Part shown: one piece after another, positions 1-37,895 of the stretch | Position numbering within the stretch: the stretch's first letter is position 1 | Layout of the letters: the number at the start of each line of letters is the position of its first letter | DNA from: Candidatus Kuenenbacteria bacterium CG08_land_8_20_14_0_20_37_23 | GTDB taxonomy: Bacteria; Patescibacteriota; Patescibacteriia; UBA2196; GWA2-42-15 | Assembly: GCA_002778965.1 (NCBI GenBank) | Contig: PEXX01000036.1 | Coordinates: 1-37,895, forward strand | DNA length: 37,895 nucleotides | Direction of reading: 5' to 3' | The notes under the pieces: model-generated | Database searches by the model: none | What the model was told of the DNA's origin: nothing | What the model saw: only the letters and a program-made list of their open reading frames with translations | Program-made: the position numbers and the translations under genes

Positions 1-2
1 TC

Positions 3-743
3 TCAAAATCATTTCCTGCTAGGAACAGCGTAGAGAGCTTGAGTGTCCTTGATGATATTTCGCTTGAAGTGTTGGAGTCAGAATTTTTTTGTATCGTTGG
101 TCCCTCTGGCTGCGGTAAGAGCACGATAATCAATCTCGTTGCTGGTTTCTTTCCGGCAGATAATGGAAAAATCACCATTGATCACAAACCAGTTACTGCG
201 CCTGATTCATCAAGAACAGTTGTTTTTCAAGAATACGCACTTTTCCCTTGGAAAACAGTTTTTGAAAATATAGAATTTGGCTTGAAGTGCAAAAACGTTG
301 AAGATCGAGAGCGTCAACGTATTGTGCAAGAACTTCTCAAAAAAGTTAGGCTTGAAAAATTTACTGATAATTATCCTCACGAGTTGTCTGGAGGGATGAA
401 ACAGCGCGTTGCTTTAGCACGAGCCTTTGCGGTAAAACCAGACATCATTTTAATGGATGAGCCTTTCGCTTCGCTCGATCAACAAACACGGGACTTGCTC
501 CAGGAGGAGCTAATAAACTTTCAAGTCGAACTTAAACAAACTATTCTTTTTGTCACTCACAATGTAGAAGAAGCACTTTTTTTAGGAGACAGAATTTTAG
601 TATTGAGTCATCGTCCATCAAGAATTAAATCACTTGTTTCTGTACCATTTGACAAACCACGTTCTCCTGATATTCGAAACGAGAAACAATTTTTGGATTT
701 GAAGAATAAAATTTGGCACTCGCTACGCGAGGAAATAGTATAA
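3..743 (+). CDS. ABC transporter ATP-binding protein, nitrate/sulfonate/taurine (NitT/TauT) type; 5' end probably outside the window
   Basis: The frame stays open to the window start (the track start at 39 is TTG). Walker A GPSGCGKST, signature LSGGMKQR, Walker B ILMDEPF. Confidence 0.85.
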   Translation, partial: SKSFPARNSVESLSVLDDISLEVLESEFFCIVGPSGCGKSTIINLVAGFFPADNGKITIDHKPVTAPDSSRTVVFQEYALFPWKTVFENIEFGLKCKNVEDRERQRIVQELLKKVRLEKFTDNYPHELSGGMKQRVALARAFAVKPDIILMDEPFASLDQQTRDLLQEELINFQVELKQTILFVTHNVEEALFLGDRILVLSHRPSRIKSLVSVPFDKPRSPDIRNEKQFLDLKNKIWHSLREEIV

Positions 744-756
744 ACGCCTGCCAAAA

Positions 757-1103
757 ACGAAAGCGAGGACTGCGCGGAATTCCCCCCTTCCGCGCCGTCC
801 GAGTCCGAATTGAAGCCCCGCCACTGCCTCGCTCCGCTCGGCAACCCCGAAGAAAAATGTTCCTTGCTTTTCAGATTTGCGCGCGCCCGATTTTTTCTGA
901 AAAAGGAAAGGACATTTTTTCTTTTGGGTTCTGCCCTGAATACTTCGGGCAGTGTGGCGGGGCGAAATGCGGACTTGGTTTTGCCAAAACTATTTTCTGG
1001 GGGAAAGAATTTCGCAAAACCTCGGCTGATGTTTGTTTGCGGGGCGGGAAGAAAAAGGGGTCCGGGGAAAATGAATTCCCGCTCCGCCCTCGCTTCGGCT
1101 GGC
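757..1103 (+). ncRNA. Unclassified GC-rich structured intergenic element (candidate large ncRNA, alternatively a MITE-like insertion)
   Basis: Nested complementary segments. Closing helix 758-768/1088-1097 with one bulge. Hairpin 767-800 (GCGCGGAA/TTCCGCGC plus GGAC/GTCC). Perfect 10-bp long-range helix 815-824/954-963 (GCCCCGCCAC/GTGGCGGGGC). Helix 843-865/903-930 encloses hairpin 868-875/896-903. Hairpin 931-936/947-952. Helix 962-968/1009-1015. G-U pairs in the 843-930 helix weakly favour the + strand. Only non-protein-like ORFs are present. Confidence 0.35.
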
Positions 1104-1143
1104 GGCGGAAAAACTCAAAGAGAAACTAAAAATTTGTTTAAGT

Positions 1144-1791
1144 CTAAAGTAGTAACCGATTGAACTGTATCATATAGCCGAGTCCAGATTGTGCACCGAC
1201 AAGTTCGGCGGTAATGACAACAATCCAGCCAACCCCAAGACCGATTTTCAAACCAGCAAAAATATGAGGTAAGGAGCTCGGGATAAGAATGTCGGTCAAA
1301 AATCTTTTCTTGTTTGAACCTAGGCTAAGAGCGACCCTTTTGTGAATTTCTTCCACAGCCATTACACCAAAAAGTGTATTAGTGAAAATCGGAAAGAATG
1401 CACCTAAAAAAACCAAAAAATATGCAGGAGCATCACCAAGACCAAACCAAAGAATTGCAAGAGGAATCCATGCGATTGGAGGAATCGGACGAAGTAATTC
1501 TATGATTGGGATAAAAAATGGTGTAATTTTTTGATTAGAGCCCAAAAGTAAACCAAGCCCTATTCCTAGCACTGAGGCAAAAAGAAAACCAATAAGAACT
1601 CGTTGCAAGCTTGCAAAAATATCAGAGATTAAAGAACCCGTACCGAACAGATCAATGAATGCATTTGCAACATTTAGAGGGCTTGGTAAAAGTTGTGTAT
1701 TTATAAATTCTAGAGACGCTGTTATTTGCCAAACAAAAATCAGAAAAACAATAGGAATAATTGCTTGCATTGTGTGTCTCAATATTTTCAT
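1144..1791 (-). CDS. ABC transporter permease (SsuC/TauC-like, BPD_transp_1), apparently C-terminally short
   Basis: Multi-TM protein with an EAA-loop-like VEEIHKRVALSLG segment and a GAQSGLGYMI motif. It ends 6 residues after that motif, where family members normally carry one more TM helix. Confidence 0.8.
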   Translation of the reverse strand: MKILRHTMQAIIPIVFLIFVWQITASLEFINTQLLPSPLNVANAFIDLFGTGSLISDIFASLQRVLIGFLFASVLGIGLGLLLGSNQKITPFFIPIIELLRPIPPIAWIPLAILWFGLGDAPAYFLVFLGAFFPIFTNTLFGVMAVEEIHKRVALSLGSNKKRFLTDILIPSSLPHIFAGLKIGLGVGWIVVITAELVGAQSGLGYMIQFNRLLL

Positions 1792-1793
1792 AG

Positions 1794-2840
1794 CTATTTA
1801 GATTGAACATCATTTATATTGAAATCAGAAATGTTTTTCTGTGCATCTCCCAAAATTGACTGATTAATTTCTTTACGGATATTGAAAGAATCTTTGAGAA
1901 ATCCATTTTTTACTGCTTCATCCATAATCTTCTCTAAATTAGCAATTCGTTCCTCATTCAATGAGATATTTATATCTGCAATTGATGAAGACTTAAGATT
2001 TTGCTCAAGAGAAGCTGCTCGGTCGAGAACTTCATTAGGTATGTTGGTTTTCGCTTCTTGAACAAACCAGTCATTCGCCAATTGTTGGTTTTTTGCGTAA
2101 AAGTAATAACCCTGAAGAAATGATCTGATGAAATCTTCAGCCGCTTCTGGATGAGATATGATAAAATCATTGGACATAACCACAAACGCTTGTGGCGTGA
2201 CCAGTTTTAGAATTCTCGCCTTGCCCGCAGCTTCTTGTAGCCCAATAGTTGGATCCCAACTAATGAACCCTGCTACATCACCCCAGCTTTCCGCCGTTCC
2301 TTTTTGTATCACACTCGACTGCTCTAAAATATCAAGATTCTGTAACTGAAAATCTTTTTGGGCATCAAATCCTTGTTCCTTCAAAAATGCGGTAACATGC
2401 AAGTGAGTGCCCGAACCATAAGGTCCCGGTATTTTTTTGCCTTTCAAATCAGCAACAGATTGATGGGAAGAATTTTTAGGAACAATAATTCCACCACGAA
2501 AATCTATAAGTCTGCTTACTATGGTCCATTTATCACTTTTTGATAAAAGATTGATTGCTGGAAAATCGGCAGTAAAAATTACATCAACATCACCTGCGAG
2601 AGCGGCTTCATTAAGAGGTCCGCCATAGCTAAAACTCTTAAATTCTCCACGAAGGCCGTTCGTTTCCAAAATATCAGTGTGTTTTAGCACTTGTGCTAAT
2701 TGTGCTTGAGGAACCCAGCCTATCTGCCATCCAATTCGAATCGTAGTCAATTCGCTTGGCTGGTTATCTTTTTTGAACACCAAGAAACCAACCCCCAGCA
2801 AAATGACAATGACTATTATCGTGATTAGTTGCTTATTCAT
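1794..2840 (-). CDS. ABC transporter substrate-binding protein (NMT1/SsuA/TauA-like) with N-terminal membrane anchor
   Basis: N-terminal hydrophobic helix followed by a periplasmic-binding-protein-like sequence. Separated by 2 nt from the permease gene on the same strand. Confidence 0.75.
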   Translation of the reverse strand: MNKQLITIIVIVILLGVGFLVFKKDNQPSELTTIRIGWQIGWVPQAQLAQVLKHTDILETNGLRGEFKSFSYGGPLNEAALAGDVDVIFTADFPAINLLSKSDKWTIVSRLIDFRGGIIVPKNSSHQSVADLKGKKIPGPYGSGTHLHVTAFLKEQGFDAQKDFQLQNLDILEQSSVIQKGTAESWGDVAGFISWDPTIGLQEAAGKARILKLVTPQAFVVMSNDFIISHPEAAEDFIRSFLQGYYFYAKNQQLANDWFVQEAKTNIPNEVLDRAASLEQNLKSSSIADINISLNEERIANLEKIMDEAVKNGFLKDSFNIRKEINQSILGDAQKNISDFNINDVQSK

Positions 2841-2887
2841 ATGTAATATAAGCTTATCAAAAATTCCTTAAGTCGTAAAGACACTCC

Positions 2888-2918
2888 AAAAATACAGCTA
2901 TTAAATAGCGGTATTTTT
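2888..2918 (-). terminator. Intrinsic terminator downstream of the sugar transferase gene
   Basis: 15-bp inverted repeat with one mismatch (AAAAATACAGCTATT / AATAGCGGTATTTTT). On the minus strand the stem is followed by a T-run. Confidence 0.5.
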
Positions 2919-2949
2919 GTATTATTATTGGCTTGTTTATTTGTCAATA

Positions 2950-4341
2950 TTACTGTCCTTTTCCAGAAAGCACTATTTTAACTGTTTTTAAAAGTATGGA
3001 CAGGTCAACTATAAATGATCTGTTCTTGATGTAATACAAATCATACTGCAATTTTTCCAAAGCATCTTCCTCTGAAGATCCGTATGGAAAATTGATTTGC
3101 GCCCAGCCGGTTATACCTGGTTTTATCAAAAGTCTGGTTTCATAAAATGGAATTTTTTCTTTCAGTTTTTCTATAAATTCCGGCCTTTCTGGCCTTGGAC
3201 CCACAAAGCTCATTTCTCCACGCAAAACATTTATTAGCTGCGGTATTTCATCAATTCTTGTTTTGCGCAGAAATTTGCCCACGATTGTTATTCTTGGATC
3301 TGATATTTGCGCCCATTGCGGGCCGTTTTTTTCCGCATTATTATACATTGTTCTGAATTTTACGGCCATAAATTTTTTGCCGTTTTTGCCAGTGCGCTGT
3401 TGCATAAAAAAACCAGGACCATTGCTACTTATTTTTATAGCAAGATAGACCAATGGAACAAACAACGCGGTCAATAAAAGTAACATGCCTGACAAAAAAA
3501 TATCCATTACTCGTTTAATAGCTTCATACGCCTGCTTTGCCCCTTCGCGCACATTTTCCAAAAACCACATTTGTCCGATGATATTTATTAAGACTTTGCC
3601 TGTAAATTTTTCAGCGAATGAAGGCAAGTCTAAAATATTTATTTGCAGATCAAGAGATTTATACAACTCATTTATAATTCGCGGGGCATCAGCAGTTTCA
3701 GCCGTTATCACAACCGTTTTAATTTTATGCAGATCAATATATTCCCTTATTTTATCCTCATTGGAAATCACGTCAATCTCTCCTGGTTTAAAACAAGTCA
3801 GATCAATTTGGCTTAGTTGAATAATTCCTGAAACAAAAAAACCAATTTGCGGTTTCTGATTTATATTTCTTACTAATTCTAAGGTTTCCTTTGAAAGACC
3901 CACAAAAATTATTTTCTCAATGAATTTTTTGGATAAAATCAATCTATTATAAATATGGCGCCACAGAGAAACAAATATTCCAAAAAATAAAATATTTATG
4001 ATTAAAATTGTTTTAGGCGAAATTCCGGCCGTTGCTAAATAAAAGAAAATAAAACCCAGTACTATACACCATATCAAACTATTGATTAATAATGCGTAAA
4101 AACGCATATCATTTTTTGCAACGGGCAGATCATATAATTTATTGATGAAAAAAATTATCAGCCATATTGAAAAAATCACGGTAAAAGGAGGCAGGTGTTT
4201 ATTCCATAACTCCATACTAACCGGGCGCCAATATCTCGCTAGCAAGGTCAGCCATAATGAAAAATAAAGAATTGCCACATCTCCAGTAAATAGAACCAAA
4301 CGTTTAATTTTTGGGATAATGTTGAACATAAATTGTTTCAA
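2950..4341 (-). CDS. Polyprenyl-phosphate glycosyl-1-phosphate transferase (WbaP/WcaJ-type bacterial sugar transferase)
   Basis: N-terminal TM helices and a central nucleotide-binding-like domain. The C-terminal sugar-transferase domain has GPRPERPEF and KPGITGWAQI motifs. Confidence 0.85.
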   Translation of the reverse strand: MKQFMFNIIPKIKRLVLFTGDVAILYFSLWLTLLARYWRPVSMELWNKHLPPFTVIFSIWLIIFFINKLYDLPVAKNDMRFYALLINSLIWCIVLGFIFFYLATAGISPKTILIINILFFGIFVSLWRHIYNRLILSKKFIEKIIFVGLSKETLELVRNINQKPQIGFFVSGIIQLSQIDLTCFKPGEIDVISNEDKIREYIDLHKIKTVVITAETADAPRIINELYKSLDLQINILDLPSFAEKFTGKVLINIIGQMWFLENVREGAKQAYEAIKRVMDIFLSGMLLLLTALFVPLVYLAIKISSNGPGFFMQQRTGKNGKKFMAVKFRTMYNNAEKNGPQWAQISDPRITIVGKFLRKTRIDEIPQLINVLRGEMSFVGPRPERPEFIEKLKEKIPFYETRLLIKPGITGWAQINFPYGSSEEDALEKLQYDLYYIKNRSFIVDLSILLKTVKIVLSGKGQ

Positions 4342-4423
4342 GTGTATTCAATTTTTGTTAAAAAGTCAAATTTTGGCGTAATTTTATAATTGTCTCATTT
4401 TTTAATTTGCTGATTTAGCTGTA

Positions 4424-4439
4424 GCGCATGTATATGCGC
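4424..4439. promoter_or_regulatory. Small palindrome GCGCAT-GTAT-ATGCGC in a divergent promoter region
   Basis: 6-bp perfect inverted arms with a 4-bp spacer, GC-rich in an AT-rich spacer between divergent genes (2950-4341 minus, 4492-6702 plus). Confidence 0.2.
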
Positions 4440-4491
4440 AAATAGTTGCCTGCGCTTGCTGAATTTTTTGTTATATTATAAAATAAACTTA

Positions 4492-6702
4492 ATGACTAAC
4501 TGTGAAAATACAACAACAAAATACCTCAAATATGCTGTTTGGGGATGTTTATATTTAGTTTTGATTACGCCTCTTCTTGTCAGTTCAAAATTTATTTTTC
4601 CTTTTATAACCCTAAAGGTAATCTACTTCAGAATAGTCGTTGAAATAGCCATCTTTTTTTACCTTATACTCGCTTTGGCTAATCCGTATTTCAAGCCGAA
4701 ATTCAATAAACTAATATGGCTTATATTTTGCTTTGGCCTAATTGTTTTTTTGACAGGGCTTTTAGGCGTCAACCCGTATAAGAGTTTTTGGGGAACAATA
4801 GAAAGAGGGGAGGGATTTTTAACCATTGCGCATTTAATCGCCTATTTTTTTATTTTAGCTCAAGTTGTAAAAACTAAGCGCGATTGGCTCAATTTTTTAA
4901 GCGCCCATGTAATCACCAGTTTTCTAGTTTGCATCTATGCCATAGCCCAGCGCTTTGGCGCGAGTTGGGCGATCCACTCCGGTGAAGATAGGCTTTCTTC
5001 AACGCTTGGCAACGCTGCATATCTTGGCGGATATATGCTCGGTAATTTTTGGTTCTGTCTGCTTTTGTTTTTTGAGAAAAAAAAATATTTGTGGAAAATA
5101 TTTTTTGCTCTAGTTGGGATATTCCAAGTATATATACTTTTCCAAACTCAAACTCGCGGAGCTATGCTCGCTTTTATTTTAAGTCTTTTTTTATTTTCAA
5201 TAATCGGTCTTTTTTTTATTAAAAATCGTTCTGTCAAAATAACATCATTAATTATTTTCGCGTTGCTCCTCTTTGCCGGCAGTTTTAGTTTTATGAATCA
5301 CGCTAAGCCGTGGATCAGCGAAAGAGGCCCTATTCACCGCCTTTTAAATATATCTACCAATAGTATTACGGTTGAATCGCGTCTTTTGGCATGGGACTCT
5401 TCCTGGCAAGGTTGGCAAGATCGATTTTTATTTGGTTATGGATGGGAAAACTATAATGTCGCCTTTAATAAATATTTTCATCCGGAAATATACCGCGATG
5501 CTGGATCACAAGTCTGGTTTGATCGCGCTCATAACACAATTTTTGATATTGCTGTAGCGACCGGAATTATCGGCTTAATAATTTATCTCACAATTTTTTT
5601 CTGCGCTTTTGTTATTCTTTTCAAAAAAATACGCGACCAGCAAAATATTTTTTTGAGCCTTGTCCTTTGTATGTTTCTCATAGCGCATTTTTTGCAAAAT
5701 ATATTTGTTTTTGATTCAATTCCAACATATATTATGCTTTTTTCCGCTTTTGGAATCATTGCTTATATAGGCAATGATCATCAAAATGAAACAAAAACAG
5801 AGATAAAACCAATTAATCTTTATGCTATTGTTTTTGGATTTGTCGCGTTAATAATAGCTGTTTTTTCTTTTAACATCAATCCAGCGCAAGCCAATCAAGC
5901 AGGCCTTGATGCAATGAAGCTGTTTTATACCGGCAATGTCGTTGCTGCCGTCAATGGTTTTGACCGGGCCATTCAGATGGCTACATATCAAACACCTGAA
6001 TTGCGGCAGAAGCTAGCAGAAAGTATTATTTCGCACTATAATACCGGCTCTAATTTAAAAACGGACGAGGACGAAGCAATCACGCATAAAGCAATTATTG
6101 AAATTAAAAATAATATCCAAGAAGACCCGTTGGAAGCAAGAAACTATCTATATATAATGTCACTTTATAATAGTTTATATTCAAAAGACAAGGAAAAATT
6201 GATGCAGGCAATAAATTATGGCAAAAAAGCAAAAACCCTGTCTCCGACAAGACAGCAAATTTATTTTGAATTAGGACGCGCGGCGCTCGGTCTTGGGATG
6301 ATCCAAGACGGTCTTTACTATTTCAAGAAAGCGGTTGATCTAAATCCGTCTGCGATTGATTCTTATTGGAATCTTTTGTCAGCCTATGCTATTACTGGCC
6401 AAAATGACCAGGCAGAAGCTACGCTTGCAATAATTACGAAAAAAGGAGCCGGTGAATCTAAAAAAGATTTGAAAAGATTGTTAAATATCTACGCTTCTAT
6501 CAAGTCTTTTCAAAAAATGAAAGAAATCTATGAAAAGCTTATTGTTTTAGATCCATTAAATATTGATTATCGCTTTAAACTTGCAGCCGTTTATAAAGCG
6601 CTCGGGGATGTGTCAACAGCCAGATCAACAGCATTGACTATCAAAGAAATAAAGCCGGAAGCCGTTGTTGAAGTTGATAAATTTTTAGAAACATTGGAAT
6701 AA
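4492..6702 (+). CDS. O-antigen ligase (Wzy_C) family membrane protein fused to C-terminal TPR repeats
   Basis: About 440 aa polytopic membrane region with a QTRGAMLAF-type O-antigen ligase loop, then about 270 aa of TPR-like helical repeats. ATG at 4492 is preferred over the TTG at 4456. Confidence 0.75.
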   Translation: MTNCENTTTKYLKYAVWGCLYLVLITPLLVSSKFIFPFITLKVIYFRIVVEIAIFFYLILALANPYFKPKFNKLIWLIFCFGLIVFLTGLLGVNPYKSFWGTIERGEGFLTIAHLIAYFFILAQVVKTKRDWLNFLSAHVITSFLVCIYAIAQRFGASWAIHSGEDRLSSTLGNAAYLGGYMLGNFWFCLLLFFEKKKYLWKIFFALVGIFQVYILFQTQTRGAMLAFILSLFLFSIIGLFFIKNRSVKITSLIIFALLLFAGSFSFMNHAKPWISERGPIHRLLNISTNSITVESRLLAWDSSWQGWQDRFLFGYGWENYNVAFNKYFHPEIYRDAGSQVWFDRAHNTIFDIAVATGIIGLIIYLTIFFCAFVILFKKIRDQQNIFLSLVLCMFLIAHFLQNIFVFDSIPTYIMLFSAFGIIAYIGNDHQNETKTEIKPINLYAIVFGFVALIIAVFSFNINPAQANQAGLDAMKLFYTGNVVAAVNGFDRAIQMATYQTPELRQKLAESIISHYNTGSNLKTDEDEAITHKAIIEIKNNIQEDPLEARNYLYIMSLYNSLYSKDKEKLMQAINYGKKAKTLSPTRQQIYFELGRAALGLGMIQDGLYYFKKAVDLNPSAIDSYWNLLSAYAITGQNDQAEATLAIITKKGAGESKKDLKRLLNIYASIKSFQKMKEIYEKLIVLDPLNIDYRFKLAAVYKALGDVSTARSTALTIKEIKPEAVVEVDKFLETLE

Positions 6703-6743
6703 ATGTCCAACGCATCAAATGCTGATAAAATTTTTCTATTTTT

Positions 6744-8948
6744 ATGCTTAAAAAGATATTACTCATAACAATCGTTTCCGTTTTGCTCCTTATAAGAGGA
6801 TCTTTTAGGAATGCTCAAAAAATAGATGCTGAAGAAAACATATTGGCAGAACATATTTCTAACGAAGTCATCATTAAACTAAAAAATTCAGACAAAATAT
6901 ATTTACTGAAAACCACTTACGGCTTGCATGAAGTTATTGAAGTCAACCAGAGGAATCAAACGATAGAATATATTGAACCAAACTATCTTTATCGTGCGGC
7001 GATAGAGCCGCATGACCCTTTCTATACGCAGGAGTTGCATCTTTCCAGTACACGGGCGAATCTTGCATGGAATTATACGACCGGAAGCAAAGATTACACT
7101 ATTGCGATTATTGATACTGGAGTTGATATTGATCATGAAGATTTAAAAAATAACATCTGGCGCAATGTAGATGAGATTCAAGGAAACAGCATTGACGATG
7201 ACGGCAATGGTTTTATTGATGATGTAGTTGGTTGGGATTTTACATCAGAAAACCCTGACCCAAGGCCTAAATTCACAAATAATTACAGTTTTCTTGGTAT
7301 AAACCACGGCACAATCGTAGCTGGCATAGCAGCAGCCGAGGGAAATAACAGCATTGGCATAGTTGGTATAACTTGGCACGCTAGTATAATGTCTCTAAGG
7401 GTGCTGGATAGTTCTGGCACTGGCAATACTTTTGACGTTGCGAGAGCGATTGATTATGCAAGAGAAAACAATGCTCATATAATTAATCTTAGTTTTGTCG
7501 GTAGCGGTTATTCTGCGACATTGAATAAAGCCATAGAAAAAGCACATCAAGCGGGCATTTTAATCATAGCTGCTGCTGGCAATGAAGTTAACGAGGGAGT
7601 CAATATGAGCGATTCTCCTCAATATCCAGTGTGTCATGATGGATATAACGGCGACAATTGGGTTATTGGCGTGGCATCTCTTGATAATTCGGACAAACTG
7701 GCCAGTTTTTCAAATTATGGCGATTGTATTGACGTGGCAGCTCCTGGCGTTGGTCTTTTCAGCACTCTTTACCAAAATGAAAATTACAAAAAATTTAATC
7801 GAGCTTATGGCGGCTATTGGTCAGGTACGTCTGTATCAGCGCCACAAGTAGCCGGCTTAGCAGTTCTTTTAAAATCACTCAAGCCGATGCTTTCCGTTTT
7901 TGAGCTAAAAGATTTAATAATCAGTAATGCTGATAATGTTGAACATAAAAATTTTTTGTATCAAAACAAACTTGGCAGTGGAAAAATAAATATTTTGCAA
8001 TCAGTCATCGCTGCTCGAAAAATCACACCAAAAGCGGAATTATCTTTTGATAGAATAATTACCAGCCCTGACTCCAATGGTGGCCCGCACATTAAAATAT
8101 TTAAAGCCGATAAATTGGAAACTCAATTTTTTGCTTTTGAGGAAGATAAAATTTTTGGAGCCAATGTCGCTACTGTGGATATCAGTCAAGATGAGGTAGA
8201 AAATATTATAGTCAGCGCGGCCAAAGGTGAAAAGCCGTGGGTAAAAATTTTTGACATCTACGGCAATCAAAAAGCTAAATTTCTCGCTTTTGACGAAAAT
8301 TTTATTGGCGGAGTCAAAATTGCGGCCGGAGATGTTGATCATGACGGGGAAGACGAAATTGTCGCGGTGCCTGAAAGCGATTACGCCCCGATTGTTAAGA
8401 TATTTGCCTTAACAGGTTCATTGGAAAAAGAATTTTACGCTTTCAATAAATTTTTTACCAAAGGACTGAATATCGCTGTGGCTGATATAAATAATGACAA
8501 ATTTGATGAAATAATCATTACTCCAAGCCATGGCACATCGCCGATTATTAAATTTTTTAATTACGCGGGTTTGATAATCGGTCAATTTATGGCAAATGAC
8601 GCAAATTTTTTTAACGGCGTAAATATAGCTGTTGGAGATATCAATGGCGATAATCAACTGGAAATAATTACTGGTAATCGAGTAGGCGCTTCGCCTGAAG
8701 TTAAGATATTCAATGTTTCTGGGGTGATCTTGCGTAGATTTTTGGCCTATCATGAAAATTTTATCGGCGGAGTCAATGTGGCCGCTGGTGACATCAATGG
8801 CAACGGAATTGATGATATCGTCACAGGTGCCGGACCGGGCGGAGGTCCGCATGTAAGAATATTTACAGCTGACGGCCAAGTCATTACGCAATTTTTTGCC
8901 TATGATCAAAAATTCAGAGGGGGCGTAGCGGTTTCTGTAGAAAAATAA
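6744..8948 (+). CDS. Secreted subtilisin-family (S8) serine protease with C-terminal FG-GAP/VCBS-like repeat domain
   Basis: Signal anchor and an I9-like propeptide. Catalytic triad contexts IIDTGVD, NHGT and GTSVSAP. Six roughly 46-aa repeats follow (HIKIF, WVKIF, IVKIF, IIKFF, EVKIF, HVRIF, each followed by GDxxxDGxDEI-like loops). Confidence 0.85.
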   Translation: MLKKILLITIVSVLLLIRGSFRNAQKIDAEENILAEHISNEVIIKLKNSDKIYLLKTTYGLHEVIEVNQRNQTIEYIEPNYLYRAAIEPHDPFYTQELHLSSTRANLAWNYTTGSKDYTIAIIDTGVDIDHEDLKNNIWRNVDEIQGNSIDDDGNGFIDDVVGWDFTSENPDPRPKFTNNYSFLGINHGTIVAGIAAAEGNNSIGIVGITWHASIMSLRVLDSSGTGNTFDVARAIDYARENNAHIINLSFVGSGYSATLNKAIEKAHQAGILIIAAAGNEVNEGVNMSDSPQYPVCHDGYNGDNWVIGVASLDNSDKLASFSNYGDCIDVAAPGVGLFSTLYQNENYKKFNRAYGGYWSGTSVSAPQVAGLAVLLKSLKPMLSVFELKDLIISNADNVEHKNFLYQNKLGSGKINILQSVIAARKITPKAELSFDRIITSPDSNGGPHIKIFKADKLETQFFAFEEDKIFGANVATVDISQDEVENIIVSAAKGEKPWVKIFDIYGNQKAKFLAFDENFIGGVKIAAGDVDHDGEDEIVAVPESDYAPIVKIFALTGSLEKEFYAFNKFFTKGLNIAVADINNDKFDEIIITPSHGTSPIIKFFNYAGLIIGQFMANDANFFNGVNIAVGDINGDNQLEIITGNRVGASPEVKIFNVSGVILRRFLAYHENFIGGVNVAAGDINGNGIDDIVTGAGPGGGPHVRIFTADGQVITQFFAYDQKFRGGVAVSVEK

Positions 8949-9045
8949 TTCGGCCTTTATTATGCGTATCAAGCGCGCGTTTTTAAAATTCGCGTCAGAA
9001 AACCAGTTTTAATAACTGATAACCAGTAAATATATAAAAAATACA

Positions 9046-9546
9046 ATGATTAAAAAATTTTTTAATAAAATAATCGATAGATTCCGTTCCTTGCCATGTA
9101 TTAGAAAAAATCCTAGCGTTAAAGAAATCATTAAATACTCAATAGTTGGTAATTTCACGAGCATCCTGGATTTTGCCCTTTACATTTATCTGACTCGTTT
9201 TTTTCCATTTTGGAAGGAGCACTATTTGACGGCTAACTTTTTCGCAATATTGATAGATAGCGTCATTCGTTTTATTTTGCACAAAAAGTGGACATTCAGA
9301 AATGAAGGAAAAAATATCCATACGCAATATCTAAAATTCACCATAGTTTGCCTTTTGATCATGCTCACGGGTGAAGTTCTTCTCTATACAGCAGTTGAAT
9401 ATTTTGGTATTGGTGATGTTTTGGGTAAGCTTATTTCGTCTGTTATTATAACGATGTTTGCTTTCTTAAGCACTAAGTTGTGGGTCTTTGGACGCTCAAA
9501 AGAAAAACATATTGAAAAATATACTGGTCAAAATCTAAAAATTTGA
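9046..9546 (+). CDS. GtrA-family membrane protein
   Basis: Four predicted TM helices and a YSIVG...HKKWTFRN pattern typical of the GtrA family. Confidence 0.7.
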   Translation: MIKKFFNKIIDRFRSLPCIRKNPSVKEIIKYSIVGNFTSILDFALYIYLTRFFPFWKEHYLTANFFAILIDSVIRFILHKKWTFRNEGKNIHTQYLKFTIVCLLIMLTGEVLLYTAVEYFGIGDVLGKLISSVIITMFAFLSTKLWVFGRSKEKHIEKYTGQNLKI

Positions 9547-9586
9547 TATAATCAAATATAATCAACTAATATAAGAATTTTAATAT

Positions 9587-10597
9587 ATGAACATGTCAAC
9601 TTTGGCAACAGGAAGACCAAATATTATTATTACTGGCGGGGCAGGATTTCTTGGCTCGAATCTGGCGGGAGACATGGTCAAGACAAGCAACATTATCTGC
9701 ATTGATAATTTTATAACTGGCAACCAAAAAAATATTGATATACTATTGCAAAATCCGTATTTTGAATTTTTGCGGCATGATATCACTCGTCCTCTTGATT
9801 TCGACCAATTTCCAGAATTAAAAAAATTCCAAATTAAAGCGCAGGGGATCCAGTCAATTTATAATTTTGCCTGTCCGACATCGCCTTCAAATCACGCGAA
9901 ACTTGCGCTGGAGATACTTGAAGCCAACTCGTCTGGCACGAAAAATATGCTTGATCTGGCAAAAGAGTACCATGCCGTTTTTGTCCACATCTCAAGTCAG
10001 CATATTTATGGAAAGGCAATGTCAAGCCAGCCGATTAAAGAAAGCTATCTTGGAGCAGTTGACCCAATCGGTCCCAGAAGCGCCTATGACGAGGGAAAAA
10101 GATTCGCGGAAACAATAGCTAGTTATTACAAAAGGCAATTTAATTTGAACGTGAAAATAGCCCGCCTGTTCACATGTTATGGTCCCAAAATGGCTATTAA
10201 TGACGGCCGTTCAATTCCTGACTTTATTTTTGACGCCTTGAACAATAAAGATTTAATAATCTATGGAGATGAAAAAACCGAAAATACTTTTTGTTATGTC
10301 GCTGATATTGTGGATGCTTTGATAAAAATTGAAAAATCATCGCTTGCTGGTGCTGTCAATATTGGACATTATGAAAAATATACGCTGAAAAATATTGCGG
10401 AACGTATTATCAAATTGTGTGAATCATCCTCGGTTATCACTTATAAAGAACCAGACTGGCACGTAGCCTCATACAATATTCCTGATATTTCTCTGGCTAA
10501 AGAAGAGCTTGGCTGGTTTCCAATGGTGGACATAGAAGATGGGCTGTTGCGTACTATTGAATATATGAGATCAAATTTAAGGATCTATCAAATATAG
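9587..10597 (+). CDS. NAD-dependent epimerase/dehydratase, UDP-glucuronate decarboxylase (UXS)-like
   Basis: Rossmann motif TGGAGFLGSNL and SDR catalytic YDEGKR (YxxxK) in a UXS-like context. Confidence 0.75.
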   Translation: MNMSTLATGRPNIIITGGAGFLGSNLAGDMVKTSNIICIDNFITGNQKNIDILLQNPYFEFLRHDITRPLDFDQFPELKKFQIKAQGIQSIYNFACPTSPSNHAKLALEILEANSSGTKNMLDLAKEYHAVFVHISSQHIYGKAMSSQPIKESYLGAVDPIGPRSAYDEGKRFAETIASYYKRQFNLNVKIARLFTCYGPKMAINDGRSIPDFIFDALNNKDLIIYGDEKTENTFCYVADIVDALIKIEKSSLAGAVNIGHYEKYTLKNIAERIIKLCESSSVITYKEPDWHVASYNIPDISLAKEELGWFPMVDIEDGLLRTIEYMRSNLRIYQI

Positions 10598-10629
10598 TAA
10601 ATCCCAAATTCTAAATCCAAACTAAAATT

Positions 10630-10648
10630 ATTCTGGATTCAGAATTTT
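10630..10648 (+). terminator. Weak intrinsic terminator after the UXS-like gene
   Basis: ATTCTG-GATT-CAGAAT hairpin followed by a T-rich tract. Confidence 0.3.
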
Positions 10649-10687
10649 GAATTTTATAAAAATGTTTCAATTAATTATTAATAAAGT

Positions 10688-10777
10688 GCGGAGTACTCTA
10701 GCGCCTAACGGCGCAACAGAGTGCCAATTCTCGCTGCTCGACGCAAAAGAGTTTGCGTCTGGCTAAACGCTGGAACT
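10688..10777 (+). promoter_or_regulatory. Structured GC-rich 5' leader of metK (candidate riboswitch/attenuator, class unassigned)
   Basis: Hairpin 10693-10724 (GUACUCU-A-GCGCC-UAAC-GGCGC-AAC-AGAGUGC). Hairpin 10740-10759 (GACGCAAA-AGAG-UUUGCGUC). AGAGU at the loop/3'-arm junction of hairpin 2 can compete for ACUCU of hairpin 1. Confidence 0.4.
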
Positions 10778-11935
10778 ATGTTAAAACATATTTTTACTTC
10801 AGAATCCGTCACAGAAGGCCATCCTGATAAAATCGCGGACCAAATATCCGACGCCATTTTAGATGAGCTTATTAGACAAGACAAATTTAGTCACGCCGGC
10901 ATTGAAACTTTGCTCTCTACGGGGCTGGTGGTTATCGCCGGACAGATCAGAACCAAGGGCTATGTTGATATAGCTAAAATTGCGAGACAAACCATCAAAG
11001 AAATCGGCTATAACAACGGTAATATCGGTTTTTCCGCAGATGATTGCGGCGTCATCGTGGCAATTGATGAACAATCTCCGGATATTGCTCAAGGTGTTGA
11101 TAAAAATAAAGGCAAATATAAAAAACAAGGAGCCGGGGATCAGGGTTTAATGTTCGGTTATGCCTGTCGCGAAACTCGCGAGCTGATGCCGCTCTCAATT
11201 CTTATGTCGCATAAAATGGCCGCCAGACTGGCCGCGGTCAGAAAAAATAAAACCTTGCCTTATCTGCGGCCAGACGGCAAAATAGAATTGGCCGTTGAAT
11301 ATGAAAACACCAAACCGAAAAGACTGGATACGATAGTGGTGGCGGCCCAGCATAATGAGAAAATTTCCTTGCAAAAAATCCAGGCTGATATTATTAAATA
11401 TGTTGTTAAACCTGTTGCCGGCAAATATTTAGACGACAAGACAAAATTTTTTGTCAATGCCACTGGCCGTTTTGTCAAAGGCGGACCGCCAGCTGACACC
11501 GGTCTCACGGGTCGCAAAATTATTGTGGACACTTATGGCGGCCATGGCGCACACGGCGGCGGTTGTTTTTCCGGCAAGGACCCGAGTAAGGTTGACCGTT
11601 CCGCGTCCTATATGGCGCGCTATATTGCCAAAAATATGGTGGCGGCGGGTCTGGCTGATAGATGCGAAATTCAAATCGCTTATGTCATTGGCGTGGCCGA
11701 ACCGGTTTCAGTCTTAGTTGACACCAAGGGCACTGGAAAAATAAATGATGAAAAACTGGAAAAAATCGTTCGTCAAGAATTTCCTCTTACACCTGAAGGT
11801 ATTATCAACCACCTGCGACTATTGCGACCTATTTACAAAAAAACAGCGACCTACGGCCATTTTGGCCGCGAATTGCCGGAATTCACCTGGGAGAAAAAAG
11901 ACAAAATTGCTATTCTGAAAAAATATTTAAGATAA
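10778..11935 (+). CDS. metK: S-adenosylmethionine synthetase
   Basis: N-terminus [25 protein letters not shown] and a GAGDQG motif; full-length MetK-like sequence. The track's GTG start at 10721 adds a non-homologous extension. Confidence 0.95.
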
Positions 11936-11965
11936 AATAATTTATTTAACCATTTTCCCAAATTG

Positions 11966-11974
11966 TGGTATAAT
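11966..11974 (+). promoter_or_regulatory. Extended -10 promoter element TGgTATAAT
   Basis: TG-N-TATAAT match about 195 nt upstream of the pilin-like gene. AT-rich context lowers its specificity. Confidence 0.25.
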
Positions 11975-12168
11975 AAAGTCATTAGCTTATTTTCATATTA
12001 AAACCTCATGCAAATAACCTACTGTGACAAATGCAACCAGCAAAGAAATAATATTGTCAAAGTGTTGCGCAATTAGTATCAGCATCGGAAAATAATACTT
12101 TGCGGTTCGTCTTTAAGCGGTAATCTTAGCCAAAATAGAGTTAAAATTTAAAATTGATCCCAACACCT

Positions 12169-12543
12169 ATGCTTCCCAAAACTCATTTCCGTAAATTCAC
12201 GTTAATTATACTTCTCTTTATTCTATGCGCCAGTTTTTTAATAGCTCAAACAGCCGATACAACTTCCATAGAAAATCCATTAAAGAAAGAAGGCGGGCCA
12301 ATTGATCCGGAAGAATTATATGGGAGAATCATTTCCGGACTTTTAGGCTTTGTAGGCATTGTTTCACTGGTAGCTTTTGTATATGCCGGTTTTGTTTTTT
12401 TGATTTCCGCAGGTAATCCGGAACGGGTCAAAAAAGCAAAAGACACCATGATATACGCGGTAATTGGCGTGTTCGTTTCTATGGCCTCTTACGCTATTTT
12501 AAGTTTTATCTTCACCACTTTGGAAGAATCCACCGGACAATAA
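12169..12543 (+). CDS. Small secreted membrane protein, TrbC/VirB2-like (T4SS pilin-like) family
   Basis: Signal peptide, an IENPL motif, two hydrophobic helices flanking SAGNPERVKKAKD. ATG at 12169 is preferred over the TTG at 12154. Confidence 0.6.
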   Translation: MLPKTHFRKFTLIILLFILCASFLIAQTADTTSIENPLKKEGGPIDPEELYGRIISGLLGFVGIVSLVAFVYAGFVFLISAGNPERVKKAKDTMIYAVIGVFVSMASYAILSFIFTTLEESTGQ

Positions 12544-12861
12544 ACCCATGTTTTTTATTTTTTAACTTTAACCCACAATAACTCCGGAGAACTGAAGGCA
12601 GGTCAAGTGGGTAAAGATAGAAGGCGTCATAAATTATTGGTATTTATAACGACGTCTTCAGGTCTGGCGTATACGCACTTCCTACCCTCAGATCTCTATA
12701 GTTATTTTCATTAAAAAATTAAATAAGATAATTATCTTAAATCATGTGACCTTATCTAAGCATATTTTAATAATTTTGTCAAGTATTTATTAAAAAATTC
12801 AAAAAGGCCTATAATAAATATACTTGTGTATCATAAATACATTACCGATTCTTGTTAACTT

Positions 12862-12897
12862 TCAGCCCGCGGCTGGATAGCCACAAGCTGATTTTTT
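12862..12897 (+). terminator. Intrinsic terminator-like structure just upstream of the GalE-like gene
   Basis: TCAGC...GCTGA stem enclosing GGCT-GGAT-AGCC, followed by TTTTTT (12892-12897). Confidence 0.4.
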
Positions 12898-12909
12898 ATT
12901 TATCGTTTT

Positions 12910-13821
12910 ATGGCCATTTTGGTTACCGGGGGTGCAGGGTTTATTGGCTCGCATCTAACCGACAGTTTAATAGCCAAAAAACACCGAGTCATCGTTTTGG
13001 ATGACCTGTCTTCGGGGTTTAAAAAAAATATCAATGCCCAAGCCAAATTTTACCAACTGGACATTCAAAACAAAAAACTGAAAAATATTTTCAAAAAAGA
13101 AAAACCAAAGATTGTTTATCACTTGGCTGCCCAAATAAATGTCAGAAGATCAATTCAGGACCCAATTTTTGATGCCCAGAAGAATATTTTGGGTTCGCTA
13201 AATCTGCTGGAAAATTGCATAAAATATGCAGTAAAAAAATTTATCTTTATTTCAACAGGCGGAGCCATCTATGGCGATGGCGTTAAAGTTCCCACTCAGG
13301 AAAATGCCTTGAAACGGCCAACTTCGCCGTATGGCATTGCCAAATTATCTATTGAAAAATATCTCCACTACTACAACAATCAATATAACTTTAGATATAC
13401 TGTTCTACGTTTAGCCAATGTTTACGGTCCGCGCCAAAATTGGGAAGGCGAAGCTGGCGTAGTCGCTATTTTTTTAAATAATTTGAAAAATAAAAAACCT
13501 CTTAAAATTTTTGGCGGAAAACAAACCAGGGATTTTGTTTATGTATCCGATGTTGTGAATGCGTGCATCAAAGTGCTAAATCAAAAAAAAACAGCTATTT
13601 ACAATATCGGCACCGGAGAAGAAACAACCGTCAACCAGCTCGCAAAAAAAATATTAAAAATTTCAAACAAAAAAAACACAATTAAACATTTGCCATATAT
13701 CAAAGGCGAACAATTGAAAAATTGTCTGTCTTTTGCTAAAATAAAACAAGAGTTGCAATGGCAACCGCAATATGATTTAAATAGGGGATTGGAAGCAACC
13801 ATGGACTATTTTAAAAAATAA
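12910..13821 (+). CDS. NAD-dependent sugar epimerase (UDP-glucose 4-epimerase/GalE-like)
   Basis: TGGAGFIGSHL Rossmann motif and SDR catalytic YGIAK (YxxxK). Confidence 0.8.
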   Translation: MAILVTGGAGFIGSHLTDSLIAKKHRVIVLDDLSSGFKKNINAQAKFYQLDIQNKKLKNIFKKEKPKIVYHLAAQINVRRSIQDPIFDAQKNILGSLNLLENCIKYAVKKFIFISTGGAIYGDGVKVPTQENALKRPTSPYGIAKLSIEKYLHYYNNQYNFRYTVLRLANVYGPRQNWEGEAGVVAIFLNNLKNKKPLKIFGGKQTRDFVYVSDVVNACIKVLNQKKTAIYNIGTGEETTVNQLAKKILKISNKKNTIKHLPYIKGEQLKNCLSFAKIKQELQWQPQYDLNRGLEATMDYFKK

Positions 13822-13899
13822 AGACCAGATTTCATTTATTTTAATTCCAGTATCGGTATATCATAAAAACATTTTTCTGATTTTATTTATTTCCATACT

Positions 13900-15156
13900 A
13901 TGCTCCCCCAAAAATCCTTTTTACAAACCATGCACATGAAAACTCAATTAAATAAATATTTTTTACTTATCCTTATTTTGGGTTTTATTTTGTCGCCATG
14001 TTATATTTTGGCTGAAGTCGGAGGCGAAAGTGAAATCAAAAAATTGGCGGATGAAATTAAAGACAAACAGGTTCAAATAGACGAGCTGCGCGCTAAAATT
14101 GAGATCTACCAGAAAAATTTATCAAAGGCTCAATCTGAAACAAACTCGCTGAAAAATCAAATATATATTTTAGAGACTAAAATTGATAAAAAAGAAACTG
14201 AAATAAAACTTAATCAAGAAGAAACTGAAGAAACAAATTTGGAAATAAAAAAAACCGAGGAGGAAATTGAGTACAACGCGGAAGAAACGCAGGACAAAAA
14301 GAAAAAACTTGGGAAATTGTTGAGAGAGAGATATATTATAGATCAAAAAAATGACCTTGAGATAATCATTTTGAATGAGTCGCTGTCAGATTTCTTTCGC
14401 GTATTTCAAACTGCGGAAACAATCCAGGCAAGCGTTAACCAAACACTCATAGAGCTTAAAGAATTAAAAAAAAATCTGTTTGGGAAACAGCTTGAGTTAG
14501 AAGAAAAAAAGGAAAAACTTAACCATCTTAATGATGAATTGACAGGCTATAAAACAAATCTGGAGAGCCAACAATCAGTCAAGCAAAATATTTTATATCA
14601 GACAAAAAATTCGGAAGAGCGCTACGAAAACATGGTTAATGAACTCAGACTGGAACAGCAGCGCATGAACTCCGAGATTGTTGTTTTGGAAAAAACTATT
14701 CGTCAGAAACTTACTGATGACAAAAATAAGCTTGCCGAGCTTGGCAACGCAACATTTACATGGCCTGTGCCTAGTAGATATGTTACTGCCGCTTTCCATG
14801 ATCCTGATTATCCATTTCGCTATATTTTTGAACATCCCGGGATTGATATCAGAGCTTCGCAAGGCACGCCTCTCAAAGCATCCGCTTCAGGATATGTGGC
14901 GAAAGTTCAAGATGGTGGACGTTACGGTTATTCATATATTATGCTAATTCACAATGATGGCTTTGCCACTGTTTACGGCCACTTGAGCAAAATGTATGTG
15001 TCAGCGGATCAATTCGTCACTCAAGGCGAAGTAATTGGCGCGACCGGCGGCATGCCAGGCACTCATGGTGCCGGCCGTCTGACTACAGCTCCCCATATCC
15101 ATTTTGAGATAAGAAAAAATGGCATACCAGTCAATCCACTGGACTATCTGCCTTGA
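13900..15156 (+). CDS. M23 family peptidoglycan metalloendopeptidase with N-terminal coiled coil (EnvC-like architecture)
   Basis: Signal peptide (the real start may be M11/M13 at 13930/13936), about 250 aa of heptad-rich coiled coil, and a C-terminal LytM domain with intact HPGIDI and HIHFEI metal ligands. Confidence 0.85.
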   Translation: MLPQKSFLQTMHMKTQLNKYFLLILILGFILSPCYILAEVGGESEIKKLADEIKDKQVQIDELRAKIEIYQKNLSKAQSETNSLKNQIYILETKIDKKETEIKLNQEETEETNLEIKKTEEEIEYNAEETQDKKKKLGKLLRERYIIDQKNDLEIIILNESLSDFFRVFQTAETIQASVNQTLIELKELKKNLFGKQLELEEKKEKLNHLNDELTGYKTNLESQQSVKQNILYQTKNSEERYENMVNELRLEQQRMNSEIVVLEKTIRQKLTDDKNKLAELGNATFTWPVPSRYVTAAFHDPDYPFRYIFEHPGIDIRASQGTPLKASASGYVAKVQDGGRYGYSYIMLIHNDGFATVYGHLSKMYVSADQFVTQGEVIGATGGMPGTHGAGRLTTAPHIHFEIRKNGIPVNPLDYLP

Positions 15157-15159
15157 TTT

Positions 15160-15555
15160 ATGTCTCATGAAGAACAAATTGTCCAAATATTCTCCCGACT
15201 TAAGGAGATTTTTATTTTAGAAAATTTTCAATTCAAAATCATGCGCCGCCAGATAGACGAAGAGGGGAGAGGGGTGCTCAATTTGAAACGCAGCTACCGC
15301 CTAGCCCATACCAGCCTCAAAAACAAAACAATTACCGTTGATATCTACACACCGCGTTTCCGCAAGCCCAAATCAATCAGGTCAATTTTGAATATTCTCG
15401 CTCATGAAATCGCCCATCACCAAAAACTACCCTTCCGCCAACGCTTCCGCGGCCGTATTATTACTCGTCAGCACTATCCCGCTTTTTATGAGCAGGTTAA
15501 TAAAAATATAGAAAAAATAAAGAGAGACGAGATTTTAAAAGAATATTTTAAATAA
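15160..15555 (+). CDS. Small HExxH-motif protein (putative zinc metallopeptidase-like), function unknown
   Basis: 131 aa with LAHEIAHH. Starts 4 nt after the M23 peptidase stop. Confidence 0.5.
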   Translation: MSHEEQIVQIFSRLKEIFILENFQFKIMRRQIDEEGRGVLNLKRSYRLAHTSLKNKTITVDIYTPRFRKPKSIRSILNILAHEIAHHQKLPFRQRFRGRIITRQHYPAFYEQVNKNIEKIKRDEILKEYFK

Positions 15556-15681
15556 GGAGTAAAAAATGGATTTCATATTTACCTTTTCTTTTTTGCGTAT
15601 CAATATAATACGCTTATCATAGCCCAATGATACAAAAATTACGCGCCAAACCAACTCCCAACAATAGCCGCTAACATTTAT

Positions 15682-15742
15682 TTGACATAAATTTAATAAT
15701 GATATAATCTATAATTAAATATATCATTAATTATATAATCTA
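15682..15742 (+). promoter_or_regulatory. Promoter/operator region of the TA operon
   Basis: TTGACA (15682-15687) and TATAAT (15703-15708) with a short 15-nt spacer. Inverted repeat ATAATTAA/TTAATTAT (15711-15718/15727-15734). 10-bp direct repeat ATATAATCTA at 15702-15711 and 15733-15742. Confidence 0.4.
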
Positions 15743-15744
15743 AT

Positions 15745-16032
15745 ATGAACTCTATTCTACCTCAAACAATCTCTATCAGTGATTTACAGAAGAGAACCAA
15801 AGAAATATTTGATACTAAATTACAGGATAATGCCCCAACTCTGATACTCAATAGAAATGAGAAAGTCGGAGTTTTAATCAAACCCATGTTTTTTGAGGAA
15901 TTAATGTCAACCTATGAAGATTATCTGGACGGATTGGAGCTAATGAACGCCATCAACACCACTCCCAAAAAAGACCTTGAACCTTGGGATAAAATAAAGT
16001 TAGAGTTAAAAAAACACGGCAAATTATCCTAA
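15745..16032 (+). CDS. Type II antitoxin, Phd/YefM family
   Basis: 95 aa with N-terminal ISISDLQKRTKEIFD...PTLILNRNEKVGVLI typical of Phd/YefM. Lies 3 nt upstream of the toxin gene. Confidence 0.75.
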   Translation: MNSILPQTISISDLQKRTKEIFDTKLQDNAPTLILNRNEKVGVLIKPMFFEELMSTYEDYLDGLELMNAINTTPKKDLEPWDKIKLELKKHGKLS

Positions 16033-16035
16033 AAT

Positions 16036-16293
16036 ATGTACAAAATATTTCTTACTAGTAATGCCAAAAAGAGCTTATTTAAGTTGCCTCAAGAAACCGT
16101 AGAAAAAATCAATCGGGTCTTTGATATATTACAGCATAATCCCTTCACCGCTGATCACCATATCAAAAAATTACACCAGCCATTAATCGGCTATCGTTAT
16201 AAAGTCTGGCCCTATCGCATTTTATATACTGTGGATAATTCCCAAAAAATAATTGTAGTTTACCGCATTTTTCATCGTGGTAGGGGATATTAA
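16036..16293 (+). CDS. Type II toxin, RelE/ParE family
   Basis: 85 aa with the pattern NP...KKL...GYRYKVWPYRILYTVD...IIVVYRIFHRGRGY characteristic of the RelE/ParE superfamily. Confidence 0.8.
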   Translation: MYKIFLTSNAKKSLFKLPQETVEKINRVFDILQHNPFTADHHIKKLHQPLIGYRYKVWPYRILYTVDNSQKIIVVYRIFHRGRGY

Positions 16294-16330
16294 CTCCGCT
16301 GGTTCTGAACCATAAATTTTGTTAACACCT

Positions 16331-16748
16331 ACCACGCCTATTATCACCAGTATAGTCTTTAAACACATTCAGCCATTCCCTCGGCTGTTTTTTATTACTC
16401 TTTAAATTATGCCAACTTGACAACAGTCTCTTTTGGCCATTCACATTTCCAGTAAAACAAGGGAGACCCTACGGCCCGCCAATCAAACCAACCCCGCCTA
16501 AACATTTCATATAGACTATATGAAATGTTTAGGCAGCGGCCCACACTCATCTCTCCACCGCCTAAATGGCCGGTATAGTCTATTTCGGCCATTCAGGCAC
16601 CGACGGAGAAAGGGGAGTCGCGAGCGCTAACCCGCCCTCGCCCAACAGCTCCCGGCAATGGCTCGTACAGTCTATTCGAGCCATTTTCTGTCACCCCCCC
16701 CAGATCTCCCCGCTAAATCGCTAAAACAGACTATATTAGCGCTTTCTG
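16331..16748. repeat. Tandem array of six homologous hairpin/palindrome units with conserved core A(T/C)AG(T/A)CTAT
   Basis: U1 has core 16351-16358 with a degenerate stem. U2 is 16411-16437. U3 (16496-16534) is a perfect 19+1+19 palindrome. U4 is 16560-16598, U5 is 16657-16685, U6 is 16719-16741. Units share a C-rich CCGCCTAAA 5' flank and a TTYAGGC/TTTCTG 3' flank. Stem arms differ between units but stay complementary. Confidence 0.8.
16370..16393 (+). terminator. Weak intrinsic terminator after the TA operon
   Basis: CAGCC-ATTCCCTC-GGCTG followed by TTTTTT. Confidence 0.35.
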
Positions 16749-16752
16749 CCGC

Positions 16753-16779
16753 CCGCCTGATTCTTTCTAGGCGGTTTTT
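16753..16779 (+). terminator. Intrinsic terminator-like hairpin closing the hairpin array
   Basis: CCGCC-(12-nt loop)-GGCGG followed by TTTTT. Confidence 0.5.
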
Positions 16780-16781
16780 AT
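16760..16781 (+). repeat. Direct repeat copy A flanking the NYN gene
   Basis: ATTCTTTCTAG-GCGGTTTTTAT matches 17602-17626 (ATTCTTTCTAGCAGGCGGTTTTTAT) apart from a 3-nt indel. Confidence 0.7.
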
Positions 16782-16789
16782 GTTACAAT
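16781..16789 (+). promoter_or_regulatory. Extended -10 element TGTTACAAT upstream of the NYN gene
   Basis: TG-N-TACAAT lies 33 nt upstream of the ATG at 16822. Confidence 0.35.
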
Positions 16790-16821
16790 AGAAGTACTCT
16801 AAAGCGGGCGACACCAACCAT

Positions 16822-17400
16822 ATGCAAAACTGCTTTGAAAAATTCAATCAAAAAATCAACCATAAAAATAATATCATCTATATTTTTATTGACGCCTCTA
16901 ACCTATGGGAAGCGCAAAAAGCCAAGGGTAGATTTCTAGATTATGAAAAAACCCTGAAATTTATCAGGGATAATTTCACTTATTACAGCGCTTACCCGGC
17001 CGAGGGAACAAGGAATTATAATCTCGACGGCCGACATAAATTTTTTACTTTTCTCAACAAAAGCCTGGGATTTGAAGTGCGCAAAAAAGAACTCAAAAGA
17101 ATTACCGTGGTAGATGAGCATGGCGAGAGTATTAAAGAAAAAGGAGATATGGATGTTTGGATTACTCTCGACGCGGTCCATCATCTAAACAAATATCACA
17201 CCGCCATTCTATTTACGGGCGACTCGGATTTTCTCCCTCTGATCAACTACCTAAAAAATAACGGTAAAAAAGTTTTTATATTTTCTTCTCAAAATAATAT
17301 CTCCGAAGAATTGCGAACTGGCGGCGACGGCTATGCTGATGTCCTGAAAATACCCCGCATCTGGGGCCGAGCGTTAAAGTACAGGGAAGAAAAGCAATAA
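16822..17400 (+). CDS. NYN-domain (LabA-like, PIN-related) putative ribonuclease
   Basis: IFIDASNLW at the N-terminus, then GDMDVWITLDAV and ILFTGDSDFLPLINYLKNNGKKV, the conserved acidic motifs of NYN/PF01936-type proteins. Confidence 0.8.
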   Translation: MQNCFEKFNQKINHKNNIIYIFIDASNLWEAQKAKGRFLDYEKTLKFIRDNFTYYSAYPAEGTRNYNLDGRHKFFTFLNKSLGFEVRKKELKRITVVDEHGESIKEKGDMDVWITLDAVHHLNKYHTAILFTGDSDFLPLINYLKNNGKKVFIFSSQNNISEELRTGGDGYADVLKIPRIWGRALKYREEKQ

Positions 17401-17428
17401 AAAAAACTACCCTCCGCGAGGAGAGTAG
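17399..17428 (-). terminator. Minus-strand intrinsic terminator
   Basis: On the minus strand: CTACTCTCC-TCGC-GGAGGGTAG followed by eight T. The only imperfect pair is G-U on the minus strand (C-A on the plus strand). Confidence 0.6.
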
Positions 17429-17593
17429 CTCCTGGATGTAATACCCTTTTAGTTCCATGGCAGAACCAAAAGACATTATTATAATATCCTCTTCTGCCAA
17501 AAAAGTCAAATTTTTATCCACAGCTTACTGATTTTAATATCATTTTGACGTAAAATTATTAGGCCATCAAGCTCCTTATAATCTTTCCTTTAA

Positions 17594-17626
17594 CCAGTCT
17601 AATTCTTTCTAGCAGGCGGTTTTTAT
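17594..17626 (+). repeat. Direct repeat copy B (core-like CCAGTCTA plus ATTCTTTCTAGCAGGCGGTTTTTAT)
   Basis: Matches the U6-core-plus-terminator segment at 16727-16781, with the intervening 26 nt absent and a 3-nt insertion. Confidence 0.65.
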
Positions 17627-17650
17627 ATTCACCGATCAATAATTCTTAAT

Positions 17651-18622
17651 TTACTTGCCCAATGAATGAAAACTCCGGTGAATATCTTTCAGCCTCTTAT
17701 TAGTCACATGAGTATAAACTTGCGTCGTGGTAATAGACGAGTGGCCGAGCATCTCCTGAATGGCGCGCAAATCAGCCCCTTGGGAAAGCAGATCGGTGGC
17801 GTAAGAATGGCGGATCGTATGCGGCGAAGTAAATAGCGGCAGGCCGGATAATTTCACATATTTTTTTATAATTCTTTCCACCGAGCGCGCTGTCAGGCGC
17901 GCGTTTTCTTGATCCAATTCTTTGTCGTTAACATTGGGACTCATGTTGATAAATAGGGGAGCATAGTTATCATGGCGCGCCTCAAGATATTTTTTGAGCC
18001 ATTCCATCGCCCGCTCCGAAATATAAACCGTTCTGATTTTTTTCCCTTTACCAATAATTGATAATTCCATATCCTTATTTTTAAGGTTTAGCTGTTCAAT
18101 ATTAAGCGACGTTAACTCTGATACCCGCAGTCCGGTAGAAAATAATACTTCCATCAGCGCCCGGTCACGTAAACCCGCGGCTGTTTTTATATCCGGCATC
18201 TCCAAAAGTCTTTCTACCTGTTCCAAGGTCAGAAATTTTATCTTATTATCAGCCTTGGCATCTTTCGGTAAATTAATTTTTTTAGCCGGCAAGCATTTGA
18301 TATCGCGATCAGTAAAGTAGTTGAGTAGCGCGCGCAAAGCGATCAGATAATAATTTTGCGTTGTTTTTTTTAGCAGGTCCCCGGTACTAGATGACCTGGC
18401 CCGGGATAAAAAAATCTTGTAGGCCCAAATATCGTCTGCGGTTAATTCAGCCGGCCTCAAATCATCCTTGGCCTTGCTATGCAAAAATTCCAAAAATTTA
18501 TTCAGGAACATGCGATAATTCTCCTGGGTTTTATTAGATAAACCCTTTTCCACCTCGCAATATTCCAAAAAATCAGTTATGCGCGCCTTAATAGATTTAG
18601 CGGTTGATTGTTGCATAAACAT
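17651..18622 (-). CDS. Tyrosine site-specific recombinase, XerC/XerD family
   Basis: N-terminal SAM-like core-binding domain. Catalytic residue contexts GLRVSEL (R), HTIRHSYAT (HxxR), GHSS (H) and VYTHV (Y). Confidence 0.9.
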   Translation of the reverse strand: MFMQQSTAKSIKARITDFLEYCEVEKGLSNKTQENYRMFLNKFLEFLHSKAKDDLRPAELTADDIWAYKIFLSRARSSSTGDLLKKTTQNYYLIALRALLNYFTDRDIKCLPAKKINLPKDAKADNKIKFLTLEQVERLLEMPDIKTAAGLRDRALMEVLFSTGLRVSELTSLNIEQLNLKNKDMELSIIGKGKKIRTVYISERAMEWLKKYLEARHDNYAPLFINMSPNVNDKELDQENARLTARSVERIIKKYVKLSGLPLFTSPHTIRHSYATDLLSQGADLRAIQEMLGHSSITTTQVYTHVTNKRLKDIHRSFHSLGK

Positions 18623-19025
18623 TATATTTTTATATTATTTATTGTTTTATTTTTATCCTGCTAATTTATTAAAATAACACATTTATTCACCCTATTTTAA
18701 CCCATCCCCAGAAAGAACCCCATTATTATAGTCGTTTAACTTATATTATACGACATTAGATTACATTTGCAAAATTAGTTATCCACAATCCCCTTTTAAA
18801 TAAACCTAAAATCACAAATTCTAATTTCTGATGGTTTTGTTTCAAGAAAAATCAAACCGGTATTCTAAAACCACTAGAATCAAAACACTAAAATATTTTA
18901 TTCTGAATTTAAAGAATATCTTAAAATTTTAAATTTACAAATTTTAAATTTTCCCAATTATTTCCATTGATGGTTTATATAAAATCCCCTCTGCCCCATT
19001 TTCTAGCCGATTCCTGTATTTTAAA

Positions 19026-20327
19026 TTAATCATTTTCCAATTTTATATCGGCTCCTATCTCGCGCAAACGTTCTTCTAATTTTTCATAACCCCTATGAAT
19101 AGGATAAACATTTCTCAATATTGATTTTCCGTGAGCGGCAAGCATAGCCACGAGAATTATCGCCGCCGGTCGTAAAGCCGGCGGACAAATCATCTCCGCG
19201 CCTGTCAATTTGGTTTTGCCCTCGACTACCACTCGATGCGGATCCATAAGCGTAATATTCGCACCCAATCTATTTAATTCCGAATAGTAAATCGCTCTAT
19301 TTTCATATGTCCAATCATGAATCAATGTCTTGCCTTGAGTTTGTGTGGCAATCGGCACAAAAAAAGGCAAATTATCCTGATTAATCCCCGGAAAAGGCAT
19401 CGCGTGAATTTTGTCTTCCAGGGCCTTGAGTTTTGACGGCTCAATCAAAATATCCGCCAATTCTGTGTGTTTATTTTTGGCTAAATATTTTTTTATTATT
19501 TTATAACGCAAACCCATTTTTTCCAGTTTCAAAAGCTCCAGTTCCAAAAACTGAATCGGGCATCGGAGGATGGTCACTTTGGAATTAGTAGTTACTGCGA
19601 GCGACAAAAAAAGCATTGCCTCAATCGGATCCTCACTGATTTCATATTTAATATTTTTATTAAATTCCTTTTTGCCGGCCACTTCTATTGTTGCCGCCCC
19701 GGTCCATTTGATTTTAACTCCCAACTTCTCCAAAAAATAACACAGGTCCTGAATCATATAATTAGCGCTGGCCATTTTGATAATACTTTTCCCCGGACAT
19801 TGCGCAGCAGCGAGTAAAGCATTTTCCGTCACCGTATCCCCTGTTTCGTACAATACAACCTGTGCCTTGTGTAATTTTTTAGAATCCACAATATATTTAT
19901 TTTTTTTGGTTTTAATATTCACTCCGAACTTTTCCATAGCAAAAATATGAGGTTTAATAGTCCTTGATCCAATTTTGCATCCGCCAGCTTGAGTTATTGC
20001 GAAATTATTCAAGCGGCCTGCCAATGCGCCAATTGTTAAAATTATGCTTCTTGTCTTCTGCGCTGAAACATTGTTGATATGTGACAAATCAATTCTTTTT
20101 GGCGGATATATTATTATGGTTCTTTTGTAACGTATAATTTTCACTCCGACGCTTTCTAAAACTTCCGCTAATCTGTTAATCTCTTCAATTTGGGGTACAT
20201 TTTTTAATGTTGTCACTCCCCTATTTATTAATGAACCGAAAAGCACTGCGACGCTAGCATTTTTTGAGCCATTAACTATTACCTCTCCTCTCAATTTTTT
20301 AGCGCCGTTAATAATGAATTTAGACAT
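19026..20327 (-). CDS. murA: UDP-N-acetylglucosamine 1-carboxyvinyltransferase
   Basis: MSKFIINGAKKLRGEV..NGSKNA aligns with the MurA N-terminus. Active-site loop GGCKIGSRTIKPH carries the Cys. The track start at 20360 adds 11 non-homologous residues. Confidence 0.92.
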   Translation of the reverse strand: MSKFIINGAKKLRGEVIVNGSKNASVAVLFGSLINRGVTTLKNVPQIEEINRLAEVLESVGVKIIRYKRTIIIYPPKRIDLSHINNVSAQKTRSIILTIGALAGRLNNFAITQAGGCKIGSRTIKPHIFAMEKFGVNIKTKKNKYIVDSKKLHKAQVVLYETGDTVTENALLAAAQCPGKSIIKMASANYMIQDLCYFLEKLGVKIKWTGAATIEVAGKKEFNKNIKYEISEDPIEAMLFLSLAVTTNSKVTILRCPIQFLELELLKLEKMGLRYKIIKKYLAKNKHTELADILIEPSKLKALEDKIHAMPFPGINQDNLPFFVPIATQTQGKTLIHDWTYENRAIYYSELNRLGANITLMDPHRVVVEGKTKLTGAEMICPPALRPAAIILVAMLAAHGKSILRNVYPIHRGYEKLEERLREIGADIKLEND

Positions 20328-20372
20328 AAAAATAAATTTACCAGAGAACAATAATGACAATAATAACTTATT

Positions 20373-20404
20373 ATGTTAATCTGAATTCAGATTAACATTT
20401 TTTT
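20373..20404 (+). promoter_or_regulatory. 26-bp perfect palindrome ATGTTAATCTGAATTCAGATTAACAT followed by a T-run (operator or 5' attenuator)
   Basis: 13+13 perfect inverted repeat at 20373-20398, with T-run 20398-20404. It lies between the divergent murA and PEGA-protein genes, 17 nt before the ATG at 20422. Confidence 0.45.
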
Positions 20405-20421
20405 GTCAATTTATCAATCCA

Positions 20422-21768
20422 ATGACTCTTTTCCACCGCCGCATAATATATATTATATTTTTTATTATTTTTTCTACAGCCGCGCCAATTATTGTTTTTT
20501 ATTCATCGGGCTATAGATATAATTTTAAAAAAAATAATTGGCAGAAAACCGGTCTGATTTTTCTTGAAACAAAACCAAAAGAAGTAAACGTATATTTGAA
20601 TGGAAAAAAAATAGACCAGTACTCGCCTATCCATATAAAAAATCTTCTGCCGAATGAATATACAATCATTCTCACGAAACCGGGCTACGCCCAATGGAAA
20701 AAAAATATCAGCGTCTATGCTGGTGAGTCAACTACCATTCAATATGTCAGGCTTTTCAAAGATAGTCCATTTCCGCGCATGATCGTCAATGGCGATATTA
20801 ACCAAGCTATTTTTAATGAAAATAAAACGAAAATAGCCTATATCAAAAAAAACGAAGCCATAAATAATATCTATGTTCTTAATATAAGCGATAATTCTAG
20901 CCGACACATATATTCAACGAAAGAAGACATAGTAAAATTGGCTTTCGTTAACAACAAACTTGCTGTCTATCTGAAAAATAATATTTTGATTATAGACGCT
21001 CTTGATCCAGCCACATTTTTAAATTTCTCTGAACTTTCAAACGTCTATACAGCCGCAAATATAAAAATCGATCCTAACAATACGAATTATATATATTATT
21101 TAAGAGACGGATATCTGATGGGATTTAATTTGATAACGCGCGTCAATCAAACTTTTGATATTTCTAATACCAGAATAATTGATTATTTTGTAGCATACGG
21201 AAAAATTTATTTTTTGAATAATGAATCTCTGAATAAGATAATGCTCAAAAAAGCCAGTCTTGAAAATGTTGACGAAAAAATAAATATTACGACTTTTGAC
21301 AGCTCAAACGGTTATTCAATCATAGAAATTAAAGATAATCTCATCGTTGTTCAAAATAATACAAAGCAAGATTTAATACTTTTTGACGAAACTAGCGGTC
21401 AAAAAGAAATCATAAAAAATATCACTGATTATGAATTAAGTTCAGATGGCAATAAATTGCTTTTCTATAACACTCTTGGACTTTTGTCGTATGACAGACT
21501 CAAAAACAATGATAAATATACTCTTTTCGCGAGAACTGCTGAACAGATCACGGCTAGCGCCTGGTATTCCGTTGACACACACCTGTTGTATATCATCAAC
21601 GGCACAACGCTCAAAATTACGGAGAATTTATATGCAAATCGTTTGACTTATGACTTGATAAAGCTTGATAATATCAGAAATATTTTAACTGACAAAAAAG
21701 GCGACGAAATATATTTTATCGCTCAAATTGGCAATCAACGTGGGCTTTACAGAATTGAAATAGAGTAG
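20422..21768 (+). CDS. PEGA-domain membrane-anchored protein with a C-terminal beta-rich (propeller-like) region
   Basis: N-terminal TM helix, then a PEGA-like segment (VNVYLNGKKID...YTIILTKPGYAQWKKNISVYAGESTTI). Confidence 0.65.
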   Translation: MTLFHRRIIYIIFFIIFSTAAPIIVFYSSGYRYNFKKNNWQKTGLIFLETKPKEVNVYLNGKKIDQYSPIHIKNLLPNEYTIILTKPGYAQWKKNISVYAGESTTIQYVRLFKDSPFPRMIVNGDINQAIFNENKTKIAYIKKNEAINNIYVLNISDNSSRHIYSTKEDIVKLAFVNNKLAVYLKNNILIIDALDPATFLNFSELSNVYTAANIKIDPNNTNYIYYLRDGYLMGFNLITRVNQTFDISNTRIIDYFVAYGKIYFLNNESLNKIMLKKASLENVDEKINITTFDSSNGYSIIEIKDNLIVVQNNTKQDLILFDETSGQKEIIKNITDYELSSDGNKLLFYNTLGLLSYDRLKNNDKYTLFARTAEQITASAWYSVDTHLLYIINGTTLKITENLYANRLTYDLIKLDNIRNILTDKKGDEIYFIAQIGNQRGLYRIEIE

Positions 21769-21770
21769 TC

Positions 21771-22493
21771 TCATTTCAATTCATTCCGCAATTTTTCTTT
21801 TGCTAAAATCTGCGCTTGTAAAAGGCTCTCAAACGTCCCAGCGTCAATCCATTCTTTTTTAATCTCTGCAATCTGGAGTTCGCCTTTATCCATATACCAT
21901 TTATGCACATCTACTATTTCAGTTTCCGCGCGCGCGCTTGGCTTCAATTTTTTGGCAATCTCAACAACTCTGTTATCATAAATATAAAGTCCTGTAATGC
22001 ACAAATCGCTCTTTGGGTGTATCGGTTTTTCTTCAATTGAAATTGCTTTCATATTTTCATCAACTTCCACAACGGCAAATCTATTTGCGTCCGCGACTTT
22101 TTTGACAAAAATTTTTGCGCCAGATTGAAAATTTTTAATATCTTCGCTAAGATCATCTTCAAAAATATTATCACCCAGAATCATTACTGCGTTTTCCTTG
22201 TCAATAAAATTCCCGCCAATAATAAAAGCTTCGGGCAAACCAGTTGGCTTGTCCTGTATTTCATAAGTAAACCGTGCGCCAAACCGTCTGCCGCTGCCCA
22301 GAAGATTCAGATAATCTCCTGCCCTTTCCGGCGCAACAATAATTAAAATTTCTTTGATATCTGCTTTCAGTAAAGTATTTAAAGGATAATAAATCATCGG
22401 TTTGTTATAAACCGGTAAAAGTTGTTTGCTGGTAACTGTTGTCAGCGGTTTTAGGCGAGTGCCCGAACCGCCTGATAAAATAATTCCTCTCAT
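21771..22493 (-). CDS. Sugar-phosphate nucleotidyltransferase (glucose-1-phosphate thymidylyltransferase-like, short form)
   Basis: MRGIILSGGSGTRLKPLT...SKQLLPVYNKPMIYYPL N-terminus typical of RmlA-like enzymes. Start taken at M5 of the track ORF. Confidence 0.8.
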   Translation of the reverse strand: MRGIILSGGSGTRLKPLTTVTSKQLLPVYNKPMIYYPLNTLLKADIKEILIIVAPERAGDYLNLLGSGRRFGARFTYEIQDKPTGLPEAFIIGGNFIDKENAVMILGDNIFEDDLSEDIKNFQSGAKIFVKKVADANRFAVVEVDENMKAISIEEKPIHPKSDLCITGLYIYDNRVVEIAKKLKPSARAETEIVDVHKWYMDKGELQIAEIKKEWIDAGTFESLLQAQILAKEKLRNELK

Positions 22494-22579
22494 AATTTGA
22501 ACCAAGCGAAAACTGATAAAAAATAAAAAATCATTGAATTTTCGACTTGTATTTATAATATTAAACTATAATTATAATT

Positions 22580-24733
22580 ATGCCAATAGTAAACCCTAAA
22601 AAACGCCGATTTTACTCTTTTTTCATTTTTCTGGTAATATCTCTGCTTTTGAACTTTGTTGGCCCGCAAAACGCCATTTTGGGCCTGATACTCGGCATTT
22701 TATGGTTGATTTGGGCATCAAAAATTATTGGTAACCGCTTTTTTCCCGGTGAACAGCACATTTTGCAATTTACGGCCGGACTCGCCTTTTTATTGATTGT
22801 CATTATTCTTATATCATTACTCTTTTTTTATTTCATCAATTTTCAAACATTATCAATAGTCTCAATCTTTATTATTGTTTCTTCAGTTTGTTTTTTATTT
22901 GATTATTATAAAAAATCGAACTCTAGGGGACTTTTTGCCAGTGCTTTTAAAATATTTTGCATCCTTAAGTGCTTCAGCTTAAAAGGGATGTTCGCTAAAG
23001 TATGTCTTGCCGCAACTTATCTCATTCTTTATCTTATTTCTTTCGCTTATCTTTTCTCCTATTCAACATCCAATAGTTTGCTTTCTCCATGGGAAATTTT
23101 GCCTAAAAAATTTTTCATCATATATTTTTTGCTTAATATAACCCTATTCGCCATAATATTACGCAAAGATAAATCAAACTGCAAAGTACCAAATGCGCGC
23201 TATCCACGACTTGAAATAATATTCCTCTCTTTGCATTTCTTTCTCGCTTGCTCAATAGCAGTAATCATCTATAAAATCGGTTTTGGTTTTGATCCATTTG
23301 TCCATCGTGCCTCTGAAAACGCTCTGGCGAATCTCGGCTATCTTATGCCAAGACCTCTCTATTATATCGGCCAATATGCGTTAGTTGTTTTTTTATCAAA
23401 AATTCTTTTTATAAAAATTATTGCGATTGATAAACTTCTAGTGCCTTTATTGGCCTCTCTGCTACTGCCGGCGAGCGTATTTTACTCAATCAATAAAATA
23501 TTTAAAAACAAAAAATTAATTATCCTTATTACTGCTTGCTGTTTGCCGCTGACAGCTTACTGTTTTTTTTATACTGTCCCGCAATCCTTGGCCAATCTTT
23601 TATTGCTCATTCTAATTCTCATGTCTATTCCATATTTTATTAATAATGGAAAATTGCCCTGCAACCTATGGTTAATAGCTCTTGCCACAATGTTTATCCA
23701 TCCTCTTGCCGGGATACCGGCATTCATTTATCTTGGATTTATTGTTTTATGGTCCAATAATTTTATGGTTTTGCGATTTTATGGTTCAATTATTTTTTCC
23801 TTGCTGGCTGGAATCGCAATACCATTATTTTTCTTTTTTGCCTCTATTATCTCGTCTGATTTTAATATAGTCTTCCAATTATCAAACATCTCAAGCGTCT
23901 TCAATATTTTTGACGCGCCGCGATATCTGCCATTTTACTCAATCTACCACTTAATCTATCTGTACAAATTTAATATAGGGATTTTGCTTATATTGATTTT
24001 CATCGTTGGTTCATATTTTCTATATAAAAAAAATAAAACTAAATTTCTAGCCGCTAATTACTGTTTACTCACAATTTTATTTGCTAATCTGATAATTCTC
24101 TCGCTCATCCAGTTCAATTCAATTATTGATTATGAGCAGCGCGAATTTGCAAAACGTTTGCTTTATGTAATCTTCTTCTTTTCTTTGCCGATTATTTTAT
24201 CAGGTATATATTCTATTTCATTAAAAATTTTACAATTTAAAAAAGGCAATCTGCTTTTGATAATATTAATCTCCGCAATCAATGTAATAACGCTTTATAT
24301 ATCTTATCCGGTCGTGGACGCTTTCGAAAAAAATCGTGGCTATTCGGTTTCACACTATGACATTCAGGCCGTTAATTGGATAAATGAAGATTCTACTGAT
24401 AAAGACTATATAGTCCTCGCAAATCAATCAACTTCCGCCGCCGCTTTGCAGGAATTTGGTTTTAAAAAATATTATAATTCAAAAATTCAAAATTTATTTT
24501 ATTATCCAATCCCAACCTCTTCTCCGCTGTATGACATTTATCTAAAAATGGTTTATGATGAACCAAAATTAAAATATATCAACACAGCCCGCGAACTGAC
24601 TGGTGTTAAAACAGTTTACTTCGTAATCAACGATTATTGGCTGGATTTTAAAAAACGCGTTGAACAGGCCGAGCTAATCGCGAACCGCATAAAAAATATC
24701 AACAATAAAATTTGGGTTTTTAAATTTGAGTAA
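22580..24733 (+). CDS. Large polytopic membrane protein, unknown function (possibly GT-C-like glycosyltransferase)
   Basis: 717 aa with at least 15 hydrophobic segments and a soluble C-terminal domain of about 130 aa. No diagnostic motif recognised. Divergent from the RmlA-like gene. Confidence 0.6.
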   Translation: MPIVNPKKRRFYSFFIFLVISLLLNFVGPQNAILGLILGILWLIWASKIIGNRFFPGEQHILQFTAGLAFLLIVIILISLLFFYFINFQTLSIVSIFIIVSSVCFLFDYYKKSNSRGLFASAFKIFCILKCFSLKGMFAKVCLAATYLILYLISFAYLFSYSTSNSLLSPWEILPKKFFIIYFLLNITLFAIILRKDKSNCKVPNARYPRLEIIFLSLHFFLACSIAVIIYKIGFGFDPFVHRASENALANLGYLMPRPLYYIGQYALVVFLSKILFIKIIAIDKLLVPLLASLLLPASVFYSINKIFKNKKLIILITACCLPLTAYCFFYTVPQSLANLLLLILILMSIPYFINNGKLPCNLWLIALATMFIHPLAGIPAFIYLGFIVLWSNNFMVLRFYGSIIFSLLAGIAIPLFFFFASIISSDFNIVFQLSNISSVFNIFDAPRYLPFYSIYHLIYLYKFNIGILLILIFIVGSYFLYKKNKTKFLAANYCLLTILFANLIILSLIQFNSIIDYEQREFAKRLLYVIFFFSLPIILSGIYSISLKILQFKKGNLLLIILISAINVITLYISYPVVDAFEKNRGYSVSHYDIQAVNWINEDSTDKDYIVLANQSTSAAALQEFGFKKYYNSKIQNLFYYPIPTSSPLYDIYLKMVYDEPKLKYINTARELTGVKTVYFVINDYWLDFKKRVEQAELIANRIKNINNKIWVFKFE

Positions 24734-24757
24734 AATATATAATTCAATTTACCGGAC

Positions 24758-26005
24758 TTACTCATATCTCAAAGCTTCAATAGGATCCAGCCCAGCAGCT
24801 TTTTTTGCCGGATATATACCGAAAAGAAGACCGACAAAAATCATAAACGTAAAAGAAATCATCATGCCCCTGATTGATACCACAAAATCAAGGTCAATTC
24901 CTTGCGCTTGCGCTATTATGGACGCCAACCAAGAAAAAATAATGCCCAAAAGCACACCCACGACCCCGCCAGTAGAAGTTATAAGCACGGCCTCTCCTAA
25001 AAATTGCCATAAAATATCCGAATTTCTCGCTCCAACTGATTTGCGCAAGCCTATCTCATATGTGCGCTCCAATACTGACACATACATAATATTCATAATT
25101 CCAACTCCGCCGACAATGAGGGATATCCCAGCAATGGCCACTAAAAATAAAGTTATTCCATTTAAAATTGTTGAGAGCATATTCATTGCCTCAGCTGAAG
25201 TAATTACGGCAAAATCATCTTTATTTGGATTGGTAATACCATGCGCTTCTCTCATTATTTCCGTTATTTCAACGGCTGTTTGATCGGCTTTTTTCGTATC
25301 AATTATTGAAGCCATAATAAACGATACATGGTCAATTCCCATTATTTTTTTTTGCAATGTCTTCAAAGGCACAATCAGCATGGAATCCATATCAAAAAAA
25401 GTGCCTCCTCCGATTTTTTCGCGCACCCCTACAACTCTGAATTTTGATTGGCCGATCTTAATTTTTTTGCCCAACGCGTCATTAGCGCCGAAAAGATCCT
25501 CCTTGATTGAATGTCCGAGAATTACAACCTGCGCGAGAGAATTATCCTCATCATCAGTAAATTCACGACCATACTCAATATCAGTTTTGTCAATCACGAA
25601 GAATCCGCTTGACGCTCCCCATAACATACAGACTTTATTTTCATCTTCGTAAGACGCGATCTCCTGCCCCATAACCGCTGAATATACTTCGCTTACGTTA
25701 GGATTTTTTTTAATATCCATAGCCTCTTTGTGTTTTAAAGTTGTGATAGTTACTCCCTGCGCCATACTGCCGGCGTTAGCGGTTGACGCTTGTTTGGTTG
25801 ACGGAACCTTAACCTCAATTTCAATATAGTCAGTACCAAAAACTTCAACCTGCTTTTGGATAAAATTTTTAAGTCCCTGCCCAGTGTTGATAATCACAAT
25901 CACTGAAGTAATGCCAATTATAATGCCCAAAACAGATAACAACGTCCTTATCCGTTGCGTTTGAAAAATTTTTATTGATATTTTAATGTTGCGTAAAAAA
26001 GTCAT
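24758..26005 (-). CDS. MacB/FtsX-type ABC transporter permease (paralog 2)
   Basis: N-terminal TM helix, a large extracytoplasmic domain (MacB_PCD-like), and a C-terminal FtsX 3-TM bundle with a RTYEIGLRKSVGA motif. Confidence 0.85.
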   Translation of the reverse strand: MTFLRNIKISIKIFQTQRIRTLLSVLGIIIGITSVIVIINTGQGLKNFIQKQVEVFGTDYIEIEVKVPSTKQASTANAGSMAQGVTITTLKHKEAMDIKKNPNVSEVYSAVMGQEIASYEDENKVCMLWGASSGFFVIDKTDIEYGREFTDDEDNSLAQVVILGHSIKEDLFGANDALGKKIKIGQSKFRVVGVREKIGGGTFFDMDSMLIVPLKTLQKKIMGIDHVSFIMASIIDTKKADQTAVEITEIMREAHGITNPNKDDFAVITSAEAMNMLSTILNGITLFLVAIAGISLIVGGVGIMNIMYVSVLERTYEIGLRKSVGARNSDILWQFLGEAVLITSTGGVVGVLLGIIFSWLASIIAQAQGIDLDFVVSIRGMMISFTFMIFVGLLFGIYPAKKAAGLDPIEALRYE

Positions 26006-26031
26006 GACAAAATTCTTAAATTTAGTTTAAA

Positions 26032-27264
26032 TCACTCCGCGCTCAATGCCTCTATTGGCTCCATTTTAGCGGCTTTGGCAGCCGGATAAGAGCCAAAAAT
26101 AAGACCTACTGCCGCTGAAACTCCAAGCCCAAGAAATATTGAGGAAATGGTTATTACAAAATCCCACTTATAGCCGATTTGCTTAGCAATCGTAGCTATA
26201 AGCCACGACAAGATGCTGCCGCTAATGATTCCAATTATTCCGCCAAAAACAGTTATTGTTAAAGATTCAATTAAAAACTGTTTTAAGATATTCATTCGCG
26301 TTGCCCCAACCGCCTTGCGCAAACCAATCTCTTTTGTCCTTTCCGTAATATTAACAAGCATAATATTCATTATGCCGACACCTCCGACCAGAAGCGATAT
26401 GGCTGCAATTCCTGCAAGAAAAAACCGCAAAGCGTTTGTTACGGAAGTCAAAACATCCAGGGCCTGATCAAGAGAACGCACTGAAAAATCATCTTGCGCG
26501 GCATTAGATATATTATGGTTCTCTCGAACGACCGCCTCTATCTCTCCTGTCATCATATCAATATTCGCATTATCTTCGAACTTGCCGCGAATAAGAGACA
26601 CGTGATTTATGCCTAGAAGGATCTTCTGCGCGGTTTTAATCGGTATAAATACTTGTGTATCTTTATTTTCAAATGCCACTGTGCCTCTTTTTCCCATTAC
26701 GCCAATTACACGAAAATTTTGTTTTTTAATTTTTAGAATCTCGCCTATTGCTTGTCCATCTCCGAACAAATCTTGCTTAATAGCGTCGCCAATCACCACG
26801 ACGCGCGACAGATTTTTTGATTCATTATCATCAAAAAATCTGCCTTCAGCCACGGCGGCGTCTTCTATGATAAGCATCGCAGGCGTTGTTCCAACATATG
26901 TTATATCAACTTTTTGACTGTCGAAAACAGCGCTGTCCACTCCGCGCACATAAGCTGTTGCGGCTATAACTCCAGGAACCTTGTTGATATCTTCAAGCTC
27001 GTCTAGCTTCAATGTCGTAACTGTTATGCCCATTACTGAAGCCGGCGGACCATTTTCGTCAGCCGCGCCAGGAGTTATACCAAAAAGATTAGAGCCAAAA
27101 CTAGATATTTCATTTACCAAAAGACTTTGCGCGCCTGCGCCAACTGACATGATAACAATTACCGAACCAACGCCGATAATAATGCCAAGTATTGTCAAAA
27201 ATGCGCGTTTTTTGTTAGCGCGCAGACAGTTTAAAGATAATTTAACACTTGATAAAAAATTCAT
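26032..27264 (-). CDS. MacB/FtsX-type ABC transporter permease (paralog 1)
   Basis: Same architecture as its neighbour, with a RTKEIGLRKAVGA motif. Confidence 0.85.
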   Translation of the reverse strand: MNFLSSVKLSLNCLRANKKRAFLTILGIIIGVGSVIVIMSVGAGAQSLLVNEISSFGSNLFGITPGAADENGPPASVMGITVTTLKLDELEDINKVPGVIAATAYVRGVDSAVFDSQKVDITYVGTTPAMLIIEDAAVAEGRFFDDNESKNLSRVVVIGDAIKQDLFGDGQAIGEILKIKKQNFRVIGVMGKRGTVAFENKDTQVFIPIKTAQKILLGINHVSLIRGKFEDNANIDMMTGEIEAVVRENHNISNAAQDDFSVRSLDQALDVLTSVTNALRFFLAGIAAISLLVGGVGIMNIMLVNITERTKEIGLRKAVGATRMNILKQFLIESLTITVFGGIIGIISGSILSWLIATIAKQIGYKWDFVITISSIFLGLGVSAAVGLIFGSYPAAKAAKMEPIEALSAE

Positions 27265-27313
27265 TTTATAAACAATAGAATTCCATTTGGCAAAAAATGG
27301 AATTCTTTCATTT

Positions 27314-28030
27314 TTATTTTACTAGTCCATTTTTTAAGTCTACCCTGCTTTGGACGCTACTGTCAGATTCAAGAATACCGTCTCTAATTTTAATTATTCT
27401 TTTGGCTGTATTGGCCGTATACTGTTCATGGGTTACCAAAATTATAGTTTTGCCTTTTTCATTTAAATTAACAAGAATTTCCATCACCTGCTGTCCTGAC
27501 ATGGAATCAAGATTGCCAGTCGGCTCGTCCGCAAAAATGACTTCCGGATTATTAACCAGGGCGCGCGCTATGGCAACTCTCTGCTTTTCTCCGCCGGACA
27601 ATTGGTTTGAAAAATGATCCAACCGATGCTCAAGTCCGACTGATTTCAGGGCTTTCATTGCCGCCGATGCTTTGTCTCGGGCGCCATTATATTCCAATGG
27701 CAAAATAACATTATTTAAGACAGTCGTGCGCGCCAAAAGATTGAATGACTGGAAAACAAAACCAATTTTTTTATTGCGCAATTCGGCCAATTTATTGTCA
27801 TCAAATTCATTTATATTTTGGCCTTCAAACAAATATTCTCCGCTAGTGGATCTGTCTAGAAAACTCAAGATATGCACCAATGTAGACTTGCCAGACCCGG
27901 AAGGACCCATAATAGCTACAAAATCGCCTTTGTCTATCTCAAAACTCACGCCATGCAAAACCTTGGTTATGACTTCACCCGTTTCAAACTGTTTTTTTAT
28001 ATTCTTAATTTTTATTAAAACATCTTCCAT
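27314..28030 (-). CDS. ABC transporter ATP-binding protein, MacB/LolD-like
   Basis: Walker [10 protein letters not shown], signature LSGGEKQR, Walker [12 protein letters not shown]. Confidence 0.9.
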
Positions 28031-28048
28031 GTTAATGATAACTGATAA

Positions 28049-29701
28049 TTACTTTTGTTTGTCATTGACAAATGTTATCACCGTATCTCCTTTTTCCAAT
28101 CCGTTCAAAATTTCTATATAATCATCGCCCCTTAAACCGACAGTAATATTTTTTTCTTCCTGCGTTTTGTCAGCGCGTAAAACAGTAACAATTTTATCGC
28201 CGTTTTTCTGTTTAACCGCTCGCAATGGCACGCGCAGAACGTTTTCTTTCTTATCAGTTTCAATGACAGTGTTGGCGGTCATGCCATGCTTGATTCCTTG
28301 CACGTCATCTTTAAAGTGCACCTTAACTTGGTAATAAACAACATCCTGAATAATAGTTTCCGCGGGGTCCACAAAAATTACGAAGCCTGGGAATACGTTG
28401 TCATCGCCAAAAGAATCAAGCGTTATATCAGCCATCTGGCCGATTCTAATTTTAGCAATATCAGATTCAGGAATATTCACATCTATTTCCAGTTTAGCTT
28501 CACCGATCATTTCTACCACAGCTAATGCCAAAGAAGTTTGTTCGCCGACTTTGTTATTAATTTTGATGACTACTCCGTTAACTGGCGCCTTGATAATCGC
28601 GTCTGATAATTTTGATTGCGCCAAAACAAGGTTGGCTTCGGTTTTTGCTATTTTCGCATTATACGCGTCTATCTCATAGTCTTCAGGCTCGGCCGTTTTG
28701 AATTCTAATTGCGCTTTCGCCAAATCAAACGCATCCCCGGCAGCGTCGACAGCATCTCTAGCTTTCAGAATTTGTTCATTATAATAGACCTGTTTATTCG
28801 TCCAGTTTGATTGGCTGGCATAAATATTATTCCTAGCCGTGGAAATCTTCACTTGCTCGCTTTGTATGCCGGTTATCAAAGCGTCAAGTTCAGTTTGTGT
28901 TAGATTATTGGAAATGATCGTATTTTCCAAAACAAAAAAAACTGAAGAAAGGCACTCTCTTGTCTTTTCAAGCGCGTTCTTTACCACTTCAATGGCATTT
29001 AACGTTTGTTCATCGCTTGAGCCTTCATCAACCGCTTTGATTAATATTTTTGCCTCATTGATAATATCACCGGCTTCGCTCTGGCTTTCTTGCGCTAGCG
29101 GAACTGACATACTGTCAAGCACGCCAAGAGTATATCCAGCGTCTTCGTTATTTAAAGTATTGTCAACAACTTCCATGGCAGTCTCGGCGACTATCAATTC
29201 ATTATTGAGATCAACAATCGCAGTGTTTTTTAAATTTTTGAGTTCCACAAGAGATTTTGATATAAGACTTTCAAGATCATTTCTTTTAGCGCCAAAATCC
29301 CCGCCTTTTTGTTCCACTGTTATCTCTGAAATGCGAATATCTCCCTCTGTTGCACCTGCTAATAATTTTTTGAGGTTAGCTTGTGCCTCTATTAAAACGC
29401 TTTCAGCGTCTTTAACTTGGCTGTGCAACGCGCCAGCTTCAAGTACGGCGAGAACTTGCCCGGCCTTGACTTGCTCGCCTTCACTTACATTAATTGATTC
29501 TATCCTGCCGGTTGTTCTGAAATTCAATTCAATATCTTCGGCAGCTACAACAGAGCCGGTCGCATCTACATTCTTGGCTACTGCGCCGATATCAACGAAA
29601 GCCGTCACAAATTCAGACTGGTCTTTATTTCTGTCAGCAAAAACTAAAATAATGCCTCCTAAAATAACCACTGCAATAATTACATAAACAATTTTCTTCA
29701 T
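28049..29701 (-). CDS. HlyD/MacA-family periplasmic adaptor with an unusually long helical insertion
   Basis: N-terminal TM anchor. Split lipoyl-like halves (VKAGQVLAVLE ... AIIKAPVNGVVIKIN) are separated by about 290 aa of helical sequence. C-terminal beta-barrel/MPD-like region. Confidence 0.8.
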   Translation of the reverse strand: MKKIVYVIIAVVILGGIILVFADRNKDQSEFVTAFVDIGAVAKNVDATGSVVAAEDIELNFRTTGRIESINVSEGEQVKAGQVLAVLEAGALHSQVKDAESVLIEAQANLKKLLAGATEGDIRISEITVEQKGGDFGAKRNDLESLISKSLVELKNLKNTAIVDLNNELIVAETAMEVVDNTLNNEDAGYTLGVLDSMSVPLAQESQSEAGDIINEAKILIKAVDEGSSDEQTLNAIEVVKNALEKTRECLSSVFFVLENTIISNNLTQTELDALITGIQSEQVKISTARNNIYASQSNWTNKQVYYNEQILKARDAVDAAGDAFDLAKAQLEFKTAEPEDYEIDAYNAKIAKTEANLVLAQSKLSDAIIKAPVNGVVIKINNKVGEQTSLALAVVEMIGEAKLEIDVNIPESDIAKIRIGQMADITLDSFGDDNVFPGFVIFVDPAETIIQDVVYYQVKVHFKDDVQGIKHGMTANTVIETDKKENVLRVPLRAVKQKNGDKIVTVLRADKTQEEKNITVGLRGDDYIEILNGLEKGDTVITFVNDKQK

Positions 29702-29707
29702 ACAAAT

Positions 29708-29739
29708 AAATTGTTAAATTAAACCGTTAAATTGTTAAA
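29708..29739. promoter_or_regulatory. 11-bp direct repeat AAATTGTTAAA x2 upstream of the efflux operon
   Basis: Copies at 29708-29718 and 29729-29739 (21-bp phasing), immediately upstream of the adaptor start codon at 29701. Confidence 0.2.
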
Positions 29740-29742
29740 AAA

Positions 29743-30516
29743 TTACAATTTGATATTTTGAACTATCTTCATAAAACTGTCGACTTTAAGACTGTTATTT
29801 CCGACTATGACTCCGGTTAAAATATTGCCAATAATAAAATCGTTAATATTTTTCTCATCAACGCTCCCGCCATAAATCACCTGAAATTTATCCGCAAAAC
29901 TCTGGTCAAGATCAATTGTCGTATGAATAATAATTTGTATTATGTATTCAACTATATTATGCCTGATTGCCTGTCCGGAGCCAATCACCCATACTGGTTC
30001 GTAGGCGATCACAATCCGCTGATTTTCTTTAAGTTTGATGTCTTCAAGCGCCTTCGTTACTTGGTCAATAATTATTACCTCTGTTTTTTTATCATGATAT
30101 TCGTCAAACGTCTCTCCAACGCACACAATTGGAACAAGTTCATTATCCAGCGCGGCTTTGATTTTTTGGTGAACATCCTCATTTGTATCTTTGCCGTACT
30201 TTCGAAATTCAGAATGTCCAATAATAGCATACTCTGCACCGAGCTCATGAGCCACTGCCGGCGAAATCTGTCCCGTGTATGAACCAGTATTATGATAAAA
30301 AATATTTTGCACTCCGAGTTTTATGGGGCTTCTATCAACGATTTTGCCGACCTCGGCCAAAGAAATATGTGAAGGGCAAATAATCATCTCAATATTTCTC
30401 TCATTTAAATACATCCCCGCGAATCTGTCAACTATTTCTTCAGCCAGATTTATACTCTCTCTGTTGGAAAGTTTCATCTTCCAGTTCGCTACTATAAGTC
30501 TTTTTTTATGATTCAT
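29743..30516 (-). CDS. tpiA: Triosephosphate isomerase
   Basis: NWKM, GHSEFR and AYEPVWVIGSG motifs. Confidence 0.9.
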   Translation of the reverse strand: MNHKKRLIVANWKMKLSNRESINLAEEIVDRFAGMYLNERNIEMIICPSHISLAEVGKIVDRSPIKLGVQNIFYHNTGSYTGQISPAVAHELGAEYAIIGHSEFRKYGKDTNEDVHQKIKAALDNELVPIVCVGETFDEYHDKKTEVIIIDQVTKALEDIKLKENQRIVIAYEPVWVIGSGQAIRHNIVEYIIQIIIHTTIDLDQSFADKFQVIYGGSVDEKNINDFIIGNILTGVIVGNNSLKVDSFMKIVQNIKL

Positions 30517-30588
30517 ATTTTTAAATAAACAAATGAATAAAAAAATAAATTTATATAAAATAATTTAATGGCAATACGCCGTAAAAGA

Positions 30589-31074
30589 TTAAAACGCTAA
30601 TATATAAATTCCTAAACTGGTAAAACTGACTATTGCCGCCGCTATTATAGCTCCAATGCTTACCAATATAAAAGATTTTTTTTTCTCTATGCCAAAAAGC
30701 CACGCAGCGATTGATCCTGTCCATATGCCAGTTGTCGGCAATGGTATGGCGATAAACAGCACCAAGGCTAAATCTCCAAAACGTTGATATTTGTCATAAA
30801 ATTTATTTCTTGTTCTTAAAAATATCCAATTGAAAAATTTCCTAAAAAATTCTGATTTTGAAAATAAATAAGATGCCAAAGGATTTATCAAAACTATAAT
30901 CAAAAAGCCAATGCTCAAATTACCCAAAAGCGACCAGAACAACGCAGACGATATCGGCAAGCCATAGACAAATAAACCCATTGGAATTGAAACCCTCACT
31001 TCGGCGATCGGCAGCATTGCCATAATGAACGTTGCCAATTCGCCCGGCAAATTATTTAAAAAAGAAAAATTCAT
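30589..31074 (-). CDS. Small membrane protein, putative small multidrug export protein family (COG2426-like)
   Basis: 161 aa with 4-5 TM helices and an MLPIAEVRVSIPMG N-terminal motif as in that family. Confidence 0.55.
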   Translation of the reverse strand: MNFSFLNNLPGELATFIMAMLPIAEVRVSIPMGLFVYGLPISSALFWSLLGNLSIGFLIIVLINPLASYLFSKSEFFRKFFNWIFLRTRNKFYDKYQRFGDLALVLFIAIPLPTTGIWTGSIAAWLFGIEKKKSFILVSIGAIIAAAIVSFTSLGIYILAF

Positions 31075-31107
31075 AAATTCATAAAAAATTTACAAAAAAC
31101 TAACTAA

Positions 31108-31980
31108 TTATTCCCACTGCCAATTGTCCAAAATCCACTGTCCAAGAAACTTGTTGTCCTGGAATCTCTCGTCATTTGATTTAGCTCCAAGAATCACAAT
31201 AATAATTCCATCTGTAACTTGATCGTTTTTTATCAAATTAACAAGACAGTATCCAGCCTCTTCAATATATCCTGTCTTGCCTCCAATGGGTTTCAAATAG
31301 CTTCCCAAGAGCTCATTTGTATTTTTAATATAATGTTTATTTCCGCCAACAGCTTGAAATGCATAGCTTGCGGATGATAAAGCATCCACTATTTCTTTTA
31401 TTCCCATGGCATAATTGAGCATCATCGCCACATCTTTCGCGGTTGACATGTTGCCCGGGTCAATGCCTGTTGGTTCAACAAATATACTATTCTTCATGCC
31501 TATTTCTCGCGCTCGGCTGTTCATTCTTGCTATAAATTCTTGATACCCAAGCCGCGTAGCATGAGCCAACTCATAAGCGGCATTATTGGCAGAACCAATC
31601 AGCGCTGTATTTAAAATATCTTTGAGTTTAACAATCTCGCCCGACAAAAGCTGGATCTTACCGCCATTTGCCTTGTCGTCTTGCGTTATTTGTACTGATT
31701 TATCTAAATCAGGATTTTGTTCAAAAAAAACAATGGCTGTCATTAGCTTTGTCAGACTCGCAATTGATCTAGCTTTGTATGCTTCTTTTTCGTACAATAT
31801 TTTTTTAGAAGCCACATCAAAAACAATGGCGCTTTCAGCTCCAATCACAGGCCTAAAGCTGTTTGTTAATCTTCTTTTGGGAAATCCAAAATCTGAATTC
31901 TGGCTTACGCTCAAAATAATCCCACTAATGGGTCCTATCAATTGCGACGCAATTATCAAGCTTACAAAAAAATTAAACAT
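31108..31980 (-). CDS. D-alanyl-D-alanine carboxypeptidase (S11, PBP5-like)
   Basis: SxxK (SLTK), SxN (SAN) and KTG (GGKTGYI) motifs in the correct order, with an N-terminal signal anchor. Confidence 0.85.
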   Translation of the reverse strand: MFNFFVSLIIASQLIGPISGIILSVSQNSDFGFPKRRLTNSFRPVIGAESAIVFDVASKKILYEKEAYKARSIASLTKLMTAIVFFEQNPDLDKSVQITQDDKANGGKIQLLSGEIVKLKDILNTALIGSANNAAYELAHATRLGYQEFIARMNSRAREIGMKNSIFVEPTGIDPGNMSTAKDVAMMLNYAMGIKEIVDALSSASYAFQAVGGNKHYIKNTNELLGSYLKPIGGKTGYIEEAGYCLVNLIKNDQVTDGIIIVILGAKSNDERFQDNKFLGQWILDNWQWE

Positions 31981-32048
31981 AAAAAGTATCTAACACCTAA
32001 AAACATCTGCTCTTTTGTTTCCACGCGGTTCAAGATTATTGTTGAAAT

Positions 32049-32606
32049 TTATGATTTTAGACCACCATCAGTTTTAAGTTCATCTAATACTTCAGATATT
32101 TCTTCTCTTCTTGACAACTCTTCATACGTTGGCAACTCTTTAACTGATTTTATCCCAAGATGCTTAATAAATTCCATGCTAAGAGCATATATATTGTTGT
32201 CAATTATTTTATCTTCTTTAACATCAATTAAGCCTTTTATCAAAAGATTTCTGATAATCAAACTACAGTTTACTCCGCGGATAGTCTCCAAATCAAGCTT
32301 GCTTATAGGCCCGCGATAAGCGATCACGGCCAAAGCCTCTAACTGCGGACGAGTGAGTTCGCAACTGATTTCTTCTTTTAAAAATTCCGCAAGCAAATCT
32401 GAATTGGCTTCGCTTGAAACCATTTGCACTTCGTCGTTATTAATTAAAATATTAATCCCGTTTTCGGCGTTATTATATTTATTTTTCAGACTTTCAAACA
32501 CAATCTCTATTTCGTCTTTTGAGCGTCCGCAAAGCTTGGCAATCTGTTTTAATTTTATGGGTTTGTCTGCAGCGAACAGGATTGATTCTATTTGTGATGA
32601 TAGCAT
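32049..32606 (-). CDS. scpB: Segregation and condensation protein B
   Basis: ESILFAADKPI N-terminus and two winged-helix repeats. Lies directly downstream of scpA. Confidence 0.85.
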   Translation of the reverse strand: MLSSQIESILFAADKPIKLKQIAKLCGRSKDEIEIVFESLKNKYNNAENGINILINNDEVQMVSSEANSDLLAEFLKEEISCELTRPQLEALAVIAYRGPISKLDLETIRGVNCSLIIRNLLIKGLIDVKEDKIIDNNIYALSMEFIKHLGIKSVKELPTYEELSRREEISEVLDELKTDGGLKS

Positions 32607-32619
32607 AATATTGAATTCA

Positions 32620-33339
32620 TTATTCTTCTTTTTGCGCCAATATGTTTTCTTGACTTAAAAATATCCGCATCTCTCCAAAATTTTGTAATTGTTCAATATA
32701 GATATACCTCTGTTTGGCCAGCTCCAGCACGCTTAAAAAAGCAACTATGATCTCGGGCTTGCTTTGAAATTCTTTTATTACATCGCTAAAATTCAAAATT
32801 TTTTTTGCAAAAAGCATATCTTTAATCTGTTTAATTTTTTGTTTGATTGATATTATATTATTGAGAATGTGCGTTTCTATTTTCTTTCTTGGTTGTATAG
32901 AATTCAATATTTCAATAAAAATTTTTTTGAGATTTTGCGAATTCAACCGCAAAAATAACTCAAATTGGATATTCTTGGGCCGCTTTATTACTGGTCTTCC
33001 GTATAAATATTTTTTTTTATCTAAAATTTCGGCAATTACAAAGCTGGCGTCATAATATTTTTTATACAGCTTGAGTTGTTCGGCTAAATTGCCCCCTTCC
33101 TCGCGTTCCATGCCCAAACCAGGCAATAAAACACGTGATTTAATATATAAAAGCCGCGAAGCAATTACCAAAAAATCAGCTATAAATTCAGGATTTCTTA
33201 CTTCAATCGCGTCTAAATAACCAATATATTGTTCGGCAACCTCAGCTAAAGCAATTTCAGTAATATCAAGTTTGTCTGTTTCAATTAATTGTAACAGTAA
33301 ATCCAATGGCCCTTCAAATTTTTCAAGTTTTAGCTTCAT
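32620..33339 (-). CDS. scpA: Segregation and condensation protein A
   Basis: FEGPLDLLLQLIE...DITEIALAEV N-terminus typical of ScpA (kleisin). Confidence 0.85.
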   Translation of the reverse strand: MKLKLEKFEGPLDLLLQLIETDKLDITEIALAEVAEQYIGYLDAIEVRNPEFIADFLVIASRLLYIKSRVLLPGLGMEREEGGNLAEQLKLYKKYYDASFVIAEILDKKKYLYGRPVIKRPKNIQFELFLRLNSQNLKKIFIEILNSIQPRKKIETHILNNIISIKQKIKQIKDMLFAKKILNFSDVIKEFQSKPEIIVAFLSVLELAKQRYIYIEQLQNFGEMRIFLSQENILAQKEE

Positions 33340-33626
33340 GCCCTGTCTGTTACATTTTGATTATAATCAATTTCCAGTTTAATTCCGCCAAATTCTTTGG
33401 CAACTGAATTATAAACGAATCCGAAAACCAACCCGACGATAAACCCTAAAACAGACGCGCCTAATGGAAAAAACAAAACCGCTAAAAATTGCGGGCTGAG
33501 ATTTTCTCGGTTGCCAATAAAAGCCGCCGTAGCAAAAATCATTGGTATAATGCCAATCAATCCATAAAAAATTCCAGCAAATTTAGCCATACCCCAAATA
33601 TCTATTTTTTTTATTTCATATTTCAT
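33336..33626 (-). CDS. Small membrane protein, unknown function
   Basis: Two or three TM helices. Its stop overlaps the scpA start in an ATGA arrangement. Start taken at MKYEIKK (the track start at 33686 is possible). Confidence 0.5.
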   Translation of the reverse strand: MKYEIKKIDIWGMAKFAGIFYGLIGIIPMIFATAAFIGNRENLSPQFLAVLFFPLGASVLGFIVGLVFGFVYNSVAKEFGGIKLEIDYNQNVTDRA

Positions 33627-33691
33627 AGTTTGAGCGTTAAATAATTGAAGTGAAACTGTCTGCCTATCAACTAGATTAAGTAGCACTTACT

Positions 33692-34273
33692 TTAATTTTC
33701 AACTTTCTTCTTCTGGATAAAAACGGCCAGAGTTGTCAATATTAATGCTAAAAAAACAAGAATGATATATATTGCCGCGTTTTTATACTGATTAACGACA
33801 TATTTACCGACCTCGCCAATAAGATGCAGTAAAAACCAAATTGAAGCTGCCATATAGCCCCAAACAACAACAAACCAATTCTCATTGCGTTTTTTTAGAT
33901 TTAGCCAATAATAGAGCAAAAACATAAGAAGAAATATTGGCAAAACAAAAGCACTGTGAATCAATAGCTTATACATCTTATATTCTGAAGATTGCTTGCG
34001 CGGATAGTAAATGTTCGTTCCTGATAAGTTTGACTTCTCAATAATGAGATCATCTGTAGACCGCATATAGTAATCAGCGCTCATGCCGCGTGAAATGGTT
34101 GATTCAATCATCGGGTTAGCGGCTCTGTTTAAATCAAACATTATTCTTTCTCCGAGAATAATTATTACCACAGCGAGAATGACGGTCAGCAGCACGCCAA
34201 GAAAAGAAACCCTGCGCTTTGTTTTAAATTCCAGTTTAGAAACACTTGTTTCTGTTGGCAAAATGTTTGGCAT
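33692..34273 (-). CDS. Membrane protein, unknown function
   Basis: 193 aa with four predicted TM helices and coding-like composition. No motif recognised. Confidence 0.5.
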   Translation of the reverse strand: MPNILPTETSVSKLEFKTKRRVSFLGVLLTVILAVVIIILGERIMFDLNRAANPMIESTISRGMSADYYMRSTDDLIIEKSNLSGTNIYYPRKQSSEYKMYKLLIHSAFVLPIFLLMFLLYYWLNLKKRNENWFVVVWGYMAASIWFLLHLIGEVGKYVVNQYKNAAIYIILVFLALILTTLAVFIQKKKVEN

Positions 34274-34307
34274 ATGTTTACAAATTAATTTTTAAATTTT
34301 AATAATA

Positions 34308-35450
34308 TTATTCTTTTCTAATTCCATTAACAATAACGAGTATTAATAAAATAAAAAATATCACTCCGCCAATCACTATTACCCAAATAAATCCGACAAA
34401 ACTATTATCTCTGCTTCCGGGAGCATTCACTGTTTCATTATCGTCAGCGACTCTTAAATATAAATCACTGGTCATTTCTGCTCTCGTCATGCGCCGATAA
34501 AGTTTGGTCAAAAAATATTGATTCTTTTTCGGCGTGAACCACGCATCTCCATTATCATTGTAAGCTAAATTTTCTATGGTATCTTTATTGATCCAGCCGG
34601 CGAATAATGTATCAAATTTAGGCAAGCTCTGTTTATTGTCTGTAATCACATAAAGCAATATTCCTATATTCTCATCTAGATAATAAGGCCTAGATGACCT
34701 GCCCTGTTCAGGCACTGGCAGAGGCATTGCGATTTCATTTATATCTTCAACAATCAAATCGTTGTCATTGTTGCCAACTGGTATTTCATGCGTTAACGCA
34801 TTGTCAGTAATTGAAGAAATTCTCAAAGGATAAACGATCTTATCGGTTTGGAAATCAAGCCGCAAAGGTATGGCATGCCCATAGCGCAATTGCCTCTTAA
34901 TGTTGTCCGCTAAATAGCCATCATCTATTTTTACCGCAGTAAAATACCACGAATTTTGAATGTAACTTTCAAGAATGTATCTACCAAATTCAGGATAATT
35001 GTAGCCGTTTTTATTAAGCCATTTAATCAGAGCCTTTGAATCATCGGCAGTCAAAACAGTAACATCATAATATTCCACCTGTTTTGATTCAATTACTTCC
35101 ACTCCATCATCCATTATATTCTGCGCATAGTCGAAATCTATGCCTAGCGCTCTCTTGTCGTTTGGCACAATGCGTGTCAATTCATCAAGCGCGGTAAAAA
35201 GTTCATCTGACGATTTCGTCACTCCTGGCCGCGCCGGCGTTGGAATAATCCAAGCAAAATTTTCCGCATCGGCTTGAAACATTACTGATAATACCAATGT
35301 TTCATTGCCACCATCATGAAAAATAACTGCTTTTTGGTCTGTCTCCAATACATATCTGTCAGGCGGAGCGATCATCATTCCATCAGCCAAAACAAAAGTC
35401 GGCAGAAGCAACATAACAAGCGAGAGGATGAAAATATTTTTTTTTAGCAT
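34308..35450 (-). CDS. Secreted protein with C-terminal TM anchor, DUF2330-like
   Basis: Signal peptide, then GMMIAPP...QKAVIFHDGGNETLVLSVMFQ...FAWIIPTP resembling DUF2330 proteins, and a terminal hydrophobic helix. Confidence 0.5.
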   Translation of the reverse strand: MLKKNIFILSLVMLLLPTFVLADGMMIAPPDRYVLETDQKAVIFHDGGNETLVLSVMFQADAENFAWIIPTPARPGVTKSSDELFTALDELTRIVPNDKRALGIDFDYAQNIMDDGVEVIESKQVEYYDVTVLTADDSKALIKWLNKNGYNYPEFGRYILESYIQNSWYFTAVKIDDGYLADNIKRQLRYGHAIPLRLDFQTDKIVYPLRISSITDNALTHEIPVGNNDNDLIVEDINEIAMPLPVPEQGRSSRPYYLDENIGILLYVITDNKQSLPKFDTLFAGWINKDTIENLAYNDNGDAWFTPKKNQYFLTKLYRRMTRAEMTSDLYLRVADDNETVNAPGSRDNSFVGFIWVIVIGGVIFFILLILVIVNGIRKE

Positions 35451-35481
35451 ATGATCGATTGATAAATTATTAAAATAAAAA

Positions 35482-36075
35482 TTATTTTTTCTTTATCTTT
35501 ATTTTTTTTAATTTTTTAGATACTGAAAAATTTCCGCTCATTGATTTTTCAAGTTGAACAAAGTTTTTTGCTTCCATTTTGATGCTTTCTGTAAATGAAC
35601 CGCCAGAAAACACATTTTCACCCTTTACTGCTTTGTCAATAAAAGTCGGTAATTTGTAAACCGAACCAAAGGCTGTCATTGCGCCAGGTCTAATTTTTAA
35701 TTTTTCCTTCATTGCTTTTTCTTTCGGAATAGTCGCTTTTGTAACTTTATTATAAATATCCAAAATTGGTTTCTTTTTATTTTCTGGTTTTCGCAATCTC
35801 AATTTTTTATTCAACTCAACCGCATGCATGCTGACTGTTTTAGTTAATTTTTTTAAATCAATATTTTTATCAGCCGGCACTATTGCAATGGCATATGGCT
35901 TTTCACCGGTAATAAAGGGTTTATTGAATTTCACAAGCAAATTTTTGGCGATTTGTCTAAGTTTGATGTGCATTGTTTGAGCAGCATCATATGCGGTGTA
36001 AACTGTTTTGTGTTTAATAACTTCATATTTCATCTGACTTTGGTCAAGATATTTTTGTAATTTTTTTGGAAGCAT
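35482..36075 (-). CDS. YbaK/ProX-type aminoacyl-tRNA deacylase domain protein with a Lys-rich insertion and tail
   Basis: The HKTVYTAYDAAQ...IAKNLLVK...YAIAIVPADKNIDLKKL pattern resembles the tRNA_edit (YbaK) fold. Assignment is tentative. Confidence 0.45.
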   Translation of the reverse strand: MLPKKLQKYLDQSQMKYEVIKHKTVYTAYDAAQTMHIKLRQIAKNLLVKFNKPFITGEKPYAIAIVPADKNIDLKKLTKTVSMHAVELNKKLRLRKPENKKKPILDIYNKVTKATIPKEKAMKEKLKIRPGAMTAFGSVYKLPTFIDKAVKGENVFSGGSFTESIKMEAKNFVQLEKSMSGNFSVSKKLKKIKIKKK

Positions 36076-36173
36076 ATGAGTATTTTTTAACTTTTAATTT
36101 ATCTATATAAAAATATATTACTTTAACAAAAAAAGTAATTCCAACTATTTCGCGTGAATTTATTAAAAACAAT

Positions 36174-36329
36174 CTAGAGAGCTAGGAGCACTATAATCAC
36201 TGCAACTGCTATAACAGCAATAACCCAGCACCATTTTTTATCACGCCCGCATACGCGCTTTTTTTCATCCGCCTGCGGAGCCTGCGGTGTTTGCGGCTCA
36301 ACCGTTGTTTCTTGTTTTTGTTCTTCCAT
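36174..36329 (-). CDS. Possible 51-aa single-pass membrane protein (below the ORF-track cutoff)
   Basis: ATG-initiated ORF MEEQKQETTVEPQTPQAPQADEKKRVCGRDKKWCWVIAVIAVAVIIVLLAL, with a hydrophilic N-terminus and a C-terminal TM helix. Confidence 0.35.
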   Translation of the reverse strand: MEEQKQETTVEPQTPQAPQADEKKRVCGRDKKWCWVIAVIAVAVIIVLLAL

Positions 36330-36380
36330 TGTATATTCCTTAATTAGTAAATTTTTATTTCCAACTGTTTTATAACCAGT

Positions 36381-36692
36381 TTATTTTTTTATCTTTTTCA
36401 ACGGCAATCTCATCTGCTCGCCCTGAAGTTTAAAAGCTAATTTCTTGCCCTTGATGGTCAATCGTATTTCACGAATAAACCACTTGTGCGGCGTGCGCAC
36501 GCCATAGCCAATCAAAAACTCTCTGTTAATAAGTCGCTCTATGCTCTGCGTAATAATTTTAGTAATTTGCCTTAAAGTTGGTCTTATGTTTCTTTTATGA
36601 TAAAAATTAGCCAAAATATGGCGATTTATACGATTGCCTTTGATATATAAACATTCAAGTAATATATACTTTTGTAGCGCCGATAGCTTCAT
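36381..36692 (-). CDS. Hypothetical basic protein (possibly winged-helix-like)
   Basis: 103-aa ATG ORF with coding-like composition. No motif recognised. Confidence 0.45.
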   Translation of the reverse strand: MKLSALQKYILLECLYIKGNRINRHILANFYHKRNIRPTLRQITKIITQSIERLINREFLIGYGVRTPHKWFIREIRLTIKGKKLAFKLQGEQMRLPLKKIKK

Positions 36693-36874
36693 ATTTTCTA
36701 ACCTTCATCCCGCCAGTAAACCACCAGCCCGTCTCTGCCATTCTATTATATCAAGAAAACAAAAAAATACAAAAAATTAGCATTAAATAATTGAATGGAA
36801 AATAAGCATTAACAAAATCAAACAAAAAATAATAAATTCTATAAACCAATCATCTCTAGAAACTAATCATTTCT

Positions 36875-37180
36875 TCACAATTCTTCTTTTATTTCTTTGA
36901 TAGCTTTTTTTACATTTAAGAAAAAACGGTGCTCATCTAATCTTGGATATATTGAATTCCCTGGTCCATTATGAGGCTTAAAATCCCGTGCAGATTGATT
37001 TTCAAATTTATTATGAAGTTCAGAATCATCTACACTTTTTGTTAATTCATTTTCTAATGTGGTGAGAAAAGATATTTTAACTTTTGAATCTAAAACTGAA
37101 TCTAAAATTGGTAAATGCTTACAAATTATTTCTTTTATTTTTTCTATAACTTCAGTTTCTTTTTTTTTTATCTTTTTCAC
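36875..37180 (-). CDS. Hypothetical protein
   Basis: 101-aa ORF with a GTG start, helical and charged. No motif recognised. Confidence 0.35.
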   Translation of the reverse strand: MKKIKKKETEVIEKIKEIICKHLPILDSVLDSKVKISFLTTLENELTKSVDDSELHNKFENQSARDFKPHNGPGNSIYPRLDEHRFFLNVKKAIKEIKEEL

Positions 37181-37390
37181 CTCTTGTTATTATTTTTGTT
37201 TGACCAGCAATAAATAAATCATAAATATCATCAATTATTTTTTATAACTATCGGGACCAATATATTCTATTGAAAGTCCATTTTTTGTTTCTTTCATATG
37301 TTTTTATATAAATTAATATTTTCAAAACACTTTATTAGCGCGCAATCGCGGTTGTCGACCTTTTGGCCTTGGGTATTATAAAAATTTATT

Positions 37391-37582
37391 TTAGAGATTA
37401 TTGCTTTGCTCGCCGATTTCATTCATTATTTTTTCAATTACAGATTCAATACTTTCCTGCATATATATATCTCCGCTCAACAAAGCTTTTTCAAATTCTT
37501 CTTCTAAAACTTTCTTTTTTCCAATCTGAATTCTATTTCTTTTTCCATGTGTTTGATAATTCAATGATATTATTTTAAACAA
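37391..37582 (-). CDS. Hypothetical small protein
   Basis: 63-aa ORF with a TTG start, 1 nt after the aspS stop. Weak support. Confidence 0.25.
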   Translation of the reverse strand: MFKIISLNYQTHGKRNRIQIGKKKVLEEEFEKALLSGDIYMQESIESVIEKIMNEIGEQSNNL

Positions 37583-37583
37583 A

Positions 37584-37895
37584 TTATTTAATAAGCTGAA
37601 TCTTCAATTCGTCTAACTGTTCTTGAGAGACTTCAGACGGAGAATCCATCAACGGATCGCGATTGTCAGAGGTTTTAGGAAACGCAATTACCTCCCGAAT
37701 AGATTGTTCGCCAGCCAAAATCATTACCAATCGGTCAAGCCCAAAAGCAATGCCTCCATGCGGCGGCACCCCATATTTAAAAGCTTCCAGCAAATGCCCA
37801 AACTGATTTTGAATTTCTTTGTCAGAATGTCCCAATAATTCAAAAACTTTGTGTAAAATTTCTGGATCATAGGTACGAATTGAACCTCCAGCTAC
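37584..37895 (-). CDS. aspS: Aspartyl-tRNA synthetase, C-terminal part (5' end outside the window)
   Basis: The frame stays open to the window end ([13 protein letters not shown]...). Class II motif 3 region [28 protein letters not shown]. Confidence 0.9.

Follow-up and report, generated by a model that had tools for sequence, protein, structure and literature searches.

A solo copy of a GC-rich, multi-hairpin palindromic repeat family at a rearranged ABC transporter locus in Patescibacteria

The spacer between two convergent ABC transporter genes contains, at positions 813-1104 of the window (the whole stretch of DNA analysed, an entire contig of 37,895 bp), a solo copy of a GC-rich, multi-hairpin palindromic element whose family, judged from sequence comparison, is Patescibacteria-wide. 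Within the literature searched, this is a previously undescribed repeat family: the full texts searched contain no description of the element, and a search by term in PMC12455944 did not find it. We tentatively propose, at a little short of an even chance, that complete copies are polar boundary repeats of small, tRNA-integrating mobile restriction-modification (RM) islands, that they form a fold-back module at the DNA level, and that the window copy is a relic of one.

CPR/Patescibacteria account for a large share of bacterial diversity, and almost nothing is known of their mobile elements or of their regulatory and structural nucleic acids. The family gives a concrete handle on the movement of defence genes among the tiny CPR genomes, can be used as a sequence marker for RM islands in metagenomes, and seems to be one reason why contigs break in CPR assemblies.

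The spacer element and its fold

The spacer runs from the ATPase stop at 743 (+ strand) to the permease stop codon at 1144-1146 (- strand) and, as an earlier note on this DNA had claimed, is GC-rich against AT-rich flanks, with a GC content of 0.50-0.58 in 150-200-nt windows of 744-1143 compared to 0.364 for the whole window. On the + strand, the minimum free energy (MFE) of its fold was -163.9 kcal/mol (z = -4.45); on the - strand, it was -163.5 kcal/mol (z = -5.79). An equally good fold was obtained in none of 100 shuffles on either strand. The portion with homologues, 813-1104, comprises a 150-nt four-way junction (P1-P5) followed by hairpins P6 and P7. The features of the locus are:

1-743, + strand: ABC transporter ATP-binding gene, NitT/TauT type (PF00005, ABC_tran), its 5' end cut by the contig end
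744-812, + strand: window-specific 5' stretch, standing in place of the family's canonical outward region of ~70 nt
813-965, + strand: conserved core, four-way junction P1-P5, described by a covariance model from 40 relatives
815-824, + strand: 5' strand of P1, GCCCCGCCAC, which pairs with 954-963 (GTGGCGGGGC) and closes the junction
826-842, + strand: P2, a small variable hairpin, lengthened in four relatives (L089, L205, L223 and L119) by perfect hairpin insertions
843-930, + strand: long hairpin P3/P4, with P3 at ~844-862/910-929 and P4 at 868-875/896-903
931-952, + strand: P5 hairpin (CTGCCC/GGGCAG), with compensatory and loop-length changes between subfamilies
971-1027, + strand: P6 hairpin, pairing 977-984/1014-1021 around the conserved loop AAAACTATTTTCTGGGG, present only in the window's subfamily
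1039-1087, + strand: P7 hairpin, arms 1039-1050/1076-1087 (92% complementary), G-rich loop GGGGTCCGGGG
1088-1104, + strand: conserved tail CCTCGCTTCGGCTGG, where homology to the closest relative (L198) ends
1105-1146, no strand assigned: unique junction sequence, which supplies the permease stop codon at 1144-1146 (- strand)
1144-1791, - strand: ABC permease gene (PF00528), 3'-truncated

With filters off, the covariance model scored 152.7 bits on the + strand of the core and 51.4 bits on the - strand, the only significant match in the window. A second copy was found neither by this model nor by blastn at word size 7. The closest relative shares 88.6% identity with the window over 813-1104.

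The runs and helices that the earlier note had picked out from the letters are largely borne out. The runs GCGCGCGCCC (879-888), GGCGGGGC (957-964) and GAATTCCC (777-784 and 1073-1080) are present, and P1 is the perfect 10-bp helix 815-824/954-963 that had been claimed. Inside it, the imperfect helix (843-871/902-930) is 76% complementary and encloses the hairpin 868-875/896-903, which can be read directly from the sequence as 8 perfect base pairs; the tip loop of this long hairpin (876-895, TTTGCGCGCGCCCGATTTTT) is conserved family-wide. The small hairpin in 931-952 pairs 931-936 with 947-952. Upstream of the core, the hairpin at 767-800 has arms (767-779/788-800) that are 92% complementary around the loop TTCCCCCC; it is a P7-type module in its C-rich orientation, so that P7 itself is the same module turned the other way. 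Two readings were correct in part. The hairpin placed at 962-1015 exists, but covariation moves its pairs to 977-984/1014-1021. The two ends do pair, with 82% complementarity between 761-777 and 1079-1095, but the relatives do not conserve this pairing, as they have no homologue of 744-812 and nothing in them matches to the left of 813.

Neither Rfam nor ARAGORN gave a match to RNase P, tmRNA, 6S or SRP RNA, in agreement with the earlier note. At gathering thresholds none of 4227 models (Rfam 15), which include group I/II introns, omega RNA and GOLLD/ROOL, matched the window, and a permissive search of 600-1300 returned best E-values of 1.7-4.6, far short of threshold; ten fuller relatives yielded only tRNA matches. 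We also considered a protein-coding element, given the open reading frames at 713-1129 and 810-1163 and minus-strand frames in relatives, and rejected it because the indels between subfamilies are not multiples of three and conservation tracks the helices.

Distribution, covariation and strand symmetry of the family

More than 200 relatives were collected, and among the matches listed nearly all lie on CPR/Patescibacteria contigs, spanning CPR lineages with many different candidate-phylum names. Many of the loci come from CPR-rich groundwater, for example at the Hainich or Rifle sites. Two pattern scans gave 31 stretches in genomes and at least 120 in metagenomes, and a scan with the loop motif alone gave at least 119. 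Because parts of the sequence were prescribed in the pattern searches, some of the seeming invariance of P1 and the loop is an artefact of selection. The 31 stretches from the genome collection come almost all from different assemblies; there the copy number is one or two per contig, with two copies on only three contigs, in MAGs that are fragmented. A viral contig collection returned no match, and a phage origin was accordingly rejected.

The earlier note had named homologues with covariation as the mark of a noncoding RNA, and both were found. In the window's subfamily, represented by 15 relatives, 90.8% of cells were paired, compared to at most 58% when the partners were slid, and 11 pairs had changed on both sides, a number reached by none of 500 shuffles. 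Covariation extends over P1, P2, P3, P5, P6 and P7. In the set found by loop motif only, P1 shows compensatory changes (GC to AT; CG to GC or TA); the P3/P4 stem carries many double changes; five of the eight P6 pairs have changed on both sides, with 99.2% of cells paired; and the stem variants of P7 (CCGCGCGG, CCCGCCCGC and GCGGGGCGGGAA) covary. Almost every copy keeps the same helix order in its core, and the loops are more conserved than the stems. These two properties are also a hallmark of a structured RNA or a single-stranded DNA ligand.

Pairing in the family is symmetric with respect to strand. One alignment has 38 G-U and 31 A-C mismatches and a second has 109 and 111, respectively, and the suggestion in the earlier note that G-U pairs favor a plus-strand transcript thus fails family-wide. 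The minus strand had a slightly lower MFE in 76 of 86 unique cores. The P7 module occurs in both orientations with a near-identical loop, the major subfamily carrying the reverse complement, and two relatives (L275 and L291) have the P3/P4 tip inverted along with its conserved loop motif. The nested structure first noticed in the spacer is real, but the symmetric mismatches, the inverted tips and the convergent pairs described below argue against a single strand-specific RNA. Palindromic protein-binding sites are an unlikely source of the covariation, since the arms of P2 and P5 are spaced from 4 to ~17 nt apart and P1 spans 130 nt. The family is a cautionary case in that abundant "covariation" need not imply an RNA gene.

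RM cargo, recombinases and competing readings

Complete copies have their 5' end outward and their 3' end toward cargo, most of it genes for DNA methyltransferases and restriction. Of 96 copies, 30 have a methyltransferase homologue within 5 kb on the 3' side, compared to 1 of 103 on the 5' side (Fisher p = 5e-10), and the Pfam families of the cargo include D12, N6_N4, C5, N6_Mtase and EcoRI methylases, ResIII and GmrSD/HNH. In 16 of 121 non-redundant copies (~13%), a divergent large serine recombinase (Resolvase, Recombinase and Zn_ribbon_recom domains) starts within 450 nt, the distance from its start to the 5' end of the element being short and clade-specific (~90-240 nt). At its C-terminus, the recombinase overlaps a gene for tRNA-Ser or tRNA-Leu; genes for tRNA-Val, -Arg or -Glu occur within ~70 nt. 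We rejected the element as an attP site, as the tRNA overlap is at this C-terminal end and not at the element.

Neighbouring copies are mostly convergent (12, with 4 divergent and 3 direct; p = 5e-4), and the convergent pairs bracket cargo. L191 is a minimal island, with 2.55 kb that contain a tRNA-Ser gene, a recombinase, two inverted copies and a 21-nt repeat of the tRNA 3' end; its element is a mosaic, with the 5' region of one subfamily and the core of another. Deletions between internal repeats were seen in L094 and L105. Contigs frequently end inside the element; an ENA contig, k141_377233, ends at 981, within P6. No target-site duplications were found at the solo copies examined or outside nine convergent pairs, and there are no terminal inverted repeats, the family's 5' end (TGGCGGTGT...) being unrelated to its 3' end.

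Furuta, Abe and Kobayashi (2010; PMC2853133) described mobile RM units with long inverted repeats, and units of RM genes plus an integrase in tRNA genes. Like these, the islands here have RM genes between imperfect inverted repeats, and the L191 unit carries a recombinase, is integrated in a tRNA gene and has the tRNA 3' end repeated at its far border. Several features differ: cassettes of many RM types in CPR lineages share a single 300-450-nt repeat family with a conserved four-way-junction fold, a large serine recombinase located outside the repeat pair serves as the integrase, short target duplications are absent, and the window copy has no RM genes. RM genes bracketed by inverted copies together with an integrase and a tRNA border were found for the family and not for the window copy.

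If complete copies are boundary repeats of mobile RM islands, the module would act as DNA, a strand-symmetric fold-back (hairpin or cruciform) marking the edges of a cargo bay that a second copy usually closes in convergent inverted orientation, and would not act as one strand-specific RNA. From this anatomy we infer a putative role as a recombination substrate, by which cargo and parts of the module could be exchanged, inverted or lost between islands. Against the boundary reading, ~87% of copies have no adjacent recombinase, and a recognizable methyltransferase lies 3' of only about a third. Many copies are thus "solo" and could have another role. For a purely duplex-DNA site, it is unusual to have a four-way junction whose closing 10-bp helix spans 130 nt. 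To our knowledge, large serine recombinases have no need for such sites.

A somewhat unlikely alternative is that the element is a bidirectional transcription barrier. Both strands would be transcribed, and the hairpins would halt or insulate transcription and shield the 3' ends of mRNAs, with P3 and its GAAAAA and TTTTTC flanks as the key part sealing RM cargo from the recombinase and host genes; in the window, the barrier would terminate both ABC transporter genes. Strand-symmetric pairing is what would be expected of a structure needed on both transcripts, and 48-52 of 58 sequences retain the four A-T pairs of the GAAAAA/TTTTTC tract at the P3 base, which almost never become G-C, while neighbouring pairs swap freely. 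The element occupies convergent-gene spacers here and at many other loci, and the most closely related ABC transporter operon (L339) has an unrelated, equally structured and GC-rich spacer at the same place (z = -4.2). However, a consensus terminator scan gave no match in the element, the pairing of P3 runs past the T-tract, the part of its stem beside the tract is AU-rich, and P1, P2, P5, P6, P7 and the conserved 20-nt loops would be superfluous for termination. Nor do flanking genes preferentially direct their 3' ends toward the element (58 versus 44 on its 3' side and 36 versus 69 on its 5' side).

It is unlikely that the element is a selfish GC-rich palindromic repeat that occupies harmless intergenic sites without function for cell or island. 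Such repeats are known as REP/BIME in enterobacteria and as GC clusters in AT-rich mitochondria; both occur in tens to hundreds of copies per genome with ~20-40 nt per unit. The resemblance lies in intergenic, GC-rich imperfect palindromes, often between convergent genes, with a mosaic of modules in either orientation and an association with rearrangement. "Compensatory" changes would then come from template switching between hairpin arms and not from selection. The varying order and orientation of hairpin modules, the G-U/A-C symmetry, the contig breaks inside the element and its invariably intergenic position suit this explanation, as do small unrelated palindromes inserted within L171, L216 and L218. 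In contrast to REP/BIME, the genome scan shows only 1-2 copies per contig (one in the 37.9 kb here), the conserved core is 150 nt long, and polarity toward RM cargo and recombinase is strict. The missing target-site duplications and terminal inverted repeats also speak against it, and neutral repeats would not retain ~20-nt loops across CPR lineages.

Two other kinds of folded DNA resemble the family and bear on a quite unlikely, more specific possibility: that the element is the cis-acting site of an RM cassette system in CPR, a branched single-stranded DNA fold-back, usable from either strand, that captures, inverts or exchanges cargo beside a serine recombinase. The single strand could arise, for example, after DNA uptake or during replication, and if true this would be an integron-like or ITR-like mechanism without a described counterpart. 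Integron attC sites are 60-130 nt long, lie in direct orientation and recombine as one specific folded strand through a tyrosine recombinase. Like attC and the pdif (XerC/D) modules, the elements here form conserved boundaries of exchangeable cassettes beside a recombinase gene, and as in attC, structure is conserved more than stem sequence. Unlike attC, they are mostly convergent and strand-symmetric, exceed attC 3-5-fold in length and lie beside a serine recombinase, and recombination at the element is putative; the direct array, tyrosine integrase (IntI) and single recombinogenic strand of attC were not found. Parvovirus ITRs share the inverted terminal copies, the branched multi-hairpin palindrome with a long outer stem, and internal parts in "flip" and "flop" orientation. 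They differ in that the copies here are chromosomal and internal to an integrated island, with no viral context and no Rep gene, and the resemblance is one of form only.

It is improbable that the element encodes a new large structured noncoding RNA of ~300-450 nt, transcribed from a single strand, with a function in trans or as a leader, for example regulating the recombinase or RM cargo. In its favor are extensive covariation of six helices, conserved loops, the fixed helix order of the core and the short clade-specific distance upstream of the recombinase start; a high GC content within an AT-rich genome is typical of structured RNA genes. Size range, GC-rich covarying structure and association with mobile DNA recall GOLLD, ROOL and HEARO/omega RNA; unlike these, the element has no Rfam match, no strand asymmetry, inverted modules and no IscB or TnpB nearby. 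Several subfamilies have a TATAAT-like box on the minus strand of the canonical 5' region; evidence for a promoter of its own is equivocal because the box points outward from the core and the largest subfamily has only a degenerate version. Scans for a promoter and a terminator likewise gave equivocal results. Neither strand has a G-U excess. Some members have P7 or the P3/P4 tip turned around with the duplex sequence kept, which would yield complementary and not identical RNA loops, and an RNA gene would not readily account for convergent pairs around cargo.

Finally, the earlier note had offered a MITE-like non-autonomous transposon bounded by two arms containing GAATTCCC, and the two P7-type hairpins (767-800 and 1039-1087) are indeed inverted around the core in the window; this is highly improbable, since the presumed terminal inverted repeats are a single hairpin module present twice, once in each orientation, an arrangement absent from L198 (which has the canonical 5' region in place of the left arm), no copy examined has target-site duplications, and contigs hold 1-2 copies (one in the window), not the many near-identical ones of a MITE.

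The window copy and the ABC transporter locus

The ABC transporter operon in the window is broken, with its permease truncated and its ATPase inverted. The ATPase reading frame is open to base 3, and the gene is inverted compared to the permease and binding-protein genes; it is co-directional with the permease in all 71 related loci, and likewise in the closest relative, L339, whose ATPase and permease are 73% and 67% identical to those of the window. The window permease has 215 aa compared to 257 aa in that relative, matching the longer orthologue up to residue 215, so that 42 codons are missing. Since the spacer that follows the ATPase gene in L339 is unrelated in sequence and has no match to the covariance model, we rejected the possibility that the element is ancestral at this locus.

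Among the ORFs scanned with Pfam, the window contains no RM gene and no serine recombinase; ARAGORN found no tRNA or tmRNA gene, and the covariance model no partner copy. The window copy also lacks the outward ~70 nt, and it sits exactly where the permease is cut (codon 215) and the ATPase inverted. Because of this position, it is most likely a relic or scar at a rearrangement breakpoint. One breakpoint of the proposed rearrangement lies within the contig, and the other would fall beyond the contig end. Today, the copy would be at most a structured spacer separating two convergent genes. Elsewhere in the window, the GC-rich island at 11.4-11.7 kb is coding (metK), and the one at 16.5 kb is an unrelated hairpin array.

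Structure and covariation of the element

The 400-nt spacer at 744-1143 has a GC content of 0.50-0.58, compared to 0.364 for the entire window. Folded as RNA, its plus strand reaches -163.9 kcal/mol (z = -4.45) and its minus strand -163.5 kcal/mol (z = -5.79), and on neither strand did any shuffle fold as well. Every helix listed in the earlier note is present, including the hairpin 868-875/896-903, which we read directly from the sequence. The absence of known RNA motifs noted there also holds, with no matches from Rfam, tRNA and tmRNA searches of the window. Neither blastn nor the covariance model, run without filters, detected a second copy in the window.

Features of the spacer and its borders
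Stop at 743, plus strand: ABC ATPase gene, bordering the spacer
813-1104, plus strand: region homologous to relatives, with 88.6% identity to L198 (a locus carrying a relative) over the span
813-965, plus strand: core, a four-way junction of P1, P2, P3/P4 and P5
815-824 with 954-963, plus strand: P1, closing the four-way junction
Within the core, plus strand: P2, a small, variable hairpin
843-930, plus strand: P3/P4, a long hairpin with the 20-nt tip loop TTTGCGCGCGCCnGATTTT, the most conserved piece of the core
931-952, plus strand: P5 hairpin, part of the core
977-984 with 1014-1021, plus strand: P6 hairpin with a conserved loop, extra in the window's subfamily
1039-1050 with 1076-1087, plus strand: P7 hairpin with the G-rich loop GGGGTCYGGGG, extra in the window's subfamily
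Stop at 1144-1146, minus strand: ABC permease gene, bordering the spacer

Complete family members carry a canonical region of ~70 nt 5′ of P1, TGGCGGTGT...TCGAAC...AAGGAAGCCA, which the window copy lacks. The sequence at 744-812, unrelated to that region, includes another P7-type hairpin (767-800), which is C-rich and oppositely oriented.

The first relative, on a Magasanikbacteria contig reached via the permease, contains a stretch of 78% identity in which compensatory changes are plain to see. A search pattern built from these two copies matched 31 stretches in the species-representative genome collection and at least 120 in metagenome contigs, with no matches in viral contigs. The loop motif alone retrieved at least 119 more stretches, and about 55 of those listed are true members by covariance model. 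Nearly all stretches come from contigs titled as CPR/Patescibacteria (Parcu-, Magasanik-, Moran-, Uhr-, Yanofsky-, Sung-, Azam-, Giovannoni-, Peregrini- and Gracilibacteria, Microgenomates and others); the few contigs with other taxonomic labels are probably mis-binned. Ten fuller relatives gave no Rfam match.

Covariation of the family helices is strong. Among 15 subfamily members, 90.8% of cells pair, compared to at most 58% with slid partners, and 11 pairs changed on both sides, a number reached by none of 500 shuffles. Compensatory pairs make up 5 of the 8 in P6, and in the set chosen by loop motif alone P1 exchanges G-C for A-T and C-G for G-C. Palindromic protein-binding sites are an unlikely source of this signal, as arm spacing varies from 4 to ~17 nt and P1 spans 130 nt.

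Small unrelated GC-rich palindromes (~30 nt, of the GCCTGCCCGCC...GGCGGGCAGGC type) are inserted at differing places within the core in three relatives (L171, L216 and L218).

Polarity, pairing and linkage to recombinases

The family is polar relative to flanking genes. Among non-redundant copies, 30/96 have a DNA methyltransferase homologue no more than 5 kb away on the 3′ side, but only 1/103 on the 5′ side (p = 5e-10). Recurrent 3′-side families are D12, N6_N4, C5, N6_Mtase and EcoRI-type methylases, ResIII helicase and GmrSD/HNH nucleases, so that the element points toward restriction-modification (RM) cargo. The only recurrent family on the 5′ side is a large serine recombinase (Resolvase, Recombinase and Zn_ribbon_recom domains), found at 16/121 non-redundant copies and divergently transcribed from a start ~90-240 nt from the element.

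The element is thus frequently linked to a recombinase that targets tRNA genes. Where its gene is complete, a convergent tRNA gene is usual at the 3′ end (17 of ~26 loci): tRNA-Ser and tRNA-Leu genes overlap the recombinase coding end, and a gap of 36-68 nt separates it from tRNA-Val, -Arg and -Glu genes. A minimal island (L191) measures 2.55 kb: tRNA-Ser and the recombinase are followed by two diverged copies in inverted orientation, separated by 179 nt, and then by 21 nt repeating the tRNA 3′ end.

At another locus (L215, 5879-6216), two perfect 50-nt repeats of the 3′ part of a tRNA-Ser gene stand in tandem after that gene and directly before a serine recombinase gene, resembling the scars that repeated integration would leave. 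The element-adjacent recombinase of L083 (5872-7429) is split into two overlapping frames (5872-6225 and 6173-7429), reflecting either a frameshift or an assembly error.

Copies are frequently paired. Neighbouring copies are convergent in 12 cases, divergent in 4 and direct in 3 (convergent excess p = 5e-4 against a 25% expectation), and two more convergent pairs, each divided between storage chunks, stand outside this tally. In several cases the whole contig is cargo with partial inverted copies at its borders. Contig ends often fall inside the element: 40/155 stop no farther than 500 nt downstream from where the core starts, and a separate ENA assembly of the locus in the window breaks off at window position 981. 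Contig breaks inside inverted repeats are expected.

A further hairpin module, with a conserved loop of ~21 nt (TTGCCCCACCCnCCCGTGCGC), occurs at L083 (~5060-5100), L088, L101, L105 and L198 (4860-4910), where it separates the element 3′ end from the small HTH (controller-protein-like) gene heading the RM cargo. Its stems covary (CTTTTCC/GGAAAAG, AAAGCAC/GTGCTTT, TAACGC/GCGTTA).

A DNA or an RNA role

We hypothesize that the element acts as DNA, serving as boundary and recombination substrate of an island cargo bay. Mosaicism and internal inversions occur within the family. The left copy of L191 (4364-4730) combines a core of the largest subfamily with an outward 5′ region of the L107 subfamily, indicating recombination inside the element. 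The general kind is already known, both as RM units between long inverted repeats and as units of RM genes plus an integrase in tRNA genes (Furuta et al. 2010, PMC2853133). Full-text searching, and one paper searched by terms, yielded no description of the element, nor did we find in the literature an earlier account of one conserved, branched repeat family common to many RM types across CPR.

There are three main rivals. The element could be a selfish palindrome without function, its pairing maintained by template switching. It could also be a bidirectional transcription barrier, which the conserved GAAAAA...TTTTTC tract at the P3 base fits, but the remainder of the structure would be unnecessary for that role.

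The third rival is a new structured RNA. The earlier note had taken G-U pairs to favour a plus-strand transcript, an argument that fails across the family: G-U and A-C are nearly equal in paired columns (38 vs 31 in one alignment, 109 vs 111 in another), and in 76/86 unique cores the MFE is lower for the minus strand. Two hairpins, moreover, are found in both orientations with the duplex sequence retained. In the window's subfamily the plus strand of the P7 module is G-rich, and in the largest subfamily it is the C-rich reverse complement; compared between orientations, its loops match at ~17/21 and 21/23 positions, counted from aligned sequences. L275 and L291, which have since diverged from each other, carry the P3/P4 tip, conserved loop motif included, in inverted orientation. 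An RNA would show complementary, not identical, loops in the two orientations, so the inverted modules speak against it. The family is a conserved, covarying, modular, strand-symmetric fold-back and probably not one strand-specific RNA.

The MITE alternative raised in the same note is not borne out: contigs in the genome collection carry one or two copies, the family consensus begins and ends with unrelated sequences, and neither solo copies nor the outer flanks of nine convergent pairs show target-site duplications.

The disrupted ABC operon of the window

The window, the entire 37,895-bp contig, looks like ordinary chromosome in the regions scanned (metK, a murA-type enzyme of the EPSP_synthase family, tpiA, scpA and a XerC/D-like recombinase), and no serine recombinase or RM genes were found among its ORFs scanned with Pfam. 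Its ABC transporter operon is disrupted, with the permease truncated and the ATPase inverted. In 71/71 related loci the ATPase and permease genes point the same way; in the window the ATPase gene is inverted, with the element between the two. L339 is the closest relative of the operon, at 73% identity for the ATPase and 67% for the permease; its genes for the binding protein, permease and ATPase share one direction, and the latter two overlap. The window permease (1144-1791) matches its L339 orthologue through residue 215 and then stops in unique sequence, 42 codons short (215 vs 257 aa); the start of the ATPase gene (1-743) is cut by the contig end. On the simplest reading of this arrangement, the ATPase gene and the element would have been inverted together, 1146 being one breakpoint and the other lying past the contig end. 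If the family does bound island cargo as DNA, the window copy would be a remnant left where the locus was rearranged.

In L339 the corresponding gap, from the ATPase gene to a convergent Wzy_C/TPR gene, is taken up by an unrelated 171-nt GC-rich spacer of nested hairpins (2248-2418; z = -4.16), equally structured compared to the window spacer and without a covariance-model match. At least one further related genome thus has a structured GC-rich spacer at this gene end.

Elsewhere in the window, a GC-rich intergenic island at 16470-16770 contains four tandem hairpins of ~45 nt with related stems (CCGCCTAAA.../...TTTAGGC) and a common loop motif (TATAGACTATA, GTATAGTCTAT). It is preceded by a Phd/RelE-like gene pair (15745-16032 and about 16037-16290) and followed by an NYN-domain gene (16822-17400) and a XerC/D-like recombinase gene (17651-18622).

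Follow-up and report, generated by a model that had tools for sequence, protein, structure and literature searches.

A single-locus, single-species cluster of diverged palindromes beside an inserted NYN nuclease–antisense sRNA module in a Candidatus Kuenenbacteria genome

In the window (the whole stretch of DNA that was analysed, 37.9 kb), a block of six short units, U1 to U6, was located downstream of a Phd/YefM–ParE/RelE toxin–antitoxin pair and upstream of an NYN gene and a tyrosine recombinase gene (Table 1). These flanking genes were the ones named in a preliminary description made from the letters of the DNA. The block was bracketed by two + strand terminators, T1 and T7, with U1 placed after the ParE stop codon and ahead of the ParE terminator. 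The terminator-like hairpin with a T-run that had been placed at the end of the block was present as T7. Its stem base (CCGCCT/AGGCGG) resembled the unit base, and T7 was in register with the array.

Table 1. Features of the locus, with positions in the window.
Feature	Position	Strand	Description
Phd/YefM antitoxin gene	15745–16032	+	ParE/RelE partner lies 3'
ParE/RelE toxin gene	16036–16293	+	Forms toxin–antitoxin pair with Phd/YefM (15745–16293)
U1	16336–16374	.	Decayed; core TATAGTCTT and right flank CATTCAG retained, no stem; MFE 0 kcal/mol
T1	16370–16392	+	Intrinsic-terminator-like hairpin CAGCCATTCCCTCGGCTG followed by T6; closes Phd–ParE operon
U2	16408–16446	.	Decayed; right arm TTTTGGCCATTCA like right arm of U4; left arm replaced
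U3	16496–16534	.	Perfect 19+1+19 palindrome GCCTAAA-CATTTCAT-ATAGACTAT-ATGAAATG-TTTAGGC
U4	16560–16598	.	Hairpin GCCTAAA-TGGCCGGT-ATAGTCTAT-TTCGGCCA-TTCAGGC
U5	16657–16685	.	Hairpin AATGGCTCG / TACAGTCTATT / CGAGCCATT; 9-bp stem
U6	16719–16741	.	Weak hairpin CGCTAA / AACAGACTATA / TTAGCG; 6-bp stem
T7	16752–16784	+	Intrinsic terminator CCGCCTGATTCTTTCTAGGCGG followed by T5; hairpin at 16753–16774; left direct-repeat copy beside NYN module
NYN module	16785–17593	+	About 810 bp; own extended -10 TGTTACAAT (16781–16789), NYN ORF, antisense sRNA gene and promoter
NYN ORF	16822–17400	+	Pfam E = 4e-22
sRNA	17398–17476	-	About 77 nt; conserved; convergent with NYN and antisense to NYN 3' region
Right direct-repeat copy	17594–17629	+	Partly decayed; 21 bp from Xer stop codon
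Tyrosine recombinase gene, Xer-type	17651–18622	-	Housekeeping copy; synteny with murA in relatives

The core motif RYAGWCTMT was matched seven times, corresponding to five sites (two of them read on both strands), all within approximately 310 bp (16423–16734). For the whole window 1.5 matches were expected, seven were reached in none of 100 shuffles, and no site was present elsewhere in the window. The unit cores were centred at 16355, 16427, 16515, 16579, 16671 and 16730, with an irregular spacing of 59–92 bp, as described before. All units were in direct orientation and were separated by linkers of 25–58 nt. Homology between units extended into their flanks (repeat families D3, D4 and D9); U2 fell in repeat family D2 (89%), and the best unit pair shared 79% identity over 29 nt. 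U5 and U6 had TTTCTG tails, while U3 and U4 had no U-tracts. The earlier term "tandem array" goes too far: Tandem Repeats Finder detected no array in the block and no 36-nt period. The GC content of the block was 0.533, the maximum of the window (+3.2 sd) in an AT-rich genome, which confirmed the reported enrichment over the surroundings. The + strand of the block was rich in C (104 C versus 60 G).

The perfect palindrome reported for U3 was found (-24 and -26 kcal/mol). Of the 19 paired positions of U4, 16 were Watson–Crick pairs; the other three were a G-T, an A/C and a T/T. The stems of U5 and U6 were likewise present. When folded singly, only U3, U4 and U5 beat shuffled sequences (z about -10, -5.5 and -4, respectively). 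U6 was not better than shuffles (z = -0.6 to -0.9), U2 was marginal (z = -2.4 and -1.5) and U1 did not fold. The array therefore consists of three good hairpins, one weak hairpin and two relics, not of six hairpins as first proposed. Folding energies were alike on both strands. The minus-strand folds were slightly more stable, and G-U-compatible mismatches showed a slight preference for the same strand. The block as a whole folded with a z of about -7 on either strand, because the palindromes drive the scores.

Within the array, 11 of the 19 pairs were altered on both sides, a number matched by none of 500 shuffles, and the covariation of the units exceeded both controls. The compensatory stem pattern noted in the preliminary description was thus recovered. 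Between U3 and U4, all eight middle-stem positions differed, and the base and tip boxes were identical. The comparison supports homologous units with stems that diverge yet stay complementary, for which duplication and drift alone do not fully account. The identical boxes around a free middle resemble the outcome of constraint on two recognition elements at a fixed helical distance more than an ordinary hairpin, which counts against the reading favoured below. Covariation inside one array does not, however, by itself prove a functional RNA.

In relatives, a 131-aa gene was located directly beside the Xer gene, so the toxin–antitoxin pair, the array and NYN are lineage-specific insertions. Only 70–148 bp separated the two orthologues in these genomes; the array is therefore a recent lineage-specific addition at a variable spot. 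The position is a hot spot for insertions among relatives, one of which (L113) has a different insert there. The cumulative GC skew peaked at approximately 11–15 kb and gene orientations converged at the locus, with the 131-aa gene and Phd–ParE on the + strand facing the Xer gene. The array thus occupies a convergent junction at the GC-skew switch. No significant repeats flanked the Phd–ParE pair in an alignment test, and the idea that unit remnants border this pair was dropped (alignment score of 19 versus a shuffle mean of 19.7).

All contigs recovered, over 20 from several groundwater samples, had the same six-unit layout, and strain variants without NYN or with another number of units were looked for and not found. 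Source sites include the groundwater samples behind GCA_002787375.1 / PCWP01000033.1, JGI 3300005235 and ERZ909571. The array was the most polymorphic segment among strains, with 4 of the 14 polymorphic events within 10.4 kb. One of these indels, a GG insertion in the left arm of U5 (5 of 10 strain contigs), was uncompensated and bulges the stem.

The array was found to be confined to a single species, and no homologous array was present in any collection searched. Rfam gave no matches at gathering thresholds across the window, CRISPR families included, and a permissive search gave chance-level matches only; membership of an Rfam family was rejected. A tRNA/tmRNA scan was empty. The pattern GCCTAAA-N-ATAGNCTAT-N-TTYAGGC had four chance matches with non-palindromic stems in metagenome contigs and none in viral contigs. 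In viral contigs, the U4/U5 consensus pattern was not matched either, and a three-core pattern returned unrelated tandem repeats only. The array had no blastn match in phages and plasmids. A spurious 61-aa ORF spanning U2–U4 served as proxy in a search of 5.8 billion proteins and retrieved its own sequence alone, and the Xer query gave nothing above 49% identity in genome contigs. The covariance-model search suggested in the preliminary description (model R1, 1.38 Mb of DNA) recovered only the six training units and pattern-selected loci; neither the 37.9-kb window nor 1.3 Mb of other loci contained a second array copy.

A direct repeat of 33–36 bp bordered the NYN module (alignment score of 37, 0 of 200 shuffles). 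The NYN–sRNA module entered later than the array, between the array and the Xer gene, and duplicated the terminator. Before this insertion, the array was about 60 bp or less from the Xer stop codon. The NYN family, with more than 1500 homologues, is very widespread in CPR bacteria, and identity across many of their lineages is 65–80%. Co-occurrence of the motif with NYN homologues, which had been put forward as a check, was assessed by inspecting the DNA upstream of seven other distinct NYN loci (L011, L013, L014, L016, L125, L127 and L129), together with the covariance-model search. The array was absent at all seven, showing that it has no specific relationship to NYN. Scars or fragments of NYN modules were also considered as the origin of the array and discarded, as array and module had no similarity on either strand.

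We tentatively read the block as a lineage-specific cluster of diverged palindromes, REP/BIME-like and related to intrinsic terminators, whose function would not go beyond that of a transcript-end or insulator structure. The cluster seems to have a common origin with an intrinsic-terminator hairpin whose base is CCGCCT...AGGCGG. A unit of approximately 60–90 bp (C-rich linker plus palindrome) may have been duplicated in tandem. The copies would then have diverged with their palindromes kept, either by weak selection on the hairpin or by template switching within hairpins (quasipalindrome correction), and the outer copies would have decayed afterwards. If the cluster has a role, hairpins on + strand read-through transcripts, followed by the strong T7, could form 3'-end or insulator structures that would stop or stabilise transcripts ahead of the convergent Xer gene. 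Consistent with this proposal are the homology and covariation of the units, the three strong hairpins, the match to the T7 base and the bracketing by T1 and T7. The lineage-specific variable spot, the decay and polymorphism of units, the independence from NYN and the lack of a known RNA family also agree with it.

Similar to the REP/BIME elements of Enterobacteria and Pseudomonas, the array consists of intergenic imperfect palindromes of the 25–40 bp class, with compensatory stem changes, a GC content above the surroundings and copies at differing stages of decay. It is clustered at gene 3' ends (downstream of ParE, upstream of T7), where effects on transcript ends are expected. Unlike REP/BIME elements, which are dispersed in many copies, the array is known from one locus, without dispersed copies in the 37.9 kb. 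Its units are all direct instead of alternating, conservation covers the tip box ATAGNCTAT besides the base, and no GTAG-type motif is present 5' at the unit foot. In addition, a scan of 38 ORFs across the window detected no RAYT/Y1 transposase gene. A second comparison is with tandem intrinsic terminators where convergent genes meet: T7 is strong, on the + strand, in register and shares the unit stem base, and the tails of U5 and U6 and the location between convergent genes fit as well. In contrast, U3 and U4 have no U-tracts, the stems exceed by far the length that a terminator requires, and the tip is conserved. In a pattern scan, the block showed no convincing promoter and U3–U6 were not flagged as + strand terminators; these results and the slight advantage of the minus strand speak against the favoured reading.

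It is possible, though rather doubtful, that the array is a neutral relic without function, namely a duplicated palindrome, perhaps of foreign GC-rich origin, that is decaying while template switching in quasipalindromes maintains its complementarity. The confinement to one species would be expected of such a relic, given only chance matches in metagenomes, none in phages, plasmids and viruses, and none in the search of 5.8 billion proteins with the proxy ORF. So would the degraded state of U1, U2 and U6, the high polymorphism and the uncompensated insertion in U5. Even the flawless palindrome of U3 is what a recent correction event would leave behind. However, neutrality does not readily accommodate identical base and tip boxes in U3 and U4 around 8-bp segments that are wholly different, the double changes in 11 of 19 pairs, or the fixation of the locus, with the same six units, in the contigs from several groundwater samples.

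An element acting at the DNA level and linked with the chromosome terminus or Xer, be it dif-like or structure-specific recombination sites or integration scars, is an unlikely explanation. If true, it would explain why the cluster lies beside xer at a skew switch and is interleaved with small inserted modules. The GC-skew peak with convergent genes, the short distance between array and Xer stop codon before the NYN insertion and the hot spot in relatives point in this direction, and two boxes around an 8-bp spacer are loosely reminiscent of a folded attC site. The preliminary description had considered the units as sites for the adjacent recombinase, but this suggestion gained no positive support, because the would-be binding arms are not conserved between units; they are wholly different. 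The recombinase is a syntenic housekeeping Xer with XerD and XerC as best matches, and its score against the integron-integrase model TIGR02249 (114 bits) was far under the cut-off of 265. No motif was common to the Xer-proximal intergenic DNA of three relatives with 67–73% identical Xer. A search for dif with a consensus and with k-mers also present in relatives gave nothing convincing, the best matches being unconserved and inside coding sequence; a canonical dif was not matched, and may not be the one used by this host, a CPR organism with a single Xer. Moreover, the NYN insertion is flanked by the T7 repeat and not by a U unit, and the toxin–antitoxin pair has no significant flanking repeats. 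A Xer/dif site was thus not recognised in the array.

We consider it decidedly unlikely that the array encodes a stand-alone structured ncRNA, such as a multi-hairpin sponge in which AGWCU loops on stems of fixed length titrate an RNA-binding protein. Conserved tips on variable stems, a GC-rich block in an AT-rich genome, the strong + strand terminator at the end of the array and the folding score of the whole block would all suit such an RNA. That score, however, is palindrome-driven and equal on both strands. Additionally, only three hairpins are intact, one stem is polymorphic among strains, and a promoter, an Rfam match and a homologue in other genomes were all lacking in the searches described above.

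A more speculative possibility, which we regard as a long shot, is that U3 and U4 are structure-specific recognition hairpins: a stem of freely varying sequence would keep the conserved foot (GCCTAAA/TTYAGGC) and the conserved tip (ATAG-W-CTAT) exactly 8 bp apart, and a protein would recognise them on the folded DNA or RNA. The most evident candidate would be the terminus-proximal single Xer, in a nascent or dying attC-like system of single-strand recombination and capture, with the toxin–antitoxin pair and the NYN–sRNA module as captured cargo. As in integron attC sites and CALIN elements, folded hairpins carry two conserved boxes around a variable spacer, a toxin–antitoxin cassette and a tyrosine recombinase are nearby, and the unit base GCCTAAA/TTTAGGC is one base off a common R''/R' pair. 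True attC sites were searched for as R'' (RYYYAAC) and R' (GTTRRRY) at the foot of an imperfect hairpin of 57–141 bp, and no such pair was present in the window. Unlike attC sites, the units are 39 bp long without extrahelical bases and have no gene cassettes between them. The recombinase gene is Xer-like and convergent, and relatives without the array have it in synteny. On these grounds and by the TIGR02249 score, an attC/CALIN identity was rejected.

The preliminary description had also likened the locus to type III (ToxIN-like) toxin–antitoxin systems, with the array as antitoxin RNA and the downstream NYN nuclease as toxin. This is very improbable. On the surface the arrangement fits, with a repeat block followed by a terminator and a nuclease gene, but the units are irregular and not near-identical tandem repeats, the nuclease fold differs, and NYN is widespread without the array. 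Furthermore, the terminator beside NYN is a duplicated insertion target, one half of the direct repeat around the inserted module. NYN has its own promoter, and its conserved RNA partner, a convergent antisense sRNA, is encoded on the gene's opposite flank. The co-occurrence test and the structure of the insertion thus refute an analogy that looked plausible.

A CRISPR array was rejected given the diverging stems, the linkers of 25–58 nt, the absence of Rfam CRISPR matches and the absence of cas genes among the 38 ORFs. CPR bacteria are rich in TIGR-Tas systems, with tandem interspaced guide RNA arrays of the stem-loop type that have variable palindromic stems and linkers (PMC12045711; bioRxiv 10.64898/2026.09.09.750476). 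The array resembles them (Faure et al. 2025, PMC12045711) in its host, its hairpins with variable stems and linkers and its end at a terminator, but is almost certainly not one of them: it fails the published detection rule (two spacers of 8–12 nt per unit loop, each between box C, CNA, and box D, YG), as no Nop-domain match and hence no Nop/Tas gene was found among the 38 ORFs, its variable segments pair mutually and leave no single-stranded spacers, no box C-N9-box D interval pairs with flanking stems and no qualifying pairs of 14-nt intervals occurred on either strand (singles 5 and 2 versus about 4 expected), and a 36-nt period is missing.

We recognise the NYN gene as part of a compact module in which the nuclease is paired with an antisense sRNA that shows covariation. 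Duplicated terminators flank the module, which is apparently mobile and very widespread among CPR bacteria. Two hairpins of the sRNA covary, and its single-stranded GGGUAUYACAUCC is conserved; the predicted promoter of the sRNA consists of TTGACT (17509–17504), a 17-nt spacer and TATTAT (17486–17481). As in the type I systems txpA/RatA and bsrG/SR4, in which the antisense RNA overlaps the 3' end of the toxin gene, the sRNA is convergent and has its own promoter. Its terminator abuts the NYN stop codon, so that read-through mRNA would be complementary to the sRNA. The module also resembles these systems in being apparently mobile and multi-copy in variable contexts. In contrast to their small membrane peptides, the protein is a predicted NYN nuclease of 190–200 aa, for which toxicity is only a candidate property, and the module is flanked by long target duplications (24–97 bp).

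For now, the array is a curiosity, a palindrome cluster known from a single locus of a single species in an insertion hot spot. The NYN–sRNA module is a better candidate than the array for a new RNA-controlled toxin–antitoxin system or selfish element, and is directly testable as such.

No credible ORF was present in the 528 bp that separate the ParE stop codon (16293) from the start codon of the nuclease gene NYN (16822), as the preliminary description had stated. Six copies of a motif (U1–U6) were located in this gap, with centres at 16355, 16427, 16515, 16579, 16671 and 16730. Their reported positions were borne out, and the degenerate core RYAGWCTMT had seven matches at five sites in the 37.9-kb window, all in the array (1.5 expected; 0 of 100 shuffles had as many). 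The block, described as GC-rich, had the highest GC content in the window (0.533 vs. a mean of 0.364) and was C-rich on the + strand. Tandem Repeats Finder did not detect the array. The minus strand of the U4–U5 linker (16626–16648) was G-rich (GGGAGCTGTTGGGCGAGGGCGGG) and by eye fitted the canonical G-quadruplex pattern.

U3 was a flawless 19+1+19 palindrome, as previously recognized, and the top short-loop inverted repeat of the window. U4 had Watson–Crick pairs at 16 of 19 positions; the stem of U5 was perfect over 9 bp, and that of U6 measured 6 bp. Of the units folded one at a time, U3, U4 and U5 alone were more stable than dinucleotide shuffles (z of about −10, −5.5 and −4, respectively), while U6 was no better than shuffles, U2 was marginal and U1 was without structure. 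The array therefore consists of three good hairpins, one weak hairpin and two relics, and the proposal of six hairpin units holds for U3–U5 only. Anchored on the core, the units also aligned in their flanks. The foot, or stem base (CGCCTAAA ... TTYAGGC), and the tip, or core box (ATAG-W-CTAT), were identical in U3 and U4; the intervening stem segment differed at all eight positions on both arms, which were still complementary. U5 was a derivative of U4 with two compensated changes, and U2 kept only a U4-like right arm.

The whole window had no Rfam match at gathering thresholds and only chance-level matches in a permissive search, and a tRNA/tmRNA scan found none. Because CPR bacteria commonly carry TIGR arrays of the stem-loop type (PMC12045711; bioRxiv 10.64898/2026.09.09.750476), the published TIGR detection logic was applied. 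With no Nop/Tas gene among the 38 scanned ORFs of the window and no stem-flanked pairs of box C-N9-box D intervals, a TIGR array was effectively excluded. An attC identity was ruled out by the missing R''/R' pair and by the neighbouring recombinase, which scored as XerD/XerC, far under the integron-integrase threshold. A pattern scan of metagenome contigs revealed no related array, nor did viral contigs, phages, plasmids or a spurious ORF used as protein proxy; the source species itself was absent from the results of both the metagenome scan and a genome-collection scan with the Xer protein. The layout of six units was identical at each of the 20 places listed, which came from several groundwater data sets. 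Strain-level indels cluster in the array, which held 4 of the 14 polymorphic events detected across 10.4 kb. In 5 of 10 contigs, the left U5 arm (16657–16667) carried an uncompensated GG insertion (AATGGGGCTCG); a 1-nt deletion was also found, as well as a poly-C run that varied in length and in bases (sites 16545; 16693–16699). Some of these indels may be homopolymer assembly errors.

The array was not linked to NYN. The NYN protein is a member of a very large family (65–80% identity across Kuenenbacteria, Jorgensenbacteria, Giovannonibacteria, Doudnabacteria and Moranbacteria). The identity of the homologues holds across distant CPR classes, one genome can carry multiple copies, and the contexts resemble defence or mobile islands; PADLOC gave a match to a LabA-like NYN nuclease model (E = 2e-11). 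At the seven other distinct NYN loci (L011, L013, L014, L016, L125, L127 and L129), the upstream sequence was unrelated to the array and a covariance model of the unit had no match, so the motif did not co-occur with the NYN homologues there. The intrinsic terminator at the array end (T7, + strand), which had appeared to couple array and nuclease, is one half of a direct repeat flanking NYN (alignment score 37 vs. a shuffle mean of 19.5 and maximum of 33). The ToxIN-like, type III toxin–antitoxin layout suggested earlier was thus effectively excluded. Homologues elsewhere had locus-specific flanking direct repeats of 24–97 bp, clearly significant at L011, L013, L016 and L129, borderline at L125 and L127 and lacking at L014. 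The repeat included a hairpin or terminator of the target in the window, L011, L013 and L016. Based on these repeats here and elsewhere, NYN arrived as an insert of approximately 810 bp with target duplication, and the array adjoined the Xer 3' end before that insertion.

Coordinates and contexts of features in the window, at other NYN loci (L011, L013, L014, L016, L125, L127, L129) and in relatives (L112, L113, L114)
Feature	Locus	Position	Strand	Remark
126–131-aa protein gene	window	15160-15555		
126–131-aa protein gene	L112	9061-9453		
126–131-aa protein gene	L113	10208-10603		
126–131-aa protein gene	L114	9100-9480		
NYN-flanking direct repeat, left copy	window	16752-16784		terminator T7
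NYN-flanking direct repeat, right copy	window	17594-17629		21 bp from Xer stop codon
NYN-flanking direct repeats	L011	4916-4968/5832-5883		
NYN-flanking direct repeats	L013	91-145/967-1021		
NYN-flanking direct repeats	L016	4890-4986/5675-5769		
NYN context	L011			three NYN genes, Fic, Gp49/HTH, GIY-YIG
NYN context	L014			Fic, methylase, ResIII, ISL3 fragments
NYN context	L127			flanked by type I R-M genes hsdM and hsdS
sRNA	window	17398-17476	-	promoter 17481-17509
sRNA	L011	5608-5689	-	
sRNA	L013	792-873	-	
sRNA	L014	5600-5681	-	
sRNA	L016	5556-5637	-	
sRNA	L125	2592-2673	-	
sRNA	L127	2596-2677	-	
sRNA	L129	2609-2690	-	

Orthologues of the 131-aa gene (65–73% identity) and of Xer (67–73%) were convergent neighbours in three relatives, 70 and 148 bp apart in two of them. 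Since these genes adjoin in relatives, window 15556–17650 represents lineage-specific additions at a variable spot. The third relative, a sister Kuenenbacteria genome (L113), had a different insert in the same Xer-proximal gap (8949–9305 and 9900–10207), consisting of an ORF of 197 aa between GC-rich stretches with no relation to the window array, which supports the junction as an insertion hot spot. The 126–131-aa protein, with the motif HEIAH(H/T/I)QK (HExxH, metalloprotease-like), was always encoded beside an M23 peptidase gene and had no Pfam or NCBIfam match. Elsewhere in the window, AT-rich overlapping repeats and palindromes (15697–15758, TAATGATATAATCTATAATTAAATATATCAT three times) overlapped the likely promoter directly upstream of phd and are probably the autoregulatory operator of Phd-ParE. 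A perfect 26-bp palindrome (ATGTTAATCTGAATTCAGATTAACAT, 20373–20398) was located in the 61-bp gap between the divergent murA and PEGA-domain genes; recurrence of its half-site (AGATTAAC/AGATTAGC) at the equivalent position in both L113 and L114 suggests a candidate regulator-binding site.

The best-supported reading of the array, adopted tentatively, is a REP/BIME-like palindrome cluster related to an intrinsic-terminator hairpin. T7 shares the foot CCGCCT/AGGCGG with the units and is in register with them, and the cluster lies, partly decayed, at a convergent junction. At most, it would shape transcript ends. The array does not belong to the REP family as defined, since neither dispersal of its units nor a RAYT gene was found in the window. 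In the six-unit alignment, both sides had changed in 11 of 19 pairs (0 of 500 shuffles had as many), and the signal collapsed when partner columns were slid. The covariation first noted is thus real within the array, but among paralogous palindromes it could stem from hairpin selection or from template switching inside quasipalindromes, an established process. A functionless, self-correcting relic is a less likely rival reading. A single feature is left unexplained by a generic-hairpin model: in U3 and U4, foot and tip are exactly conserved across a wholly replaced 8-bp spacer. On this account a structure-specific protein-recognition site keeps a small probability as a candidate. A DNA-level element tied to Xer or the terminus is improbable. 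The cumulative GC skew peaked at approximately 11–16 kb and was negative through the window end, and genes lay on the + strand on the left (4456–17400) and mostly on the − strand on the right (24758–37180). From this peak and the converging orientation in one window, the Xer gene and the hot spot are probably near the replication terminus; a canonical dif site was not found. A sponge-like ncRNA is more doubtful still. Folding energies were nearly equal on the two strands and G-U-compatible mismatches slightly favoured the minus strand, in keeping with the strand ambiguity already described.

In 8 of 8 distinct loci, corresponding to all close homologues examined, a conserved gene of approximately 77 nt followed NYN on the other strand, in convergent orientation and antisense to the NYN 3' end. 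This sRNA gene had a TTGACA-17-TATAMT type promoter, and its terminator abutted the NYN stop codon. RNAalifold predicted two hairpins separated by an invariant single-stranded GGGUAUYACAUCC. In the alignment 97.8% of cells were paired, nine pairs had changed on both sides (0 of 500 shuffles), and numerous G-U pairs on the − strand only fixed the orientation. No Rfam match was obtained, and no description was found in the literature searched. Since the shared hairpin read on the NYN strand has no U-tract, transcription of NYN should read through, which would make the mRNA complementary to the sRNA. This layout would resemble type I toxin–antitoxin systems with 3' overlap, with the nuclease in the place of the toxin. 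The sRNA finding accounts for the nuclease gene being located beside a terminator here. The NYN–sRNA module, for which no transposase was evident, appears to act as a small mobile element whose insertion directly behind a terminator duplicates that terminator.
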